A stretch of 64,000 bases of DNA from Microbacteriaceae bacterium (GTDB lineage Bacteria > Actinomycetota > Actinomycetes > Actinomycetales > Microbacteriaceae), in assembly GCA_947373155.1 (NCBI GenBank), contig CANBWO010000003.1, forward strand, positions 8,968 to 72,967. Direction: 5' to 3'. Below, in pieces: positions 1-64,000 of this stretch (positions within the stretch are counted from its first letter, which is position 1; each line of letters starts with the position of its first letter). Under the pieces are notes generated by a model that worked only from the letters and a program-made list of their open reading frames with translations, was not told the origin of the DNA and made no database searches. The translations under genes and the position numbers were made by a program.

Positions 1-1290
1 AGAACCAATCTGGCGAACGGTGCTCTGCGAGCCCGAACCCTGACCAATCTTGTCGCTTGGCACGTCGACCATAATCACACCGGTCAGCTGGGCGGTAGCG
101 AAACCAACACCGATTCCGTAAAGCAATAGGCCTGGTGCAACCCAGCCCCAACCGGCGTCAGCGCCGATAGCAAAAGCGGTTACAACCACACCAACAAGCT
201 CAAGCATTACTCCTAGGCGCACAGCTGCGGCTGGAGCAACCTTGCCGCTCATTGCACCACCGGCACCAGAGGCCAAGAAAGCACCGCCGGCTAGCCATAG
301 CAATACGCAACCGCTGCTTACCGGGCTAAGGCCTTCTACGTTCTGCAACCAAAGTGGAAGAGCAAAGATAACGCCGAACTCACCCATGCTGATGATCAGT
401 GCTGCAATGGAGCCATTACGGAAACTGGCGATGCCAAACAGGTCTAGGTCTAGCAAAACGCTCTTGTGAGCGCGGGCGCGGTAACGCTCCCAAAGCACGA
501 ACAAGAAGATGAATGCCACGCTGATTGCTAGCGAAACTGGAATGATGCTGATGCCCGTGGTTGGCCACTTGAAGTCACCAAGAATGAACTGGTTGCTTGC
601 CTTGGCTTCCCACCAGCCATAGGCGCGTCCTTCGATAAGGCCAAAGACCAGGGTAAGGAACATTACAACGGAGATTAATGCGCCAACCAGGTCGACACCG
701 CTCTTGAGGTTTGGAACCTTGGATTCCTTCACGAACAGCATTAGGCCAATCAAAATGATTGCGCCAATCGGCAGGTTAATGTTGAACGCCAGGCGCCAAC
801 CATCGGTGAAGGCAGTTGCCAACCAGCCACCAAGCACAGGACCTAGGGCCACCATTCCACCGATAGTCGAACCCCAGACTGCAAAGGCGATTCCGCGCTC
901 GCGGCCCTGGAAGTTAGCGTTCACCAAAGACAGGGTGGTTGGAAGCACCATAGAGCCACCGATACCCTGCACGATACGGGCCAAAATCATGGCGTTGGCG
1001 TCTTGGCTGGTTCCGGCCCAGTAAGAGGCGGCGATGAAGATCAAGACACCGATTACCAAAAGCGCACGGCGACCGATACGGTCGGCTATCGAACCCCAAA
1101 CCAACAGGAGCGATGCAAACACTAGGACGTAGCTTTCTTGAACCCACTGCACCTGAGTGGAGTCAAGCTTTAGTGCCTTGATGATGTCCGGGAAGATGGT
1201 GTTCACAATGGTTCCATCGATGATTACGAGCGAAATGCCCATCGAGATGAAAACCAAACCGATCCATCGGTTTTGCAGCAACTTGGCCAC
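1..1290 (-). CDS. MFS transporter, DHA2/EmrB-QacA-like drug efflux type (3' end outside window)
   Basis: Absent from the ORF track because it is open at the window edge. My own minus-strand translation starts at GTG 1290-1288, preceded by AAGGAG: VAKLLQNRWIGLVFISMGISLVIIDGTIVNT...WGSIADRIGRR... It has many hydrophobic segments and the MFS DRxGRR motif. Confidence 0.8.
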   Translation of the reverse strand, partial: MAKLLQNRWIGLVFISMGISLVIIDGTIVNTIFPDIIKALKLDSTQVQWVQESYVLVFASLLLVWGSIADRIGRRALLVIGVLIFIAASYWAGTSQDANAMILARIVQGIGGSMVLPTTLSLVNANFQGRERGIAFAVWGSTIGGMVALGPVLGGWLATAFTDGWRLAFNINLPIGAIILIGLMLFVKESKVPNLKSGVDLVGALISVVMFLTLVFGLIEGRAYGWWEAKASNQFILGDFKWPTTGISIIPVSLAISVAFIFLFVLWERYRARAHKSVLLDLDLFGIASFRNGSIAALIISMGEFGVIFALPLWLQNVEGLSPVSSGCVLLWLAGGAFLASGAGGAMSGKVAPAAAVRLGVMLELVGVVVTAFAIGADAGWGWVAPGLLLYGIGVGFATAQLTGVIMVDVPSDKIGQGSGSQSTVRQIGS

Positions 1291-1305
1291 GGTTTCTCCT
1301 TTTAG

Positions 1306-2169
1306 TTAGAACGCCAGCAGGGCGGTTGCCCCCAGCGCCAAAACGATTCCGATGCTCTGCGAAAGCGCGAGCTTCTCTTTAAGAACAAATCTAGCCAGCA
1401 AGATCGTTCCTAGCGGGTATAAAGCTGTTAATACGCTCACCACGGTCAGGCTGCCTTGGCGCACGGCCAGCACAAAAAGCAGGTTGGCGCCAGAATCGAA
1501 TACGCCGGTTGCCAACATGGTTAGCCAGAGTTTTGGCCCCAGGCCGGCAAATGTCGTTGCAGCAACCCTGCCGCTCGCCAGCTGGAAGATCACGTAACCG
1601 CCAAGGACAAGACCGTTTATCAGGCGCACCAAGATCACGGTGGCTATGCCGGAACTTGCCGGTGCATTGTGCAGGCAAATCAGCACAACCCCAATGCCCA
1701 CTCCGGCGCCAATACCAAACAGAGTGCCCTGAATCGTGGGCAACCGAACTGTTTGGCCGGGAACGAAACCCACTAAAAAAACAGCGATGAGCACCAGTAC
1801 GATTGCCAACCAAGCCAGCCAGCCAAATCGTTCGCCCAAAAATACACCAGCGATGGCGGGCACGATGCCCGCAACTAGTGCGCTCAGCGGAGAGAGAATG
1901 CTGATTGGGCCCAGAGCAAGAGCTCGATAAAACATGCTCAGGCCAAACGCGCTAAAGACTCCACCGATCACACCCCACAAAATGGCGGCCGGTGTGAAGT
2001 CGGCTTGGAAAATGCCAGTTGCCAACATCGATGCTAGGAAAAGCAGCCCGGCCCAGGCCGAAATGCCCGTGACCAAGGTGGGCTTTAGTTTGCGGGAGGC
2101 GATTGCGCCAAAGAAGTCGGCTGTGCCATAAACCAGTGAGGTTGCAAAACCAAGGATGACCGCGAGCAC
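1306..2169 (-). CDS. EamA/DMT-family membrane transporter
   Basis: 287-aa polytopic membrane protein with two similar halves of about 5 TM segments each, typical of EamA-domain proteins. Confidence 0.7.
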   Translation of the reverse strand: MLAVILGFATSLVYGTADFFGAIASRKLKPTLVTGISAWAGLLFLASMLATGIFQADFTPAAILWGVIGGVFSAFGLSMFYRALALGPISILSPLSALVAGIVPAIAGVFLGERFGWLAWLAIVLVLIAVFLVGFVPGQTVRLPTIQGTLFGIGAGVGIGVVLICLHNAPASSGIATVILVRLINGLVLGGYVIFQLASGRVAATTFAGLGPKLWLTMLATGVFDSGANLLFVLAVRQGSLTVVSVLTALYPLGTILLARFVLKEKLALSQSIGIVLALGATALLAF

Positions 2170-2256
2170 GGTTCAAGGCTAACTGCTTGATTTTGTTTTT
2201 TGGCGGGTCTAGTGTCGAACTAAATGCCGACTGGCATTTTTTTGGGGGATAAAAAC

Positions 2257-2577
2257 GTGAAGTGGTTTAGGTCTAAGAAGTGGGCTGCGGCACCGGTCGA
2301 ATTGAGCGCCGAAGAGCAGCGATTGACCGCGCTGGCAGAGGCAGAGCTTGCGGGAAACCTGATGCCAGACGGTTCAGTTTTAGGGATCGTGCCGGACCGC
2401 TCATCCATGAACAATATGCCTGTCACTGCTGGGGACTGGACCCTGCGATATGTGAACAAGCTTGGGCTCAAGCCGCTTTCCGCGCCGGGTTCTTGGCTAG
2501 GCCGCACTATTGATGACGTGAACTCCCAGGTGGAGTACAACACTCTGCGAGCTCAGCGCCAGCGCCAAGGCGACTAA
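2257..2577 (+). CDS. hypothetical protein
   Basis: In frame with ORF 2224..2577. I prefer GTG 2257, preceded by GGGGGA, because 2224-2245 forms a hairpin plus T-run. No family recognised. Confidence 0.45.
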   Translation: MKWFRSKKWAAAPVELSAEEQRLTALAEAELAGNLMPDGSVLGIVPDRSSMNNMPVTAGDWTLRYVNKLGLKPLSAPGSWLGRTIDDVNSQVEYNTLRAQRQRQGD

Positions 2578-2578
2578 G

Positions 2579-2678
2579 AAACCACAGTTAAAGTAAAAAT
2601 CCCAGTCGTGAGAACTGGGCGTGGGTTTGCCGTGGCAAAACCACAGTTAAAGTAAAAATCCCAGTCGTGAGAACTGGG
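2579..2678. repeat. tandem duplication (period 59 bp) of a 41-nt terminator-containing block
   Basis: AAACCACAGTTAAAGTAAAAATCCCAGTCGTGAGAACTGGG occurs identically at 2579-2619 and 2638-2678. Confidence 0.9.
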
Positions 2679-2683
2679 ATTTT
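2654..2683. terminator. bidirectional intrinsic terminator (hypothetical gene / tRNA cluster)
   Basis: Stem TCCCAGT (2659-2665) pairs with ACTGGGA (2673-2679), flanked by an A-run and a T-run. Confidence 0.65.
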
Positions 2684-2685
2684 CG

Positions 2686-2758
2686 TGGCTCCGACCGGCG
2701 TCGATCCGGTGACCTAACGATTTTCAGTCGTTCGCTCTACCTACTGAGCTACAGAGCC
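2686..2758 (-). tRNA. tRNA-Phe (GAA)
   Basis: The reverse complement folds as a cloverleaf: GGCTCTG TA GCTC AGTAGGTA GAGC G AACGA CTGAAAA TCGTT AGGTC ACCGG ATCGACG CCGGT CGGAGCC A. CCA is not encoded. Confidence 0.85.
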
Positions 2759-2782
2759 AAGGCAAGCCATTGGCTTACTTTG

Positions 2783-2856
2783 CGATCCTGACGGGACTTG
2801 AACCCGCGACCTCCGCCGTGACAGGGCGGCGCGCTAACCAACTGCGCTACAGGACC
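2783..2856 (-). tRNA. tRNA-Asp (GTC)
   Basis: Reverse complement GGTCCTGTAGCGCAGTTGGTTAGCGCGCCGCCCTGTCACGGCGGAGGTCGCGGGTTCAAGTCCCGTCAGGATCG. Anticodon loop is CTGTCAC. Confidence 0.9.
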
Positions 2857-2889
2857 TTACTTGGTGTTTGAAAACCCTTCGCTTTATAG

Positions 2890-2962
2890 TGACCCCAACG
2901 GGATTCGAACCCGTGCTACCGCCGTGAAAGGGCGGCGTCCTAGGCCACTAAACGATGGGGCC
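2890..2962 (-). tRNA. tRNA-Glu (TTC)
   Basis: Reverse complement GGCCCCATCGTTTAGTGGCCTAGGACGCCGCCCTTTCACGGCGGTAGCACGGGTTCGAATCCCGTTGGGGTCA. Anticodon loop is CTTTCAC. Confidence 0.9.
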
Positions 2963-3079
2963 TACAAAGCAATGGAGCTTTTCAGCACCGAGAGAAAAGC
3001 CTACTGCCTGCGGCGAGGTAACGCAACCCGAGCATTTGCCGATGTTACCCTCGACTCAACAGGTATCGGGAGGTGCGTT

Positions 3080-4279
3080 TTGGCCAAGAAAGTTTTCAAG
3101 GTTTTGGCGCGCTTGGCGATTGTTGCGTTACTGATTCCATCGATGCAGCTTGCTCCTTCTTGGGCAGCTCCAAACTACCCTTCCTGGGCGGACATCCAGG
3201 CGGCTAAAAACAAGGTGGCAGCTAAGAAGGCTCTGATTCAGAAGCTGCAGGCGGTTATTGCCGAGGAGCAAAAGAATGCCGATGCTTTGGGCAAAGTGGC
3301 GCTGATTAAGGGCGAGGCTTTCAACGTTGCTCAAAACGCCGTTGACGCGGTGGCAGCCCGTGTGAATACTTTGCAGGCCCAGGTGGATCAGGCGGGTGCT
3401 CAGGCCACTGCGGCTCAAACCGAACTGGGTCAGATTGCCGCTCAGATGTACCGAGATGGTTCGGCCGGAACCACGCTCAGTCTTTTCCTCGACCCGGGTA
3501 ATGCCACCAACTTGCTTTACAAGCTGGGTGCGCAAAACAAGGTTGCTCAACAGAGCGACACCATTTACCAGCGCGCGGTGACCAAACGTGCCTATGCACA
3601 GAGCCTCACCGATCAACTCAAGGTGGCCAAGCAAGAACTTGCTACCAAGGCAGCCGATGCACGCGCCAAGTTCGACGACGCCCAAAAAGCGGCCAATGCC
3701 GTGCAAGCTCAGGTAAACGCAGACAACGTTTTGAACAAGACCTTCTACGCCCAGCTGGCAGTGTTGCAGAACACCACAGCCGATTTGGAAAAGCAGCGCG
3801 CCGAGGGCTTGGCTGCTGAGGCCCGCCAGAACGCAGGCACCTCGGAGCCAGACGCGCCTTCGCTTTATGACGTCGGGCCACCGAATGATTCTCAGGTGAA
3901 CACGGCAATCAACTTTGCGAAAGCCCAATTGGGTGAGGCCTATGTACTTGGCGGAATGGGCCCGAGCGTTTGGGACTGCTCGGGTATCACTAAGGCTGCC
4001 TACGCAGCGGCGGGCGTCTACATCGGCACGCACTCGGCCACCAATCAGTTCATGACTTTGGCTCTGGCCCGCAAGCTTATCCCTGTGAAAGACGCTGTTG
4101 CCGGAGACCTCATGTGGTACACCCTGCCAGGAGCCGGTTTCAACGGAGACAAGTATCACGTGGTGATTTATCTGGGTGGCGGCATGATGCTCGAAGCCCC
4201 TAACCCCGCGCGCACCGTGCGAATTGTTCCCCTTAGATACGGTGAGCTCTTTCAGTACGCTGGGCGTCCAACCGCCTAA
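3080..4279 (+). CDS. secreted NlpC/P60 (C40) peptidoglycan endopeptidase with N-terminal coiled-coil region
   Basis: The C-terminus has the NlpC/P60 motifs: GGMGPSVWDCSGITKAAY, then HVVIYLGGGMMLEAPNP. The N-terminus is a signal peptide followed by an Ala/Gln-rich coiled coil. The track ORF from 2861 overlaps three tRNAs. TTG 3080 follows GGGAGG (3068-3073). Confidence 0.85.
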   Translation: MAKKVFKVLARLAIVALLIPSMQLAPSWAAPNYPSWADIQAAKNKVAAKKALIQKLQAVIAEEQKNADALGKVALIKGEAFNVAQNAVDAVAARVNTLQAQVDQAGAQATAAQTELGQIAAQMYRDGSAGTTLSLFLDPGNATNLLYKLGAQNKVAQQSDTIYQRAVTKRAYAQSLTDQLKVAKQELATKAADARAKFDDAQKAANAVQAQVNADNVLNKTFYAQLAVLQNTTADLEKQRAEGLAAEARQNAGTSEPDAPSLYDVGPPNDSQVNTAINFAKAQLGEAYVLGGMGPSVWDCSGITKAAYAAAGVYIGTHSATNQFMTLALARKLIPVKDAVAGDLMWYTLPGAGFNGDKYHVVIYLGGGMMLEAPNPARTVRIVPLRYGELFQYAGRPTA

Positions 4280-4321
4280 ATCTGGTTGGCTTCAATCTGC
4301 GTAACGCAGAAGCGTAATTGC

Positions 4322-4361
4322 AAAAACCCCGACCTGCGTTGATTGCAGTGTCGGGGTTTTT
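4322..4361. terminator. bidirectional intrinsic terminator between P60 gene and ppa
   Basis: CCCCGAC (4327-4333) pairs with GTCGGGG (4350-4356), with an inner CTGC/GCAG pairing and A-run and T-run flanks. Confidence 0.75.
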
Positions 4362-4371
4362 GATTTGAAAA

Positions 4372-4860
4372 CTAGTGACCTTCGGTCTTGAAGCGCTCCT
4401 GTGCTTCAACGATTAGCTTCTCAGCTACATCCTTGCCAGCCCACTCGCCAACCTTTACCCACTTGCCTGGCTCTAGGTCCTTGTAGTGGCTAAAGAAGTG
4501 AAGGATTTCATCCTTGGTCTGCTGCGGCACATCGTTGATGTCCTGGATGTGGTTCCAGCGCTTGTCCTTTGCAGGAACACAGATGACCTTTTCATCGATG
4601 CCGCCGTCGTCTTCCATAGGAAGAACACCAACCGGGCGAACCGAGACGCCAACGCCAGGGTAGACCGGGAACTCAAGAAGCACGAGTGCGTCTAGTGGGT
4701 CGCCGTCTCCGCCCAGGGTGTTGTCAAAGTATCCGTAGTCCACTGGGTAGACAAATGGGGTGAAAAGTACGCGGTCCAAAAATACGCGACCCGACACGTG
4801 GTCGACCTCGTACTTGTTGCGGCTGCCGCGAGGGATTTCGATAATGGCGTCGTAAGGCAT
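4372..4860 (-). CDS. ppa: inorganic pyrophosphatase (family I)
   Basis: 162 aa. The sequence [14 protein letters not shown]...[10 protein letters not shown] is typical of soluble family I PPase. Confidence 0.95.
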
Positions 4861-4944
4861 GCTGGCTCCAAAATAGGCTTAGAAAAGAGGAAACTCTTAG
4901 AACCAAGGTTACCCAAACCTAGGACCAAAGAATTGCGAGCGCAA

Positions 4945-5961
4945 ATGACTGATCGGCCAAGGCTTAGCCCCGCTATCGCCGATGTTCGTAGAGCGGTGCG
5001 CGAGAACTGGGCGCGGGTTGGAGTTGTAAAAGGTGATCGCCTTTTGATTGCCTGCAGCGGCGGCGCGGATTCCCTGGCGTTAGTTGGGGCGAGTGTCTTT
5101 GAGGCAGAACGTGCCGGCTTGGAGTTGGCAGTTGCGGTAGTTGACCATGGGCTACAGCAGGGTTCACCTGCGGTAGCTGAAAACGCAGCCCATGCCTGCC
5201 GCGAACTTGGGGTGGGCCGTGTGACGGTCGTTCGGGTTCAGGTTGACCTGGCCGCCGGCAAAGGCATGGAGGCGAGCGCAAGAGATGCCAGGTACCAGGC
5301 ACTTCGCAACTTGCAAACCAAGCTCAACGCCAAATTTGTCATGCTTGGCCACACACTAAACGATCAGGCAGAGACTGTTTTGTTGGGCCTGACCAGGGGT
5401 TCTGGCCCACGATCGGTCGCCGGTATGCAGGGCATCGATGGGATTTGGCTGCGTCCGCTTCTGGTCATTGACCGCGCCACCACCGAGCAGTTTTGCAAGG
5501 ACTCCGGAATCGACTTTTGGGTTGATCCGCACAATTCGGATTCCGCTTACACCCGAGTTCGGATTCGCAAGAATGTGCTACCGGTGGTGGAGCAGGAACT
5601 GGGTCCAGGCGTGGCTTTGGCTTTGGCGCGCACCGCTAACCTGCTGAGGCAAGACCTTGATTTTCTGGATCAGCTGGCAAGCGAGCAGTTTGAATCGCTT
5701 TCGGTTAGCTCTGCCACGGGCCTAGAACTACCTGTGGTCCAAATTGAAAAGCTTCATCCGGCGATTTTGAGCCGGGTAATTCAGTTGTCTTTGCAGGTGT
5801 TTGGGACAGCTTTTAGCAAAACCCACATCGATGCGGTTTGTGAACTGGTTGGGAACTGGCACGGGCAGAAAGAACTCACCCTGCCAGGGGTTAGAGTTGT
5901 AAGACAAGACGGCGTCCTCGTCTTTAAATCGTCTAAGACTCTCAAGCCAGGAGCCTGTTAA
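4945..5961 (+). CDS. tilS: tRNA(Ile)-lysidine synthase
   Basis: PP-loop motif ACSGGADSLAL. Sits upstream of hpt as in other actinobacteria. ATG 4945 is chosen to avoid overlap with ppa. Confidence 0.85.
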   Translation: MTDRPRLSPAIADVRRAVRENWARVGVVKGDRLLIACSGGADSLALVGASVFEAERAGLELAVAVVDHGLQQGSPAVAENAAHACRELGVGRVTVVRVQVDLAAGKGMEASARDARYQALRNLQTKLNAKFVMLGHTLNDQAETVLLGLTRGSGPRSVAGMQGIDGIWLRPLLVIDRATTEQFCKDSGIDFWVDPHNSDSAYTRVRIRKNVLPVVEQELGPGVALALARTANLLRQDLDFLDQLASEQFESLSVSSATGLELPVVQIEKLHPAILSRVIQLSLQVFGTAFSKTHIDAVCELVGNWHGQKELTLPGVRVVRQDGVLVFKSSKTLKPGAC

Positions 5962-6513
5962 TTGAACCTCGAGTCAGTTAAGAACCAAATCACCAAGGTG
6001 CTTGTCACCGAAGAGCAAATCGTGGGGCGAGTTGCTGAACTAGCAGCCGAGATCGATGCCAAGTACGCCGGTAAAGAGGTTCTGCTGGTTGGTGTTCTAA
6101 AGGGCGCGGTCATGTTCATGGCAGACCTATCTCGTGCGCTACAGATTCCTTCCACCATGGATTGGATGGCGCTTTCTTCCTATGGTTCTGGCACTGTATC
6201 GAGCGGTGTGATCCGAATCCTAAAGGACCTAGACGCAGAGATTCACGGCAAGCACGTGATCATCGTTGAAGACATCATTGACAGCGGTCTAACCCTTTCT
6301 TGGTTGGCTGGCACTCTAGAAGCCCGCGGCGCTGCCTCGGTGGATGTGGTTGCATTCTTGCGTAAGCCAGACGCCGCCAAGGTTGAGGTTCCGGTTTGGT
6401 TGGTCGGTTTCGACATCCCTAACGAGTTCGTAGTGGGTTACGGCCTGGACTACAACGAGCACTACCGAACCTTGAACTGTGTTGCAGTTCTAGACCCAAA
6501 GGTTTACAGCTAA
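5962..6513 (+). CDS. hpt: hypoxanthine phosphoribosyltransferase
   Basis: PRPP-binding motif VIIVEDIIDSGLTL. AGGAG lies 8 nt upstream of TTG 5962. Confidence 0.9.
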   Translation: MNLESVKNQITKVLVTEEQIVGRVAELAAEIDAKYAGKEVLLVGVLKGAVMFMADLSRALQIPSTMDWMALSSYGSGTVSSGVIRILKDLDAEIHGKHVIIVEDIIDSGLTLSWLAGTLEARGAASVDVVAFLRKPDAAKVEVPVWLVGFDIPNEFVVGYGLDYNEHYRTLNCVAVLDPKVYS

Positions 6514-6636
6514 ACCGCTGAACCATTTGTTGGGTTTTCCACAGGATTTTCCCTGTCTGCGAACAGCCTGTGAGCCCTGAAATAAGCGGAGTAACCTTGT
6601 GGTTACCTTCTTGTACACAGAAAGTACGCCGTAAGC

Positions 6637-8619
6637 ATGAACTTTAAGAAACTCCTCAGTGGTCCATTCGTCTGGATCATGGTTGCCTTGGTGGTCTTGA
6701 TCATCGGTACCAACTTGATAAGCGGTGGCGGTTACCGTCAGGTGAGCACCGCAACTGGTCTGCACCTAATCCAGACCGGCCAAGCCGAGCGAGTCACCGT
6801 TCTAGATGGCGAACAGCGCGTTGATGTAACCCTTACCGCAAAGGATGCCAACGGCAGCAACAAGTTGGTTCAGTTCTTCTACGTTGGCCCTCGTGGCAAG
6901 CAGGTGGTAGACGCCATTGCTGCCTCCAAGATTGTTCACGGATACGACGACACCGTTCCAAACACCCCTTGGTACATCTCTCTGCTGGGCACACTCTTGC
7001 CGTTTGTCATCATCGGTGCCATTTTCTGGTTCCTCATGGGCAGCATGCAGGGTGGCAACAGCCGAGTTATGAACTTTGGAAAGAGCCGCGCCAAGCTGGT
7101 TAACAAAGACAACCCAAAGGTTACTTTCGCCGATGTTGCCGGAGCGGACGAAGCCATTGAAGAACTTGAAGAAATCAAGGAGTTCCTAAAGGAGCCACAA
7201 AAGTTCCAGGCTGTGGGCGCAAAAATCCCTCGCGGTGTTTTGCTCTACGGCCCTCCGGGAACCGGTAAGACCCTGGTTGCCAAGGCAGTTGCTGGCGAGG
7301 CCGGCGTTCCGTTTTTCACCATCTCCGGTTCGGACTTCGTTGAGATGTTCGTTGGTGTTGGTGCATCTCGTGTACGAGACCTCTTCGAGCAGGCCAAGGC
7401 CAGCGCTCCAGCCATCATCTTCGTAGATGAAATCGATGCGGTTGGTCGTCATCGCGGTGCCGGAATTGGCGGCGGAAACGACGAACGCGAGCAGACCCTA
7501 AACCAGTTGCTAGTGGAGATGGATGGTTTCGACAGCAAGACCAACGTGATCTTGATTGCCGCTACCAACCGTCCAGACATCCTCGACCCAGCTTTGCTGC
7601 GTCCTGGTCGCTTCGACCGCCAGATTGGTGTTGGCGCGCCAGACCTAATCGGTCGCGAGCAAATCCTCAAGGTTCACTCCAAGGGCAAGCCAATCGGACC
7701 AGACGTTGACTTGGCTCAGGTGGCACGCCGTACCCCAGGTTTCACCGGTGCAGATCTTGCCAACGTTCTAAATGAGGCCGCGCTTCTGACCGCTCGTGGC
7801 AACAAGACCGTGATTGATGCACCAACCCTCGACGAAGCGATCGACCGTGTAATCGGTGGGCCGCAGAAGAAGAGCCGCTTGATGCAGGACCAGGAGCGCC
7901 TGAACACCGCTTACCACGAGGCCGGCCACGCCCTGGTTGCCGCTTCGCTTCACAGCTCCGACCCGGTCACCAAGATCACCATTCTTCCTCGCGGACGAGC
8001 TCTTGGTTACACCATGGTCGTTCCCATGGAAGACCGTTACTCGGTATCGCGCAACCAGCTACTGGACCAGATGGCATGGGCCATGGGTGGCCGCGTAGCC
8101 GAGGAAATCGTGTTCCACGATCCAACCACCGGCGCCAGCAACGACTTTGAGAAAGCTACCAGTATTGCCCGCAGCATGGTGACCCAGTACGGATTCAGTT
8201 CGTCACTAGGTTCCGTGGCATTTGGCAGTGGCGCCGAGGTCTTCATCGGTCGCGACATGGCTCAGAAAGCCGACTACTCGGAGGCAACCGCTCAAATCAT
8301 CGATGTTGAAGTTCGTGCCCTACTTGAGGGTGCCCACCAGGAGGCCTACGCGGCTCTGAACCTGAACCGCGATGTTCTAGACGCGCTGGCTAAGGAATTG
8401 ATGGAGCGCGAGACCCTGCAGGCAGACGACATCGCTCGTATCTTTACCAACGTAAAGAAGATCCCAGCTCGAAAGACTTGGCTGAGCAGTGAAAAGCGTC
8501 CGGTTTCCAAGATTCCGCCGATTGCGATTCCGCCGAAGGCATCAACCGTAGAAGCGCCAGTTGCTCCAGCTAAGCCAAAGGCAGTTCGCAAGCCGCGCGT
8601 CAAGAAAGAAGCCGAGTAG
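6637..8619 (+). CDS. ftsH: ATP-dependent zinc metalloprotease FtsH
   Basis: Walker A GPPGTGKT, Walker B IIFVDEID, the SRH region, the zinc motif HEAGHA and two N-terminal TM segments. Confidence 0.97.
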
Positions 8620-8628
8620 GCTCGACTC

Positions 8629-9183
8629 GTGATTGACGTTCAACGCATTAAGAATGCGGTTATCGAACTTTTAGCTGCGATTGGCGAAGACCCAACCAGG
8701 CCGGAACTTTTGGCAACCCCAACCAAGGTGGCCGAGGCCTATCAGGGGTTTTTCGCTGGCGTGGGGCAAGACCCCGCGGCAGTTCTGCAGGACACCTTTG
8801 AGGCAGAACAAAACGATGTTGTAATTCTCAAGGACATCGAACTGGTTTCCATTTGCGAACATCACCTGCTGCCCTTTACCGGTGTAGCTCACATTGCTTA
8901 CCTACCAACCGATCGCGTGGTTGGCTTGGGTCGGCTTCCAAAACTCGTTGAGGTTTTGGCGTCTCGCCCACAGCTGCAGGAGAACCTAACGGCCCAAATT
9001 GCCGATGCCCTAGAGGGTGGCTTGGGAACCAAAGGCGTAGTAGTTGTAATTGAAGCCAGGCATCACTGCGTGGCTTCTCGCGGTGCCAGGCAACCAGAGG
9101 TGCAGACCGTGACCATGGCAACCCGAGGCATTTATCAAGAACCGCTCTTGCGAGCCGAAGTCATGGGTCTTATTTCAAAGTGA
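8629..9183 (+). CDS. folE: GTP cyclohydrolase I
   Basis: Motifs SICEHHLLPF and VIEARHHC. Lies in the ftsH-folE-folP-folB-folK order. Confidence 0.95.
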   Translation: MIDVQRIKNAVIELLAAIGEDPTRPELLATPTKVAEAYQGFFAGVGQDPAAVLQDTFEAEQNDVVILKDIELVSICEHHLLPFTGVAHIAYLPTDRVVGLGRLPKLVEVLASRPQLQENLTAQIADALEGGLGTKGVVVVIEARHHCVASRGARQPEVQTVTMATRGIYQEPLLRAEVMGLISK

Positions 9184-10070
9184 CGGCACTGAATCTTGCC
9201 GAGGCCGCCGCAAGTTACAAGCGGCCGTTGGTCATGGGCGTAATCAACATGACCCCCGATTCCTTTAGCGATGGCGGAACCTACAACGACCTGGGCGCCG
9301 GTCTGGCGCAAGCCCGACTCCTTATTCTTGACGGCGCAGACATCATCGATATCGGCGGCGAATCCACCAGACCGGGTGCCGAACGGGTGCCGGTCCTAGA
9401 GGAAATCAGCCGAGTGGTTCCGCTGATTGAGGCCCTAAAAGCAGCCGATTGGTTTACCGCATCCGGCGCCAAAATCAGCATCGACACCATGAATTCAGAG
9501 ACCGCAGCCGCAGCGGTTGCCGCAGGCGCGAGCATTGTGAACGATGTCTCGGGCGGTTTGGCAGACCCGGCCATGCACAAAGTTGTGGCGGCTACCGACG
9601 CCACTTATTTATTGAGCCACTGGCGCGGATTCAGTCAGAACATGGATTCCCTAAACCAATACGCCGATATCGCAGCCGACGTGGTTGCAGAACTTAGTGA
9701 GCAAGTGGCAATTGCTATTGCAAACGGCATTCCGCGCTCGCGTATCGTTGTGGATCCGGGGCTTGGCTTCGCCAAAGACCTCAAGCAAAACTGGGAACTT
9801 GTAGCCAGGCTCGATGAGGTAGAAAAACTTGGCTTGCCGGTAATGGTGGGTGCATCGCGCAAGCGCTTCTTGGCCGGGGTACTAGACGCCGAGAACCCGG
9901 TTTCGGTTGATAACTCGCGCCGAGATTTAGCCACCGCTGTTCTTACCGCGTTGTTGCTGCAGCGCAAACTCTGGGGGATTCGTGTCCATAATGTCCAGGC
10001 CAGTGTTGATGCCATCAAATTGGTAGAAGCATTGCGCCTTGCGGGCAACCCCAATCCAAAGCAGAGTTAA
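9180..10070 (+). CDS. folP: dihydropteroate synthase
   Basis: Motifs GVINMTPDSFSDGG, IIDIGGESTRPG and VGASRKRF. Confidence 0.95.
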   Translation: MTALNLAEAAASYKRPLVMGVINMTPDSFSDGGTYNDLGAGLAQARLLILDGADIIDIGGESTRPGAERVPVLEEISRVVPLIEALKAADWFTASGAKISIDTMNSETAAAAVAAGASIVNDVSGGLADPAMHKVVAATDATYLLSHWRGFSQNMDSLNQYADIAADVVAELSEQVAIAIANGIPRSRIVVDPGLGFAKDLKQNWELVARLDEVEKLGLPVMVGASRKRFLAGVLDAENPVSVDNSRRDLATAVLTALLLQRKLWGIRVHNVQASVDAIKLVEALRLAGNPNPKQS

Positions 10071-10073
10071 ACC

Positions 10074-10457
10074 ATGATTCACAAAATCAAAATCACCGGC
10101 CTTCGGGTTTTTGCACACCACGGAGTCTTCGATTTTGAACGTCAAAATGGCCAAGATTTTTACATCGATGCGTCGGTTTGGATCGACGGCGATGGGGCTG
10201 CTTATAACGACGACCTGGCTAAGACCGTGCACTACGGCGACCTGGCCAAGGCAATCGTAGATAACGTTAAGCACAACCCGGTGGACCTGATCGAGACCTT
10301 GGCACAGCGCCTGCTGGATTTGGCCCTGAATTTTGGTGGCGGAATCGTTGCCAAAGCCGAGATCACGGTGCATAAACCAGACGCCCCAATCCTCTACGAA
10401 TTCCAAGACGTGAGCGTGACCGTTGAGGCAAGCAGAGGCGAGTTCAACATTGGCTAA
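10074..10457 (+). CDS. folB: dihydroneopterin aldolase
   Basis: 127 aa with IKITGLRVFAHHGVFDFERQNGQDF. Confidence 0.9.
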   Translation: MIHKIKITGLRVFAHHGVFDFERQNGQDFYIDASVWIDGDGAAYNDDLAKTVHYGDLAKAIVDNVKHNPVDLIETLAQRLLDLALNFGGGIVAKAEITVHKPDAPILYEFQDVSVTVEASRGEFNIG

Positions 10458-10956
10458 AGAGAAAGCTGTGCTGGCACTGGGGTCGAACCTCGGCGATCGC
10501 GGCGACCACCTGCGCAGGGCGGCTCAAGAACTTGGCCAGGTGCCCGGCATCAAGCTGGTCAAGTTATCTCCGCTAGTGGAATCGCTTGCCGTTACTCCCG
10601 CGGGCATCGATGAATCTAGACCCAAATATTTGAATGCGGTTTTGCTAGTTGAGACCTCGCTGAAACCTAAAGAACTGCTGGCGGCCTGCCGATTGGTAGA
10701 AAGCGATCACGGCAGGGTTCGAGTGGAGAAGTGGGGTTCGCGAACCCTGGATGTAGACATCATCACCTACGGAACCACGCTAAAAACTGGCAAAGAACTA
10801 ACCCTGCCCCACCCGCGGGCTTACCAACGGAGTTTTGTTTTGGTGCCTTGGTCCCTGGCAGATCCGGATGCAATCCTGCCCGGCCATGGTTCGGTGGCGG
10901 AACTGGTGGACCAACTTCCAGAAAACCCGCAGAGCAAAGTTTGGATTATGGAATGA
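10423..10956 (+). CDS. folK: 2-amino-4-hydroxy-6-hydroxymethyldihydropteridine diphosphokinase (HPPK)
   Basis: Motifs ALGSNLGDR and RTLDVDII..., then LPHPR. The start is uncertain: TTG 10423, TTG 10450 and GTG 10468 are all in frame. Confidence 0.88.
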   Translation: MRQAEASSTLAKEKAVLALGSNLGDRGDHLRRAAQELGQVPGIKLVKLSPLVESLAVTPAGIDESRPKYLNAVLLVETSLKPKELLAACRLVESDHGRVRVEKWGSRTLDVDIITYGTTLKTGKELTLPHPRAYQRSFVLVPWSLADPDAILPGHGSVAELVDQLPENPQSKVWIME

Positions 10957-11480
10957 AACCAACTAGCGCACTGCCACTAATCATTTGGGTCATCGCAGCG
11001 GCCATTTTCTCGGGTCTGCTGGGCCTGTTCCGGCTCTCCCACGGGCAATCCGTTCCCGTAAGTCCAATCAACATCATCCTTACGCTTCCGGCTATTGCAC
11101 TGGTGTTGCTGGCTTTGGCATATCCCATTTATCGCTATCGCAAGCAGTTGCTGGATTGGGCATCGATGGGAACTGCCGGCGGCTCTCAAAAATCTGCCAA
11201 CCACCGACCCAAACGGCTCGACCCGTTCTATGCAGTGCGCGTCTTGTTGCTGGCAAAGGCGAGCGCCATTGCTGGTGCGATTTTTGCCGGTTGGCACATT
11301 GGCCTGGTTATTTTGCAGCTAACCACTCCAGTGATTTCGCCCAAGGTTTGGAGCAACATTGCCGGCCTGGTGGGTTCGGTTATCACCGTTGTGGTTGGGC
11401 TGATTGTGGAACGACTTTGCAGGATTCCCGATTCAGGTGAACCGGAAGCGCCGGCAACCGGCGAGGTGACCCCGGCATGA
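10953..11480 (+). CDS. DUF3180-like membrane protein
   Basis: A 4-TM protein directly after folK with an ATGA overlap. This position matches the conserved actinobacterial gene downstream of folK. Confidence 0.65.
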   Translation: MKPTSALPLIIWVIAAAIFSGLLGLFRLSHGQSVPVSPINIILTLPAIALVLLALAYPIYRYRKQLLDWASMGTAGGSQKSANHRPKRLDPFYAVRVLLLAKASAIAGAIFAGWHIGLVILQLTTPVISPKVWSNIAGLVGSVITVVVGLIVERLCRIPDSGEPEAPATGEVTPA

Positions 11481-12202
11481 GCGCGCAATCTAGGCTCAGA
11501 GTAGGCATAATCGGTGCCGGCCCGGTGGGAGTAATTCTTGGGCAGGCGCTGGCAGGAGCCGGCCACCTGGTGGTGGGAATCAGCACCGTGACCGCCAAGA
11601 ACGTAGAACGCGCCAACGCGATTTTGCCCAGCGTGCCACTTTTGGATGTGCCCTCCGTGTTGGCAAACAGCGACCTTGTGCTCTTGGCGATACCGGCCGA
11701 ACAAATCGAGCCGAGCGTGACAGGATGGGCCGAGTTGGGTCTTTGGCGGAGCGGCCAGATAGTGGTTCACACCGCAGCCGAATTCGGCGTGAAGGTTTTG
11801 CTTCCGGCCGTGCAACAAGGGGTCATTCCGTTGGCCATCCACCCGGCCATGCGTTTCACCGGCACCAGCCTCGACCTCATGCGAATCCGTGAGGCGTTCT
11901 TTGCAATCACGGCACCGCCGGTTGCTATGCCAATCGCCGAGGCCCTGGTGATCGAGATGGGCGGCGAGCCCCTGCAGGTAGCCGAAGCCAACCGTGCCAA
12001 GTACGCCGAGGCAATCGAGGTAGCCAGTAGTTTTAGCGCCATGGTTATCAATCAGGCAATCGGTATTTTGGCGGAAATTGATATTCCAGGCGCTCGCGAT
12101 GTGCTTGGCCCATTGGTTAGATCCAGCGTGGAACACGCTCTGGCCGATGGATACAAGCCTTTCAACCCCGATGACATTACCAACGACCCGATGGGGATTT
12201 AA
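11477..12202 (+). CDS. Rossmann-fold protein, DUF2520/ketopantoate-reductase-like
   Basis: N-terminal GIIGAGPVG dinucleotide-binding motif. Lies immediately upstream of panC, as in mycobacteria. Confidence 0.65.
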   Translation: MSAQSRLRVGIIGAGPVGVILGQALAGAGHLVVGISTVTAKNVERANAILPSVPLLDVPSVLANSDLVLLAIPAEQIEPSVTGWAELGLWRSGQIVVHTAAEFGVKVLLPAVQQGVIPLAIHPAMRFTGTSLDLMRIREAFFAITAPPVAMPIAEALVIEMGGEPLQVAEANRAKYAEAIEVASSFSAMVINQAIGILAEIDIPGARDVLGPLVRSSVEHALADGYKPFNPDDITNDPMGI

Positions 12203-13048
12203 GTGCAACTCGTTCATACCGCTGCGCAGCTGGATGCCGCTCTGGCGCCGGCTCGCGCTGCCGCTAAAACCATTGGGCTCGTGCCAACTATGGGAGCCCT
12301 GCACGCGGGTCACCTGAGCCTGGTTGATTTGGCGCAAGAATCCAGCGATGTCGTTGTGGTGAGCATCTTTGTGAATCCCAAGCAGTTTGGTGAGGGCGAG
12401 GATTTTGATAAATACCCTCGCACTCTAGATGCCGATGTCGCCCTGCTAGAGGGCAAAGCAGATATCGTGTTTGCCCCCAGCGCTCTGGATGTTTACCCGC
12501 AAAACGTTGAAGTTCCAACCAAGCACGCCGGTCCTGTGGGCTCGCTGTTCGAGGGCGCAAGCCGCCCAGGGCACTTCGATGGGATGCTCACGGTGGTGGC
12601 GCGGCTGTTTGATTTGGTGGGTCCTGACATCGCTGTATTTGGGCAAAAAGATGCCCAACAACTTGCGCTGGTGACCAGCATGGCCGCTGCCGATTTCCCC
12701 CAAATCGAGGTGATTGCCGCCGAGACCGTTCGCGAGCCGAGTGGGCTGGCCATGAGCAGTCGAAACCGATTCTTGAACAGCGAGCAGTTTGAGATTGCCG
12801 AGATTCTGGCGATTTCGCTGCTAGCGGTTTGCGAGCTAATCGAAAGCGGCATGGATGCCTCTGCCGCGCTAGAAATCGGCCGCGAAATGATTAGCGGAGA
12901 GCCCGAGACTAAACTTGATTACCTAGCCCTAGTTGATCCCAGCACATTTGTGCCGCTCAACGATGGGTACACCGGACCAGCGCTTTTGATTGTTGCAGCG
13001 CAGGTTGGTGAGGTCAGGTTGATCGACAACCTGCCGTTCCAGATTTAG
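12203..13048 (+). CDS. panC: pantoate--beta-alanine ligase
   Basis: Motifs VPTMGALHAGHLSL and FGQKDAQQ. Confidence 0.95.
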   Translation: MQLVHTAAQLDAALAPARAAAKTIGLVPTMGALHAGHLSLVDLAQESSDVVVVSIFVNPKQFGEGEDFDKYPRTLDADVALLEGKADIVFAPSALDVYPQNVEVPTKHAGPVGSLFEGASRPGHFDGMLTVVARLFDLVGPDIAVFGQKDAQQLALVTSMAAADFPQIEVIAAETVREPSGLAMSSRNRFLNSEQFEIAEILAISLLAVCELIESGMDASAALEIGREMISGEPETKLDYLALVDPSTFVPLNDGYTGPALLIVAAQVGEVRLIDNLPFQI

Positions 13049-13091
13049 TAAAACTTGGCCCAACTAGGGCCATGAAAACAGGAGAGCCGCC

Positions 13092-14594
13092 ATGAGCGAC
13101 CAGCCACAGCCAGTTGAACAAGACGAAGAAGGCCAGGACCTTCCGGAGCAGATCGCCATTCGTCTTGCCAAGCGCGAGCGCCTGATTGCCCTGGGCGATG
13201 CGTACCCGGTTTCGCTTCCTATCACCCACACCATCTCTCAGGTCCGTGCGGCTTACCCAGAACTGGACATCGATGTGGCTACCGGGCAGATTGTTGCCCT
13301 AGCCGGCCGAGTCATGTTCCAGCGCAACACCGGAAAGCTCTGTTTTGCAACCCTGCAGGCCGGCAACGGTGAGCGCATTCAGGCAATGCTTAGCCTGGAC
13401 AAGGTTGGACAGGAAGAACTAGATCTATACAAAGAGTTAGTCGACCTAGGCGACCACGTGTTTGTGGAGGGCGAGGTAATCACCTCCAAGCGCGGCGAGC
13501 TTTCGATCATGGCCACCAGTTGGAAGATGGCCGCCAAGACCATTCGCCCGCTGCCTAACCTGCACAACGAACTGGGTGAGGAATTCCGGGTTCGTCACCG
13601 CTACATCGACCTGATCGTTCGCGACCGCGCCCGTGAGGTAGTTCAGATTCGCGCCAAGGTTATGCAGAGCATGCGCAAGACTTTTGCGGAGCGTGCCTAC
13701 CTAGAGGTCGAAACCCCAATGCTGCAGACCATTCACGGCGGTGCATCGGCCAGACCTTTCAAGACCCACAGCAACGCCTTCGACACCGAGTTGTTCCTGC
13801 GCATCGCGCCGGAGCTTTTCCTGAAGCGCGCGGTGGTAGGTGGAATCGATCGAGTCTTCGAAATCAACCGCAACTTTAGAAACGAAGGCGCCGACCGCAC
13901 CCACTCTCCCGAGTTCGCAATGCTAGAGGCCTATGAGGCCTACGGCGACTACAACACCATCGCAGACCTAACCCAGGCGCTCATTCAAAATGCAGCCATG
14001 GATGTCTTCGGCACCCACCAGGTAGTTCTTGAAGACGGCAGTATCAACGACCTTGGTGGCAACTGGCCTCGCATCAGCATGTTCGAGAGCCTCTCCGAGG
14101 CCTGCGGCATGGCTATCACTCCGGAGACTCCCATTTCGGAGCTCAAGGCGTTGGCCGAGCGCGAGGGGATCGAGATCGATCACCCGCTGCACGGCAAGTA
14201 TGTGGAAGAGCTGTGGGAACACTTTGTAAAGGTGAACCTGGTGAATCCAACCTTTGTAATCGACTTCCCAGTTGACACCTCGCCGCTTACCCGCAACCAC
14301 CGCAGCAAGCCTGGGGTAGTAGAAAAGTGGGACCTCTACATCCGTGGCTACGAACAGGCCACCGGTTACTCCGAGCTAGTAGACCCAGTGATTCAGCGCG
14401 AGCGCTTTGTGGAGCAGGTTACCCTGGCTGCCGCCGGCGACCCAGAGGCCATGAAGCTAGACGAGGACTTTTTGAAGGCACTCGAATTCGGCATGCCTCC
14501 TTCGGGTGGAATGGGAATGGGCATCGACCGCCTGCTCATGTCGCTCACAGGTCTGGGTATCCGCGAGACCATCATGTTCCCGCTGGTCAAGTAA
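13092..14594 (+). CDS. lysS: lysine--tRNA ligase (class II)
   Basis: 500 aa with class II motifs: [18 protein letters not shown], then [12 protein letters not shown]. Confidence 0.95.
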
Positions 14595-14654
14595 TTTGGG
14601 CCAGCTTTGCTCGGCCGCATAATCCGCCACTCAACTCTCTAGATCGGACTCGAA

Positions 14655-14864
14655 ATGAGCGCAAACTTTGGGCAGCAACTCATTGACACCCTGCTCGGGT
14701 TCATTCCTCCGTTGCTTGTGGGTGGAGTCTTTTGGCTGATCATGCGCAGCATCTTGGGCGCAGACAAAAAGGAACGTCAGGTCTATTCGCAGATTGAGGC
14801 CGAAGAGCGCGCCAAGCTGGCGGCTGCGGAGGCCAAGGCATCAAAGGATGCCGCCGAGGCCTAG
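14655..14864 (+). CDS. small membrane protein with charged C-terminal tail
   Basis: 69 aa with one TM segment (LLGFIPPLLVGGVFWLIM) and a Lys/Glu/Ala-rich tail. No family recognised. Confidence 0.45.
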   Translation: MSANFGQQLIDTLLGFIPPLLVGGVFWLIMRSILGADKKERQVYSQIEAEERAKLAAAEAKASKDAAEA

Positions 14865-14867
14865 CTA

Positions 14868-15365
14868 ATGAATCCCTCTACCGGGTCCAAGCGAACCCTC
14901 AGCTTCATTATTGGAGCTTTAGCTGTTTTAGTCTCTTACCTGGCATACTCAACCGTGTTGCCAATTATTCTCGCCTTGTCCCAGGTTTCATCGACTTTCA
15001 GTTGGAGCGAGGCGATTGCCTCACCATTGCTCCAAGGCAACTACTTATGGTTTGTGCTTTTTCTTCACGTGTTCCACTTGATTACTTTTGCCCCTATCGT
15101 TTTGGCTGGAATATTTGTCAGTCACTTCACAAGACTGAAATTTCAAGCACCTCACATAAAACTATTGTTCTGGCCCATCGTGGTCGCTGTAAACGTATTT
15201 TTTACACAGGCGCTGTGGTTCTCTATCTTTCCGGTGGGGGGCTCACCTGGCATACAGCTAATCTTGGAAGCGATATCCTTTTGGTCGTTTATTTGGCTAG
15301 CAAAGTATTTATTTGGCGCGTTCTCAAAGTACTTTCACCTAGGCACTGGGCAATCAGCTTTGTAG
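14868..15365 (+). CDS. polytopic membrane protein, unknown function (AT-rich gene)
   Basis: 165 aa with about 5 TM segments. Starts 3 nt after the previous stop. Visibly lower GC than its neighbours. Confidence 0.5.
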   Translation: MNPSTGSKRTLSFIIGALAVLVSYLAYSTVLPIILALSQVSSTFSWSEAIASPLLQGNYLWFVLFLHVFHLITFAPIVLAGIFVSHFTRLKFQAPHIKLLFWPIVVAVNVFFTQALWFSIFPVGGSPGIQLILEAISFWSFIWLAKYLFGAFSKYFHLGTGQSAL

Positions 15366-15470
15366 TTCACCCTAGGGCGAACAACCCTATTTACTGCCAT
15401 CCATCGCGGTTAACATTCCTATAGATAACCTTTGCCACCCAAGGCATAGGTAGTCGGCTAGGAGTATGAA

Positions 15471-17930
15471 ATGTTTGAAAAGTTCACCGACAAGGCTCGT
15501 CGAGTTGTTGTGCTGGCTCAAGAAGAAGCTAAGCTGCTAAATCACAACTACATCGGTACCGAGCACATCTTGCTGGGTCTGATTCACGAGGGCGAGGGCG
15601 TTGCCGCCAAGGCCTTGGAATCGCTAGGCATTTCACTCGAATCCGTGCGCGAGCAGGTGCAGGAGATCATCGGCACCGGCCAGCAGGCACCTACCGGTCA
15701 CATTCCATTTACCCCTCGTGCCAAGAAGGTACTTGAGCTTTCGCTTCGCGAGGCACTGCAGTTGGGTCACAGCTACATCGGCACCGAGCACCTGTTGCTG
15801 GGGCTGATTCGCGAAGGCGAGGGGGTTGCCGCCCAGGTGCTAACCAAGCTTGGAGCAGACACCAACCGCGTTCGCCAGCAGGTCATTCAGCTACTCAGTG
15901 GCTTCCAGGGCAAAGAGACCGTGGGCGTTGGCGCCACCGAAGCAGCCCCGCAAAAGGGTTCGCAGATTCTGGACCAGTTCGGGCGCAACCTCACCCAGGC
16001 AGCAGCCGATGGCAAGCTCGACCCGGTAATCGGTCGCGAGCGAGAGATCGAGCGAGTGATGCAGATCCTTAGCCGCCGCAGCAAGAACAACCCGGTTCTA
16101 ATTGGCGAACCAGGTGTTGGAAAGACTGCCGTGGTCGAGGGCCTAGCCCAGGCAATCGTTGCCGGCAACGTGCCAGAAACCCTCAAGGGCAAGCAGCTTT
16201 ACACCCTAGACCTCGGTTCGCTGATCGCTGGTTCGCGTTACCGCGGAGACTTTGAAGAGCGCCTTAAAAAGGTCACCAAAGAGATTCGCACCCGTGGCGA
16301 CATCATCACTTTCATCGATGAAATTCACTCGTTGGTTGGTGCAGGTGCAGCCGAGGGCGCTATCGATGCAGCCAGCATCCTCAAGCCGCTGCTAGCCCGC
16401 GGCGAGCTACAGACCATTGGTGCCACCACCTTGGACGAATACCGCAAGTACTTCGAGAAGGACGCCGCCCTAGAGCGTCGCTTCCAGAGTGTGCTTGTGA
16501 ACGAGCCATCGTTGCCTCAGGCCATCAACATCCTCAAGGGTCTGCGCGACCGCTATGAGGCGCACCACAAGGTTTCCATCACCGATGGCGCCCTGGTGGC
16601 AGCGGTGAATTTGTCTGACCGTTATGTGGCGGATCGCCACCTGCCAGACAAGGCGATCGACCTAATCGACGAAGCCGGTGCTCGCGTTCGCCTCTCGATT
16701 CTTAGTTCGCCACCGGAACTTCGCTCGCTCGAAGAGAAGATCGTTGCGGTTCGCGTGGACAAGGAAAAGGCCATTGAGAACCAGGACTTCGAACTTGCCG
16801 CCAGCAAGCGAGACGAAGAAAAGACTTTGAACGCCGAACGCGTTCGCCTAGAAAAGGAATACCGCAAGGGCAATGTTCGTGAGCAGGGCATCGTAGACGA
16901 AGGCCTAATCGCCGAGGTCTTGGCGCAGGCAACCGGCATTCCAGTGTTCAAGCTCACCGAGGAAGAGTCTGCTCGACTGATCTTCATGGAGCAGGAACTG
17001 CACAAGCGTGTCATCGGTCAGGAAGAAGCCATCGCGGCTCTTTCCAAGACTATTCGTCGTCAGCGTGCCGGCCTAAAGGATCCAAAGCGTCCATCTGGTT
17101 CGTTTATCTTTGCCGGTCCTACCGGTGTTGGAAAGACCGAACTAGCCAAGGCTTTGGCCGAGTTCCTATTCGACGACGAAGGCGCGCTAATCAGCCTAGA
17201 CATGTCGGAATACGGCGAGAAGCACACCGTTAGCCGTTTGTTCGGTGCTCCTCCGGGCTTTGTTGGATTCGAGGAAGGCGGCCAGCTAACCGAGAAGGTT
17301 CGCCGCAAGCCATTCAGCGTTGTGCTGTTCGACGAGATCGAAAAGGCTCACCCAGACATCTTCAACAGCCTGCTGCAGATCCTAGAAGAAGGCCGCCTAA
17401 CCGATGGCCAGGGTCGAGTTGTGGACTTCAAGAACACTGTGATCATCATGACCACCAACCTTGGAACCCGCGACATTGCTCGCGGCACCATGGGCTTCTC
17501 TCTGGAAGGCAACAGCCAGAACGAGTACGAGCTCATGAAGGGCAAGGTCAATGAGGAACTCAAGAAGAACTTCAAGCCTGAGTTCCTAAACCGTGTAGAC
17601 GAAACCATCGTGTTCCCTCAGCTGAGCAAGGACGAACTGCGTCAGATTGTAGATCTGTTCCTAAAGCGCCTTGCCTACCGTCTGGAAGACCGCGACATGA
17701 CCATCGAGGTAAGTTCGGATGCCAAGGACAAACTGATCGAGATCGGTTTCGACCCGGCTCTGGGAGCTCGCCCGCTGCGTCGTGCAGTTCAGCGCGAAAT
17801 CGAAGACAAGCTGTCGGAGAAGATTCTCCACGGCGAGGCAGTTGCTTCGAGCCACGTTATTGTGGACCTGGTGGCGGGCGAATTCGTATTCACCAACAAG
17901 CCTCGTGTTCACGAGTCGGTTGGCGCCTAG
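15471..17930 (+). CDS. clpC: ATP-dependent Clp protease ATP-binding subunit ClpC
   Basis: N-terminal Clp repeat domain, two AAA+ modules (GEPGVGKT and GPTGVGKT) and a UVR-like linker. Confidence 0.97.
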
Positions 17931-17947
17931 CAAAAAAGCGTTTCATA

Positions 17948-17983
17948 ACGGAGGTCGGCCCAAAGTTTGGGTCGGCCTCCGTT
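17948..17983 (+). terminator. stem-loop terminator after clpC
   Basis: ACGGAGGTCGGCCCAAA pairs with TTTGGGTCGGCCTCCGT, using two G-U pairs. Confidence 0.65.
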
Positions 17984-17995
17984 AGCATTTAAGGC

Positions 17996-18508
17996 ATGAC
18001 CTCAGCCACCTTTGCAGTGCGACCGGCGCAGACCGCCGACGTGAAAGCAATTCAGGCAATTCGCACTCCGCTTGAGGGAACCGGCAAGAAGCTACTTCAC
18101 CACGACCTAGTTGCGCTCTATGAAAAAGTGCAAGAGTTCCTGGTGGCCGAAGACGAAGACGGAAATGTGATTGGCGCAGGTGCGCTGCACGTCATGTGGC
18201 AAGACCTCGGAGAAGTGCGCTCGCTAGTTGTTGCCGAGTCGGCTCGCGGCAAGGGCGTGGGCCACTCGATTGTGTCGGCGCTGCTTGAACGAGCCAAGGA
18301 CCTCGGTATCAAGCGAGTATTTTGCCTAACCTTCGAGGTTAGTTTTTTTGAGAAACACGGGTTCGAAACCATAAGTGACATTCCGGTAGACCACGAAACC
18401 TTCGAAGAGATGGTTCGTTCCACAGACGACGGCATCGCTGAGTTCTTGGATCTTGCCCGAGTGAAACAAAACACTCTTGGTAACACCCGAATGCTCAAAC
18501 TTTTGTAG
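17996..18508 (+). CDS. GNAT N-acetyltransferase (short amino-acid N-acetyltransferase type)
   Basis: 170 aa. The acetyl-CoA motif is VAESARGKGVGHSIVSALLERA. It resembles the short actinobacterial N-acetylglutamate synthase-like GNATs. Confidence 0.75.
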   Translation: MTSATFAVRPAQTADVKAIQAIRTPLEGTGKKLLHHDLVALYEKVQEFLVAEDEDGNVIGAGALHVMWQDLGEVRSLVVAESARGKGVGHSIVSALLERAKDLGIKRVFCLTFEVSFFEKHGFETISDIPVDHETFEEMVRSTDDGIAEFLDLARVKQNTLGNTRMLKLL

Positions 18509-18529
18509 TTACCTAGTTACATTTGAATC

Positions 18530-19153
18530 ATGTCAGCACCAAGATTCAACCCAAGACCACCTTCCAAAGCCCAGTTCTGGGCTCGCAGAATCATTGCGTT
18601 GATTGTGGTTAGTTTGGTCCTTTGGTTGGTCATCTGGGTTGTGACAGCAGTCTTTGGTTTCGTGGGCGGGCTCTTTGGTGGCAAGGCAGCCAATCCATCA
18701 TCCAGCCAGGCCTCGAATTCTTTAGCTAACGGAAAACCAACCACCTGTCTTCCGGCAGGGATCGAGGTTCAGACCGTGGTGGGAGACGGCGCCAAACCAC
18801 TTAGCGTTTTTGCGGCAGGCGTAAACCCTAAACACTGGTTCACGATCACCAACACCAGTAGCAAGGACTGCTACTTCAACGTGGGCGCTATTGCTCAGCA
18901 CGTTGTGATCACCAGCGGCGCTGAGACCATTTGGGATTCCGCCAACTGTAAAGACCAGGGCTCTAATCTGCGAGTACTTCTTGCGGCAGGAGTACCTGTA
19001 AACAGCAGCCCGGCTACTTGGCTAAGAGTTCATTCCTCTGCCACGGGTTGCGATGCCACACAAAGCCCAGCTACTGGCGGAGGCGCCAGCTACCACATTC
19101 AGTACACCGTGAATGGCGTCAAGGGCAACGATGTTCAGTTCATTCTGAACTAG
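18530..19153 (+). CDS. membrane-anchored extracytoplasmic protein (DUF4232-like), unknown function
   Basis: An N-terminal TM anchor, a Ser-rich linker, then a beta-rich domain of about 130 aa with 4 Cys. Confidence 0.55.
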   Translation: MSAPRFNPRPPSKAQFWARRIIALIVVSLVLWLVIWVVTAVFGFVGGLFGGKAANPSSSQASNSLANGKPTTCLPAGIEVQTVVGDGAKPLSVFAAGVNPKHWFTITNTSSKDCYFNVGAIAQHVVITSGAETIWDSANCKDQGSNLRVLLAAGVPVNSSPATWLRVHSSATGCDATQSPATGGGASYHIQYTVNGVKGNDVQFILN

Positions 19154-20482
19154 TTACCAGTTCAACCCGAGCGCCAATGCGGCCCGAAGGTCGCCAACTT
19201 CGCTATCCACACATCTTACAAAACCTAGGCGGCTAGCTTCTGAAGCACGCTGTTTGCCATTACTGACCTTGCGAATTTCGCCGGCCAGTGAGATCTCTCC
19301 GTAGGCAACTAGGTTGTGAGCAATTGGTTTGTCCTGGATCGCGCTCGCAATTGCCAATGCAATGGCTAAGTCGGTGGCTGGCTCGGTGAGCCGAACTCCG
19401 CCAACGGTAGACACGTATACGTCGTGTTCACCCAGCCTTAGCCCGGCTCTGCGCTCTAGCACAGCCAGCAACATTGATACTCGGCTGGAATCCACTCCGT
19501 TGGTGACTCTTCTTGGCTGAGGGGCGCTGGTTTTTACTACCAGGGCTTGTACCTCGGCAATTAGCGCGCGCCTGCCCTCCATGGCAACAGTCACGCAGGT
19601 ACCAGAAACCGGCGTGGTTCCGCGGCTCAAAAAGAGTCCGCTCGGGTCCGGTACTTCGGCAATGCCCTCGCCGGTCATCTCGAAACAGCCAACTTCATCG
19701 GTGGGCCCAAAACGGTTTTTGAGGCTTCTTACAAAGCGCAACGATGTCTGGCGGTCGCCTTCAAAGTGGCAAACCACATCTACTAGGTGCTCCAGCACTC
19801 TCGGCCCAGCAATGCTGCCGTCCTTGGTCACGTGACCAACCAAAATAACAGGGATGCCACGTTCTTTGGCAACCGAGATCAGGCTGGCGGCAACCTCGCG
19901 AATCTGGCTGGGCATGCCGGCAGCGCCGTCTATCTCGGCGCTGGCAATGGTTTGAACCGAGTCCACCAATATCAGCCCGGGCTGAACCGCGTCTATTTGG
20001 CCAAGCACGCTGCTGAGGTCGGTTTCGGTGGCGAGGTAAAGTTCTGGAGTGATTGCGCCGGTGCGCTGGGCCCTCAGGCGGATCTGCCCAACCGATTCCT
20101 CGCCGGATACGTAAAGAACTTTGTCTCCGCCGCGAGCAACTTTGGCCGCTACCTCTAATAGCAGTGTGCTCTTGCCAACGCCGGGCTCCCCGCTAAGCAG
20201 AATCACGGCACCGGATACCAGCCCGCCGCCCAAGACCCGATCAAACTCACCAACGCCGGTGGGGGTGGCCGCTACCTTGCCGGCATCTACCTCGGTGATG
20301 CTCTTAGCGGTTGCGGATTCCAAAATAATGGAGGCCTTGACCTTGCGGACTATGCCGGTCTGTGCGCCAACTTGCTGAACCGTTCCCCAGGCCTGGCACT
20401 CGCCACAGCGCCCCGCCCACTTAACCGTGGTCCAGCCGCAATCCGAGCAAGCGAAATCGTTTTTAGTCTTTGGTGAGGCCAT
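19154..20482 (-). CDS. radA: DNA repair protein RadA
   Basis: N-terminal zinc finger CSDCGW...CGECQAW, Walker A GEPGVGKST, the KNRFG motif and a Lon-like C-terminal domain. Confidence 0.95.
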   Translation of the reverse strand: MASPKTKNDFACSDCGWTTVKWAGRCGECQAWGTVQQVGAQTGIVRKVKASIILESATAKSITEVDAGKVAATPTGVGEFDRVLGGGLVSGAVILLSGEPGVGKSTLLLEVAAKVARGGDKVLYVSGEESVGQIRLRAQRTGAITPELYLATETDLSSVLGQIDAVQPGLILVDSVQTIASAEIDGAAGMPSQIREVAASLISVAKERGIPVILVGHVTKDGSIAGPRVLEHLVDVVCHFEGDRQTSLRFVRSLKNRFGPTDEVGCFEMTGEGIAEVPDPSGLFLSRGTTPVSGTCVTVAMEGRRALIAEVQALVVKTSAPQPRRVTNGVDSSRVSMLLAVLERRAGLRLGEHDVYVSTVGGVRLTEPATDLAIALAIASAIQDKPIAHNLVAYGEISLAGEIRKVSNGKQRASEASRLGFVRCVDSEVGDLRAALALGLNW

Positions 20483-20563
20483 GCCTCTAACCTAACGCCC
20501 AGCTAGGACATAGCTAGGAACGACATTTACCCCTGTCAACAAGCAGACGCTTAAACTTGCCCT

Positions 20564-21394
20564 GTGAACATTTCAAAAATCGCAATCCTCGGTTCGGGCT
20601 CCATGGGCACCGCAATTCTTCGCGGGCTCCTCAAAGCAGGCTTCGATGCAGCCAACGTGGCAGTGAGTACCAAGAGTCAAGCAAGCGCAAGCCGTTTGGC
20701 CGAAGAGCTTGGCGTAAACGCATTCTCCGCAGAGGCCACAGCCGAGGCCAACTCGCTTGCGGTTGCCGGTGCAGATGTTGTGCTGGTCGCGGTCAAACCG
20801 ATGTATGTTGCTTCAGTTTTGACCGAGGTAGCCCCATCGATGCTTGAAAATGCACTGGTAATCAGCGTTGCAGCCGGAATCACCAATGCGACCATGGAAG
20901 CCGTTGTCCCAGACTCTGTTGCTGTGATCCGCTCTATGCCTAACACTCCCGCGATCGTTGGCCGGGCAGTTACCGGTTTAGCCAGCGGTTCGCGTGCCAC
21001 CCAAGAGCAGCTCACCCTCGCCTGCAGTCTGTTTGAGACCGTGGGTAGCGTATTGGTTCTTCCAGAAGAGCAAATCGACGCACTTGGAACCATCAGTGGT
21101 TCTGGTCCGGCTTATGTCTTCTACCTAATTGAGCAGTTCATCAAAACCGCCCAAAATATGGGCTTCGATGAAGCTACCGCGGCAATGCTGGTAACCCAAA
21201 CCTTCTTGGGTTCCACCGAGCTATTAGTGGCAAGCGGCAAGACGCCTCAGGAGCTGCGCAAACAGGTGACCAGCCCGAACGGAACCACCATGCAGGCTAT
21301 TGCCAAACTCGATGAGGGTAACCTGACCACATTGTTTACCAACGCCACCAACGCGGCCCTTGCCCGCTCCAAAGAAATCGCTGCCGGCAAGTAA
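20564..21394 (+). CDS. proC: pyrroline-5-carboxylate reductase
   Basis: Motifs IAILGSGSMG, RSMPNTPA, GSGPAY and VTSPNGTT. Confidence 0.92.
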   Translation: MNISKIAILGSGSMGTAILRGLLKAGFDAANVAVSTKSQASASRLAEELGVNAFSAEATAEANSLAVAGADVVLVAVKPMYVASVLTEVAPSMLENALVISVAAGITNATMEAVVPDSVAVIRSMPNTPAIVGRAVTGLASGSRATQEQLTLACSLFETVGSVLVLPEEQIDALGTISGSGPAYVFYLIEQFIKTAQNMGFDEATAAMLVTQTFLGSTELLVASGKTPQELRKQVTSPNGTTMQAIAKLDEGNLTTLFTNATNAALARSKEIAAGK

Positions 21395-21418
21395 CCAAGG
21401 TGGTCTAACCTGTTAGTC

Positions 21419-22009
21419 ATGAGTGAGATTTTTTCTGTTCTGGCAGATCCAACCCGTCGTGCAATTTTGGTTGCGCTAGTCGAGGGTCCTCAAACCGTTT
21501 CCCAGCTGGTAGCTGTGACCCAGGAGGGCCAGCCAACCGTATCCAAACACCTCAAGACGCTGCGTGAAGCCGGCTTGGTAAGTGCGCAGGTGGCTGGTCA
21601 GGCGCGGGTCTATTCCATCGATGTCGCCCCGTTGAATGAGGCCGCAGAATTCTTGTCTCAGATCAACCCTGGGTCGGCTCCGCTGGTCTCGCAGAACGAC
21701 ATCCAGGCTGCTCTAGGCGACGCCGGTGAGAAGCTGGGCGGTCTCTTGGCCGCCGGCACCACCTGGTTGAACGCCCAAATCGCAGCCAAGGTTGCCGATT
21801 CGAACCTGGATGTGAATCAGCTCGGAAAAGATCTGGGTAGGCGCTTGGCAGATGCCAAGTCGGTTGCTACCGAGGTGGCTACCGGCACGGAGCAGCAGGT
21901 TCGAAACGAAGTGGCCCAGTTGAGCGGATTACTTGGCGCCAAGGTGGCCGAAGCCCGCGCTGCTGTTTTCAAGCCGCGCTTTACTAACCAAAACCCAGAA
22001 ACCGACTAA
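21419..22009 (+). CDS. ArsR/SmtB-family transcriptional regulator with a C-terminal helical extension of about 100 aa
   Basis: The N-terminus LADPTRRAILVAL...TVSQLV...QPTVSKHLKTLREAGLV is a winged HTH. The C-terminal half is Ala/Leu/Gly/Gln-rich. Confidence 0.8.
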   Translation: MSEIFSVLADPTRRAILVALVEGPQTVSQLVAVTQEGQPTVSKHLKTLREAGLVSAQVAGQARVYSIDVAPLNEAAEFLSQINPGSAPLVSQNDIQAALGDAGEKLGGLLAAGTTWLNAQIAAKVADSNLDVNQLGKDLGRRLADAKSVATEVATGTEQQVRNEVAQLSGLLGAKVAEARAAVFKPRFTNQNPETD

Positions 22010-22647
22010 GCGGCCGCAGCTACAAAAAGCCCGCTCAATGCGCTAAGCAGAGCCCGAATCCAATCGTCTTCGCTAACTGCGTGATTGTCGAGTTCGGCGA
22101 TAGCTCGTCCGAAGAGCATTCCCAAAATGAAAACCGCCGCGGCCCTGGGGTTGAGCTCGGGTTTTAGAATCCCGCGATCCTGCAGCAACTGCATAACTTC
22201 GCTGGTGCTTTCGGTCAATTCACCTTGAACCTCGGTCAGCTCGGAAAGCAACTTTGGCCGGCCAATGGTGTGACCCAAAACCGCAGCCCTAGAAAGTGCG
22301 CTCTGGTTGGCAAAGTGGTTCTTGGCAAAGCGGCCCATGCGGTCAAACTGGGCTGTCAGTTCGGCTGTGCTGTGAATGCTTTCCATAAACTCTTTGACCC
22401 GCGGAACGTCGGCACGAATTTGCTCGGCAAACTGGTGCACAAGTGTGGCTCTAATCAGCCCATCGCGGTCGCCAAAGTGGTGGTAGATCGAGCCAATCGA
22501 AACGCCAGTCGCCTGGCTGATGTCTTGAATTCGCACGCCAGATTCGCCATCGGCATCCATGGCTTTGGCAGTTTCTAAAATCAATGCATCGATGGTGGCT
22601 TTTGCGCGGGCCTGCTTTGGGCGGCCAAAGGCGGCTGGTTCTGTCAT
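22006..22647 (-). CDS. TetR/AcrR-family transcriptional regulator
   Basis: N-terminal HTH VRIQDISQATGVSIGSIYHHFGDRDGL. Confidence 0.85.
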   Translation of the reverse strand: MTEPAAFGRPKQARAKATIDALILETAKAMDADGESGVRIQDISQATGVSIGSIYHHFGDRDGLIRATLVHQFAEQIRADVPRVKEFMESIHSTAELTAQFDRMGRFAKNHFANQSALSRAAVLGHTIGRPKLLSELTEVQGELTESTSEVMQLLQDRGILKPELNPRAAAVFILGMLFGRAIAELDNHAVSEDDWIRALLSALSGLFVAAAA

Positions 22648-22653
22648 GGCAAA

Positions 22654-22680
22654 CTAGAAAAATGGCTAGGTTTTTTCTAG
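22654..22680. promoter_or_regulatory. inverted repeat, candidate TetR operator
   Basis: CTAGAAAAA (22654-22662), 9 nt, then TTTTTCTAG (22672-22680). This lies 7 nt upstream of the TetR start. A further TTCTAGAA palindrome sits at 22698-22705. Confidence 0.4.
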
Positions 22681-22734
22681 GAATATCCCCCTATTTCTTC
22701 TAGAAACTTTAGTGGGAACAGTCTTGAAACGAAA

Positions 22735-23451
22735 CTACTTTTTGGTTTTTTTCTTGGATTTGCCATTTTCAGGCTTGGTCACAAACATCATTCCAACCAG
22801 TGCAATACAAACTCCCGCCATCTGGGCTAGCAAATAAAAGGCGCCCTGTTGCACTCCAATTTCGGCTCCCGCATCGCTGGTAAACATGCGGCCGATAGTT
22901 AGCGCAGGGTTTGCAACCGCCCCGGAAGAAGTGAATACACCGGCTACAAAGAGCCAGCCCAAGACCGCTACAGGAATCAATGTGTCTCGCTTGGTAGCCC
23001 CCAGGTGCCCAATCAGCCAGATTAGGACTGCGGTAGACAGCGCCTCGCTAAACAACTGCCCGTTGGAGATATTGTGGCTACTTACCTGCCACCAGTTGTG
23101 GCCACCCAGGAATCCGCCTAGCCAAACACCCAGCACGGCTCCGGCAATTTGCGCCAAAACAATTAGGGTTCCAGGCCGAGCCTTCAGCTGGCTACGCGAA
23201 ATGTGAAAGAAGGTTAGCGCCGGGTTGAGGTGCACCTGTAGGGATCCCGAAAACAGCAAGAGCATGAGCGCCCAGGTTCCAGCAGTTACCAGGCTCACAT
23301 ACACCGATGATTGTTGGCTGGTGGTGACACCGATGGTGGCAGCGCCGATAACGGCTGTTCCCAGGAATTCAGCGATGAGTCGGCGAATAAAGACTTGGGT
23401 GTTCAAGCTAGTCCTTCTTTGAGGCCGATTCAGAAGCGCCACTAAAGCCAA
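22735..23451 (-). CDS. MIP-family channel (aquaporin/glycerol facilitator-like)
   Basis: Two NPA boxes (HLNPALTF and VANPALTIG) and 6 TM segments. The alternative start TTG 23406 would remove the 44-nt overlap with the upstream gene. Confidence 0.8.
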   Translation of the reverse strand: MALVALLNRPQRRTSLNTQVFIRRLIAEFLGTAVIGAATIGVTTSQQSSVYVSLVTAGTWALMLLLFSGSLQVHLNPALTFFHISRSQLKARPGTLIVLAQIAGAVLGVWLGGFLGGHNWWQVSSHNISNGQLFSEALSTAVLIWLIGHLGATKRDTLIPVAVLGWLFVAGVFTSSGAVANPALTIGRMFTSDAGAEIGVQQGAFYLLAQMAGVCIALVGMMFVTKPENGKSKKKTKK

Positions 23452-23971
23452 GTAGTACTTCGTTGCGTCTTAGGAACCATGGGGTAAAGGGGGAGTTGTA
23501 GCGAGCAAAGTATGGTTCACCCTGGACCTTGCCAGAAAGTTCACCACCATAGATTGCGTTCTCAACCGAATCTTCAAGAGTTTCGGACTCGTCCACAAAG
23601 CGGTCGAAGTTCCAGGAGCCGGTGAACTTACGGGCTACCGCCAGGTGCGGTGCTACATGAACAATCTGAACCTTGGCATCGTTTGGAATCGGAACCGGCA
23701 CGGATTCGCTTCCCGCACCCTCCGGTAAAACAAAACTAACCAGGTGATGATCTGGCTCAACACTGCTCTGAATCACGGGAGCGGTCATAGCCATTTGAGT
23801 TTTTTGCTGGTTTGCACCAGTGATGTATCTAAGCAGTGGCTGGAAAGCGCTGTTGCCGGCAGTAATGAAGTCTCCCCGGATTTGCACCTGCGCTAGAACA
23901 TAGGGGCCATAGCTTCTTAGCTCAAATGGTCCGTAGTTCTTAACGACTTCGTACTTCAGTTGTTCGCTCAC
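23408..23971 (-). CDS. SOUL heme-binding family protein
   Basis: 187 aa. YEVVKNYGPFELRSY...MTAPV is typical of SOUL/HBP proteins. Confidence 0.75.
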   Translation of the reverse strand: MSEQLKYEVVKNYGPFELRSYGPYVLAQVQIRGDFITAGNSAFQPLLRYITGANQQKTQMAMTAPVIQSSVEPDHHLVSFVLPEGAGSESVPVPIPNDAKVQIVHVAPHLAVARKFTGSWNFDRFVDESETLEDSVENAIYGGELSGKVQGEPYFARYNSPFTPWFLRRNEVLLGFSGASESASKKD

Positions 23972-24063
23972 GCTTAGAGCCTATGCATAAGTTGGGCTAG
24001 AATGGAACAACTACTCGGCTGGGTGCCATTTTTCTTCAGCCAATCAATTTCTGTGAGGTCTTC

Positions 24064-24162
24064 GTGGGTTCTATTATCAAGAAGCGCCGCAAGCGTATGT
24101 CTAAGAAGAAGCACCGCAAGTTGCTTCGTAAGACTCGCCACCAGCGTCGCAACAAGAAGTAA
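24064..24162 (+). CDS. small basic ribosomal protein bS22 (AURKAIP1/COX24-like), 32 aa
   Basis: Below the track size cutoff. GTG 24064 gives [32 protein letters not shown]. It is followed by a terminator and lies in the proC neighbourhood, as in mycobacteria. Confidence 0.8.
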
Positions 24163-24187
24163 GTCTTTAGAGATTTACTCAAACAGC

Positions 24188-24215
24188 AAAAACCCGCCTT
24201 CTGGGCGGGTTTCTT
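24188..24215. terminator. bidirectional intrinsic terminator
   Basis: ACCCGCC (24192-24198) pairs with GGCGGGT (24204-24210), with A-run and T-run flanks. Confidence 0.75.
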
Positions 24216-24237
24216 GTTTAAGCGGCTTGATGCCCGA

Positions 24238-25053
24238 TTAGCTCTTGCTGGCTTTTTCGGCGCGCTGTTTAGCCTTTTTGGCAGTCCGGTTTTTTACCTT
24301 CTTCACCTTGAGCGCCTGCTTGATTTGCGGGTCTCGGTTGGCCTTGAGCTCACGTTTCTTGAAATCCAAAATCGCCCAGCCAGCCGCTTTTGCGTGAGTG
24401 GTGAGGATCTTGTCTGGATTTACCGCGATGGCATTGCCGACCATGCTCAACATTGGGAGGTCATTGTGGCTGTCGCTGTATGCGTAGGAGCGCTTGAGGC
24501 TGATGCCGCGTTCCTTGGCAAGCGAGCGAATTCGCTTTTTCTTGAATTGCCCGTGCAGCGCGTGCCCAACCAACTTGCCGGTGAGGATTCCGTTCTTGCG
24601 TTCGATTACGGTTCCTAGCCCGCCGGTGAGCCCTAGGCGGTGCGCAATCACATCGGCGATTTCCTGAGGGGTAGCCGTAACCAGCCATACCTCGCGGCCT
24701 GCGGCCACGTGTTCCTTGGCTAAGCGGACGGTCTCTGGCCAAAGCCGAGTCTTAATGTGCAGGTCGTAGACCTCATCGGTAAGTGCTGTTAGATCAGCAG
24801 ACTTGTGACCCTCGATTAGCGCAAGGGCTCGATCCTTGATGTTCGAGATCATGTCTGCGCTTTCGCCGCGCCAGATGAATTGGGTCTGACTCCAGGCAAA
24901 GCGCCAAAAGTCTCGGCGGCTAAAGAAGCCGGCGGCGAAAGCAGCCTTGCCAAAAAGGAACGCGCTGGAGCCCCGCAGAATCGTATTGTCTACGTCGAAG
25001 AAAGCGGCCTCAATCTTGGGCGCGCGTTCTGATTTGTCGGAGGCTTTAGGCAC
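24238..25053 (-). CDS. HAD-IB family hydrolase (SerB-like phosphatase)
   Basis: HAD motif I FFDVDNTIL and a later YSDSHNDLPML. The C-terminal tail is basic. Confidence 0.8.
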   Translation of the reverse strand: MPKASDKSERAPKIEAAFFDVDNTILRGSSAFLFGKAAFAAGFFSRRDFWRFAWSQTQFIWRGESADMISNIKDRALALIEGHKSADLTALTDEVYDLHIKTRLWPETVRLAKEHVAAGREVWLVTATPQEIADVIAHRLGLTGGLGTVIERKNGILTGKLVGHALHGQFKKKRIRSLAKERGISLKRSYAYSDSHNDLPMLSMVGNAIAVNPDKILTTHAKAAGWAILDFKKRELKANRDPQIKQALKVKKVKNRTAKKAKQRAEKASKS

Positions 25054-25095
25054 GCCTTAAGTGTAGGGCTGTCAGGTTAACCTAGGCTGACTAAC

Positions 25096-25368
25096 GTGTC
25101 TAAGCCCATAGAAATAACCCTGATTGGAAAGCCCGGTTGCCACCTGTGCGAAACCGCACTGCAGGTTGTGAATCAGGTCATCGATGATTTTGTGTTGGCA
25201 AAGCCTGGGAATTCGGTGGTCTTGCAAGAGGTCAACATCCTTAAGGACGAAGACCTAGCCAGAAAATACGGCGAAGAAATTCCGGTGGTGCTGGTAAACG
25301 GAAAGCAGCACTCTTATTGGACGGTTGAGGCGCCTCGCCTTTTGGCCAAGTTGCAAAGTCTGAGCTAG
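25096..25368 (+). CDS. glutaredoxin-like (DUF836) thioredoxin-fold protein
   Basis: 90 aa with the CHLC redox motif. Confidence 0.75.
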   Translation: MSKPIEITLIGKPGCHLCETALQVVNQVIDDFVLAKPGNSVVLQEVNILKDEDLARKYGEEIPVVLVNGKQHSYWTVEAPRLLAKLQSLS

Positions 25369-25392
25369 CTTCAAAAAACACATTCGCATTCA

Positions 25393-25442
25393 TTGACAAT
25401 GTCAGTGGCAGGTGTGAATATGGCTATACAAAATGTATAGCC
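25393..25442 (+). promoter_or_regulatory. vapBC promoter with perfect palindromic operator
   Basis: TTGACA (25393-25398), 17 nt, then GAATAT (25416-25421). This is followed by GGCTATACA-AAA-TGTATAGCC (25422-25442), and then by AAGGAGG and ATG 25454. Confidence 0.55.
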
Positions 25443-25453
25443 AAGGAGGCAAC

Positions 25454-25720
25454 ATGCAAACCACCGTATTTCGTAACGGCGGCAGCCAGGCCATTCGTAT
25501 TCCTGCTCAGTTCCGGTTCGAGGGCGACACAGTTGAGGTGGAGTGGGATGAGCGGCTCAAGGCATTGGTCATTAGAGAACCCGCCGACACCCGAATGAAT
25601 CCCTTTTTTGAATGGCTAGACAAGCAACCCGTCTACCAATTGCCTGAAAACCTGCCCATGACAAAAGACGGTCGCCTCGATGTTGCAGCCTTCATGGACA
25701 TGGACGAGGTGTTGTCCTGA
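25454..25720 (+). CDS. vapB: type II antitoxin VapB (AbrB/SpoVT-type)
   Basis: MQTTVFRNGGSQAIRIPAQFRF matches the AbrB-like swapped-hairpin N-terminus. ATG 25454 follows AAGGAGG. Confidence 0.85.
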   Translation: MQTTVFRNGGSQAIRIPAQFRFEGDTVEVEWDERLKALVIREPADTRMNPFFEWLDKQPVYQLPENLPMTKDGRLDVAAFMDMDEVLS

Positions 25721-26112
25721 TGCGTTACATGCTCGACTCGGACACCTGCAGCTACATAATCAAACAGGTGCCATCGGTGGTACGGAAAGCCCGCGAATTC
25801 AAGGGTGAGTGGTGCATCTCATCGGTGGTTTACCAAGAACTCATGTCTGGTCTGCTTGTTACCAACAGCAAGCGAATGGAGGATGGCTACCAGCTATTCC
25901 TAAGTTCCGTAGAAGTCCTAGAGTTCTCAATGTCCGACGCCCTTGTGGCAGCAGAGTTGCTCGTAGAGAACCGAAAGCGTGGTCACAACATCGGTATGGC
26001 GGATAACCAAATCGCAGGACACGCTGCCAGCGCAAACCTAACTCTGGTAACCAACAACACCAAACACTTTGCGCCAATGCTTGGCGTGCACGTAACCAAC
26101 TGGGTTGCCTAA
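25720..26112 (+). CDS. vapC: type II toxin VapC (PIN-domain ribonuclease)
   Basis: MLDSDTCSY...CISSVVYQELMSG...DNQIAGHA...LVTNNTKHF. Overlaps vapB by 1 nt. Confidence 0.9.
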   Translation: MRYMLDSDTCSYIIKQVPSVVRKAREFKGEWCISSVVYQELMSGLLVTNSKRMEDGYQLFLSSVEVLEFSMSDALVAAELLVENRKRGHNIGMADNQIAGHAASANLTLVTNNTKHFAPMLGVHVTNWVA

Positions 26113-26145
26113 CAGCTTTTCGTATCTGCATTTCAGCAACAAATA

Positions 26146-26177
26146 GAAAAGCCCAAGCCAAAAGGCTCGGGCTTTTC
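26146..26177. terminator. bidirectional terminator between vapC and aspS
   Basis: GAAAAGCCCAAGCC, loop AAAA, then GGCTCGGGCTTTTC. Confidence 0.7.
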
Positions 26178-26198
26178 TACTTAGTGAAATAAGCGGGT

Positions 26199-27509
26199 TT
26201 ACGGGATCAAGCGGGTTGGGCCACGGAACAGGTAAGTTACCTCGCGGATGTTGGCCTGGTGCAGCATCAACATGAGAACGCGAGCCAAGCCCATACCAAA
26301 ACCGCCGTGGGTAGGCGCGCCGTACTCAAAGAAGTCCAGGTAGGTCTCCTTTAGCCCTTCAGGGTGCAGACCCTTCTCCTTAGCCTGCTCAATCAGGATG
26401 TCGATACGGTGCTCACGCTGTGCACCAGTGGTGATCTCGGTTCCGCGCCAAATCAGGTCGTAACTGTTGGTTAGGCCCGGGTTGTCTGCGTGACGCATGT
26501 GATAGAACGGGCGAACGCTGGTTGGGTAGTCGGTTACAAACACAAACTCGTGACCAAAGGTCTCGGCTACGTGCGCAGCAATCTGACGCTCACCCTCAGG
26601 GTCTAGGTCGCCTCCGCGCTCAATCACGTGGCCGCGCTCGGCAATGATCTTGTAGGCCTCGGTGATTGGGATTCTTGGGAACGGAACAGTTGGAACCACA
26701 ATGTCAACATCGAAGAGTGCCTTGATGTCTTCGCCGTGGGTATCCTTTACCGCCTGAAGGCCGCGCGAGAGCAACTGCTCCTGAATCGCCATGATGTCTT
26801 CGTGGCTATCAATGTGAGAAACTTCCATGTCGATAGAGGTGAACTCGGTGGCGTGACGCGAGGTGAACGAAGGGTCTGCTCTAAACGCAGGGCCGATCTC
26901 GAAAATACGACCAAGGCCGGAAACCATTGCCATCTGCTTGTAGAACTGTGGGCTCTGCGCCAAGTAGGCCTTGCCAAGCTCAAAGTAGTCCATCTCGAAC
27001 AACTCTGCGTTTGACTCAGAAGGCGAACCCATGAGCTTAGGGGTGTGTAGCTCAACGAAGTCGTTGGCATACCAATACTCGCGCCAGGCACGTTCCAAGG
27101 TGGTCTGGATGCGGAACACCAGGTTCATTTCTGGGCGACGCAAATCTAGGAAACGCCAGTCCATTCGCTTGTCGATGCTGGTGTCTTCGGCAATTGGGGT
27201 CTCTGGATTCGCCAAGGTAACGATCTCAAGCTTCTCTAGCTGGATCTCGATGCCACCGAGCTTCACTCGCTCGTCGTGAACCAAGCCACCGGTTACGGTC
27301 ACAAAAGATCCGTGGGTCAGGCTCGAAATGATGTCGGCCTGGGCGTCTTCTTCCTGACGCTTGTAGGTGACCTGAACCGAGCCGCTCTCATCGCGCAGCA
27401 CAACAAACTGAATGCGCTTTTGATCGCGAAGGGTTTCCACCCAACCGCTTAGTTTTACTGGGCCGTCTTGGCTTGCTGCCAGCGACTTGATTAGGGAGCG
27501 ATTCGACAT
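26199..27509 (-). CDS. aspS: aspartate--tRNA ligase, archaeal/type-2 form (possibly non-discriminating)
   Basis: 436 aa from ATG 27509. Class IIb motifs are FRADPSFTSRHATEFTSIDMEV, GGFGMGLARVLM and a C-terminal LFRGPTRLIP. The length and the C-terminus match archaeal-type AspRS rather than the bacterial form of about 590 aa. Confidence 0.8.
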   Translation of the reverse strand: MSNRSLIKSLAASQDGPVKLSGWVETLRDQKRIQFVVLRDESGSVQVTYKRQEEDAQADIISSLTHGSFVTVTGGLVHDERVKLGGIEIQLEKLEIVTLANPETPIAEDTSIDKRMDWRFLDLRRPEMNLVFRIQTTLERAWREYWYANDFVELHTPKLMGSPSESNAELFEMDYFELGKAYLAQSPQFYKQMAMVSGLGRIFEIGPAFRADPSFTSRHATEFTSIDMEVSHIDSHEDIMAIQEQLLSRGLQAVKDTHGEDIKALFDVDIVVPTVPFPRIPITEAYKIIAERGHVIERGGDLDPEGERQIAAHVAETFGHEFVFVTDYPTSVRPFYHMRHADNPGLTNSYDLIWRGTEITTGAQREHRIDILIEQAKEKGLHPEGLKETYLDFFEYGAPTHGGFGMGLARVLMLMLHQANIREVTYLFRGPTRLIP

Positions 27510-27609
27510 TTCGTTTGCTTTCTTGGCCAAGGCTTTTGGCCAATCTTCAGGCTTTGTACAGCCCAGTTGGCACCGAGTCACAAGTTTAGCGGAGGCTAAA
27601 CTAGAAGCC

Positions 27610-28251
27610 ATGGCTGCCGATCGAATCCACCTAGTCCGTCACGGCGAAGTACATAACCCAGACGGCATTCTTTATGGTCGCCTTCCTAACTTCGGGCTTT
27701 CCGCTCGCGGTTCTAAAATGGCAGCCATAGCGGCCGAAACCATCAAAGCAAGCGGTCGTCCGGTGACCGCCCTTTTCGCTTCTCCACTGCAGCGAACCCG
27801 CGAATCGGCGCGCCCGTTTTCACAACTTTTCGGCCTTGAAGCAATCCTCGAAGAGCGAATCATCGAACCCCACAACATCTTTGAAGGCCGGGTAGTTAGC
27901 GGCTCCAGTATTTTCATCAAGCCGCACCTGTGGTTCCACCTGAGAAACCCGAGCAAGCCAAGTTGGGGAGAGCCATACGAGCAGATCGTGGCCCGAGTCG
28001 AAGCAGCGGTCATCGATGCCTTCAATTCGGTGCAGTCCGGCGATGTAGTTATGGTGAGTCACCAGTTGCCCATCTGGATGCTGCACTCCCAGGTGACCGG
28101 CAAAAAGTTGCCTCACAATCCAAAACAGCGTCGCTGCGCGCTCAGCAGCATCACAAGTTTTGAAATGCAAAATGGCAAGTTGGTTGAAGTGGGCTATCAA
28201 GACCCGGCTTTCGAACTGCGCAAAAATGCCATCGATGTGGGAGCCGTGTAA
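27610..28251 (+). CDS. histidine phosphatase family protein (phosphoglycerate mutase-like)
   Basis: The motif LVRHGEV. ATG 27610 avoids overlap with aspS. Confidence 0.8.
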   Translation: MAADRIHLVRHGEVHNPDGILYGRLPNFGLSARGSKMAAIAAETIKASGRPVTALFASPLQRTRESARPFSQLFGLEAILEERIIEPHNIFEGRVVSGSSIFIKPHLWFHLRNPSKPSWGEPYEQIVARVEAAVIDAFNSVQSGDVVMVSHQLPIWMLHSQVTGKKLPHNPKQRRCALSSITSFEMQNGKLVEVGYQDPAFELRKNAIDVGAV

Positions 28252-28874
28252 TGACCGAATCATCTTCACCAAACCGTTTTTTGCGGGCTGCCAAAATCGC
28301 TCTAGCCGCCTCCACGGCTGGCTTGATCCTGGCTCTTACGGGTTGCTCTACTAACGACAATCTGGCTAACCAGTTCAAATCTGGCGACAACAAAAACTAC
28401 ATCGCAGGTGATGGCACCGTGGCTGAATACAGTTCGGCTTCGCGCGGAAAGCCAATCGCATGGCGCGGCGTAACCGAAAACGGTGCGGTCTTGGGAAGCA
28501 AAAACCTCAGCGGTGTAGTCACCGTGATGAACTTTTGGTACGCCGGTTGTGCACCCTGCCGAGCCGAAGCCAAAGATCTTGAAGCGCTCTACCAGCAGTT
28601 CCTGCCATCCAAGGTCCAGTTTGTGGGCGTGAATGTGCGTGATACCGCCAGCACGGCTTTAGCTTTTGACCGCACCTTTGGAATGACCTACCCCAGCGTG
28701 ATAGACAACAACACCGGTTCAGTGGTTTTGGCGTTCACAACCGCGGTTAGTCCGCAGGCGGTACCAACCACAATCGTGATCGACAAAAAAGGCCGGGTAG
28801 CGGCTCGTATTCTTGGGCGTCTAGAAAAAGGCACACTCAAGGCCATGATTCAAAAGGTAGTGGCCGAAAAATAA
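28251..28874 (+). CDS. TlpA/ResA-like thiol:disulfide oxidoreductase (lipoprotein-like signal)
   Basis: Thioredoxin motif WYAGCAPC. The N-terminal LALTGCS looks like a lipobox. Lies upstream of ccdA-resB-ccsB. Confidence 0.85.
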
Positions 28875-29686
28875 TGCCACCGGTCCAGATCATCTTGAAT
28901 GGCTCGCTCATAGTGGCCATTCCTTTGGCGGCGCTCGCCGGGCTGGTCTCGTTCTTGTCGCCCTGTGTGCTTCCGTTGGTTCCGGGCTACCTGGGATACG
29001 TGTCGGGCATGGCTGGTCAAGCGCAATCAGGCAGTGCGCAAACTTCCAGCGCGCAAACCGCCGCAGCTCAATCAGGCAACGCCTCAAGAGTTTCCGCTAG
29101 GGCCGGCAAGAACAAAGTGGTACTCGGCACCTTGCTCTTTGTGCTTGGCTTCAGCGCAGTTTTTGTTTCTTACGGAACCCTCTTTGGTTCCCTAGGTGCC
29201 TTGCTCTACGGAACCGCTGGCCAAGTGATTCAGCGCATCCTCGGCATTGTCATTATCGTTTTGGGTCTGGTGATGGTGGGTCAGTTTGGTTGGCTTCAGA
29301 ACACCGTCAAGCCAAACTTCCGCCCGCGAGCCGGTCTAATAGGTGCGCCGCTGCTGGGCATTGCTTTTGGTCTTGGGTGGACCCCGTGTATCGGCCCAAC
29401 CTTGGCGGCAGTTTTATCGCTAGCAACGCAATCCGGTTCAGCCTGGCGCGGATCGATTCTGGCACTCAGTTATTCACTTGGGCTTGGCTTGCCGTTTCTG
29501 GCCATTTCGGCCGGATTCGGCTGGGCTACCAACAGTGTTAATTTCGTGCGCAACAACATCCGTGTTTTCAACCTAGTTGGCGGCGGCCTACTGGTGGTTT
29601 TGGGTCTACTGATGGCCACCGGCCTTTGGAATATTTTGATTGCTCAAGTTCAGGAGGCGATCGTTGGCTACCTCCCAGCGCTCTAA
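28874..29686 (+). CDS. ccdA: cytochrome c biogenesis protein CcdA (DsbD-family)
   Basis: The motif [11 protein letters not shown], a second Cys in GWTPCIGP, and 6 TM segments. Confidence 0.9.
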
Positions 29687-31325
29687 GAAAAAAGGCAGCG
29701 ATGCCCAGGACCCGAATCTACGGACTCGTTCAGCAACCAGCGTTACCGGGCGCCCAGACGACCACATCTCGGCTGGCGAACCAACTGCCATCAACCAGCC
29801 CAGTTTGAGCCTGATCGGATGGGCTCGTTGGATTTGGCGTCAGCTCACATCGATGCGCACCGCGCTTTTGCTGCTGCTATTTTTGGCCGCCGCGGCCATA
29901 CCGGGTTCGCTTTACCCGCAGCGCACCGCCGACCCTAACGGTGTCACCACCTTTTTCCAGAGCAACCCAACCCTGGCTCCGGTGCTAGATAAATTCCAAC
30001 TTTTTGATGTCTACAGTTCTGCGTGGTTCAGCGCGATCTACATTTTGCTTTTTACCTCGTTGATCGGCTGCGTACTTCCTAGAGTTGCAGTTCACTACAA
30101 GGCATTGATGAGCCCGCCGGCGGCAACCCCTAGCAATCTCGCGCGCATGCCAGCGTTCCAGACGGCAAAGGCCGGGGCCAAAAAGCGTGCCCGTGCCCTC
30201 GATGCGGCTTTCGCGCAGCTAAAGAGCCAGGGCTATCGGGTGGTTCGCACCGAAGATTCCGTGGCGGCTGAGCGCGGCTATTGGCGTGAAACCGGAAACC
30301 TGCTCTTTCACATTTCGCTGGTGGGAGTCTTGATCAGCGTTGGGTTTGGCGGAGCCTATAGCTACAGCGGTCAGCGGGTTTTGGTTGAGGGAGACACTTT
30401 TGTGAATAACCTCGCGGGCTACGATTCGTTCAGCCCGGGAATTGCCTTTAGTCAGAACCAGCTCACCGCGTTCAGTGCCACGCTAAATCGTTTTGATGTG
30501 ACTTACGACCTCAAGAACAAGACGAACCTTGGCACACCGCTAGATTTTGCCGCCCATGTGAGTCTGCGCGAACGCGGTGCTAGCAAGGCAAAAGACACCG
30601 TCATCAGGGTAAATGAACCAGCCGAGATCCCGGGCGCCAAGGTTTACCTCACGGGTAACGGCTACGCACCTGTTATCACCATCCACGATGGAAAGGGAAA
30701 GATCGCCTTTAGTGGACCGGTTGAGTTCCTGCCACAGGATGCCAACATGACCTCCCTTGGTGTAATCAAAGTTCCGGATGCTAAACCGCAACAGTTTGGA
30801 ATCCTCAGCTTCTTTTACCCAACCGCGGCGCAACTCAAATCCAAGGCCTACACCAGTGTTTACCCGGCGCCTGCTTCTCCGCTAATCACAATGAACGTGT
30901 ATGAGGGCAACCTAGGTCTAGACAGCGGAATACCGAGCAACGCGTTCTCGCTTGCCGTGCATGGCCTCAAACAGCTCACCGGTGGCAAGACCAACGTTGA
31001 GAGCATCAAGTTGCGCCTTGGGGAATCCGCAAACCTTCCAAACGGGCTAGGAACTGTCTCTTTTGATTCACTCAGGCGCTATGCGGCCCTTGACGTTGAT
31101 TACAACCCGGGTCAGGGATGGGTTTTGTTCTTTGCCTTGTTGTCCCTTGCGGGTCTAATCATGTCCCTGGTCATCCCGAGGCGCCGTGTTTGGGTCAAGG
31201 TCGACCAAGGGGGAATCCAAGTTGCAGCACTTGCCCGCGGCGATGACCCACTGCTCGAAAGAGTGGTTACCGAGCTGGTAACCAAACTAAACCAGAAGCC
31301 TGAAAAGACTGAGGACGAGAACTAA
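29664..31325 (+). CDS. resB: cytochrome c biogenesis protein ResB/Ccs1
   Basis: [30 protein letters not shown] is the typical ResB N-terminus. The TTG 29664 start follows AGGAGG (29652-29657). The track ORF begins at 29640. Confidence 0.88.
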
Positions 31326-32257
31326 TGAAGACCGCAGTAAACCTGAACGAGGCCCTTTCGCAGTGGTCGGTGCTTGGCATTTATGCATCGATGCTTTTCT
31401 ACGCGGCCGCATTCGTTGTGCTTTCCATGGACCTAGCTCGAGCCGCCAGCGAGAAGTCCAAGATCCGTGCCACCGCCGGAAAACTGGAACGCGCTGGCAT
31501 TTTGCTCATGATCGTGGCTGTTGCTTTCCACGGTATTGGTGTTCTAGGTCGCGGCATCGCAGCCCAGCGTGTCCCCTGGGCCAACATGTACGAGTTCACC
31601 ATCACCGGAACGCTCGTGGTCACCGTGATTTTTATCTTTGCTCAGGCCTTCCGCAAGGACATCCGCTACATCGCCACCTTCATGACCGCCTTTGTGACCC
31701 TGGCCCTCGGCATTGCCACCTCGGTGTTCTACGTGCAGGTTAAGACTCTGATGCCTGCGCTGCAAAGCTACTGGTTGCTAATCCACGTCACTGTGGCTAT
31801 CTTGGCCACCGCTTTCTTCAACATCGCGGCCGCCCTGAGCATCACCTACTTGTTCAAGACTGCCAAGTGGGTTCAGGAGCCTTCCAAGAAGTACGCCAAG
31901 CAGACCTGGTTCGTGGCGCTAAAGCGAGTGCTCAAGCTTTTCCCGGAGCCTGCACGCCTAGAGCAGACCAGCTACCGATTCAACATCATCGGATTTATTT
32001 TGTGGTCGTTCACACTGATTGCGGGAGCCATTTGGGCCGAGCGCGCTTGGCACCGCTACTGGGGTTGGGACACCAAAGAGGTTTGGACCTTCATCATTTG
32101 GACTATCTATGCCGGCTACCTGCACGCCAATGCCACCCGCGGTTGGCACGGCAAGCGTTCCGCCTGGTTGGTTGTTATTGGCTTTGGTGCCATCATGTTC
32201 AACTTCACCATTGTGAACCTGTACTTCAAGGGCCTACACGTTTACTCGGGTCTATAA
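31325..32257 (+). CDS. ccsB: c-type cytochrome biogenesis protein CcsB/ResC
   Basis: Trp-rich heme-handling motif WAERAWHRYWGWDTKEVW and a polytopic topology. Confidence 0.9.
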   Translation: MKTAVNLNEALSQWSVLGIYASMLFYAAAFVVLSMDLARAASEKSKIRATAGKLERAGILLMIVAVAFHGIGVLGRGIAAQRVPWANMYEFTITGTLVVTVIFIFAQAFRKDIRYIATFMTAFVTLALGIATSVFYVQVKTLMPALQSYWLLIHVTVAILATAFFNIAAALSITYLFKTAKWVQEPSKKYAKQTWFVALKRVLKLFPEPARLEQTSYRFNIIGFILWSFTLIAGAIWAERAWHRYWGWDTKEVWTFIIWTIYAGYLHANATRGWHGKRSAWLVVIGFGAIMFNFTIVNLYFKGLHVYSGL

Positions 32258-32278
32258 AACCGCACTCAGCCTTTCGGT

Positions 32279-33256
32279 TTACAAGAGCCCGTAGCAACGC
32301 TCTAGCCGGTCTAGCCACCATTTGGTGCGCTCTGGGCTGGCGGCAAGTTCATCCAACTTTGTTGGCTCGGGGGTAACTCGACCTACCGGTAGAAAACCAT
32401 CGATGGCGACCAGCGGGCGGGCGACCACATCGTTGGCTAGCAACGCAACCGTGCCAAGCCCGCAGGCGTAGGGCAGATTTGGTAACGAAGCAGCCAGATG
32501 CAGGCCCATGCTGATTCCCACTGATGTTTCTAGAGCGCTAGAAATCACCGCGGGCAAGCCGGCCTCCGCCACAATCTGGCCGGCACGCTGGATGCCTCCC
32601 AGCGGCGCAGCCTTGATTACTAGAACATCTGCCGCGCCAGCCTGCGCAACCTCAAGCGGGTCTTCGGCCTTGCGAACCGACTCGTCGGCGGCAACCTTGA
32701 CGGCAACGTTTTTTAACTGTTTTCGCAGTTCGGCTAGCTCGGCAACAGTGGCGCAGGGTTGCTCGAAATAATCTAGTGGCACGCCGTTTTCCACCATGGT
32801 AAAGGCCAGCATGGCTGCGGTTCGCACGTCGAAACCACCGTTGGCATCCAACCGAATCCGCGCCTTGGGAAATAGCTGGTGCACTTTGAAAATCCGCTGT
32901 AAGTCGTGGTTCAAATTTTGACCAGGCTCGGCTACCTTGATCTTTACCGTGTCAAACGGGCCAAACTGGGCCAGGACCTCGGCCACTTTATCCGGTGAAA
33001 CCGCTGGCAGTGTGGCGTTGACAGCAACGCGGTCTCGGTAAAGCGGCGGCAGCTCATCGCTGGCAAATTCAACCGCTGCGGCCAACCAAATGGCAGCCTC
33101 CGCATCGCCGTATTCCAAGAAAGGCGACCACTCCGCCCATCCCTGCGGGCCTTCAAAAAGCAGTGCTTCGCGCACGTTCACACCCCGAAACTGAGTTCGC
33201 AATGGAATGCTAACCACCCTGGCGGTGGCAACGATTTTTTCTAGCGCAATAGGCAC
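32279..33256 (-). CDS. menC: o-succinylbenzoate synthase
   Basis: An enolase-superfamily fold of about 325 aa, divergent from menB inside the men cluster. Confidence 0.8.
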   Translation of the reverse strand: MPIALEKIVATARVVSIPLRTQFRGVNVREALLFEGPQGWAEWSPFLEYGDAEAAIWLAAAVEFASDELPPLYRDRVAVNATLPAVSPDKVAEVLAQFGPFDTVKIKVAEPGQNLNHDLQRIFKVHQLFPKARIRLDANGGFDVRTAAMLAFTMVENGVPLDYFEQPCATVAELAELRKQLKNVAVKVAADESVRKAEDPLEVAQAGAADVLVIKAAPLGGIQRAGQIVAEAGLPAVISSALETSVGISMGLHLAASLPNLPYACGLGTVALLANDVVARPLVAIDGFLPVGRVTPEPTKLDELAASPERTKWWLDRLERCYGLL

Positions 33257-33273
33257 ACCGTTAGTCTAGAAGC

Positions 33274-34185
33274 ATGGCTCAACAGGTATCGCAGTTGTTC
33301 GACGCAACCATTTGGCAGGACGTGGCAGGTTTTGAAAACCTGACCGACATCACCTACCACCGTCACGTGCAACTGGGCATTGTTCGCGTGGCATTTAACC
33401 GCCCAGAGGTGCGTAACGCATTCCGCCCCAAGACGGTAGACGAACTGGCCCGCGCACTGACTCACGCAGCCGAAGATTCCAAGGTTGGCGTAGTTTTGCT
33501 GACCGGCAATGGCCCATCCGAGAAAGATGGTGGCTGGGCTTTCAGTAGCGGCGGCGACCAGCGAGTTCGCGGTCGTGATGGCTACAAATACAGCGATGGC
33601 GAAACCGCCCAGGACGCAGACTCAGCCCGAAGTGGTCGCCTGCACATTCTTGAAGTCCAGCGAATTATTCGTTTCATGCCAAAGGTGGTTATCGCACTGG
33701 TTCCCGGTTGGGCTGCCGGTGGCGGTCACTCGCTGAACGTGATTGCAGACCTGTCGATCGCTAGCGCCGAGCACGCCAGATTCAAGCAGACCGACGCAGA
33801 CGTGGGAAGCTTTGATGCCGGCTACGGCAGCGCCTACCTTGCCAAGCAGGTTGGCCAAAAGTTTGCTCGCGAAATCTTCTTCCTGGGGCAAACCTACGAT
33901 GCCCAACGCGCCTACGAGATGGGCGTGGTGAACCTTGTGGTTCCTCACAGCGAGCTAGAACAAGCCGGAGTGGAGTGGGCGGCCGAGATATTGCGCAAGT
34001 CTCCAACCAGTATTCGCATGCTCAAGTACGCCATGAATGCGGTAGACGACGGCATGGTTGGCCAACAACTGTTTGCCGGAGAAGCAACGCGTTTGGCTTA
34101 TGGAACAGACGAAGCGCTTGAGGGCAAAGAGGCGTTCCTACAGCGGCGCGAACCCAACTGGTCTGCCTTCCCTTGGCATTTCTAG
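33274..34185 (+). CDS. menB: 1,4-dihydroxy-2-naphthoyl-CoA synthase
   Basis: Crotonase fold with NRPEVRNAFRP, FSSGGDQ and GWAAGGGH. Confidence 0.95.
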   Translation: MAQQVSQLFDATIWQDVAGFENLTDITYHRHVQLGIVRVAFNRPEVRNAFRPKTVDELARALTHAAEDSKVGVVLLTGNGPSEKDGGWAFSSGGDQRVRGRDGYKYSDGETAQDADSARSGRLHILEVQRIIRFMPKVVIALVPGWAAGGGHSLNVIADLSIASAEHARFKQTDADVGSFDAGYGSAYLAKQVGQKFAREIFFLGQTYDAQRAYEMGVVNLVVPHSELEQAGVEWAAEILRKSPTSIRMLKYAMNAVDDGMVGQQLFAGEATRLAYGTDEALEGKEAFLQRREPNWSAFPWHF

Positions 34186-34204
34186 TCCCATAGCCCGCAC
34201 AAGA

Positions 34205-35335
34205 ATGTCGATTCCCGTAAAACTGGTTGCCGCCAACGATACCGTTGGTGCGTTGTTGGCACTGGCCGATGCCCTAGCCGGCAAACAGGCTGTGTTCATC
34301 ACTGCACCGGAAACCAACGGGCTGATGCCCGAGGTTCATGGTTTGCCTAATGAGGTAGACCAAGACACGGCACTCGTTGTGGAGAGTTCGGGCAGCACAG
34401 GAACCCCAAAGCGCATAAGCCTTAGCCGGCAGGCGTTGATTGCCAGTGCCAAAGCCAGCGAGGCTCGTTTGGCCCCTCAGGCGCAGCCGAACACCCAATC
34501 GCAGTGGCTGGTTTGCCTACCGATCAACTATGTTGCCGGCGCCAACGTCTTGATTCGCTCGTTGGTTGCCGACACCCAGCCGGTCCTTATGAACACCAGC
34601 CTGCCGTTCACCGCAGATGCTTTTGCTCGCGCCGCCAGCCTCATGACTGCCGAACGCCGTTTTGTCTCGCTGGTTCCAACCCAACTGTTGCGGTTGGTTA
34701 GTCAAGCGGGCATCGATGATTTTTTGCTGGCTGGCCTTAGAAGGTTCGACGCCATTTTGCTTGGCGGACAGGCACCGGATGCGTCGCTCTTGCAAAAAGC
34801 CAAGGACCTAGGTCTAATGGTTGTGCAGAGCTACGGCATGGCCGAAACCGCTGGAGGTTGTGTCTACGACGGCGTTCCGCTTGATGGAGTGAAAGTTCGA
34901 ATTGGCTCGGGGCAACAGGTGGAAATCAGTGGTCCAACTTTGGCCAACTTTGTTGCCGATACCGACGGCTGGTACCGAACCAACGATCTAGGGGAGTTCG
35001 ACACTTCGGGCAAACTCGTGATTCTGGGCCGTACCAACCGGGTTCTTGCTTCCGGAGGAGTCAAGGTTTCACTCGATTCCATCGAGGAAGTGGTTCGGCA
35101 AATCGGCGGAGTCGTAGATGCGGCGGCCATTAGTGTTTCTGATTCCGAATGGGGAGAACGAGCCGTATTGGTCTATGTTGGCAGCCCAGAGGTGGCCGAC
35201 TACGTGGCGGCGGAAATCCTCAGCAATCTGGGAGCAGCCGCCAAGCCGGTTCGTGTGATTCGAGTGGACACCATTCCCAGACTGAACAGTGGCAAGACCG
35301 ACTATGTGTGGCTAAAAAGCCAGTTCAGTGGTTAG
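34205..35335 (+). CDS. menE: o-succinylbenzoate--CoA ligase
   Basis: AMP-binding motifs SSGSTGTPK, YGMAETAG and NSGKTD. ATG 34205 lies after the menB stop. Confidence 0.8.
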   Translation: MSIPVKLVAANDTVGALLALADALAGKQAVFITAPETNGLMPEVHGLPNEVDQDTALVVESSGSTGTPKRISLSRQALIASAKASEARLAPQAQPNTQSQWLVCLPINYVAGANVLIRSLVADTQPVLMNTSLPFTADAFARAASLMTAERRFVSLVPTQLLRLVSQAGIDDFLLAGLRRFDAILLGGQAPDASLLQKAKDLGLMVVQSYGMAETAGGCVYDGVPLDGVKVRIGSGQQVEISGPTLANFVADTDGWYRTNDLGEFDTSGKLVILGRTNRVLASGGVKVSLDSIEEVVRQIGGVVDAAAISVSDSEWGERAVLVYVGSPEVADYVAAEILSNLGAAAKPVRVIRVDTIPRLNSGKTDYVWLKSQFSG

Positions 35336-35344
35336 CATTCTTGG

Positions 35345-36244
35345 GTGTCCAAGAAATCTAAGAACAACAAGCGTAAAAAGACCATCAAGCTCTGGGTAGA
35401 GGGAGCTCGCCTTCGTACTCTGCCGCTGGCCATTGCGCCGGTGGCTCTTGGAGCGGGAATCGCCAAAGCCGATTCGGCTTTCAACCTTGGGCTCACTCTG
35501 TTGGCTCTGGCGGTAGCGCTGTTCCTGCAGATTGGCGTGAACTTTGCAAATGATTACAGCGATGGCATCCGCGGCACAGACACCAAGCGAGTCGGACCAC
35601 TTCGCCTAACCGGATCGGGCTCCACCAAGCCAGAGTTGGTCAAGAACACTGCTTTTGCATTCTTTGGACTGGCGGCGCTCGCCGGACTTGCCATTGTGCT
35701 GATCACCGGATTCTGGTGGTTGATCGCGGTTGGCGTGGCCTGCATCGTTGCTGCCTGGTATTACACGGGTGGAAAGAAGCCATACGGCTACTCGGGCTTT
35801 GGCGAAATCGCCGTGTTTGTGTTTTTTGGTTTGGTGGCCACTGTGGGAACCACGTACATTCAGACCCGCTCGGTAGACCAAACATCGCTGATTTTGGGTT
35901 CTGCCCTGGGGCTATTTGCCAGTGCGGTGCTCATGGTGAACAACATCCGCGATCGCGAACTGGATCAGCACGTGGGTAAGCGAACCCTTGCAGTGAAGAT
36001 TGGGGCAACCTGGTCCAAGGTGCTTTTCCTGGCCATGCTTTGGTTGCCAATGGTCTTGCTGACCCTGGTGGCACTGGTTTATCCGAGCCTTGCCTTGGTT
36101 TGGTTCATTGTGCTGTTGCTGGCACCAGCCACCCTGATTTTTGTGATGGCTAAGACTGCCAAAGACCTTATTTTGGTTCTAAAGCTCACCAGTTTTGTGG
36201 CTTTGGGCTTTGGGCTACTTGCCCTGCTCGCCCTCAGCCTTTAG
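35345..36244 (+). CDS. menA: 1,4-dihydroxy-2-naphthoate polyprenyltransferase
   Basis: UbiA-family motif NFANDYSDGIRG and a second NNIRD. Confidence 0.9.
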   Translation: MSKKSKNNKRKKTIKLWVEGARLRTLPLAIAPVALGAGIAKADSAFNLGLTLLALAVALFLQIGVNFANDYSDGIRGTDTKRVGPLRLTGSGSTKPELVKNTAFAFFGLAALAGLAIVLITGFWWLIAVGVACIVAAWYYTGGKKPYGYSGFGEIAVFVFFGLVATVGTTYIQTRSVDQTSLILGSALGLFASAVLMVNNIRDRELDQHVGKRTLAVKIGATWSKVLFLAMLWLPMVLLTLVALVYPSLALVWFIVLLLAPATLIFVMAKTAKDLILVLKLTSFVALGFGLLALLALSL

Positions 36245-36511
36245 CGAATCCTTCTGGTCTAGTAGGTCGTTCTCAACATCTACTTCGCCGTCTTTGGCAC
36301 CAAGGTCGCTCTTGCGCTGCATGCGCTTGTAAACCATTTCCGATACCTTGTCGCGCTGACGATTTAGCACAATGAGCGAAACGGCAAAGCCAATGACCGC
36401 CGCGAACAAGGCCGCCAGGATTGGATCCATGCCGGTTAGCAGTAGCACGCAGAGGGCCACAACGAAAATGCCGATACGAATCAAAAAGTAGTTAATTAGC
36501 GGGTTGTTCAT
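36215..36511 (-). CDS. DUF4229-like small membrane protein
   Basis: 98 aa with two TM segments and an acidic tail. Conserved neighbour of menA in actinobacteria. Confidence 0.65.
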   Translation of the reverse strand: MNNPLINYFLIRIGIFVVALCVLLLTGMDPILAALFAAVIGFAVSLIVLNRQRDKVSEMVYKRMQRKSDLGAKDGEVDVENDLLDQKDSLKAEGEQGK

Positions 36512-36538
36512 ACTCCAATCCTAAGTAGGGTTAAAGAC

Positions 36539-36835
36539 ATGAGAATGCTCCTGTTTGCCATCGCTGCGGTGGGCATTTTTACTGTTTTTAGCGCAGTTTT
36601 TGCTGCCAGCGCCGATGCCCGCTCGGTGCGGTTGCTTCCAAAGTGGCTCTGGGTGGTCCTTTGTGTCTTGGTTACCCCAATCGGAGGTATCTTTTACATC
36701 TTGGTTGGTCGACCGATCGGCGGCCCATCCTCAGGTGGTCAGAGCAAGGGAAAGGCTCCAAAGGCACCGGATGACGACCCAGAATTTCTTCGCAAACTAG
36801 CCGAGCGCCTAAAGCGCGATGGGGAAACCGAGTGA
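36539..36835 (+). CDS. PLD-nuclease-N-terminal-domain (PLDc_N) small membrane protein
   Basis: The motif LPKWLWVVLCVLVTPIGGIFYILVGRP. Confidence 0.65.
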   Translation: MRMLLFAIAAVGIFTVFSAVFAASADARSVRLLPKWLWVVLCVLVTPIGGIFYILVGRPIGGPSSGGQSKGKAPKAPDDDPEFLRKLAERLKRDGETE

Positions 36836-38499
36836 CCTCGCCCGCGCAGGTTTTGGCGGCCAACCTTCTTTCGCAACTCGTTGCCAACGGAGTTGACCAC
36901 ATCTTTCTTGCTCCCGGAGCTAGGTCGCAGGCGCTAGCGATTGCTGCCGGCCAGTTGGCCGAGGCCGGTCACGTGCAACTTCACGTGCGCCTCGACGAGC
37001 GTTCCATGGCCTTTCAGGCTATGGGTATCGGGCTGTCAAGTGGATTTCCCGCTGCTCTAATCACCACCTCCGGAACCGCGGTGGCCAACCTGCACCCGGC
37101 GGTACTCGAGGCCTATCACGCCGGCGTGCCAATGATTTTGCTCACTGCAGATCGTCCCGCCGAGTTACGGGGTGTGGGCGCTAATCAGACCACAAACCAG
37201 GTTGGCATTTTTGGACAGGCCGTGACCGAGTGCATCGATGTACCGGCTCCGTCCGAGCAAGATTCCCAAGATCAGCTGCAGAAATTGGCAACCGAACTGG
37301 CTCTGAACTCAATCGCTACAGCGGTGAACCAACCCGGTCCGGTGCAATTGAACCTGTGTTTCCGCGAACCACTCAGCTCGGCAGAACCAAATGCCGCGGG
37401 CATTTTCGAGTCAATCATCGATGAAGAGCTGGACACCACATCGGGCATTGCTGTGGTTGAGCGCGACCCTGATCACGACCTCGACCATGAACACGACGAA
37501 GACTGCGCGCACCTGCACCAAATCGAAGCGCCACTTAGCGAACCTGATTCGGTTATCGACCTAAGCCTCAAGACGGTTGTGATTGCTGGCGATGGCGGTT
37601 ACCTCGCGCGCTGGTACACCACCGGTTTGCCGCTGCTAGCCGAGCCGTCTTCTGGAGTGCGCGGTCTTCCGGAGGCCGTAGCCGGATACCTTTGGCTGCT
37701 AGACCAGCGAACCGACCTGGTGCAAGAAGTTGAACAGGTTCTGGTATTTGGCAAGCCAACTCTTAGCCGTCAGATCCAGGCGCTGCTCAAGAAACCAGGA
37801 CTTCGTATCCTGACCGACCCTGGCCGTCACGGTGTATTCAACCCCACCGGAACCGGGCAGCCGCTCGGAGACGACATCGAGTTCGTTGGCGAACCGGATC
37901 GCGCTTGGCTGAAAGCCTGGCAAACAGCTGGTTCAGACCTGCTGGCAGAGCAGCCCCAAGCCACCTCAGAAAATGGTGTAACTCGCCGCCAACTGGTTGA
38001 GGCAGTGTATTCGGCGGCTCGCAAAACCACCCCGTTAGTTTTAGGTGCCTCGCGTCTGATCCGCGAAGCCGATCGCTGGGCGCCGCTCAAAGAGCGCACA
38101 GTTTTTGCCAATCGAGGATTGGCGGGCATCGATGGCACGATTGCCACTGCCACCGGAATCGCCATGACCCACTCGGGTGCCAAGGTTCGGGTCTTGCTGG
38201 GAGATTTGACTCTGCTCCACGATGCCAGTTCTTTGGTGATTGACCCCATCGATGCAAATTTGAACATTCAACTGGTGGTTGGAAACGACGGCGGCGGAAC
38301 GATTTTTGAGGGACTCGAGGTGGCAAAGAATTTGCCCAGGGATGCCTTCGAGAAGCTATTCCGCACTCCGCAGCGAGTGAACCTCGAGTTACTTGCCGGC
38401 GCCTACGGCTGGTTATACCAGCGTGTTAGCAGCAAAGAAGACCTGGAACTGGCGCTCAAGAGCACGGGCCATTTGCTTATCGACGTTGCTCTGGTTTAG
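36832..38499 (+). CDS. menD: 2-succinyl-5-enolpyruvyl-6-hydroxy-3-cyclohexene-1-carboxylate synthase
   Basis: ThDP enzyme with TSGTAVANL and GDLTLLHD. Confidence 0.9.
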   Translation: MTSPAQVLAANLLSQLVANGVDHIFLAPGARSQALAIAAGQLAEAGHVQLHVRLDERSMAFQAMGIGLSSGFPAALITTSGTAVANLHPAVLEAYHAGVPMILLTADRPAELRGVGANQTTNQVGIFGQAVTECIDVPAPSEQDSQDQLQKLATELALNSIATAVNQPGPVQLNLCFREPLSSAEPNAAGIFESIIDEELDTTSGIAVVERDPDHDLDHEHDEDCAHLHQIEAPLSEPDSVIDLSLKTVVIAGDGGYLARWYTTGLPLLAEPSSGVRGLPEAVAGYLWLLDQRTDLVQEVEQVLVFGKPTLSRQIQALLKKPGLRILTDPGRHGVFNPTGTGQPLGDDIEFVGEPDRAWLKAWQTAGSDLLAEQPQATSENGVTRRQLVEAVYSAARKTTPLVLGASRLIREADRWAPLKERTVFANRGLAGIDGTIATATGIAMTHSGAKVRVLLGDLTLLHDASSLVIDPIDANLNIQLVVGNDGGGTIFEGLEVAKNLPRDAFEKLFRTPQRVNLELLAGAYGWLYQRVSSKEDLELALKSTGHLLIDVALV

Positions 38500-38511
38500 A
38501 GCCCCAAACTG

Positions 38512-39894
38512 CTAAGCCAGGGCCTGACGAATCGGTCGAAGTTTCAGCTCGGTCTCAGCCAACTCCGCCGCCGGATCTGAACCGGCAACAATTCCGCAGC
38601 CCGCCATAGCAGTGATGGTTCCATGACCGATGCTCGCTCCACGCAGAGCAATCACCCATTCGCCGTCTCCGGTGGAGTCAATCCAGCCAACCGGACCCGC
38701 ATAAACTCCGCGGTCAAAAGGTTCCAGTTGCCGAATGGCCGCTTGGGCCGCGGTCAAAGGTGTTCCCGCAACGGCTGCAGTGGGGTGAAGGGCAGCTAAA
38801 ACATCCAACGATGAATTCCTGTGGTCCAGAGTTCCTCGGACATCGCTGGCTAGGTGCCAAAGATTGGGCAGAGCCAAACTGAATGGCTCGGAATCGGCGT
38901 CTAGGTTGGCGCAATAAGGCAACAGCGAACCCACCAGCGAGTCGATAGCTAGGCGATGCTCGTGCCTGTTCTTAGCTGAGGCCTTGAGTGCGGTCGCAAT
39001 GGCTTCATCGATGGTTGGATCGGTTCCTCGGGCTGCCGAACCGGCCAGCACGCGAGCATTGATTTTGCGGTTGGAAACGCAAATCAACAGTTCTGGAGAA
39101 GCTCCAAAGTTTTTATTTACCCAGTAGGTCCAGCAAGAGGGGTAACGCTGAGTGAGGCGCACAATCGCTTGGCGCGGGTCAAAGTCTCGGCCAATTTTGG
39201 CGGTCACCTCGCGGGCCACCACAACTTTTTCTACTTCACCCGCATCGATGCGCTGCAGTGCTGATTCCACTAGGGATTCAAAGCCGGATTCCGATACGGT
39301 GCCGGGCAACAGCGAAATGGGCTTTTGTGGAGCCACCGGAGCAAACCACTCTGGGCCAAGCGTGGTGGGAGTAGCGAATCTGGAGGTGGTGATGTTGGTG
39401 AGGGTGGCCTTGCCGTTTCGAACTGTGAGAACCTGGCGAGGAATCGTTAGGGTGCTTGTCACTTTGCTCTGGGAATCGAAGACGATAGCGCCGAAAGCCA
39501 AGAGTTTGGCTGGGGTTGCTCCGCCATCAAACTCGGCCTTCGAGCATAGCTCGCGCCACTGAGTCGCTAGTTTTTCGATTCGATCTGGGCCGGTAGCAGA
39601 GAGGGTCAGCACTGCTCCTCGGCCAACCAATCCCTGACCTTCAAAAATGAAGGCCATTCCGTCGAGGGCTAGCGCATCGGTGATTTTGAAATCGGAAGGC
39701 ACATCCACTGCGGTGGAATTGACGAACAGCCCTGGAAGATTTGTGGGTTTGTCCTGGAGCGCCAAGCCAAACCTGCTTTCTGGGAGTTGTCTGTCTGTTA
39801 GCAGAATCCCTTTTCGGAATCTATCGCCCCAAGTTATCCTGAACGATGGACCAGTAAATTCTATTCCCGTACCTCCAGCAGAAATCGTCGTCAT
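38512..39894 (-). CDS. menF: isochorismate synthase
   Basis: Chorismate-binding C-terminus: PTAAVAGTP, YAGPVGW, and GCGIVAGSDPAAELAETELK. This is the maximal ORF. The first 40 or so codons use atypical codons, so an internal start such as TTG 39765 is likely. Confidence 0.8.
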   Translation of the reverse strand: MTTISAGGTGIEFTGPSFRITWGDRFRKGILLTDRQLPESRFGLALQDKPTNLPGLFVNSTAVDVPSDFKITDALALDGMAFIFEGQGLVGRGAVLTLSATGPDRIEKLATQWRELCSKAEFDGGATPAKLLAFGAIVFDSQSKVTSTLTIPRQVLTVRNGKATLTNITTSRFATPTTLGPEWFAPVAPQKPISLLPGTVSESGFESLVESALQRIDAGEVEKVVVAREVTAKIGRDFDPRQAIVRLTQRYPSCWTYWVNKNFGASPELLICVSNRKINARVLAGSAARGTDPTIDEAIATALKASAKNRHEHRLAIDSLVGSLLPYCANLDADSEPFSLALPNLWHLASDVRGTLDHRNSSLDVLAALHPTAAVAGTPLTAAQAAIRQLEPFDRGVYAGPVGWIDSTGDGEWVIALRGASIGHGTITAMAGCGIVAGSDPAAELAETELKLRPIRQALA

Positions 39895-40621
39895 GCCTAA
39901 AGCTCAAAACCGAATTGCGAATGTCACTCTGACATTGGCGCTGGTTGTTTTGCCTTTTTTCACCTCAAATGTGTCGGCATTAGCAGAGTCTCAGGAATCA
40001 GACTCCGGCTCTAATTCCAAAGGCCACGGCGAACATCGGAAGGCTAGCCCAACCGCCACCCCGACAGCCTCTCCAACAGCCACTGGGCGACCTTCCCAAG
40101 ATCAAAAAGGGCCAGCGCATTCGAACCTGCAAAACGAGCAAGACGAAGACTCGCAAAAGCAATCTCAGATTGCAAAGAAATACGGCGACGAAAGAGAAGT
40201 GGCGACCCCGCCGCTAATCGTAAAGCCCGCCATCCCGGTTCCGATCGCCTCGCCTTCGGCGCCAGTATCGCAAAATTCAGTTGGTGGTGCGTCGGTATCC
40301 GGCCAGCGAAAAGTCTCTACAAAATACGTGTCGCAGCCGCTTGATGTGGCTTTGCATCAGTTGCAAAAACCCAGCACTTCCCAATCTGTGCCAAAGTCGC
40401 AAATCAAGGCTTTCGATGCTTCGAAAAACGCTCCGGTAATCCAGAATATTCGTCGCGATGAGCTGGGTAATCCTGCACAAGAGTTCCTGGCTAAGGCGTA
40501 TTTCGGCATGGCAGTTGTGGCAATATTTGGAACCCTTTTAGTGGTCCATTTTTACCGAAAGCTAAGAGTTACTCGAGGTCTTGAGCAAAAAGACGGTTGG
40601 TTAGACTTATCAAGTGAGTAA
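39893..40621 (+). CDS. signal-peptide, low-complexity (Pro/Ser/Gln-rich) protein with C-terminal TM anchor
   Basis: MPKAQNRIANVTLTLALVVLPFFTSNVSALA, a disordered region, then AYFGMAVVAIFGTLLVVHFYRKLR. No family recognised. Confidence 0.45.
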   Translation: MPKAQNRIANVTLTLALVVLPFFTSNVSALAESQESDSGSNSKGHGEHRKASPTATPTASPTATGRPSQDQKGPAHSNLQNEQDEDSQKQSQIAKKYGDEREVATPPLIVKPAIPVPIASPSAPVSQNSVGGASVSGQRKVSTKYVSQPLDVALHQLQKPSTSQSVPKSQIKAFDASKNAPVIQNIRRDELGNPAQEFLAKAYFGMAVVAIFGTLLVVHFYRKLRVTRGLEQKDGWLDLSSE

Positions 40622-41312
40622 AGCCGATTTGAGTAAGAAGCCAGCCGATGTAGCGGCAATGTTCGACGAAGTCGCGGAAACCTACGACCTCAACAACGAC
40701 ATCATGTCGTTCGGACAAGACCGCGTTTGGCGCAGAGCCACTCTCAAAGCGGTAGCGCCCACCTCGGGGCAGGCCATTTTGGACCTGGCTGCCGGCACTG
40801 GCAGTTCATCGGTGGTCTTTCAAAAGCCAGGTGTTCGCGTTGTAGCCGGAGACTTCTCCGTTGGCATGTTGGCCGTTGGCCGTAAGCGCCACCCGCAACT
40901 TGAGTTTGTGTTTGCCGACGCAACCGCGCTTCCTTTCGAAGACGCTGAGTTCGACACCGTGACCATTAGTTTTGGGCTTCGTAATGTAGTTGATACCGGC
41001 AAGGCTCTAAAGGAAATGCTGCGAGTCACCAAGCCTGGCGGGAAACTTGTGATTTGCGAGTTCAGTCAGGTTCAGGCGCCTGTAATCAAGCAGGTTTACA
41101 ACTTCTACCTGAGCCGCTTGCTTCCGCTTGTTTCTAGGCTATCTAGCAAGGCCCCGGCGGCGTACACCTACCTGGGCGATTCAATTTTGGCTTGGCCAAA
41201 TCAGCAGGCATTAGCCACGTTGGTTTCAGAAGCCGGCTGGTCAAACGTGACTTTTAGAAACCAAACTTTTGGCGTGGTTGCAATCCACAGCGCCACAAAG
41301 AGCCAGGCTTAG
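40614..41312 (+). CDS. menG: demethylmenaquinone methyltransferase
   Basis: UbiE/MenG SAM motif ILDLAAGTG and FGLRNV. Confidence 0.9.
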   Translation: MSKADLSKKPADVAAMFDEVAETYDLNNDIMSFGQDRVWRRATLKAVAPTSGQAILDLAAGTGSSSVVFQKPGVRVVAGDFSVGMLAVGRKRHPQLEFVFADATALPFEDAEFDTVTISFGLRNVVDTGKALKEMLRVTKPGGKLVICEFSQVQAPVIKQVYNFYLSRLLPLVSRLSSKAPAAYTYLGDSILAWPNQQALATLVSEAGWSNVTFRNQTFGVVAIHSATKSQA

Positions 41313-41315
41313 ACC

Positions 41316-42320
41316 GTGGCAAATACGCTGCCCAAGCAGCTAAAAAAAGTAGCCGATCGCGCACTGCTCAAGCGCTTAGAAACCGGGCTCGCTCAGGTTG
41401 AAAAATCTTTGGAGCAAGCCGTTTCGCACACCGACCCGATTGCCAGCGTTACCGCTCGTCATCTGTCTGCTGCCGGTGGTAAGCGAATTCGTCCAACCCT
41501 GGTGTTGCTAACCGCGCAATACGGAGACGCAACTTTGCAGCCGGTCATTGATGCAGCGGTTGTGGTGGAACTAACTCACCTGGCAACCCTGTACCACGAC
41601 GACGTGATGGACAACGCACCCATGCGTCGCGGTGTACCTACCGCCCACGAAATTTGGGGCAATAGCGTTGCCATTCTCACCGGAGATCTGCTCTTTGCCC
41701 GCGCATCGCAGGTAGTCTCGCGCCTTGGTTCTAGGGCACTTACTTTGCAAGCCGACACCTTTGAGCGACTTTGCCTGGGCCAGCTTCATGAGACTGTGGG
41801 GCCTCAGAATGGCGAAGATGCGGTGGCTCACTACATTCAGGTGCTTGCCGACAAAACTGGCTCGCTCATCGCCGCCGCTGCCGAACTTGGAATCATGTTC
41901 AGCGGAGCGCCAGACGAGTACCGAGAACCGGTTCGACTTTACGGCGAGAAAATTGGTGTTGCCTTCCAGCTAATCGACGACGTGATTGATATTTACAGCG
42001 ATGGCGAAACCAGCGGCAAGACCCCTGGCACCGATCTTTTGGCCGGCGTTCCAACCCTGCCAATTCTTTACTTGCGCAAGCACGCGGTTACCGACTCGGC
42101 TTCTGCTGAGCTGATCGCCAAAATCGATGCCGGCCTCGATGAAAACTCCTTGCCCGAAGTGGTTGCGGCGCTCCGCGAGCACCCAGCCACATCGGAGGCC
42201 TACGAAGAAGCCAAGCGCTGGGCAGATGAAGCGGTAGCGGACATCGCCGTTTTGCCTGAGGGCAGCGTAAAGCAGGCGTTGACTGCCTTTGCTGCCGCAG
42301 TGGTCGACCGTCAGCAGTAA
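41316..42320 (+). CDS. polyprenyl diphosphate synthase (trans-IPPS; menaquinone side chain)
   Basis: First DDxxD motif in LYHDDVMDN and second in QLIDDVIDI. Confidence 0.9.
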   Translation: MANTLPKQLKKVADRALLKRLETGLAQVEKSLEQAVSHTDPIASVTARHLSAAGGKRIRPTLVLLTAQYGDATLQPVIDAAVVVELTHLATLYHDDVMDNAPMRRGVPTAHEIWGNSVAILTGDLLFARASQVVSRLGSRALTLQADTFERLCLGQLHETVGPQNGEDAVAHYIQVLADKTGSLIAAAAELGIMFSGAPDEYREPVRLYGEKIGVAFQLIDDVIDIYSDGETSGKTPGTDLLAGVPTLPILYLRKHAVTDSASAELIAKIDAGLDENSLPEVVAALREHPATSEAYEEAKRWADEAVADIAVLPEGSVKQALTAFAAAVVDRQQ

Positions 42321-42340
42321 GCGTTTACAAGCCCTAGAAT
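42316..42340 (+). promoter_or_regulatory. LacI-type operator plus -10 box of the alpha-galactosidase gene
   Basis: AGTAAGCGTTTACA (42316-42329) overlaps the upstream stop codon. TAGAAT (42335-42340) ends 7 nt before ATG 42348, which suggests a leaderless or near-leaderless mRNA. Confidence 0.5.
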
Positions 42341-42347
42341 TTGGGGC

Positions 42348-44465
42348 ATGACCCAACAGTTGATCCACCTCAGCCGCGCTGGTGTTTCGGTTCTAATCGA
42401 GACCACTACCGGAACCCCAAACGTGTTTTATTGGGGTTCCGCCTTGGCTGCTGGAGTGGATCCGGCTCAGTATCTTTTGGCCATCACGGAACCAGCACCT
42501 CACGGTTATTACGATTTCGCGCATCGAGGGGGAGCTTGGCGCGAAAACGCTCGCGGATTTTGGGGCCGCCCATCGTTGCTTGGTCACCGAGATGGCAAAG
42601 ATTGGTCGCAACTTTTCACGCTTGAAAGCACACACGTCACCGAGCACAAGGCTAGTTTCGTATCCAAAGACACCGACCTAGGGGTTGAGGTGGCTATTAG
42701 CTACGAACTCACCGCAAGCGGTTTGGTCCTGATCGACCACAGAGTCACCAACCTTGCCGAGGGCACTTTCTTTTTGGAGAACAGCACGGCTTTTATGCCG
42801 GTTCCGGATCACGCCACCGACCTTTTAGATTTCAGTGGACGTTGGCTCAAGGAGCGTCAGCCGCAGCGCAGCAAGATCCAGACCGGGCTTTGGCAGCGCG
42901 AATCTCGCGAGGGTCGCAGCGGTCACGACTACACGCTGGTGCAGTTTGTGATGACCAAGGATGCCGGATTCCAGGCCGGAGAAGTTTGGGGCCTGAGCCT
43001 GGCTTGGAGCGGTCAGGGGTCGCACGTTGTGGAGCGCCAGAGCGTGGGACGAACCCAAATCGGTGCCGGTGAACTTTTGATGCCAGGCGAGGTAACCCTG
43101 GATAAAGGTCAGACCTATCAAGCGCCAACTGTGGTTGCCGCATATGCCAAAGACGGCATCGATGGCGCCAGCCACCGCTTTCACCAGTGGGTTCGTGCGC
43201 GCGCCAATCACCCAACCAACATTCGCCCTCGCCCAGTCACTTTGAACGTGTGGGAGGCGGTTTACATGGACCACCGCCTAGACAAACTAACCGCGCTGGC
43301 CCAGGTTGCCGGAGAGATTGGCGTGGAGCGCTTTGTCCTCGACGACGGTTGGTTCGGGGCACGCCGCGACGACCACGCCGGTCTAGGGGACTGGACCGTT
43401 GCCCCAGAGGTTTGGCCAAAAGGACTCACGCCGCTGATCGATGTGGTCAAGGCAAACGGCATGGAGTTTGGGCTCTGGTTCGAAGGCGAGATGGTCAACG
43501 CTGATAGCGATCTTTACCGGGCGCACCCGGAATGGATTTTGCACAGCGGAAACCGCACACCCATCGAGGCCCGTTTTCAACAGGTGCTAGACCTTAGCCA
43601 TCCGGGGGCCTACCAGCACGTGCTGAGCCAGGTGGATGCGATTTTGAGCGAGTTCGATATTCGCTACATCAAGTGGGATCACAATCGCACTCTCACCGAG
43701 GCAGCTCATTTTGGCAAAGCCACCATGCGTAACCAGAACATCGCTATCTATCGCCTTTTCGATGAACTGAAGTTGCGTCACCCCGGGCTCGAAATCGAGT
43801 CTTGTGCTTCGGGCGGAGGGCGCATCGACCTCGGCATGATTGATCACGCTGACCGTTTCTGGACCAGCGATTGCAACGATGCCCTTGAGCGCCAAACCAT
43901 TCAGCGCTACACGTCCATCGCGATCCCACCAGAGATGTTGGGTACTCACATTGGCCCGACTCACGCGCACTCCACCGGCCGCACGCACGAACTATCGTTC
44001 AGGGCAATCACCGCACTCTTTGGTCACGCTGGACTCGAGTGGGACCTAACCGAAACTACCCCCGAAGAACGAGCCACACTCAGGTCTTGGACTGATTACT
44101 ACAAGGCCAACCGAGCCTTGCTTCACTCCGGTCGGGTTGCTCGCGTGGACGCCACCGACGCAACCGCTTGGACTCACGGCGTAGTTGCTCAGGATGGTTC
44201 CAAGGCAATCTTTGCCTACATTGCTCTGGGCATGAGCCAGTTTGCTTTACCCGCATCGATGCGCCTTGCCGGCCTTGATGCCGACGCAAAATACCTGGTT
44301 AGGTTAGTTACCCCTGCCGGAGGCTACCTGAGCACGCAAAAGTTTGACCCCGAGTGGATTAACGGCGTGACGGTAGACGGTAGTTTCTTGATGAACCAGG
44401 GATTGCGCGCACCAATCGTCAAGCCGGAAAACGCTTTCCTGCTTGAGGTGACCAGAGTCAACTAA
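42348..44465 (+). CDS. alpha-galactosidase (GH36)
   Basis: 705 aa with FVLDDGWF, YIKWDHNR and SCASGGGR, all typical of GH36. Confidence 0.9.
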   Translation: MTQQLIHLSRAGVSVLIETTTGTPNVFYWGSALAAGVDPAQYLLAITEPAPHGYYDFAHRGGAWRENARGFWGRPSLLGHRDGKDWSQLFTLESTHVTEHKASFVSKDTDLGVEVAISYELTASGLVLIDHRVTNLAEGTFFLENSTAFMPVPDHATDLLDFSGRWLKERQPQRSKIQTGLWQRESREGRSGHDYTLVQFVMTKDAGFQAGEVWGLSLAWSGQGSHVVERQSVGRTQIGAGELLMPGEVTLDKGQTYQAPTVVAAYAKDGIDGASHRFHQWVRARANHPTNIRPRPVTLNVWEAVYMDHRLDKLTALAQVAGEIGVERFVLDDGWFGARRDDHAGLGDWTVAPEVWPKGLTPLIDVVKANGMEFGLWFEGEMVNADSDLYRAHPEWILHSGNRTPIEARFQQVLDLSHPGAYQHVLSQVDAILSEFDIRYIKWDHNRTLTEAAHFGKATMRNQNIAIYRLFDELKLRHPGLEIESCASGGGRIDLGMIDHADRFWTSDCNDALERQTIQRYTSIAIPPEMLGTHIGPTHAHSTGRTHELSFRAITALFGHAGLEWDLTETTPEERATLRSWTDYYKANRALLHSGRVARVDATDATAWTHGVVAQDGSKAIFAYIALGMSQFALPASMRLAGLDADAKYLVRLVTPAGGYLSTQKFDPEWINGVTVDGSFLMNQGLRAPIVKPENAFLLEVTRVN

Positions 44466-44484
44466 CGGGGCTAGGGTTGAACAT

Positions 44485-45756
44485 ATGGGAGACCTAACAA
44501 CTGCGATGATGTCGGTCTCGCGCGCCCGGAAAGCTCACAACGGGCTAGTGGGTGCGTTCTTTATTCAGGGCTTCTTAGCGCTTTCGTACATCCCGCGAAT
44601 CCCCGAACTTATTGATCAGATTCACGTGACATTCGCCACCTGGGGTTTGATCCTCGGCTTGGCCACGCTCGGCGGCATGCTTCCGTTGCTAATGGCAAAC
44701 CACTTCATAAATCGTTTTGGCACCAGACCCGTGGTGCAGTTGATGTTCACTCTGGTTTCGCTAACCATGGCCATGTATGGCTTTGTGAATAACGGCTGGA
44801 TGTTCTTTGTTCTATCGTTTGTGCAGGCTTTCACCATGAGCTTTTTCAACGTGGCAATCAACTCGCACTCGGTGGTATTTCAGAACCGAATCGGGCGCAT
44901 CATCATCGGAAGATTCCACGCCGCGTGGAGCATCGGTGCAGCCACCGCATCAATTGTTAGCGGTGCTCTGGCAGCTGTGATCCCGCTTCGCGAGTACATG
45001 ATTCTGGTCACGAGCATTGCGGCGGTTGGGCTTTTAGTTGCATCCGCCATGTTGCTGGGGCCAACCGAAGACGGCCACGATCAAGAGAAAAAACGTGCCA
45101 AGTCGATCGGCATTTTCAAGACTCCAAGATACGTATCCTTGCTCTCACTTGGAATTTTCTGCGGAGTTTTCCCAGAGCTTTCAATGATGGACTGGAGCGC
45201 GGTTTTTGCTAAAAACGCACTCCACTTGAACCCATCACAGGTGGGGCTGCCCTATACGATTTTTGCGGTAAGTATGATTGCCGCCAGGTTGTCGATTGGG
45301 CGTTTGACCCGCAATCGGCACCTGAGCACAGTGGCTAGCAAAGCCGCAATTATGGGCTCGGTTGCCATGGCTCTTGCCGTGTTCATCGGCCCTATTGTTG
45401 CCGGAGTAGACCCGCTGCTGGCCGTTTTGGTCACCGGTGTTTTCTGGGTGGCTGCGGGTCTTGGTACCGGACCTCAGGTGCCATCATTCTTTAGCGCCAC
45501 CGGAAGTGTTCCGGGCATGAGCACCGCGCAAGCTATGTCGCGAATGAGCCTTTTCAACTCGATCATCATTCTTGGAGCCAAGGTGATTATGGGTGCTTTG
45601 GCACAGGGCATCAGTGTTCAGGTGGCTTTTATATTCCCCATCGCCACCTACATCGTGGCTAGCGTAATTGCATCATCGGTGGCTAAAAGAGACTACAAAC
45701 CAGAAAAGGTCACCGGTTTCCCGATGACCTCTCCGATCGACGTCATTCCCGACTAG
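44485..45756 (+). CDS. MFS transporter
   Basis: 423 aa with about 12 TM segments. Lies immediately downstream of the GH36 gene. Confidence 0.8.
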   Translation: MGDLTTAMMSVSRARKAHNGLVGAFFIQGFLALSYIPRIPELIDQIHVTFATWGLILGLATLGGMLPLLMANHFINRFGTRPVVQLMFTLVSLTMAMYGFVNNGWMFFVLSFVQAFTMSFFNVAINSHSVVFQNRIGRIIIGRFHAAWSIGAATASIVSGALAAVIPLREYMILVTSIAAVGLLVASAMLLGPTEDGHDQEKKRAKSIGIFKTPRYVSLLSLGIFCGVFPELSMMDWSAVFAKNALHLNPSQVGLPYTIFAVSMIAARLSIGRLTRNRHLSTVASKAAIMGSVAMALAVFIGPIVAGVDPLLAVLVTGVFWVAAGLGTGPQVPSFFSATGSVPGMSTAQAMSRMSLFNSIIILGAKVIMGALAQGISVQVAFIFPIATYIVASVIASSVAKRDYKPEKVTGFPMTSPIDVIPD

Positions 45757-45773
45757 TTTGTCGGCGCCAACTT

Positions 45774-46262
45774 TTATCTGAAGTTTGTGAACTGGATGTC
45801 GATTTCCAGGTCCTTGCCCTTGAGTAGCTGCATGGTTTCCTGCAGGTCATCGCGGCTCTTGCTCTGAACGCGCAGTTCATCGCCCTGAATATTTGCCTTG
45901 ACGCTCTTAGGACCTTCCTCGCGGATGATCTTGGAGATCTTCTTGGCCTGGTCCTGCTCGATGCCATCCTTTAGGGTTGCCTCGATTCGGTACTCCTTGC
46001 CGCTTGGGTAAGGCTTGCCGTCTTCTAGGCTCTTGAGCGAAATGCCACGCTTGATTAGCTTGCTCTGGTAAACATCCAGAACCGCCAGAACGCGCTCCTC
46101 GCTGCTTGCCTTCATGAGGATTTTGTCGCCGGACCAATCGATCTCTGCGCCAACACCCTTAAAGTCGTAGCGCTGCTCGATTTCCTTTTGAGCCTGGTTG
46201 AGGGCGTTAGCCGCCTCTTGCTTGTCTACTTTAGAGACGATGTCGAATGATGAATCTGCCAT
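45774..46262 (-). CDS. yajQ: YajQ-family nucleotide-binding protein (UPF0234)
   Basis: 162 aa with SFDIVSKVDKQE, RYDFKG and a C-terminal FTNFR. Confidence 0.9.
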   Translation of the reverse strand: MADSSFDIVSKVDKQEAANALNQAQKEIEQRYDFKGVGAEIDWSGDKILMKASSEERVLAVLDVYQSKLIKRGISLKSLEDGKPYPSGKEYRIEATLKDGIEQDQAKKISKIIREEGPKSVKANIQGDELRVQSKSRDDLQETMQLLKGKDLEIDIQFTNFR

Positions 46263-46271
46263 GTTGAAATT

Positions 46272-47306
46272 CTATCTAGCCAAGTTGGCTGGTCGGGCGG
46301 TAGAGCTGCGAACCAAAAGTTCCACAGGCCAATCCACGTTCTCTTCTATGTTCACGGGTTCGTTGTCGATCGCGTTCTCAAGCACTCTGAGTAGGCGCTC
46401 TGCCGTGTGACGACCCTGGCCGCGGACATCCTGGTTAATGGTGCTCAAACCAAAGAAGTCGCTCATGTCGTGGTTGTCCATGCCGATTACGCTCACGTCT
46501 TGCGGAACGCGCAGGCCTAGGTCCTTCACGGCCATAATCGCGCCAAAGCCCATTTCATCGCTGGAACAAACTATGGCGGTAGGCGCGTTGCGAGGGTCGC
46601 CGAGGATCTGCTTGGCGGCGTGATATGCGCCCTTCATAGTGAAGTCGGCTGGAATAAACCAGGATTCACGAATCGGCATACCGGCGTTCTTAAGCGCGTG
46701 CTCATAGCCAAATCGACGCTTGCTCGGCTGCTTGAAGTCCATTTCGGTAGGTTCTAAACCACCGATGTGCGCAATCTTGGTGTGGCCAAGGCTCAAAAGG
46801 TGTTCGGTCGCCAACTTGCCGGCGGCAAAGTCATCGATGGTCAGTGTGCGGGCACCTGTGATTGGACCACCAATACCCATGATTGGTTTGCGGGTCTTGG
46901 TGAGGTTCTCAAGTTCTTTGTCGCTGAGTTTCACTGCAACGGTGAGCACGCCATCAACGCGCTTTCTAAGCAGAAAGTCACTGAAAATCTTGTCGCGCTG
47001 ATCTAGGCCACCGCTCAAGTTGTAAAGAGTGAGGTCATACCCGTGTTCAATCAGCACTGTTTCAATGGCTTCCAACGCAACACTGAAAAACCAGCGGTCT
47101 ACAAAAGGAACTACCACACCAATATTGCGAGTGCGACCGGTGGCCAGAGTGTAGGCACTGGATGAGGCCACGTAGCCAAGTTCGGCAGCTGCTGCCTCAA
47201 CTTTTTGGCGAGCTTTGGCCGAAACGTGCTCTTTTCCGCTCAGCGCTCTGGAAACGGTTGCGGTCGATACTCCCGCTAGTCTTGCCACATCTTCAATGCC
47301 AGCCAT
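46272..47306 (-). CDS. LacI-family transcriptional regulator
   Basis: N-terminal HTH IEDVARLAGVSTATVSRALSG followed by a periplasmic-binding-fold sugar domain. Confidence 0.9.
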   Translation of the reverse strand: MAGIEDVARLAGVSTATVSRALSGKEHVSAKARQKVEAAAAELGYVASSSAYTLATGRTRNIGVVVPFVDRWFFSVALEAIETVLIEHGYDLTLYNLSGGLDQRDKIFSDFLLRKRVDGVLTVAVKLSDKELENLTKTRKPIMGIGGPITGARTLTIDDFAAGKLATEHLLSLGHTKIAHIGGLEPTEMDFKQPSKRRFGYEHALKNAGMPIRESWFIPADFTMKGAYHAAKQILGDPRNAPTAIVCSSDEMGFGAIMAVKDLGLRVPQDVSVIGMDNHDMSDFFGLSTINQDVRGQGRHTAERLLRVLENAIDNEPVNIEENVDWPVELLVRSSTARPANLAR

Positions 47307-47334
47307 GTATTTTCCTGTAAATATTCAGTAAAAA

Positions 47335-47348
47335 TGTAAGTGTTTACA
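47335..47348. promoter_or_regulatory. LacI-type operator upstream of the lacI-family gene (autoregulation candidate)
   Basis: TGTAAGTGTTTACA lies 29 nt upstream of the start codon. An imperfect second site, GGTAAATCGCTTACA, is at 47356-47370. Confidence 0.45.
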
Positions 47349-47433
47349 ATCTAGCGGTAAATCGCTTACAGGCAAATCCGATTTCCACAGGGAGCCGGCA
47401 TCGGGTATTGTTGTAGGGTTGCCTAGCAACAAT

Positions 47434-47515
47434 GGCTAGTTACCCAAGCGGCCAAAGGGATCTGACTGTAAATCAGCCGGCTCAGCCTTCGGGGGTTCGA
47501 ATCCCTCACTAGCCA
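47434..47515 (+). tRNA. tRNA-Tyr (GTA), long variable arm
   Basis: GGCTAGTTACCCAAGCGGCCAAAGGGATCTGACTGTAAATCAGCCGGCTCAGCCTTCGGGGGTTCGAATCCCTCACTAGCCA. Very similar in layout to bacterial tRNA-Tyr. Confidence 0.9.
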
Positions 47516-47518
47516 CAG

Positions 47519-47557
47519 AAAAACCCCTGACAGGAACAAACCCTGTCAGGGGTTTTT
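47519..47557 (+). terminator. intrinsic terminator after tRNA-Tyr
   Basis: CCCCTGACAGG (47524-47534) pairs with CCTGTCAGGGG (47542-47552), followed by TTTTT. Confidence 0.75.
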
Positions 47558-47662
47558 AGCGTCGTGAGGGGTCTCCAGTTCCCAAAACTCATTCAAAATT
47601 CTCGAATCAATTGGCGGGCTCGGCCCTGCAAAGGCATAGCCGCCTTTGCTGATCGGGCCTCT

Positions 47663-47686
47663 GGTTCGAATCCCTCACTAGCCACA
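47663..47686 (+). repeat. duplicate of tRNA-Tyr 3' end (copy 2), att-like
   Basis: GGTTCGAATCCCTCACTAGCCACA is identical to 47494-47517. It is followed by a 15-bp-stem hairpin at 47691-47724. Confidence 0.9.
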
Positions 47687-47833
47687 CAAAATGAGTAAAC
47701 CCACCTGTCGGTGGGTTTACTCATTTAAGGCAAGTTAGGTATCACAAGCCCCTCAGGCAAGCGTTCGACCCGCGGAGATTTCCGCGGTCTCACCTCGCGG
47801 CCAAAGCAACTTTGCCACCAAACGCGCGGCTCC

Positions 47834-47857
47834 GGTTCGAATCCCTCACTAGCCACA
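47834..47857 (+). repeat. duplicate of tRNA-Tyr 3' end (copy 3), att-like
   Basis: GGTTCGAATCCCTCACTAGCCACA is identical to 47494-47517. Confidence 0.9.
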
Positions 47858-48148
47858 AAAATCCCGCTCTCGGCGGCTAGCATTTTTGCTTTTCATGAGG
47901 ATTTCAGTTTCCAGCTTCTGTAAAGCCGCATTGCTTTTTACGTTTCTCACTCAACCTCCAATCTGGATACGAAGTCACCCAGGTGATTAATGCACTCAGC
48001 TGAGACTTCAGGCCTGTTTGCCCCTATTACCAAGTCGCATTATTTTCAGCCGAAAAATGACCCGGTCGGAACGCGTGCATATTGTCATTTAAGTTCAGAG
48101 TGTTACCTGAAGCAAATGCCCTAATGCCGCGTTAATCGTAAAGAGGAC

Positions 48149-48186
48149 GTCGAATGCGCATTCACTTATCGTGGTGCGCATTCGAC
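48149..48186 (-). terminator. stem-loop downstream of the islet minus-strand gene pair
   Basis: GTCGAATGCGCA (48149-48160) pairs with TGCGCATTCGAC (48175-48186). This is a perfect 12-bp stem with a 14-nt loop, 48 nt past the stop at 48234. Confidence 0.45.
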
Positions 48187-48233
48187 CCCGCATTCGCCAT
48201 AGTCGGTTTATCGAAAACTACTTAGAAGAGTTG

Positions 48234-48638
48234 TTAGACGATGTTTCGGTTGTCCAAGATATTCTTCGCCCTGAACGGCCTGCCTGCTCCGTGAAATATC
48301 GCGAACCCCATGAAAAATAGAACATATCCATCTTGATTGATCGAGAAAGTGCTACTTAGATGTGAAGTTACATTCAAAACAATAAAAACAGGAAGAGCGC
48401 TAATCGCGCCAATAATTAGTCCTGGCACTTGTTTATTTCGGTAGTGAACTTTTTCTATCAGCCAGGAGGCAATTGCACAGAGAACTCCACATACGAATGC
48501 CAAGGCGGTAACTGTGATTGTCCCCTGAAGCATGTACATTTGCCCGAATCCCAAGACCAGGGCTGTAGTCGCAGCCATCCACGCTGCTTGAAAACCTAGA
48601 TACAGGAATCTGGCAAGAAACTTCGCACTGATTTTCAT
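48234..48638 (-). CDS. 4-TM membrane protein, unknown function (islet)
   Basis: 134 aa with four hydrophobic segments. AT-rich. Starts 7 nt after the upstream gene's stop. Confidence 0.6.
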   Translation of the reverse strand: MKISAKFLARFLYLGFQAAWMAATTALVLGFGQMYMLQGTITVTALAFVCGVLCAIASWLIEKVHYRNKQVPGLIIGAISALPVFIVLNVTSHLSSTFSINQDGYVLFFMGFAIFHGAGRPFRAKNILDNRNIV

Positions 48639-48644
48639 GACACT

Positions 48645-49664
48645 TTACTTATTCAAGTTAGTGGCGAAATCTTGCCACTTGCTCTGAGCGCCATTAAGGT
48701 ATGCGAAATTATTATTTAAATCATTCACCACATGGGCCGAGACTACGAGTTTCTTGACTCCTGAAACTGTTCTTAGCTCAAATAAAATCCACGAACCAAG
48801 TCCGTCGGTGTGGTTTGCCGTCGCCAGGAAGCTGAATCCGAAGGAGTCTGTGCCATTGAACTCAGAGTCGAAGCGACACTCCATGTTGTAGGGAAAAACT
48901 AAAAAGGTGGTTGTCAATGGCAGCAGCTGGTTCGGCACGGGAAATCCCTGGGGGGCGCCTGTAACGGGGAAATAGCAGTTGAAGCAGGATTTCAGGTGGA
49001 TCTTGTTTGTTGCAGCTGTTTTATTAACAGTGTATTGGTACGTGTAATCCCAACCCGGGTCAGCTAGAACCGGATACTGGAGATTTGTAGCGGTTTCGGA
49101 AATGCATTGGGTCAAAGTTCCCGCTTCCCAACTGTACGCTGTTGGAACGTTGGTTCCTGCTGAATCAACCGCCCATGGATCTGAAATATGGAGCAGTACA
49201 TCAGCTCCGTGCTCTAAGTAGAAACCCTCGCCACCCTGCTCCATGGTGGTTCCATCTGGCACATCGAACTGGAAACTTGAACAGTGTGAGCTTTCGGCAG
49301 ATTTAATTACAGTCAGTATGCGACCGCCAGTCGCAGTGGGCTGGATCACCGAAGACGTTTCTGAATTGCTATCTTGAACCAAGACGAGGCCTTGTTGATG
49401 GCTTATCGATGTTGTATCGGCCGAGATTTCAACGCTAGGCAGTTCCGCTAGGAGTTTATTTGGGCTAGTGCTGGAATCAACCAAGATCGACTCTCGATTC
49501 TTAGTTACTTGAAACTGGCTAGCAGAGCTTGTTTCCTGCAGCAACTCAGGCTTGAGCTCTTTAATCAAGCTAATTGACGAGTCCTCGGCATTTGCCGGCT
49601 GTGCCTGTATTGCGAACGCTGCGATCAAACTTACGGTGAGCGTAATTACTTTTATTTTTTTCAT
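48645..49664 (-). CDS. secreted protein, unknown function (islet)
   Basis: 339 aa. Signal peptide MKKIKVITLTVSLIAAFAIQAQPANA, a Ser/Thr-rich N-terminal region and a Cys-containing C-terminal domain. No family recognised. Confidence 0.65.
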   Translation of the reverse strand: MKKIKVITLTVSLIAAFAIQAQPANAEDSSISLIKELKPELLQETSSASQFQVTKNRESILVDSSTSPNKLLAELPSVEISADTTSISHQQGLVLVQDSNSETSSVIQPTATGGRILTVIKSAESSHCSSFQFDVPDGTTMEQGGEGFYLEHGADVLLHISDPWAVDSAGTNVPTAYSWEAGTLTQCISETATNLQYPVLADPGWDYTYQYTVNKTAATNKIHLKSCFNCYFPVTGAPQGFPVPNQLLPLTTTFLVFPYNMECRFDSEFNGTDSFGFSFLATANHTDGLGSWILFELRTVSGVKKLVVSAHVVNDLNNNFAYLNGAQSKWQDFATNLNK

Positions 49665-50098
49665 GTTTCCCTAAACGTGTCAGATTGGGTGTTTTATGTT
49701 TTTGTTTAGTTGGAGTTATTTGCTTTTGAAGTTAGAAATGGGATTTCCTAAATGGCTTAGGTGCCATCCACATCGTGAACTTGGCCTATGGCAGTTTTGC
49801 TCTTTTTCCCTGCCTGGCACCTTGGGCCCCTTGCGGAGTGCTAAAAGACGCAATTGCTTTACCTCTCGGCGCACCGTCAAGTTCAGTTTTGAACGCATGT
49901 CCATGTTTCTCGTTCGTAACCGAATCCCTTATCAAATCTGATGAGCTTCGGAATTCGGAACGTCGCCTGGCAAACCATAGGCAGGCACTCGAAGTACTTT
50001 GCCTAACGCGCAACGCTTTTTCACCCAGAAAGGCCTTGGCCAGGATGTGGTTCACGATTTTGCAATTGGTAGAAAGCTAGGCAACGCTGCAGCAGTGC

Positions 50099-50239
50099 AT
50101 GGGTCCGCTCACTGAAGAAACGTTCGAAGTGCCAAGAAAGGCAAATAGTAGATCGAAAAAAATAGACATTAAAATCACCCCCGCCTGTTGTCCTAGTTAC
50201 GAGTGTGGCGTTGTCAAAAATATTTGTCAAATATTGTAA
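50099..50239 (+). CDS. candidate small ORF, 46 aa, Cys-rich C-terminus (speculative)
   Basis: Hand translation gives MGPLTEETFEVPRKANSRSKKIDIKITPACCPSYECGVVKNICQIL*. It ends 9 nt before the regulator ATG on the same strand. No clear SD. Below the track size cutoff. Confidence 0.25.
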   Translation: MGPLTEETFEVPRKANSRSKKIDIKITPACCPSYECGVVKNICQIL

Positions 50240-50248
50240 AATATTGTC

Positions 50249-51502
50249 ATGAAAGATTATTTGATTTTCAAGGATGCTCGTCAAAAGCTTGGGCTCACAC
50301 TCGAAGAGGTGGCACATGGGATATGCTCACCGAGTTTTTTATCCCTCATTGAAAGAGGTCTGAGACAGCCAAAGCCTCAACTTTTGCAAATGCTAGAGAT
50401 CAAGCTAGCTAAAGGATTTTCGAATGTTGCCGACCAGTTCCGCCCGAGTGACGAGTATCTCCAGGCGCTGGGGTTCTTGGCAGTTGGCGATGGCGCTGCT
50501 GTGGAGGTGCTGGTGGACGATATGCCTTCCGGACAGGAGAGAACGCTCATAGTGGCACTACTCAATGAACTAAAGGGTGAAACGGCTTACGCAGCAGCGC
50601 TTTTAGAGCCAGTCCTGCGAAACTGCCTGATTTCTGCAAATCAGTTTGCTCTCGCCACCCAGGCTATGGTGCGAATGTCCAGGGATATGGGTGACCTGTA
50701 CACCGCGATTTACTGGGCAGAAAGTACCCTATCGCAGCTGGCTCAAAAGTGGAATGATGATTCGCAAACACATGAACTTGTGGCAACACTGTCAAGTGTG
50801 TACTTAGAGGCGGGAGACATTAATAGAGCAAAGTCGCTCATAAACAGCATCCAAGGCAAAGAAGTAAAGGACTGGGATAGGGTCACTGCGCTTTGGTCGG
50901 GAGGCATTCTGGCGTTCACAACTGGAGATATGGCTAGGGCTCGCATAATGCTCCGAGAGGCACACCAGCTTTCAATCCAATCCGACCGTGAACTCTCTCG
51001 AGCGCGAATTTTGCAAACAACTATCTGGATCGAGGTTCGCACAGGTGAAGTGGTTGCCGGATCGGCGCCAGAGCAGCTAGAGCGCCTTTCAACCTATTTC
51101 AATGAACGAGGCTTGATTGAAGATTTCGCCCAAACACTGAACACTCTCGCGCTAGTTCAAGCAAAAACAGGCAATTACCTACAGGCAACAGAAACAGCTG
51201 AAGCCTCGCTTGAACTTTTGAACGATTTGCCACCACTTAGTAGGGCCAAGCTGGGTATTTGGAACGCAGAGGTAATTTTGGCACTCGGCGACAGGCATCG
51301 CGCTTCCGAAATCTTGCTGAACGCAATCGAGGTGTTATCTGGCACACAGGCCTCGAGATCCACTGCTACTGCATGGGCGGAAATGTCTGAAATCTTCACT
51401 CTTCTTGGTGAGCCTGCACTCGCACTTGACTGCCTTCGCTCTTCGGTTCAGGCAGCAGGATTAATCCAAGTCAAGAGTTCGGCCAAAATACTCCATGAAT
51501 AG
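50249..51502 (+). CDS. XRE-family HTH regulator with C-terminal TPR-like repeat domain (RNPP-like architecture)
   Basis: The N-terminus ARQKLGLTLEEVAHGICSPSFLSLIERGLRQP is a Cro/C1 HTH. The remaining 340 or so aa are helical repeats rich in Ala/Leu. Confidence 0.75.
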   Translation: MKDYLIFKDARQKLGLTLEEVAHGICSPSFLSLIERGLRQPKPQLLQMLEIKLAKGFSNVADQFRPSDEYLQALGFLAVGDGAAVEVLVDDMPSGQERTLIVALLNELKGETAYAAALLEPVLRNCLISANQFALATQAMVRMSRDMGDLYTAIYWAESTLSQLAQKWNDDSQTHELVATLSSVYLEAGDINRAKSLINSIQGKEVKDWDRVTALWSGGILAFTTGDMARARIMLREAHQLSIQSDRELSRARILQTTIWIEVRTGEVVAGSAPEQLERLSTYFNERGLIEDFAQTLNTLALVQAKTGNYLQATETAEASLELLNDLPPLSRAKLGIWNAEVILALGDRHRASEILLNAIEVLSGTQASRSTATAWAEMSEIFTLLGEPALALDCLRSSVQAAGLIQVKSSAKILHE

Positions 51503-51712
51503 GGCTGCACGCGTTTCGACTAAAACTGACCTTTAAAGAACTGCGATTTTAGGCAAGGCGAATATGAAGTTCAAATCATTTGAAGAGAGAAGTCGTAAAT
51601 AAAGTGTCGATGAGTGAAGGCATTCGCAATCAAGATCCCAAATTGACGGTTTGCCCAGCAGATAGTCTTAAGGGGTTAGTTTTTACCTCTTAGAACCGGA
51701 GAATTACGCGCC

Positions 51713-53929
51713 GTGAACGATTCGACCATTTTCTACACCTACACCGATGAAGCCCCAGCACTAGCCACCGCTTCACTGTTACCAATCGTTCAGGCTTACG
51801 CCAAGGTTGCCAATGTAGATATCCAACTTCGCGACATCTCGCTGGCTGGCCGAATCTTGGCAGTTTTCGCCGACCTTCTGCCTGCCGACCAGCAGGTTAG
51901 CGATTCGCTAACCGAGCTGGGTGAACTGGCCAAGACTCCGCAGGCAAACATCATCAAGCTGCCAAACATCTCTGCTTCTATCCCTCAGCTAAAGGCGGCC
52001 ATCGCAGAGTTGCAGGCCCTTGGTTTTGCGGTTCCAGACTACGCAGATGAGCCAACCACAGACGCCGAACGCGACGCCCGCAAGCGCTATGACAAGGTAA
52101 AGGGAAGCGCAGTAAACCCGATTCTGCGCGAAGGAAACAGCGACCGCCGCGCACCGCTTTCGGTGAAGGCATACGCTCGCAAACACCCTCACCTGAACAA
52201 GCCATTCGCCGCCGGTTCCAAGACCCGCGTTGCCACCATGGGCCACGACGATTTCTTTAGCAACGAGAAGTCGGTAGTTCTTGCCGCAGACGACGTTTTG
52301 GCCATTCGCCACATCGCAGCCGATGGCACCACCACCGAGCTGAAGAAGGGACTCAAAGTCCTGGCGCACGAGATCGTGGATGCCACCTTTATGAACGTGG
52401 CTGCGCTGGATTCGTTCTTGGCGGAAACCCTGGAGCAGGCCAAGAAAGACGACGTCCTTTACTCGGTTCACCTCAAGGCCACCATGATGAAGGTGAGCGA
52501 CCCGATTCTGTTCGGGCACGTTGTGAAGGCTTTCTTTGCTGGCGTATTCGCCAAGTATGGAAGCGACCTTGCCGCCGCTGGCCTAAGCGCCAACGATGGC
52601 CTCGGTGCCATCCTTGGTGGGCTATCAACCCTGGCAAACGGCCAAGAAATCGCAGCTGCCTTCGACGCCGCTTTGGCTCAGGGTCCTCGCGTGAGCTACG
52701 TGAACAGCGACAAGGGCATCACCAACCTGCACGTTCCTTCGGATGTAATCGTGGACGCATCCATGCCAGCCTTGGTTCGCAACGGTGGCAAGCTTTGGGG
52801 CGTAGACGGCGCGGAAGACGACACCCTGGCAGTGATTCCGGACTCGTCTTACGCCGGTGTTTACCAGGCCACCATCGAAGACGTTATCGAGAACGGCCCG
52901 TTGAACCCGGCAACCATCGGTTCGGTTCCAAACGTGGGTCTTATGGCCCAAGCTGCCGAGGAATACGGTAGTCACGACAAGACTTTTGAAATCAAGAGCG
53001 CCGGCCGAGTCGAGGTTTTAAATGCGGCAGGCGAGGTATTGCTTTCGCACGAGGTAAGTGAAGGCGACATCTGGCGTGCCACCCAGACCAAAGATGTTGC
53101 GGTTCGCGACTGGGTGAAGCTTGCTGTTACCCGCGCTCGTGCCAGCAATGTTCCAGCCATCTTCTGGTTAGACGAAAACCGTGCGCACGATGCGGCGCTT
53201 ATCGCAAAGGTTAACCAGTACCTGGGAGACCACGACACCACCGGCCTAACCATCGAAATCATGGAACCAGCGGCGGCAACCAAGTACTCGCTCGGCCGCA
53301 TCCGTGAGGGTCTCGACACCATCTCAGTGACCGGAAACGTGCTTCGCGACTACCTAACCGACCTGTTCCCAATCCTTGAGGTTGGAACCAGCGCAAAGAT
53401 GCTTTCGATTGTGCCTCTACTAAACGGTGGTGGCTTGTTCGAAACCGGCGCCGGTGGTTCTGCGCCAAAGCACGTTCAGCAGTTCCTAGAGGATAACTAC
53501 CTTCGTTGGGACTCACTAGGCGAGTTCTTTGCGCTGGCCGCATCGCTGGAGCACCTGGCCGTTACCACCGGCAACAGCAAAGCCAAGGTGCTTGCAGACA
53601 CGCTAGACAGCGCAACCGGAACCTTCCTAGAGGAGGACCGCTCGCCAGGTCGCAAGATTGGCTCGCTAGATAACCGCGGCAGCCACTTCTACCTGGGCCT
53701 CTACTGGGCGCAAGAGTTGGCCGGCCAGACCGAGGACGCCGAGCTAGCTCAGAAGTTTGCGGACCTAGCTCAGACCCTCACTAGCGCAGAAACCAAGATT
53801 GTTGAGGAACTGGTTTCGGTTCAGGGTTCACCTGTTGAAATCGGTGGTTACTACCGTCCGAACGTTGATCTGGTCACCGCAGCGATGCGCCCTTCGGCCA
53901 CCTTGAACCAGGCCATCGACTCGCTATAG
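51713..53929 (+). CDS. icd: NADP-dependent isocitrate dehydrogenase, monomeric type
   Basis: 738 aa. [14 protein letters not shown]...NISASIPQL... matches the monomeric IDH family found in corynebacteria and Azotobacter. Confidence 0.95.
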
Positions 53930-53940
53930 ACATAAAAGCA

Positions 53941-53980
53941 AGTGAAGGGCTCGACTACCTGGGTAGTCGAGCCCTTCACT
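53941..53980. terminator. bidirectional stem-loop between icd and MMPL gene
   Basis: AGTGAAGGGCTCGACTACC pairs with GGTAGTCGAGCCCTTCACT. The arms are perfect 19-nt complements. Confidence 0.75.
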
Positions 53981-53996
53981 CGTTAAACCTTTTGGG

Positions 53997-56084
53997 TTAT
54001 TCGGCAATCTTTGCTGGCCAGAAGAAGTTCTTGCCGGTGAGGAATGCCAAGGCAGGCACAATCACGGTACGAACCAACAGGGTGTCTAGCAGCACACCGA
54101 TGCAAACGATCGCACCAATCTGAGCCAACGCAACCAGCGGCAGAACGCCAAGAACAAGGAACACAGCCGCCAGCAAAATACCCGCGCTCGTGATAACTCC
54201 ACCGGTAGCCGATACCGCACGAATCATGCCGGCGCGCAAACCGAGCTTTTCGGCTTCCTCTTTGGCGCGGGTTACTAGGAAGATGTTGTAATCAACACCC
54301 AACGCAACCAGGAACAGGAAGCTGTACAGGAACACGCTGAGGTCCAGAGCTGGGAAGCCAAAGACCTGAACGAACAGTAGCCAGCCGGCGCCCATCGATG
54401 CAAAGAAAGATGCAACAACGGTGGCAAGAAGCAATACCGGGGCCACGAACGAACGAAGCAGAAGCAAAAGCACTAGGAACACCAGGGCCAGAATCAGCGG
54501 GATAACCAGCAACTGGTCGTGCGAGTAAGCATCCTTGACCTCAAGCGCCTGAGCGTCTTGGCCACCAACGATTGCATCGGCACCAGAAACAGTAGCCACC
54601 TTGGTCCTAAGCTCGCGAATGGTGGCGTAGGCGGCGTCTGACTGCGAGCCATCCTTCAGCACCACGTTGATCTGAGAGATCTTGGAACTGGATTCAGCGA
54701 TACTGACCGAAGCCACTCCTTGAGTGCCATTGATGACATCGACCACGTTGGCCGCTTTGTCTTTGTTGGCAATGACGATGGTTGGCGAAGTCTGCCCGGC
54801 AGGGAAAGCCTTGGAAAGTGCCTGCGAACCAACCACGGCTTCGGGGGTCTTCATGAAGCTGTCGTTTGCGGCCAGGCCGATCTTGATTCCAGTGGCTCCA
54901 AGTGCCAAGACCACAAGAACCAAAGCACCGATGACGCTAACCAGGCTCGGACGCTTGCTCACACCGGTTGCCAACTTGCTCCAGAAACCGGTGCGTGATT
55001 TGTCTGCACCGCCGAACTTTGGTGCGAACGGCCAGAACAAACCGCGACCAAAGACCACGAGCGCTGCCGGCAAAACAGCAAGAGCCGAGATCATGGCAAT
55101 GACGATGCCGGTGGCACAGGCGATACCCAATGCGCGGTTGCCTTCTAGGGTGGCAAAGCTAAGGGTCAGCAGTGCCAGGGTAACTGTGGAACCGGAAGCA
55201 ATGATGGCTGGTCCTGCGCCGCGAACCGCATTGAACATGGCAACGTGCCGGTCTTGGTTGGTGAGCAGTTCTTCACGGTAGCGAGCGATAATCAAAAGTG
55301 CGTAGTTGGTTCCGGCACCGAAAACCAAAACGCTCAAAATACCCGTGACAGAGGCATCTGGCACAATTCCGAACCAGCCGGCCACACGAGGAGCCAGCGA
55401 TGATGCCATCTGGTCTGCGGTACCCACAACCAGAAGTGGCACGATCCACAACGATGGGCTGCGGTAGGTGATTAGCAGTAGCAAAATAACAACGGAACCG
55501 GTGGCTGCCAAAAGCAAGCCGTTGGCACCATTGAACACACTGGCTAGGTCGGACTGGAATGCATCAGGACCGGTTGTATAGGCAGACAACCCGGTTGGAA
55601 CGCCAGCGGTTGCGGCGGCTCGAATAGCTGCGATTCGGTCTTGAATCACCTTGGTTTCGTCGGACTTAGCCAAAGGAATGGCGATAACAGCCGTGGTTTT
55701 GTCCTTGGAGAAACTGGCTGGTGGCACAAAAGCCTTGCCCATGACCTTGAGGTTGGTGAAGGTTAGGAATTTGTCGGAAGCCCCACCCTCGAAGCTCTTG
55801 GTGACTGGGTTGAACTTGCCGGCCACCCAGGCCTGCTGGGCATCGGTCATAGCTGTCTTGGATTGGTAGACCACAACAGCCGATGTGGAATCCGCACCCG
55901 GCAAGGTCTTGAGCGCTTCGTTCACTCTGACCGAATCGGCGCTAGCAGGAAGACCAACGCCAGGGTTGGTTGAGGTCTCGGTTGCCTTCAGCGGACCAAG
56001 TGCCAGAGCGGCGAAGATAAGACCCAGCAGCAGGGTTGCCCATGCCGACTTGGTTCCGGTGATGAATTTGACTAGACCCTGCAT
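53997..56084 (-). CDS. MMPL-family (RND superfamily) membrane transporter
   Basis: 695 aa with two blocks of about 6 TM segments, each preceded by an extracytoplasmic domain. Confidence 0.88.
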   Translation of the reverse strand: MQGLVKFITGTKSAWATLLLGLIFAALALGPLKATETSTNPGVGLPASADSVRVNEALKTLPGADSTSAVVVYQSKTAMTDAQQAWVAGKFNPVTKSFEGGASDKFLTFTNLKVMGKAFVPPASFSKDKTTAVIAIPLAKSDETKVIQDRIAAIRAAATAGVPTGLSAYTTGPDAFQSDLASVFNGANGLLLAATGSVVILLLLITYRSPSLWIVPLLVVGTADQMASSLAPRVAGWFGIVPDASVTGILSVLVFGAGTNYALLIIARYREELLTNQDRHVAMFNAVRGAGPAIIASGSTVTLALLTLSFATLEGNRALGIACATGIVIAMISALAVLPAALVVFGRGLFWPFAPKFGGADKSRTGFWSKLATGVSKRPSLVSVIGALVLVVLALGATGIKIGLAANDSFMKTPEAVVGSQALSKAFPAGQTSPTIVIANKDKAANVVDVINGTQGVASVSIAESSSKISQINVVLKDGSQSDAAYATIRELRTKVATVSGADAIVGGQDAQALEVKDAYSHDQLLVIPLILALVFLVLLLLLRSFVAPVLLLATVVASFFASMGAGWLLFVQVFGFPALDLSVFLYSFLFLVALGVDYNIFLVTRAKEEAEKLGLRAGMIRAVSATGGVITSAGILLAAVFLVLGVLPLVALAQIGAIVCIGVLLDTLLVRTVIVPALAFLTGKNFFWPAKIAE

Positions 56085-56172
56085 GATTCCCCGTTGACTC
56101 AGTTGAATGGCGGTTTGACCGATAGTTATTCCAAACTAACGGAGCAACGCAAGTATTTCCTCTGAAAGTTAA

Positions 56173-57048
56173 CTATTGGGTTACGAGAAGTGCGGGTAGT
56201 TTGAACCTGGCTGGAATGGCATCTTCTAGGTGATGAACCATTTTGCGGGCAAAGTTTGACGAAATGTGGCTGTGGTCGCGATAAACCACGGTGTTTTGAA
56301 TCACCGGCGGGCAAACCTTCTTGCAAAACGCGTTGGTGAAATCTGCGATGACAACGTTTGGCAGGCCTTTAATGGCGGGGACCAGTACATCGGCGGGGGT
56401 TAGTGCCTGGGCTCGTGTGCGCGCACATGCCACGGCCGCGTTGGCCACATTCTTGGCTATGCATGCCAAAAAGTTGTTATTGGGTTTGGGGTTGTCTCGA
56501 ATGGTTAGCCAAATGGTTCCGCGAGCCGTTTGGCTAGTCACCGTTTTGGCAAAGGCGGCACCGATCAACTTATTGCCATGAGTAACCAGCGATGAGTTCG
56601 AGTTAACGATCAGATCAAAGGGAGGCTGCTCCGCCAAATACTTGGTGAGCCTGCCATTCCAGTCCTTGCAAGAAGCAGAGGAGACACCGGTTGGAAAGAT
56701 CGACGCGTCTCCCACTGGGCAGGCACTCTTTGAAATGTAGGTGACGCGCCAGTGGTATTTATAAGCCAGGTAATCCAACGGTGCAAAATACTGACGCATG
56801 TGTGAGTCGCCAATCAATCCAACATTGATGGTCCCAGCTAGATCGCCCTTTGGGCAGGCTGTGAAGCCAAAGTTGTCTTTGGTAACTAAACAGTTACCGC
56901 TGTCGAGTTGGTCCCACGGCACATTTTGGACTGCCGAAGCCGGTTGCGCCGAAACAGGCTGCGCAGAAATCGAGCTACTCAGGGTGGCGGTGACTGCAAT
57001 GATCAAGCCAAAGCAGAGCCTACGCAAAATCAAGAGATTCGAATCCAA
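56173..57048 (-). CDS. secreted SGNH-hydrolase-domain protein
   Basis: A signal peptide, then GLIGDSHMRQYF (SGNH block I-like). It resembles the C-terminal SGNH domain of acyltransferase-3 proteins. Confidence 0.65.
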   Translation of the reverse strand: MDSNLLILRRLCFGLIIAVTATLSSSISAQPVSAQPASAVQNVPWDQLDSGNCLVTKDNFGFTACPKGDLAGTINVGLIGDSHMRQYFAPLDYLAYKYHWRVTYISKSACPVGDASIFPTGVSSASCKDWNGRLTKYLAEQPPFDLIVNSNSSLVTHGNKLIGAAFAKTVTSQTARGTIWLTIRDNPKPNNNFLACIAKNVANAAVACARTRAQALTPADVLVPAIKGLPNVVIADFTNAFCKKVCPPVIQNTVVYRDHSHISSNFARKMVHHLEDAIPARFKLPALLVTQ

Positions 57049-58760
57049 ACTGTCTGATCGGCCGCCAAACTGTGTCCGGCGGTCATGCCTTGCAAGCTGC
57101 TGGCGATGATTTGTCCAGCGGGAAGCGCCACTGGTTCGTGGCCAAAGTTGTGAACTATAAGAATATCACCGTTTTGGTAGCCAAGCACGTTTTGCTCTAC
57201 CAGACCTTCAGCCCACTCAAAGGAACCTTCGCCTAGCCTCAAATCCTTGCGCAGAGCTAGAGCCAGTTTGTAAAGCTCAAGCGTGGAACCGGCCACGCCC
57301 TCCTGCAGGTCTCGTGAGTATTCACGGTAGATAACAGGCTGTGGCAACCAACTTGCACCGGTTACGTTAAATCCGTTGGCAGCTCCAACTCCTGCTTCCC
57401 AAGGCAAGGTAACACGGCAGCCATCGCGGCCCACCCGCTTTCCGTGGGTGCGGGCAAAGGTTGGGTCTTGCCTAAATTCCGGTGCCAGAGTGGTGTGTTC
57501 CGGAAGCCCCAGCTCTTCTCCCTGATAGAGGTAAGCGGAACCTGGAAGCCCCAACATGAATAGGGTGGCTCCGCGAGCTCGGCGAAGGCCTAATTCGCGA
57601 TCCGGTTGCGGGTCGGTAGGGCCAACTCCATCGCTGTCTGTTGGTTTGATTTTCAGGCCGCCAAAGCGGCTGGCGTGACGAATCACGTCGTGGTTGTTCA
57701 GCACCCAGGTACTTGGAGCCCCAACGCCGTCGAACGCCTCAAAGCTTTCGTTGATGTTCTCGAAAAGGGTTTTGGCATTCCAGTCGCTGTTTAGGAATCG
57801 GAAGTTAAAGGTCTGGTTGAACTCATCTTGGCGAACCCAATGAGCCATAAATGAAAGGGGGAGCACATAGGCTTCGCCGCACATGGCGCGATCACCCTCA
57901 TACGAATCCAAGATGGCTCGCCACCGCCTAAAAATCGGGTGGACTTCCTCTTGGAACCACATGGGAGGCGACGCCTCGCCCTCTATGAAGCCGGCTCCGG
58001 CTCGCTCCACATCCGGGTGATCCGGAAGCCCGGCGGCCTTGGCCATGGCATGGGGTTGGTCTACTCGGAACCCGTCGACTCCTCGGTCTAGCCAAAAGCG
58101 CAGAATGTCTTCAAAGGCAGCTTGAACTGCGGGGTTAGCCCAGTTCAGGTCGGGCTGGCTGCTGTCGAACAGGTGCAGGTACCACTGGCCCGGTGTGCCA
58201 TCGATGTTGGTAAGGCGAGTCCAAGCCGGACCTCCAAATAGGCTCAACCAGTTATTTGGTGGCAGTTCCCCATTCACGCCCTTGCCTTCGGCAAAGTGAT
58301 AAAACTCGCGTTCGGGTGAACCGGGCTCCGCCGCTAAAGCGGCCTGGAACCATCCGTGCTGGTCGCTCGAGTGATTTGGCACTAGGTCGATCAAAACTCG
58401 AAGCCCTAGCCGATGCGCCTCAGTCAGTAAGTCGTCAAAATCGGCAAGGCTTCCGAACAGCGGATCTACATCGCAGTAGTCGGAGACGTCGTAGCCAGCG
58501 TCTTTTTGCGGTGACTTATAAAACGGTGACAACCAAACGGCGTCGATTCCAAGGGTAACCAGTGCACCCAGCCTGCTAGTAATGCCCGGAAGATCGCCCA
58601 TTCCATCGCCGTTGCTGTCAGCAAAACTGCGCGGGTAAATCTGATAGATGACACCGGAGCGCCACCATTCGGCGCCGGCGGTAGCGCGGTGGCTTACCGA
58701 GCCGCTCCAAGATGCATTCTTCACAGTTGCAATTGTGGCAGTATCTAGAGCTTTATCCAC
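57030..58760 (-). CDS. GH13 alpha-glucosidase / oligo-1,6-glucosidase-type (paralog 2)
   Basis: Motifs WWRSGVIYQIYPRSF, DLVPNH, GFRVD and NNHD. Confidence 0.9.
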   Translation of the reverse strand: MDKALDTATIATVKNASWSGSVSHRATAGAEWWRSGVIYQIYPRSFADSNGDGMGDLPGITSRLGALVTLGIDAVWLSPFYKSPQKDAGYDVSDYCDVDPLFGSLADFDDLLTEAHRLGLRVLIDLVPNHSSDQHGWFQAALAAEPGSPEREFYHFAEGKGVNGELPPNNWLSLFGGPAWTRLTNIDGTPGQWYLHLFDSSQPDLNWANPAVQAAFEDILRFWLDRGVDGFRVDQPHAMAKAAGLPDHPDVERAGAGFIEGEASPPMWFQEEVHPIFRRWRAILDSYEGDRAMCGEAYVLPLSFMAHWVRQDEFNQTFNFRFLNSDWNAKTLFENINESFEAFDGVGAPSTWVLNNHDVIRHASRFGGLKIKPTDSDGVGPTDPQPDRELGLRRARGATLFMLGLPGSAYLYQGEELGLPEHTTLAPEFRQDPTFARTHGKRVGRDGCRVTLPWEAGVGAANGFNVTGASWLPQPVIYREYSRDLQEGVAGSTLELYKLALALRKDLRLGEGSFEWAEGLVEQNVLGYQNGDILIVHNFGHEPVALPAGQIIASSLQGMTAGHSLAADQTVWIRIS

Positions 58761-60442
58761 ACGGTCTGGTCATGCTCGAGTTCGCCTTCAATACGCAAGT
58801 CGTGTTGAGTAGTAACCAAGAGCTCACCAGCCGGAACCACAACAGGATCTGGACCAAAGTTGGTCAGCACCAGAACGCCATTGTTTACGTAGGCAAGAGT
58901 GTTTTTGTCTTCAAAGTCCTCGGCCCAACGGAACTCTCCGGCACCCATTCCAAATGCCTTACGTTCCTTTAGTAGGCGCTTGTAAAGCTCCAGAGTGCTG
59001 CCGGCAACGCCATCTTGCAGGTTACGGCTAAAGACTCGGTAATTCGCCGGCTGCGGAAGCCAAGACTTGCCGGTTGCGCTAAAGCCGTTGGACTCCGAGG
59101 CATCGGCCTCCCATGGCAAAGGAACGCGGCAACCATCGCGGCCCACGCGCTCGCCGTTGGTGCGGAAGAAAGTCGGGTCCTCGCGGAACTTGGCATCCAG
59201 GGTGGTGTGTTCCGGAAGCCCCAACTCCTCGCCGTTATAGATGTAGGAAGAACCAGGAAGCCCGAGCATGAAGGCGCTCGCGGCACGAGCCTTTCGGATT
59301 CCCATGGCCTCGTCTGGCTGAGCGTAGGTTGGGCCAATGCCATCGCCTGGTTTTGGAATCTCGATTGCGTAACCGTAGCGAGTGGAGTGGCGAACCTGGT
59401 CGTGGTTGCTAAGTACCCAGGTGCTGCTGGCCCCAACCTTGCCGTATTCCACGATCGAATCGGTGACGATCTTCTTGAGTGCCACTGGTTCGAACGGGGT
59501 TGACATGTAGTCAAAGTTGAACGACTGGTGGTATTCGTCGGGGCGAACCCACATGGCCAGGCGCGGCAGTGGGCTCATCGATGCCTCAGCGCACATGGCG
59601 CGGTCATCAAACTCATCGACTACGGAGCGGAAACGGCGAATAAAGTCGTGCACTCCTGGCTGACCCCAATAGGGAACACGCTTCTCGGCTTCGGCAGTGG
59701 CCATCTTGGAAATGTTGTATTCCTTGCCACTGGCATCGTGGGAGTCGGAATCTGGCAGGCCATCGCGCTTGACCATGCCGTGAGCTACGTCGACTCGGAA
59801 GCCATCGACGCCTTTTTCTAGCCAGAATCGCAGGATGTCGTCGAATTCCTGGGCAACGTGAGGGTTGCTCCAGTTCAGGTCAGGCTGGGTGCTGTCGAAA
59901 AGGTGCAGGTACCACTGGCCGGGAGTGCCGTCTGAATTAGTGGTGCGAGTCCACGACGGACCGCCGAAGATCGAGAACCAGTTATTGGGAGGCAGTTCCC
60001 CGTTTTTACCCTTGCCCTCTTTGAAGTGGTAGTACTCGCGTTCTGGAGAGCCCTCTGGGGCGGCCAACGCTGCCTGGAACCAAACGTGTTGGTCGCTGGT
60101 GTGGTTAGGAACGATATCAACGATGATTCGGATCCCGAGCGAGTGCGCCTTGGCAATAAGTAGGTCGAAGTCGTGATTGGTTCCGAACAGAGGATCAATC
60201 TGACGGTAGTCACTTATGTCGTAACCGGCGTCTTTCTGGGGAGACTTGAAAAACGGGCTGAACCAGATGGCATCGATGCCCAGTTCGGCCAGACTATCGA
60301 GGCGGCTGGTGACACCAATTAGGTCTCCCATTCCGTCGCCATTGCCGTCGGCAAAGCTGCGCGGATAGATCTGATAAATGACCGCGGTGCGCCACCATTC
60401 GGCGTTTTTGTTGGCCTGGTGAAGTATCTGTGAGCTAGACAT
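58745..60442 (-). CDS. GH13 alpha-glucosidase / oligo-1,6-glucosidase-type (paralog 1)
   Basis: Motifs WWRTAVIYQIYPRSF, DIVPNH, GFRVDVAH and SNHD. ATG 60442 is preferred over the track start at 60505. Confidence 0.9.
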   Translation of the reverse strand: MSSSQILHQANKNAEWWRTAVIYQIYPRSFADGNGDGMGDLIGVTSRLDSLAELGIDAIWFSPFFKSPQKDAGYDISDYRQIDPLFGTNHDFDLLIAKAHSLGIRIIVDIVPNHTSDQHVWFQAALAAPEGSPEREYYHFKEGKGKNGELPPNNWFSIFGGPSWTRTTNSDGTPGQWYLHLFDSTQPDLNWSNPHVAQEFDDILRFWLEKGVDGFRVDVAHGMVKRDGLPDSDSHDASGKEYNISKMATAEAEKRVPYWGQPGVHDFIRRFRSVVDEFDDRAMCAEASMSPLPRLAMWVRPDEYHQSFNFDYMSTPFEPVALKKIVTDSIVEYGKVGASSTWVLSNHDQVRHSTRYGYAIEIPKPGDGIGPTYAQPDEAMGIRKARAASAFMLGLPGSSYIYNGEELGLPEHTTLDAKFREDPTFFRTNGERVGRDGCRVPLPWEADASESNGFSATGKSWLPQPANYRVFSRNLQDGVAGSTLELYKRLLKERKAFGMGAGEFRWAEDFEDKNTLAYVNNGVLVLTNFGPDPVVVPAGELLVTTQHDLRIEGELEHDQTVWIKL

Positions 60443-60490
60443 GCTTTTCACTTTAGGCGATTTAATTAGCGCTCTCGAAGGTAAACGTGA

Positions 60491-60504
60491 TGTAAACGCT
60501 TGCA
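60491..60504. promoter_or_regulatory. LacI-type operator 1 in aglA/malE divergent region
   Basis: TGTAAACGCTTGCA. Confidence 0.5.
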
Positions 60505-60532
60505 TCCAAACAGGATTGTTCGCTTCCGAACC

Positions 60533-60546
60533 TGTAAGCGCTTACA
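60533..60546. promoter_or_regulatory. LacI-type operator 2 (perfect palindrome)
   Basis: TGTAAGCGCTTACA is its own reverse complement. Confidence 0.6.
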
Positions 60547-60631
60547 TAATATTTTGTGGGGCTAGACATCAAATACCCCTAGGAAATAACCGTAATCAGA
60601 CCGTTATCAAAATCTGGCGTTGTTAATTTGC

Positions 60632-60645
60632 CGTAAGCGTTTACA
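60632..60645. promoter_or_regulatory. LacI-type operator 3
   Basis: CGTAAGCGTTTACA lies 65 nt upstream of the malE-like start. Confidence 0.5.
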
Positions 60646-60709
60646 GAGTAGTTTCGTTGTAGTTGACTGAAAAAGTCTTCCATCACTGGAAAATCACGAA
60701 AGGTAACAA

Positions 60710-61972
60710 ATGAAGATTCTGAAGCGTACAGCAGCGCTTGCGGCAGTTGCAGTTGCAGCCACCGCATTGCTAGCAGTATCGGTTCCAGCTCAGGCTGCAA
60801 CCAGCACCGTGACCATCTGGGGCGACCAGAACACTCACGATGCGATTTTCCCATCGCTAAGCAAGTGGGCAAAGACCAACAAGATCACCGTTAACTATGT
60901 AGTTAAGGACTTCGGTCAGCTTCGCGCTCAGTCGATCACCGCTATCCCAACCGGTTCTGGCCCAGACATCATCGCTGGTGCACACGACTGGACCGGCAAG
61001 CTTCTTGGCGCTGGTGTTATCGCTCCAGTTTCGCTAGGTGCTAACGCTAAGAACTTCAGCAAGGAAGCTCTTTCGGGCTTTAGCGTTTACGGCAAGCTAT
61101 ACGGCGTTCCATCGTGGACCGAGAACATCGCTCTTGTTTACAACAAGAACAAGGTTTCGAAGCCTGCAGCTACCACCGCAGAGTGGAAGAAGGCAATCGC
61201 CGATGGCACCGTTGAGGTTGGCTTCAACGCAACCAACGGTGACCCATACCACTTCGCAGCTCTAGACACCTCGTTCGGTCTATCGCAGTACAAGCGCCTA
61301 AACGGCGCTTGGACCAGCCAGATTGGTGAAGGCGGCGCTAACGGCGCTAAGTTTGCTGACTGGCTAGCTGCTGCAGACGGCGGTAAGGCTCTGAACAGCG
61401 GAAACAGCGGCGACTGGGACACCCTAAACGGCCAGCTACAGGACCCAAACAGCAAGGTTGCTTACTGGATCACCGGTCCATGGGCTATCTCGGCTCTTGA
61501 GTCTGACCACGCCTACGGCAAGCCTGCTGTAAAGACCACCGCTCTAAAGCCTTCGGAAATCGGCGTAACCGTATTCCCAAGCGTTGGTGGCTCGGCTGTT
61601 CACCAGTTCTCTGGTGTACGCGGTTACTGGGAGTCTGTAAAGGTTCCTGGATCGGCTAAGGCTCTTGTAGTAGGTAAGGTTCTAAACGCACTTGCTAGCT
61701 CGGACATCCAGAGCGCTGTATACAACCTAAAGCAGCTAATCCCTGCAAACCAGGTTTCTGTTGCCAAGGTTAAGGACCCAATCCTTCTGGGCTTCGGTAA
61801 GGCTGGTAAGGCTGCTTACCCAATGGCATCGTTCGTATTCCAGGACACCACCTGGTCGACCCTAGGTAAGGCAGAGGCTGCAATCATCTCTGGCAACACC
61901 CAGGGCAAGACCCCTGCTGACTTCTGGCAGGCAGCTATTGACACCCTGCAGTCGACCATCGACAACAGCTAG
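60710..61972 (+). CDS. malE: sugar ABC transporter substrate-binding protein (maltose/maltodextrin type)
   Basis: 420 aa with a signal peptide ending AQA. Family-1 SBP features are present, and MalF- and MalG-like permeases follow. Confidence 0.85.
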   Translation: MKILKRTAALAAVAVAATALLAVSVPAQAATSTVTIWGDQNTHDAIFPSLSKWAKTNKITVNYVVKDFGQLRAQSITAIPTGSGPDIIAGAHDWTGKLLGAGVIAPVSLGANAKNFSKEALSGFSVYGKLYGVPSWTENIALVYNKNKVSKPAATTAEWKKAIADGTVEVGFNATNGDPYHFAALDTSFGLSQYKRLNGAWTSQIGEGGANGAKFADWLAAADGGKALNSGNSGDWDTLNGQLQDPNSKVAYWITGPWAISALESDHAYGKPAVKTTALKPSEIGVTVFPSVGGSAVHQFSGVRGYWESVKVPGSAKALVVGKVLNALASSDIQSAVYNLKQLIPANQVSVAKVKDPILLGFGKAGKAAYPMASFVFQDTTWSTLGKAEAAIISGNTQGKTPADFWQAAIDTLQSTIDNS

Positions 61973-61992
61973 TCAAAACAAGTACCAAAGTT

Positions 61993-62018
61993 GGAGGCCA
62001 GGATTAGTCCTGGCCTCC
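61993..62018 (+). other. intercistronic stem-loop after the SBP gene
   Basis: GGAGGCCAGGA, loop TTAG, then TCCTGGCCTCC (11-bp perfect stem). No T-run follows. Confidence 0.55.
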
Positions 62019-62132
62019 TCCACTTGGGTTTGCAAATGTAAGCCCTTATATTCTTGACCGGCTCGCATTTTGGCCGTTGCGAGGCCTTCAGGTCGCTAGA
62101 TTTATTGCCGAAACAATCAACAGGAGCAACAC

Positions 62133-63836
62133 ATGGCAGAACAGCAAACCCCAGAGCAAAAAGCTCGGGCAAAGGCAAGAGCAAAGCTCTCCCGCAAGCT
62201 GGAAGGTGGTGTTCCCAGTCTCCGTGGAACCCTCATCAAGATAGCCTTCCTGGCTCTCGCAGATGCCGGAGCCCTGTTTGCATCCATGCTCCTAATCGCG
62301 CAGCACCAGTGGCTTTACTTCTCGGTTTTGCTTGGGGCCACTCTGCTAATCAACTGGGTCTACCTTCGTAAGGGAAATCTGCCGGCCAAGTACCTAGCTC
62401 CAGGCGTAGTCCTTCTGATCTGCTTCCAGATCTCCATCGTTTTCTTTAGCGGTTTCATCGCCTTCACCAACTACGGTGCACTGCACAACGGTAGTAAAGA
62501 AGACGCCATTACTTCAATCAAGCTCAGCGCTAGTGTTACCGACACCAACGCTCCGTTCCTTTACGTGAGCCCGGTAGAAGACAGCCAGAAAAAGGTCGCA
62601 TTTTTGGCAACCGACACCACCGATGCCAACAACCCGGTTATTTACCTGGGTGGCGCCGATTGGAATACCCTGGCTTGGCATCAGCTAACCGCAGCCGAAT
62701 TAGCCACAGTAAAGATGGGGCCTTCGCCTGCCGATGGCACGGAAATCGCCCTGTCGATCCAGGGATTTAAAACCCTTTCCATGGACCAAGTGATTGCTCG
62801 TCAGGCCGAACTTTCGAGCCTAAAGGTTCCGCTGGGAACAAACGTGGACAAAGCCGGATTCATGGCGCTTGACCCATCGGCGACCGGTGTTCAGCGAACC
62901 TTCTACGACGCCATCTACAACGCTAAGTCAGACACCTTCACTCGCCAGAGCGACGGCAAGGTGTTCTACGCCGACGAATCCATCGGTTTCTTCGATGCCA
63001 AGAAGGGTGACCAAAAGTCGGAGCGCATCAGCGACACCGGCTGGCGAGTCAACATTGGCATGGGCAACTTCAACCGCATCTTTGGAGACAAGTCGCTGCA
63101 GAAGCCGCTTTTGGGCATCTTCTCTTGGACCCTGGTATTTGCGCTTACCTCGGTGGTCAGCACCTTTGTTGTGGGTCTGGCACTTGCGTTCCTATTCAAC
63201 GATGACCGCATTCGCGGTAAAAAGATTTACCGCTCCATCATGATTTTGCCTTACGCGTTCCCCGCGTTCCTTTCGGCTTATGTCTGGAAGGGTATGTTCA
63301 ACACCGATGCCGGATTCATCAACACCAGCATTCTGAATCTGCACAAGGGTCATATGATCCCTTGGCTAACCGACCCAACCTGGGCAAAGTTCGCGATTCT
63401 GCTCTGCAACCTGTGGCTTGGCTTCCCGTACATGTTCCTAATCACCACGGGTGCACTTCAGGCAATCCCAAGTGAACTAACCGAGTCGGCAATGATCGAC
63501 GGCGCTACCAACTGGCAGCAGTTCCGACTAATCAAGCTTCCTTTGCTGTTGATTTCATTGGCTCCGCTTCTGATCTCTTCGTTCGCCTTTAACTTCAATA
63601 ACTTCACGGTTATTTATCTGATCACTGGCGGTGGTCCGAGCGGTGATCCGAGTTTGAGAGTAGATGCGGGTGGAACCGACATCCTGATCTCGTTCGTTTA
63701 CAAGATCGCCTTCTCCACCGGTGTTGGAGCCGACTACGGTCTGGCTTCTGCTTTCTCGGTGCTTATTTTCTTCATCGTCGGCGGTATCTCGTTCTTCAGC
63801 TTCCGTCGCACTCAGTTCCTGGAGGACCTAGCCTAA
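62133..63836 (+). CDS. malF: maltose-type ABC transporter permease (MalF-like, long N-terminal/periplasmic region)
   Basis: 567 aa. The EAA-loop region is IDGATNWQQFRLIKLP. A large extracytoplasmic insert lies between the early TM segments, as in MalF. Confidence 0.85.
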   Translation: MAEQQTPEQKARAKARAKLSRKLEGGVPSLRGTLIKIAFLALADAGALFASMLLIAQHQWLYFSVLLGATLLINWVYLRKGNLPAKYLAPGVVLLICFQISIVFFSGFIAFTNYGALHNGSKEDAITSIKLSASVTDTNAPFLYVSPVEDSQKKVAFLATDTTDANNPVIYLGGADWNTLAWHQLTAAELATVKMGPSPADGTEIALSIQGFKTLSMDQVIARQAELSSLKVPLGTNVDKAGFMALDPSATGVQRTFYDAIYNAKSDTFTRQSDGKVFYADESIGFFDAKKGDQKSERISDTGWRVNIGMGNFNRIFGDKSLQKPLLGIFSWTLVFALTSVVSTFVVGLALAFLFNDDRIRGKKIYRSIMILPYAFPAFLSAYVWKGMFNTDAGFINTSILNLHKGHMIPWLTDPTWAKFAILLCNLWLGFPYMFLITTGALQAIPSELTESAMIDGATNWQQFRLIKLPLLLISLAPLLISSFAFNFNNFTVIYLITGGGPSGDPSLRVDAGGTDILISFVYKIAFSTGVGADYGLASAFSVLIFFIVGGISFFSFRRTQFLEDLA

Positions 63837-63837
63837 A

Positions 63838-64000
63838 ATGACTACCTTAAACGAACTAGAACCAACCGCGCGCGTAATCAAGCAGCGTCGGATGTCTCCT
63901 CTCAAGTGGGTTCGAACCCTGGGCTGGAAGCACGTTGTGGGCATCGCAGTAAGCCTGTATGCGCTATTCCCGATCCTTTACATCCTGTCCACTTCGCTAA
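63838..64000 (+). CDS. malG: sugar ABC transporter permease (MalG-like), 5' part only
   Basis: Own translation gives MTTLNELEPTARVIKQRRMSPLKWVRTLGWKHVVGIAVSLYALFPILYILSTSL... It starts 1 nt after the malF stop and runs off the window. Confidence 0.7.
   Translation, partial: MTTLNELEPTARVIKQRRMSPLKWVRTLGWKHVVGIAVSLYALFPILYILSTSL

What the first reader, a model, noticed from the sequence alone, without database searches (positions are those of the whole stretch)
47858..51610. AT-rich islet next to tRNA-Tyr: secreted protein, 4-TM protein and a divergent XRE-HTH/TPR regulator, none with a family I can name
This stretch is visibly AT-richer than the rest of the window. Spot counts on single 60-nt lines gave about 38-47% GC here and about 60% in ftsH; I did not compute the whole region. 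It starts right after the third copy of the tRNA-Tyr 3' end and ends just before icd. It contains a tightly coupled minus-strand pair: a 339-aa signal-peptide protein, then a 134-aa 4-TM protein 7 nt downstream. About 580 bp away and divergent is a 417-aa regulator with a Cro/C1 HTH fused to a long TPR-like repeat domain. That domain combination is the architecture of the RNPP peptide-sensing regulators of Firmicutes and, as far as I know, is little described in Actinobacteria. A secreted protein followed by a small polytopic membrane protein is also the classic layout of an effector/immunity or bacteriocin/immunity pair. I could assign neither protein to a known family from motifs. No integrase, transposase or other mobility gene is present.
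Basis: partly seen in the sequence, partly recalled or inferred. Interest (0 to 1): 0.7.

Follow-up and report, generated by a model that had tools for sequence, protein, structure and literature searches.

The report
Peptide-regulated bacteriocin cassette at tRNA-Tyr
A small, foreign-looking stretch of DNA next to a tRNA gene in an actinobacterium most likely encodes a secreted bacteriocin-type toxin with its membrane immunity protein. It sits behind a regulator and a previously unnoticed 30-residue peptide gene that together look like a peptide quorum-sensing switch, a kind so far described only in Firmicutes.

Summary
The islet has 47.5% GC against 54.8% for the window, and GC3 of 47-52% against 60-69%. 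It starts after the third exact copy of the tRNA-Tyr 3' end.

The 339-aa protein has a Sec signal and a carrier domain that ends at a conserved ADPxW junction. This carrier is shared with closticin-574-like bacteriocin precursors and with Streptomyces proteins tipped by DUF4258. Its C-terminal domain belongs to no Pfam or NCBIfam family, is predicted to have a Bet v 1/START helix-grip fold, and always lies at the extreme C-terminus.

A small polytopic membrane gene follows it in about 22 of 29 genomes. This gene tracks the C-terminal domain rather than the carrier and diverges to background identity. That is the signature of a toxin/immunity pair.

The HTH-TPR regulator is not a partner of that pair. 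The ORF is divergent from the regulator and leads an operon whose secreted cargo differs between genomes, nearly always beside tRNA-Tyr.

Best reading: a peptide-controlled bacteriocin cassette in a tRNA-Tyr hotspot. Toxicity, signalling and regulation are all inferred, not shown.

The parts
47434..47516 (+). tRNA-Tyr(GTA), the hotspot anchor
   Evidence: ARAGORN; Rfam tRNA 52.5 bits
47663..47686 (+). second exact copy of the 24-nt tRNA-Tyr 3' end, an att-like scar
   Evidence: 3 exact matches against 0 expected. It is followed by the perfect hairpin 47689-47726
47834..47857 (+). third exact copy of the tRNA-Tyr 3' end; the AT-rich islet starts here
48145..48189 (-). 12-bp hairpin about 45 nt after the 134-aa gene; candidate operon terminator
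   Evidence: fold of 48120-48236(-): centroid keeps only this stem, z = -2.2. It has no strong U tract
48234..48638 (-). 134-aa polytopic (3-4 TM) membrane protein; predicted immunity protein
   Evidence: hydropathy. A 125-160-aa 4-5 TM ORF sits at the same place in about 22 of 29 loci, and also after the Gordonia protein that has a different N-terminus. Identity falls to about 20%
48648..49049 (-). C-terminal domain (residues 206-339) of the 339-aa protein: helix-grip (Bet v 1/START-like) fold with invariant CFNC...H-x-D-G-x-G-S; predicted toxin module
   Evidence: AF2 pLDDT 88.7, topology b-a-a-b6-a. Foldseek finds only the Bet v 1/PR-10/START/ARO-CYC group: prob 1.0 and target-normalised TM 0.43-0.58 (mostly 0.5-0.58) for the single-domain members, 0.92-0.96 and about 0.3 for the two-domain ARO/CYC. 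272 clusters, always at the extreme C-terminus
49050..49064 (-). ADPGW junction (residues 201-205) between carrier and C-terminal module; predicted processing site (D|P)
   Evidence: D202, P203 and W205 are invariant. Similarity to the B. cereus, phage BN12 and Streptomyces proteins ends exactly here. The predicted mature closticin-like bacteriocin starts PDW (PMC10888436)
49050..49562 (-). N-terminal beta-rich carrier/pro-domain (residues about 35-205), shared with closticin-574-like precursors
   Evidence: BLASTP E 1e-12 to the B. cereus plasmid protein. tblastn hits to plasmids and to phage BN12 'putative closticin'. Streptomyces DUF4258 fusions
49587..49664 (-). Sec signal peptide (residues 1-26, ...PANA|ED)
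   Evidence: sequence; AF2 pLDDT below 50 for residues 1-25
49665..50076 (-). 412-nt spacer between the peptide ORF and the toxin gene; no conserved ORF or structure
   Evidence: z = -1.4. No match to cargo of other loci
50077..50169 (-). 30-aa ORF MSIFFDLLFAFLGTSNVSSVSGPMHCCSVA; candidate signalling propeptide, first gene of the minus-strand operon
   Evidence: It is present in every regulator locus that has enough sequence, with invariant G-x-x-x-C-C. There are synonymous differences from L012 in the conserved codons
50175..50182 (-). GGGGGTGA ribosome-binding site, 5 nt before the peptide ATG
   Evidence: sequence; conserved in L012 and L082
50219..50245 (.). operator-like repeats TTG(A/T)CAAATATT, including the palindrome AATATTTGTCAAATATT (50219-50235), between the peptide and regulator starts
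   Evidence: 3 of the 6 window matches cluster here. The TGTCAAA core is conserved in L012, L082 and L085. L085 and L097 have the palindrome TGTCAAA-N3-TTTGACA
50249..51502 (+). 417-aa XRE-HTH (residues 8-50) + TPR-type helical repeat regulator
   Evidence: Pfam. AF2 pLDDT 84, all-helical with about 9 helix pairs. Foldseek

Best explanation
The islet is one variant of a recombination-prone cassette site beside tRNA-Tyr and holds two modules.

Module 1, conserved in relatives, is a cytoplasmic XRE-HTH/TPR regulator (50249-51502) and, 79 nt away on the other strand, a 30-codon gene (50169-50077). The peptide has a hydrophobic first half and an invariant G-x-x-x-C-C near the end. Repeated TGTCAAA-type operator motifs lie between the two starts.

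Module 2, which differs between genomes, lies downstream of the peptide gene on the same strand. Here it is a Sec-secreted two-domain protein plus a small polytopic membrane protein 6 nt behind it.

Proposed mechanism for module 2: the 339-aa protein is exported and probably cut at the conserved Asp-Pro bond of ADPGW, as in closticin-574-type precursors. This would release a 134-residue helix-grip (lipid-pocket) domain that harms neighbouring cells at the membrane or at a lipid-linked envelope precursor. The producer is protected by the membrane-embedded partner.

Proposed mechanism for module 1: the peptide or its C-terminal part is released, accumulates, is re-imported and binds the TPR domain. 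That switches the regulator at the shared operator, so that peptide, toxin and immunity genes are expressed together at high density.

Shown:
- the composition and the tRNA repeats;
- the domain architecture and the predicted fold;
- the gene-pair conservation and the domain shuffling;
- the co-variation of downstream genes with the C-terminal domain;
- the conservation of the small ORF and the operator motif;
- the cargo swapping at tRNA-Tyr.

Inferred: toxicity, immunity, the target, cleavage, peptide export and sensing, and control of the toxin operon by the regulator.
For: Pair:
- A 4-5 TM ORF follows directly in about 22 of 29 GTDB loci, and there is no other conserved neighbour.

Carrier domain linked to toxins and bacteriocins:
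- In Streptomyces the same carrier is fused to DUF4258 (30.7 bits) and followed by DUF2283 (39.8 bits). DUF4258 is listed as a BECR-fold toxin family of type II toxin-antitoxin modules, target unknown, and as a CdiA-CT type (PMC11980606, PMC11630599). That DUF2283 is its usual antitoxin partner rests on my own knowledge.
- The carrier also occurs with DUF2599 or glycine-rich hydrophobic tails, followed by 2-4 TM ORFs.
- It occurs on a 4.7-kb RepL/Mob B. cereus plasmid (315 aa followed by a 124-aa 4-TM protein) and in Paenibacillus phage BN12 as 'putative closticin'.
- Closticin 574 is a 309-aa preprotein processed to a C-terminal 82-aa bacteriocin (PMC10888436).

C-terminal domain:
- It forms 272 clusters, always at the extreme C-terminus. 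It occurs on other carriers: CVNH lectin (63 bits), long repeats, or a bare signal peptide.
- The Gordonia variant with an unrelated N-terminus is still followed by a 4-TM ORF.
- The partner falls to about 20% identity while the C-terminal domain stays at 40-60%.
- It has a helix-grip fold. A START-like toxin tip has been reported in one polymorphic-toxin system, and membrane-anchored or 4-TM immunity proteins in related ones (PMC12419801).

Mobile or conflict context: integrase, PrimPol and AbiD in L003; KAP NTPase and kinase in L005.

Regulator and peptide:
- The small ORF is present in window, L012, L082, L085/86, L097/98 and L099. The peptide clades co-vary with the regulator clades.
- In L097 the peptide stop is 20 nt from the start of a toxin with the same carrier domain, which is followed by a polytopic TM protein.
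- The cargo always starts with signal-peptide proteins.
- The operator motif is conserved.
Against: - No experiment supports any step.
- No known toxin motif is present. The helix-grip fold is mostly a ligand-binding fold, not a killing fold, and the Foldseek E-values are modest (1e-3 to 1e-2).
- The link to closticin rests on an annotator's label plus a primer-derived N-terminus, not on the closticin 574 sequence itself.
- In the window the peptide ORF and the toxin gene are 412 nt apart, with no operator copy near the toxin start. Co-regulation is therefore weaker here than in L097.
- The peptide lacks a basic n-region, so its export route is unclear. No exporter or Opp system was seen.
- The regulator shows no specific homology to Rgg, PlcR, AimR or Rap. 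MalT domain III and generic TPR proteins match as well or better.
- The regulator family is tiny (10 proteins, 4 metagenome loci).
- The islet has no distal tRNA repeat and no integrase.
Confidence: 0.55

Rival explanations
1. The 339-aa and 134-aa pair is not a weapon. It would be a secreted lipid- or hydrophobic-ligand-binding protein (helix-grip pocket) that delivers cargo to, takes cargo from, or is anchored by the small membrane protein, for example for scavenging or envelope lipid handling.
For: The only structural matches are ligand-binding or cyclase Bet v 1/START proteins. Several family members sit between core genes (ResB-CcsB, AccBC-Maf) with no mobile genes nearby. No catalytic toxin motif is recognisable.
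Against: - The carrier domain is otherwise attached to a bona fide toxin domain with its antidote, and to closticin-like bacteriocin tails.
- The domain is always terminal and is shuffled among carriers that include a lectin.
- The partner diverges to background identity, which is unusual for a transport partner.
- The distribution is patchy, with plasmid, integrative-element and defence-island contexts.
Confidence: 0.15
2. The regulator is an ordinary autoregulated XRE repressor or activator whose TPR domain senses something other than the neighbouring peptide (a small molecule or a protein, MalT-like). The 30-codon ORF would then be a small membrane peptide, a bacteriocin-like or RiPP precursor, or a leader ORF rather than a signal.
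For: The best TM-score is to MalT domain III (0.57/0.64), and generic TPR proteins score like Rap and PlcR. The sequence profile finds only generic TPRs and XRE HTHs. The peptide core is Ser/Thr-rich with two Cys, like lanthipeptide cores. It lacks a classical signal peptide.
Against: - The small ORF is the only conserved partner of the regulator across loci whose cargo is otherwise unrelated. It co-varies with the regulator clade.
- No modification enzyme is conserved next to it.
- The layout (divergent, about 80 nt away, shared operator) is that of Rgg/SHP-type systems.
- The receptor size, TPR and adjacency criteria of the RRNPP signature are met (PMC10075063).
Confidence: 0.3
3. The pair is an anti-phage or superinfection-exclusion module (surface protein plus membrane protein) carried in defence islands.
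For: Neighbours in other loci are AbiD (E 5e-62), a KAP NTPase, a kinase and a ClpP-like protease. The sister island at the same tRNA-Tyr carries DRT4 (E 4e-98).
Against: There is no PADLOC or PHROGs hit for either protein. There are no relatives in IMG/VR contigs. The architecture (secreted protein with a swappable terminal domain plus a cognate downstream gene) is that of secreted toxins. Toxin/immunity and defence genes commonly share islands, so context alone does not discriminate.
Confidence: 0.07
4. The region is not horizontally acquired. It would be an old resident locus whose low GC reflects relaxed or different selection on secreted and regulatory genes.
For: The regulator and peptide occupy the same tRNA-Tyr/LacI/YajQ neighbourhood in several genera. 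The identical islet is present in all five MAGs of the species that were recovered. There is no integrase and no distal repeat.
Against: - The toxin pair is absent from that site in the relatives and is found at unrelated sites elsewhere, including an integrase-bearing element at 71% identity.
- The regulator is 77% identical in one relative but 34-35% in two others, which are only somewhat more distant by core proteins: YajQ 84-86% in all three, LacI 63% against 55%.
- The orientation of the module is inverted in L085.
- Relatives have att-like repeats enclosing the module: a 53-nt repeat in L012 and two full tRNA-Tyr genes in L099.
- GC3 is 10-20 points below that of the neighbours.
Confidence: 0.1

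Closest known systems
Closticin 574-type bacteriocin precursors (Clostridium tyrobutyricum closticin 574; closticin-like genes of Bacillus and of Paenibacillus phage BN12)
   Same: Sec signal peptide and a pro-region of about 200 aa that is homologous (BLASTP 1e-12). The conserved ADPxW junction is where the mature part begins. A small polytopic membrane gene lies directly downstream. The pair is carried on plasmids, phages and islands.
   Different: The C-terminal module here is a 134-residue helix-grip domain with CFNC...HxDGxGS, not an 82-residue hydrophobic cationic peptide. The host is an actinobacterium. The family is not modelled in Pfam or NCBIfam. Activity and cleavage are untested.
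Sec-dependent polymorphic toxin/immunity pairs, including the START-like helix-grip toxin tip reported on Cystatin-domain carriers (Burroughs et al. 2025, PMC12419801)
   Same: A constant N-terminal carrier, a swappable C-terminal module and a cognate downstream gene that changes with the module. Immunity proteins are membrane-anchored or 4-TM. A helix-grip lipid-binding tip has a precedent.
   Different: The carrier is different (a beta-rich closticin-type pro-domain, not a Cystatin-like lipoprotein domain). The partner is a 4-TM protein rather than a BamE-like one. I could not compare sequences with that paper's START-like family.
RRNPP peptide quorum sensing, especially Rgg/SHP and ComR/XIP, which control bacteriocins in streptococci
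   Same: A cytoplasmic HTH plus TPR receptor of 417 aa. A short, divergently transcribed peptide gene lies about 80 nt away with a shared operator. Receptor and peptide co-diversify into clades. The downstream operon encodes secreted antagonistic proteins.
   Different: The phylum is Actinomycetota (RRNPP is described for Firmicutes, PMC10075063). There is no detectable homology to known receptors. The peptide has a hydrophobic N-half without a basic n-region and a polar C-end with an invariant Cys-Cys. Export, import and binding are unknown.
tRNA-linked genomic islands / defence-island hotspots
   Same: The islet lies beside a tRNA gene with repeated copies of the tRNA 3' end and deviant composition. 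Cargo of the conflict type is swapped between relatives (DRT4, MazF, amidase, protease inhibitor, toxins).
   Different: There is no integrase. In the window the repeats are stacked 170 nt apart on the tRNA side only, and the cassette lies beyond them. A conserved regulator-peptide module stays while the cargo changes.
Membrane-acting toxins with polytopic immunity proteins (pore-forming colicins, CDI ionophores)
   Same: The immunity protein is a small integral membrane protein encoded right after the toxin, and it is highly polymorphic (CdiI proteins share about 30% identity within a group, PMC11630599).
   Different: The toxin fold and the delivery route are different. No pore-forming helices are predicted in the C-terminal domain.

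Membership tests
RRNPP quorum-sensing systems (signature in PMC10075063) | Receptor of 250-500 aa | tested here: met
   417 aa
RRNPP quorum-sensing systems | Receptor carries TPR-type repeats (peptide-binding domain) | tested here: met
   TPR_12 41.1 bits, above the cut-off. The AF2 model is all-helical with repeated helix pairs from residue about 68 to 402, pLDDT 84
RRNPP quorum-sensing systems | N-terminal HTH DNA-binding domain (Rgg/PlcR/AimR/ComR type) | tested here: met
   HTH_3 31.9 bits at residues 8-50
RRNPP quorum-sensing systems | Adjacent small propeptide gene (10-100 aa) | tested here: met
   A 30-aa ORF at 50169-50077 with RBS GGGGGTGA. It is conserved in all 6 distinct regulator loci that have upstream sequence, with invariant G-x-x-x-C-C and synonymous substitutions
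RRNPP quorum-sensing systems | Propeptide exported by Sec or PptAB and matured | tested here: inconclusive
   The N-half is hydrophobic but has no basic n-region. No signal-peptide predictor was available and no exporter lies in the islet
RRNPP quorum-sensing systems | Homology of the receptor to known Rap/Rgg/NprR/PlcR/PrgX/AimR proteins | tested here: inconclusive
   Foldseek lists phi3T Rap (TM 0.48/0.54) and PlcR (0.34/0.47), but MalT domain III (0.57/0.64) and LGN score as well or better. The sequence profile against PDB gives only generic TPRs and XRE HTHs
RRNPP quorum-sensing systems | Imported peptide binds the receptor and changes its activity | not testable with these tools
   Needs binding and reporter assays
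Closticin 574-type bacteriocin precursors | Sec signal peptide followed by a homologous pro-region of about 200 aa | tested here: met
   Signal MKK...PANA|ED. Residues 35-205 align to the B. cereus plasmid protein, E 1e-12. tblastn to BN12 'putative closticin', E 6e-6. The closticin 574 sequence itself was not available
Closticin 574-type bacteriocin precursors | Conserved junction at which the mature bacteriocin starts | tested here: met
   ADPGW at residues 201-205; D202, P203 and W205 are invariant. Similarity ends there. The predicted mature closticin-like peptide starts PDW (PMC10888436). Cleavage itself was not tested
Closticin 574-type bacteriocin precursors | C-terminal mature peptide of about 82 aa, hydrophobic and cationic | tested here: not met
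   The C-terminal part is a 134-residue globular helix-grip domain
Closticin 574-type bacteriocin precursors | Antimicrobial activity of the released part | not testable with these tools
   Needs expression and killing assays
Polymorphic toxin / immunity systems | Constant N-terminal region with alternative C-terminal domains | tested here: met
   The same carrier occurs with CFNC, DUF4258, DUF2599 and glycine-rich tails. The CFNC domain occurs on other carriers
Polymorphic toxin / immunity systems | The downstream gene changes with the C-terminal domain, not with the carrier | tested here: met
   DUF4258 is followed by DUF2283. CFNC is followed by a 4-TM ORF, including the Gordonia protein with an unrelated N-terminus
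Polymorphic toxin / immunity systems | Toxicity of the tip and specific neutralisation by the partner | not testable with these tools
   Experimental
Bet v 1 / START / SRPBCC superfamily | Helix-grip topology (b-a-a-b6-long a) | tested here: met
   DSSP order E208-212, H217-226, H228-231, six strands, H320-338. Foldseek prob 1.0, target-normalised TM 0.43-0.58 (mostly 0.5-0.58) to Bet v 1, Ara h 8, kirola, PYR1 and Ms6760
Bet v 1 / START / SRPBCC superfamily | Sequence membership in a curated family of the clan | tested here: not met
   No Pfam or NCBIfam hit for 19+10 members. A weak DUF1990 hit on one Gordonia protein (17.9 bits, below the cut-off) was not reproduced
tRNA-integrated genomic island | Direct repeat of the tRNA 3' end at the far boundary, and an integrase | tested here: not met
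   The repeats are at 47663 and 47834 only, and none lies near 51500-51712. No integrase ORF. Relatives do have far-end repeats (L012 53 nt, L099 a full tRNA)
tRNA-integrated genomic island | tRNA adjacency and deviant composition | tested here: met

The most novel reading that the evidence does not exclude
This would be the first RRNPP-style peptide signalling system in Actinomycetota. A cytoplasmic HTH-TPR receptor and a divergently encoded 30-residue Cys-Cys peptide have split into at least two receptor/peptide 'pherotypes' at one tRNA-Tyr locus. They act as a fixed switch in front of interchangeable secreted weapons. In this genome the weapon is a new bacteriocin class in which a closticin-type pro-domain delivers a helix-grip (START-like) lipid-pocket domain that is countered by a 4-TM immunity protein.
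Probability: 0.35. Interest if true: 0.8.

Novelty: new variant of a known kind. Interest (0 to 1): 0.64.

Why it matters
Peptide quorum sensing through cytoplasmic TPR receptors is regarded as a Firmicutes trait, while actinobacteria are thought to signal with small molecules (PMC10075063). A conserved receptor-peptide pair with co-varying alleles in freshwater actinobacteria would extend that mechanism to a second phylum. It also gives a directly testable system: a 30-codon ORF, a 17-bp palindrome and one regulator.

The toxin side defines an unmodelled protein family (272 clusters). It links closticin-type bacteriocin precursors of Firmicutes with actinobacterial polymorphic toxins. It also suggests that a helix-grip lipid-binding domain can serve as a secreted antibacterial module with a polytopic membrane antidote.

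Finally, the locus shows how a tRNA hotspot can keep a regulatory switch while exchanging the genes it drives.

Tried and rejected
- Family searches: Pfam, NCBIfam, PADLOC and PHROGs on the 339-aa and 134-aa proteins gave nothing.
- PDB sequence search with the family profile gave nothing. BFVD fold search gave nothing meaningful.
- DUF1990: a weak sub-threshold hit on one Gordonia member was not reproduced on ten other members, so it was dropped.
- Conserved third gene: all-against-all clustering of neighbours in 38 loci found only the membrane partner. ABC ATPases and Maf reflect generic or orthologous context. The regulator is therefore not a partner of the toxin family in general.
- Empty site (tRNA-Tyr joined to icd): not found. 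All relatives recovered have other cargo there.
- Phage origin: no DNA similarity to phage genomes. No relatives of the toxin family or the regulator in IMG/VR.
- Structured RNA: Rfam finds only the tRNA. The 412-nt spacer folds no better than shuffles (z = -1.4).
- The 15-nt inverted repeat 48065-48079 / 51506-51520 brackets the three genes. By my estimate it is near chance expectation for 5 kb, and it is not conserved in L012, so it is not claimed.
- Propeptide downstream of the regulator (51503-51712): only 12- and 22-codon ORFs with no conservation, so rejected.
- RiPP reading of the small ORF: no modification enzyme is conserved beside it.
- The metagenome scan for regulator relatives returned only 4 loci, so the peptide conservation rests on 6 distinct loci.
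- The original closticin 574 paper (PMC150056) is not held.

Full report
**1. Observation.**
The stretch 47858-51610 has 47.5% GC against 54.8% for the window. In 500-nt windows GC falls to 44-51% between 48.0 and 51.7 kb and rises to 57-58% inside icd. Third-position GC is 0.47-0.52 in the three genes and 0.60-0.69 in LacI, YajQ, MFS, icd and MMPL.

tRNA-Tyr(GTA) lies at 47434-47516. Its last 24 nt recur exactly at 47663-47686 and 47834-47857, with none expected by chance. The tRNA and the second copy are each followed by a different perfect hairpin.

The ORFs are as stated, except that the gap between the two minus-strand genes is 6 nt. The regulator carries HTH_3 and TPR_12 above the Pfam cut-offs. 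The other two proteins match no model in Pfam, NCBIfam, PADLOC or PHROGs.

**2. The 339-aa protein and its partner.**
A word-indexed search of 5.8 billion proteins found only 19 relatives, none with a Pfam domain. A pattern scan of GTDB species genomes found 67 loci. The full-length hits are mostly in Microbacteriaceae, with some in Dermabacteraceae, Micrococcus, Arthrobacter and Brevibacterium.

In about 22 of 29 full-length loci an ORF of 125-160 aa with 4-5 hydrophobic segments starts within a few dozen bases of the stop. This includes loci where gene callers had missed it. Clustering all neighbouring ORFs of 38 loci found no other conserved neighbour.

The two genes are therefore a self-contained module, and they land in unrelated places:
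- between core genes (ResB-CcsB and AccBC-Maf);
- in an element with integrase, PrimPol-helicase and AbiD;
- next to a kinase, a ClpP-like protease and a KAP NTPase.

**3. Domain structure.**
An AlphaFold2 model built on the 19-sequence alignment is confident (pLDDT 88.7, pTM 0.85). It shows a disordered signal peptide, a beta-rich N-terminal domain up to about residue 205, and a C-terminal domain with the order strand, helix, helix, six strands, long helix.

Foldseek against the PDB returns essentially one fold group for that C-terminal part. The group includes Bet v 1, Ara h 8, kirola, PYR1, mycobacterial Ms6760 and the aromatase/cyclase StfQ. For the single-domain members the probability is 1.0 and target-normalised TM is 0.43-0.58 (mostly 0.5-0.58) over about 145 columns. 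The two-domain aromatase/cyclases score 0.92-0.96 and about 0.3. E-values are only 1e-3 to 1e-2. This is the helix-grip fold, which normally encloses a hydrophobic ligand.

Invariant residues are C227 and C230 (CFNCYFP), H285, D287 and S291 (NHxDGxGS), and D202, P203 and W205 at the domain junction.

**4. Evidence for a toxin/immunity system.**
- (a) The N-terminal domain alone occurs in Streptomyces, Acidimicrobiia and others, with different C-termini that begin right after the same ...YPVvADPaW motif.
- One Streptomyces protein ends in DUF4258 (30.7 bits) and is followed by a 70-aa DUF2283 protein (39.8 bits). DUF4258 is listed as a BECR-fold toxin family of type II toxin-antitoxin modules (target unknown) and as a CdiA-CT toxin type (PMC11980606, PMC11630599). 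That DUF2283 is its usual antitoxin partner is my own recollection, not a tool result.
- Other variants end in DUF2599 or in glycine-rich hydrophobic tails and are followed by 2-4 TM ORFs.
- (b) A profile of the C-terminal domain, searched against 1.84 billion representative proteins, finds 272 clusters, and in every listed hit the domain is at the extreme C-terminus. Its N-terminal partners vary: the carrier domain, a 600-residue repeat region, a CVNH lectin (63 bits), or just a signal peptide with a short linker.
- (c) A Gordonia protein has an unrelated N-terminus but the same C-terminal domain, and it is still followed by an overlapping 153-aa 4-TM ORF. The membrane partner therefore follows the C-terminal domain, not the carrier.
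- (d) Across 190 locus pairs the median identity is 42% for the C-terminal domain, 33% for the carrier and 22% for the membrane partner. The last value is about background for forced alignments. phmmer with the window's partner finds only its closest relative, and the big-database search finds only two clusters.

A constant carrier, a swappable terminal domain and a fast-evolving cognate downstream gene are the defining pattern of polymorphic toxin/immunity systems. A START-like helix-grip tip has been reported in one polymorphic-toxin system, and membrane-anchored or 4-TM immunity proteins in related ones (PMC12419801).

**5. Link to a characterised bacteriocin type.**
tblastn of the 339-aa protein against plasmids and phages matches only the carrier domain. 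The plasmid hits are in Streptomyces, Curtobacterium, Rhodococcus, Arthrobacter and Bacillus cereus. The phage hits are Microbacterium phage Min1 and Paenibacillus phage BN12.

In BN12 the gene is annotated 'putative closticin' and is followed by a 120-aa 3-TM gene. In B. cereus it lies on a 4.7-kb RepL/Mob plasmid as a 315-aa protein followed by a 124-aa 4-TM protein. BLASTP aligns window residues 35-205 with the B. cereus protein (E 1e-12), and the alignment stops exactly at ADPGW/ADPDW. After the junction, the Bacillus and phage proteins continue with a cationic hydrophobic tail of about 80 residues.

Closticin 574 is made as a 309-aa preprotein with a 27-aa signal and is processed outside the cell to a C-terminal 82-aa bacteriocin. 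The predicted mature closticin-like peptide of B. altitudinis starts PDW (primer sequence in PMC10888436), which places the cut inside the conserved Asp-Pro of this junction.

I therefore read the window protein as a closticin-type precursor scaffold that carries a different, larger warhead.

**6.
The regulator has only about ten relatives in the large database. Its homologues are not neighbours of the toxin family in general. In most of the distinct loci recovered they lie beside tRNA-Tyr, often in the same MFS-YajQ-LacI neighbourhood:
- L012-14: regulator 77% identical;
- L085/86, L097/98 and L099: regulator 33-35% identical.
- L082 (48% identical) has no tRNA on its 8-kb contig.

Aligning the upstream regions revealed a conserved element whose reverse complement is a ribosome-binding site followed by a short ORF. 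In the window this is 50169-50077 on the minus strand, encoding MSIFFDLLFAFLGTSNVSSVSGPMHCCSVA.

An equivalent ORF of 30-32 codons exists in every regulator locus with enough upstream sequence:
- L012: MSIFLNLFIALVSGRTPSASSGPIHCCSAT
- L082: a similar peptide with an unclear start codon
- L085/86: MIELIYLLITGGQPSQNTQSATGTSVCCKFN
- L097/98: MIELIRFLIINTHPNRNSNSSAGTSECCTFQ
- L099: MLQLILLIITGQYSSPERISTAGTSPCCKFKD

G-x-x-x-C-C is invariant. Between the window and L012, the codons for S, G, P, C and S in the conserved end differ synonymously (sequences). This argues for translation under purifying selection.

The peptides fall into two groups that match the two regulator groups. L012 is somewhat closer to the window by core proteins than L085 and L097 (YajQ 84-86% in all three; LacI 63% against 55%). 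The regulator, however, drops from 77% to 34-35%. This looks like allelic divergence of a receptor-peptide pair rather than steady vertical drift.

Between the two start codons lie repeated TTG(A/T)CAAATATT motifs with a 17-bp palindrome (50219-50235), and three of the six window-wide matches cluster there. L085 and L097 have TGTCAAA-N3-TTTGACA at the same place.

**7. What the peptide operon drives.**
The small ORF is the first gene of the strand that carries the variable cargo, and the first cargo proteins all have signal peptides. The cargo in each locus is:
- L012: two unknown secreted proteins;
- L085: an I36-type protease inhibitor plus an ABC transporter;
- L082: a trypsin-like protease and a paralogue of its N-terminal region;
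- L099: an unknown protein plus an Amidase_6 protein;
- L097: a 320-aa protein with the same carrier domain as the window toxin (29.5% over 149 aa, E 2e-12), ending in a DUF2599-like tail and followed by a 145-aa polytopic membrane protein.

In L097 the toxin start lies 20 nt after the peptide stop, so peptide, toxin and membrane protein form one operon there. In the window a 412-nt spacer without recognisable features separates them. No operator copy lies near the toxin start, so co-transcription is plausible but weaker here.

**8. Is the regulator an RNPP protein?**
It meets the architectural signature used to define RRNPP systems (PMC10075063): receptor size, TPRs, HTH and an adjacent small ORF. 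Homology is not demonstrable. Foldseek on a confident model (pLDDT 84) lists phage phi3T Rap, pLS20 Rap and PlcR. MalT domain III has the best TM-scores, and generic TPR proteins such as LGN rank as high. A sequence profile against PDB chains finds only generic TPRs and XRE HTH domains. The peptide also differs from known propeptides, with no basic n-region and a polar Cys-Cys end. I therefore say the system works like an Rgg/SHP-type system, but I do not file it as a member.

**9. The site.**
In L012 the segment between tRNA-Tyr and a 53-nt exact repeat of its 3' half (11488-11540) contains two unknown secreted proteins, the peptide ORF, the regulator, a DRT4 reverse transcriptase (E 4e-98) and two small ORFs. 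In L099 two complete tRNA-Tyr genes flank the module together with a MazF pair. In L085 the module is inverted relative to LacI. None of these has an integrase.

In the window the three tRNA-end copies are stacked 170 nt apart, each with its own hairpin. The cassette lies beyond the last copy, with no repeat before icd. The simplest reading is a hotspot that has seen repeated integrations and deletions. Cargo is now exchanged mainly by recombination between conserved flanks (tRNA-Tyr and the regulator-peptide module). This is inference.

The same islet is present, unchanged, in five MAGs that I take to be one species. No true empty site was recovered.

**10. Verdict.**
The most likely function is a peptide-controlled bacteriocin/immunity cassette.
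- The toxin/immunity reading is fairly well supported by comparative evidence (about 0.7).
- The peptide-signalling reading is suggestive (about 0.5).
- Control of this particular toxin operon by the regulator is the weakest step.

Both parts are variants of known kinds: closticin-type or polymorphic toxins, and RRNPP-type switches. Their unusual features are a helix-grip warhead, a 4-TM antidote, an actinobacterial host and a Cys-Cys peptide. Nothing here is experimentally shown.

Noticed in passing
L012 6692-11540 (GCA_947452675.1, same tRNA-Tyr site): The sister island is bounded by tRNA-Tyr and a 53-nt exact repeat of its 3' half. A DRT4-type defence reverse transcriptase (525 aa, PADLOC E 4e-98) lies directly after the regulator homologue, followed by two small unknown ORFs (68 and 61 aa). 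There is no integrase.
   Followed up: partly
L099 72-154 and 4659-4741: Two complete tRNA-Tyr genes flank a 4.5-kb module. It contains the peptide ORF, an unknown secreted protein, an Amidase_6 protein, the regulator and a MazF toxin with a likely antitoxin.
   Followed up: partly
window 47518-47858: Each copy of the tRNA-Tyr 3' end is followed by its own, different hairpin (47519-47557 and 47689-47726, both perfect). The units are 169 and 171 nt apart. They look like stacked remnants of successive integrations with the element bodies deleted.
   Followed up: partly
L003 (Logan SRR24362737 contig), 183-8717: The closest non-identical relative of the pair (71% and about 45-50% identity) sits in an element with a tyrosine integrase, a PrimPol/AAA_25 primase-helicase and an AbiD abortive-infection gene (E 5e-62).
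   Followed up: partly
L101 (B. cereus plasmid NZ_CP053968.1, 4.7 kb): A minimal RepL/MobC/relaxase plasmid whose only other genes are a closticin-like precursor (315 aa), a 124-aa 4-TM protein and a 67-aa protein. This is a classic small bacteriocin-plasmid layout, yet all three are annotated as hypothetical.
   Followed up: partly
window 48065-48079 and 51506-51520: A 15-nt inverted repeat (14 of 15 complementary) brackets the 4-TM gene, the toxin, the peptide ORF and the regulator. The right arm starts 4 nt after the regulator stop. By my estimate it is near chance expectation for a 5-kb region, and it is not seen in L012.
   Followed up: partly
L019 and L020 (Lacisediminihabitans changchengi, two scaffolds): Two copies of the toxin-plus-5-TM pair in one genome, with identical match coordinates and scores. 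This may be a duplicated or mobile segment.
   Followed up: no
L082 3598-5877: The cargo behind the peptide ORF is a secreted trypsin-like protease (419 aa, GDSGGP motif). A separate 188-aa protein nearly duplicates its N-terminal region and may be a pro-domain-like inhibitor.
   Followed up: no
P0168 (metagenomic protein, 304 aa): CVNH (cyanovirin-type lectin, 63 bits) is fused to the CFNC helix-grip domain. This suggests sugar-directed targeting of the same C-terminal module.
   Followed up: no
window 40000-47300 compared with L088-L092 and L012: The MFS-YajQ-LacI block is conserved across genera. A GH36 melibiase gene lies next to the MFS gene in this species but not in L012 or L085, so there is further small-scale gene flux around the hotspot.
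   Followed up: no
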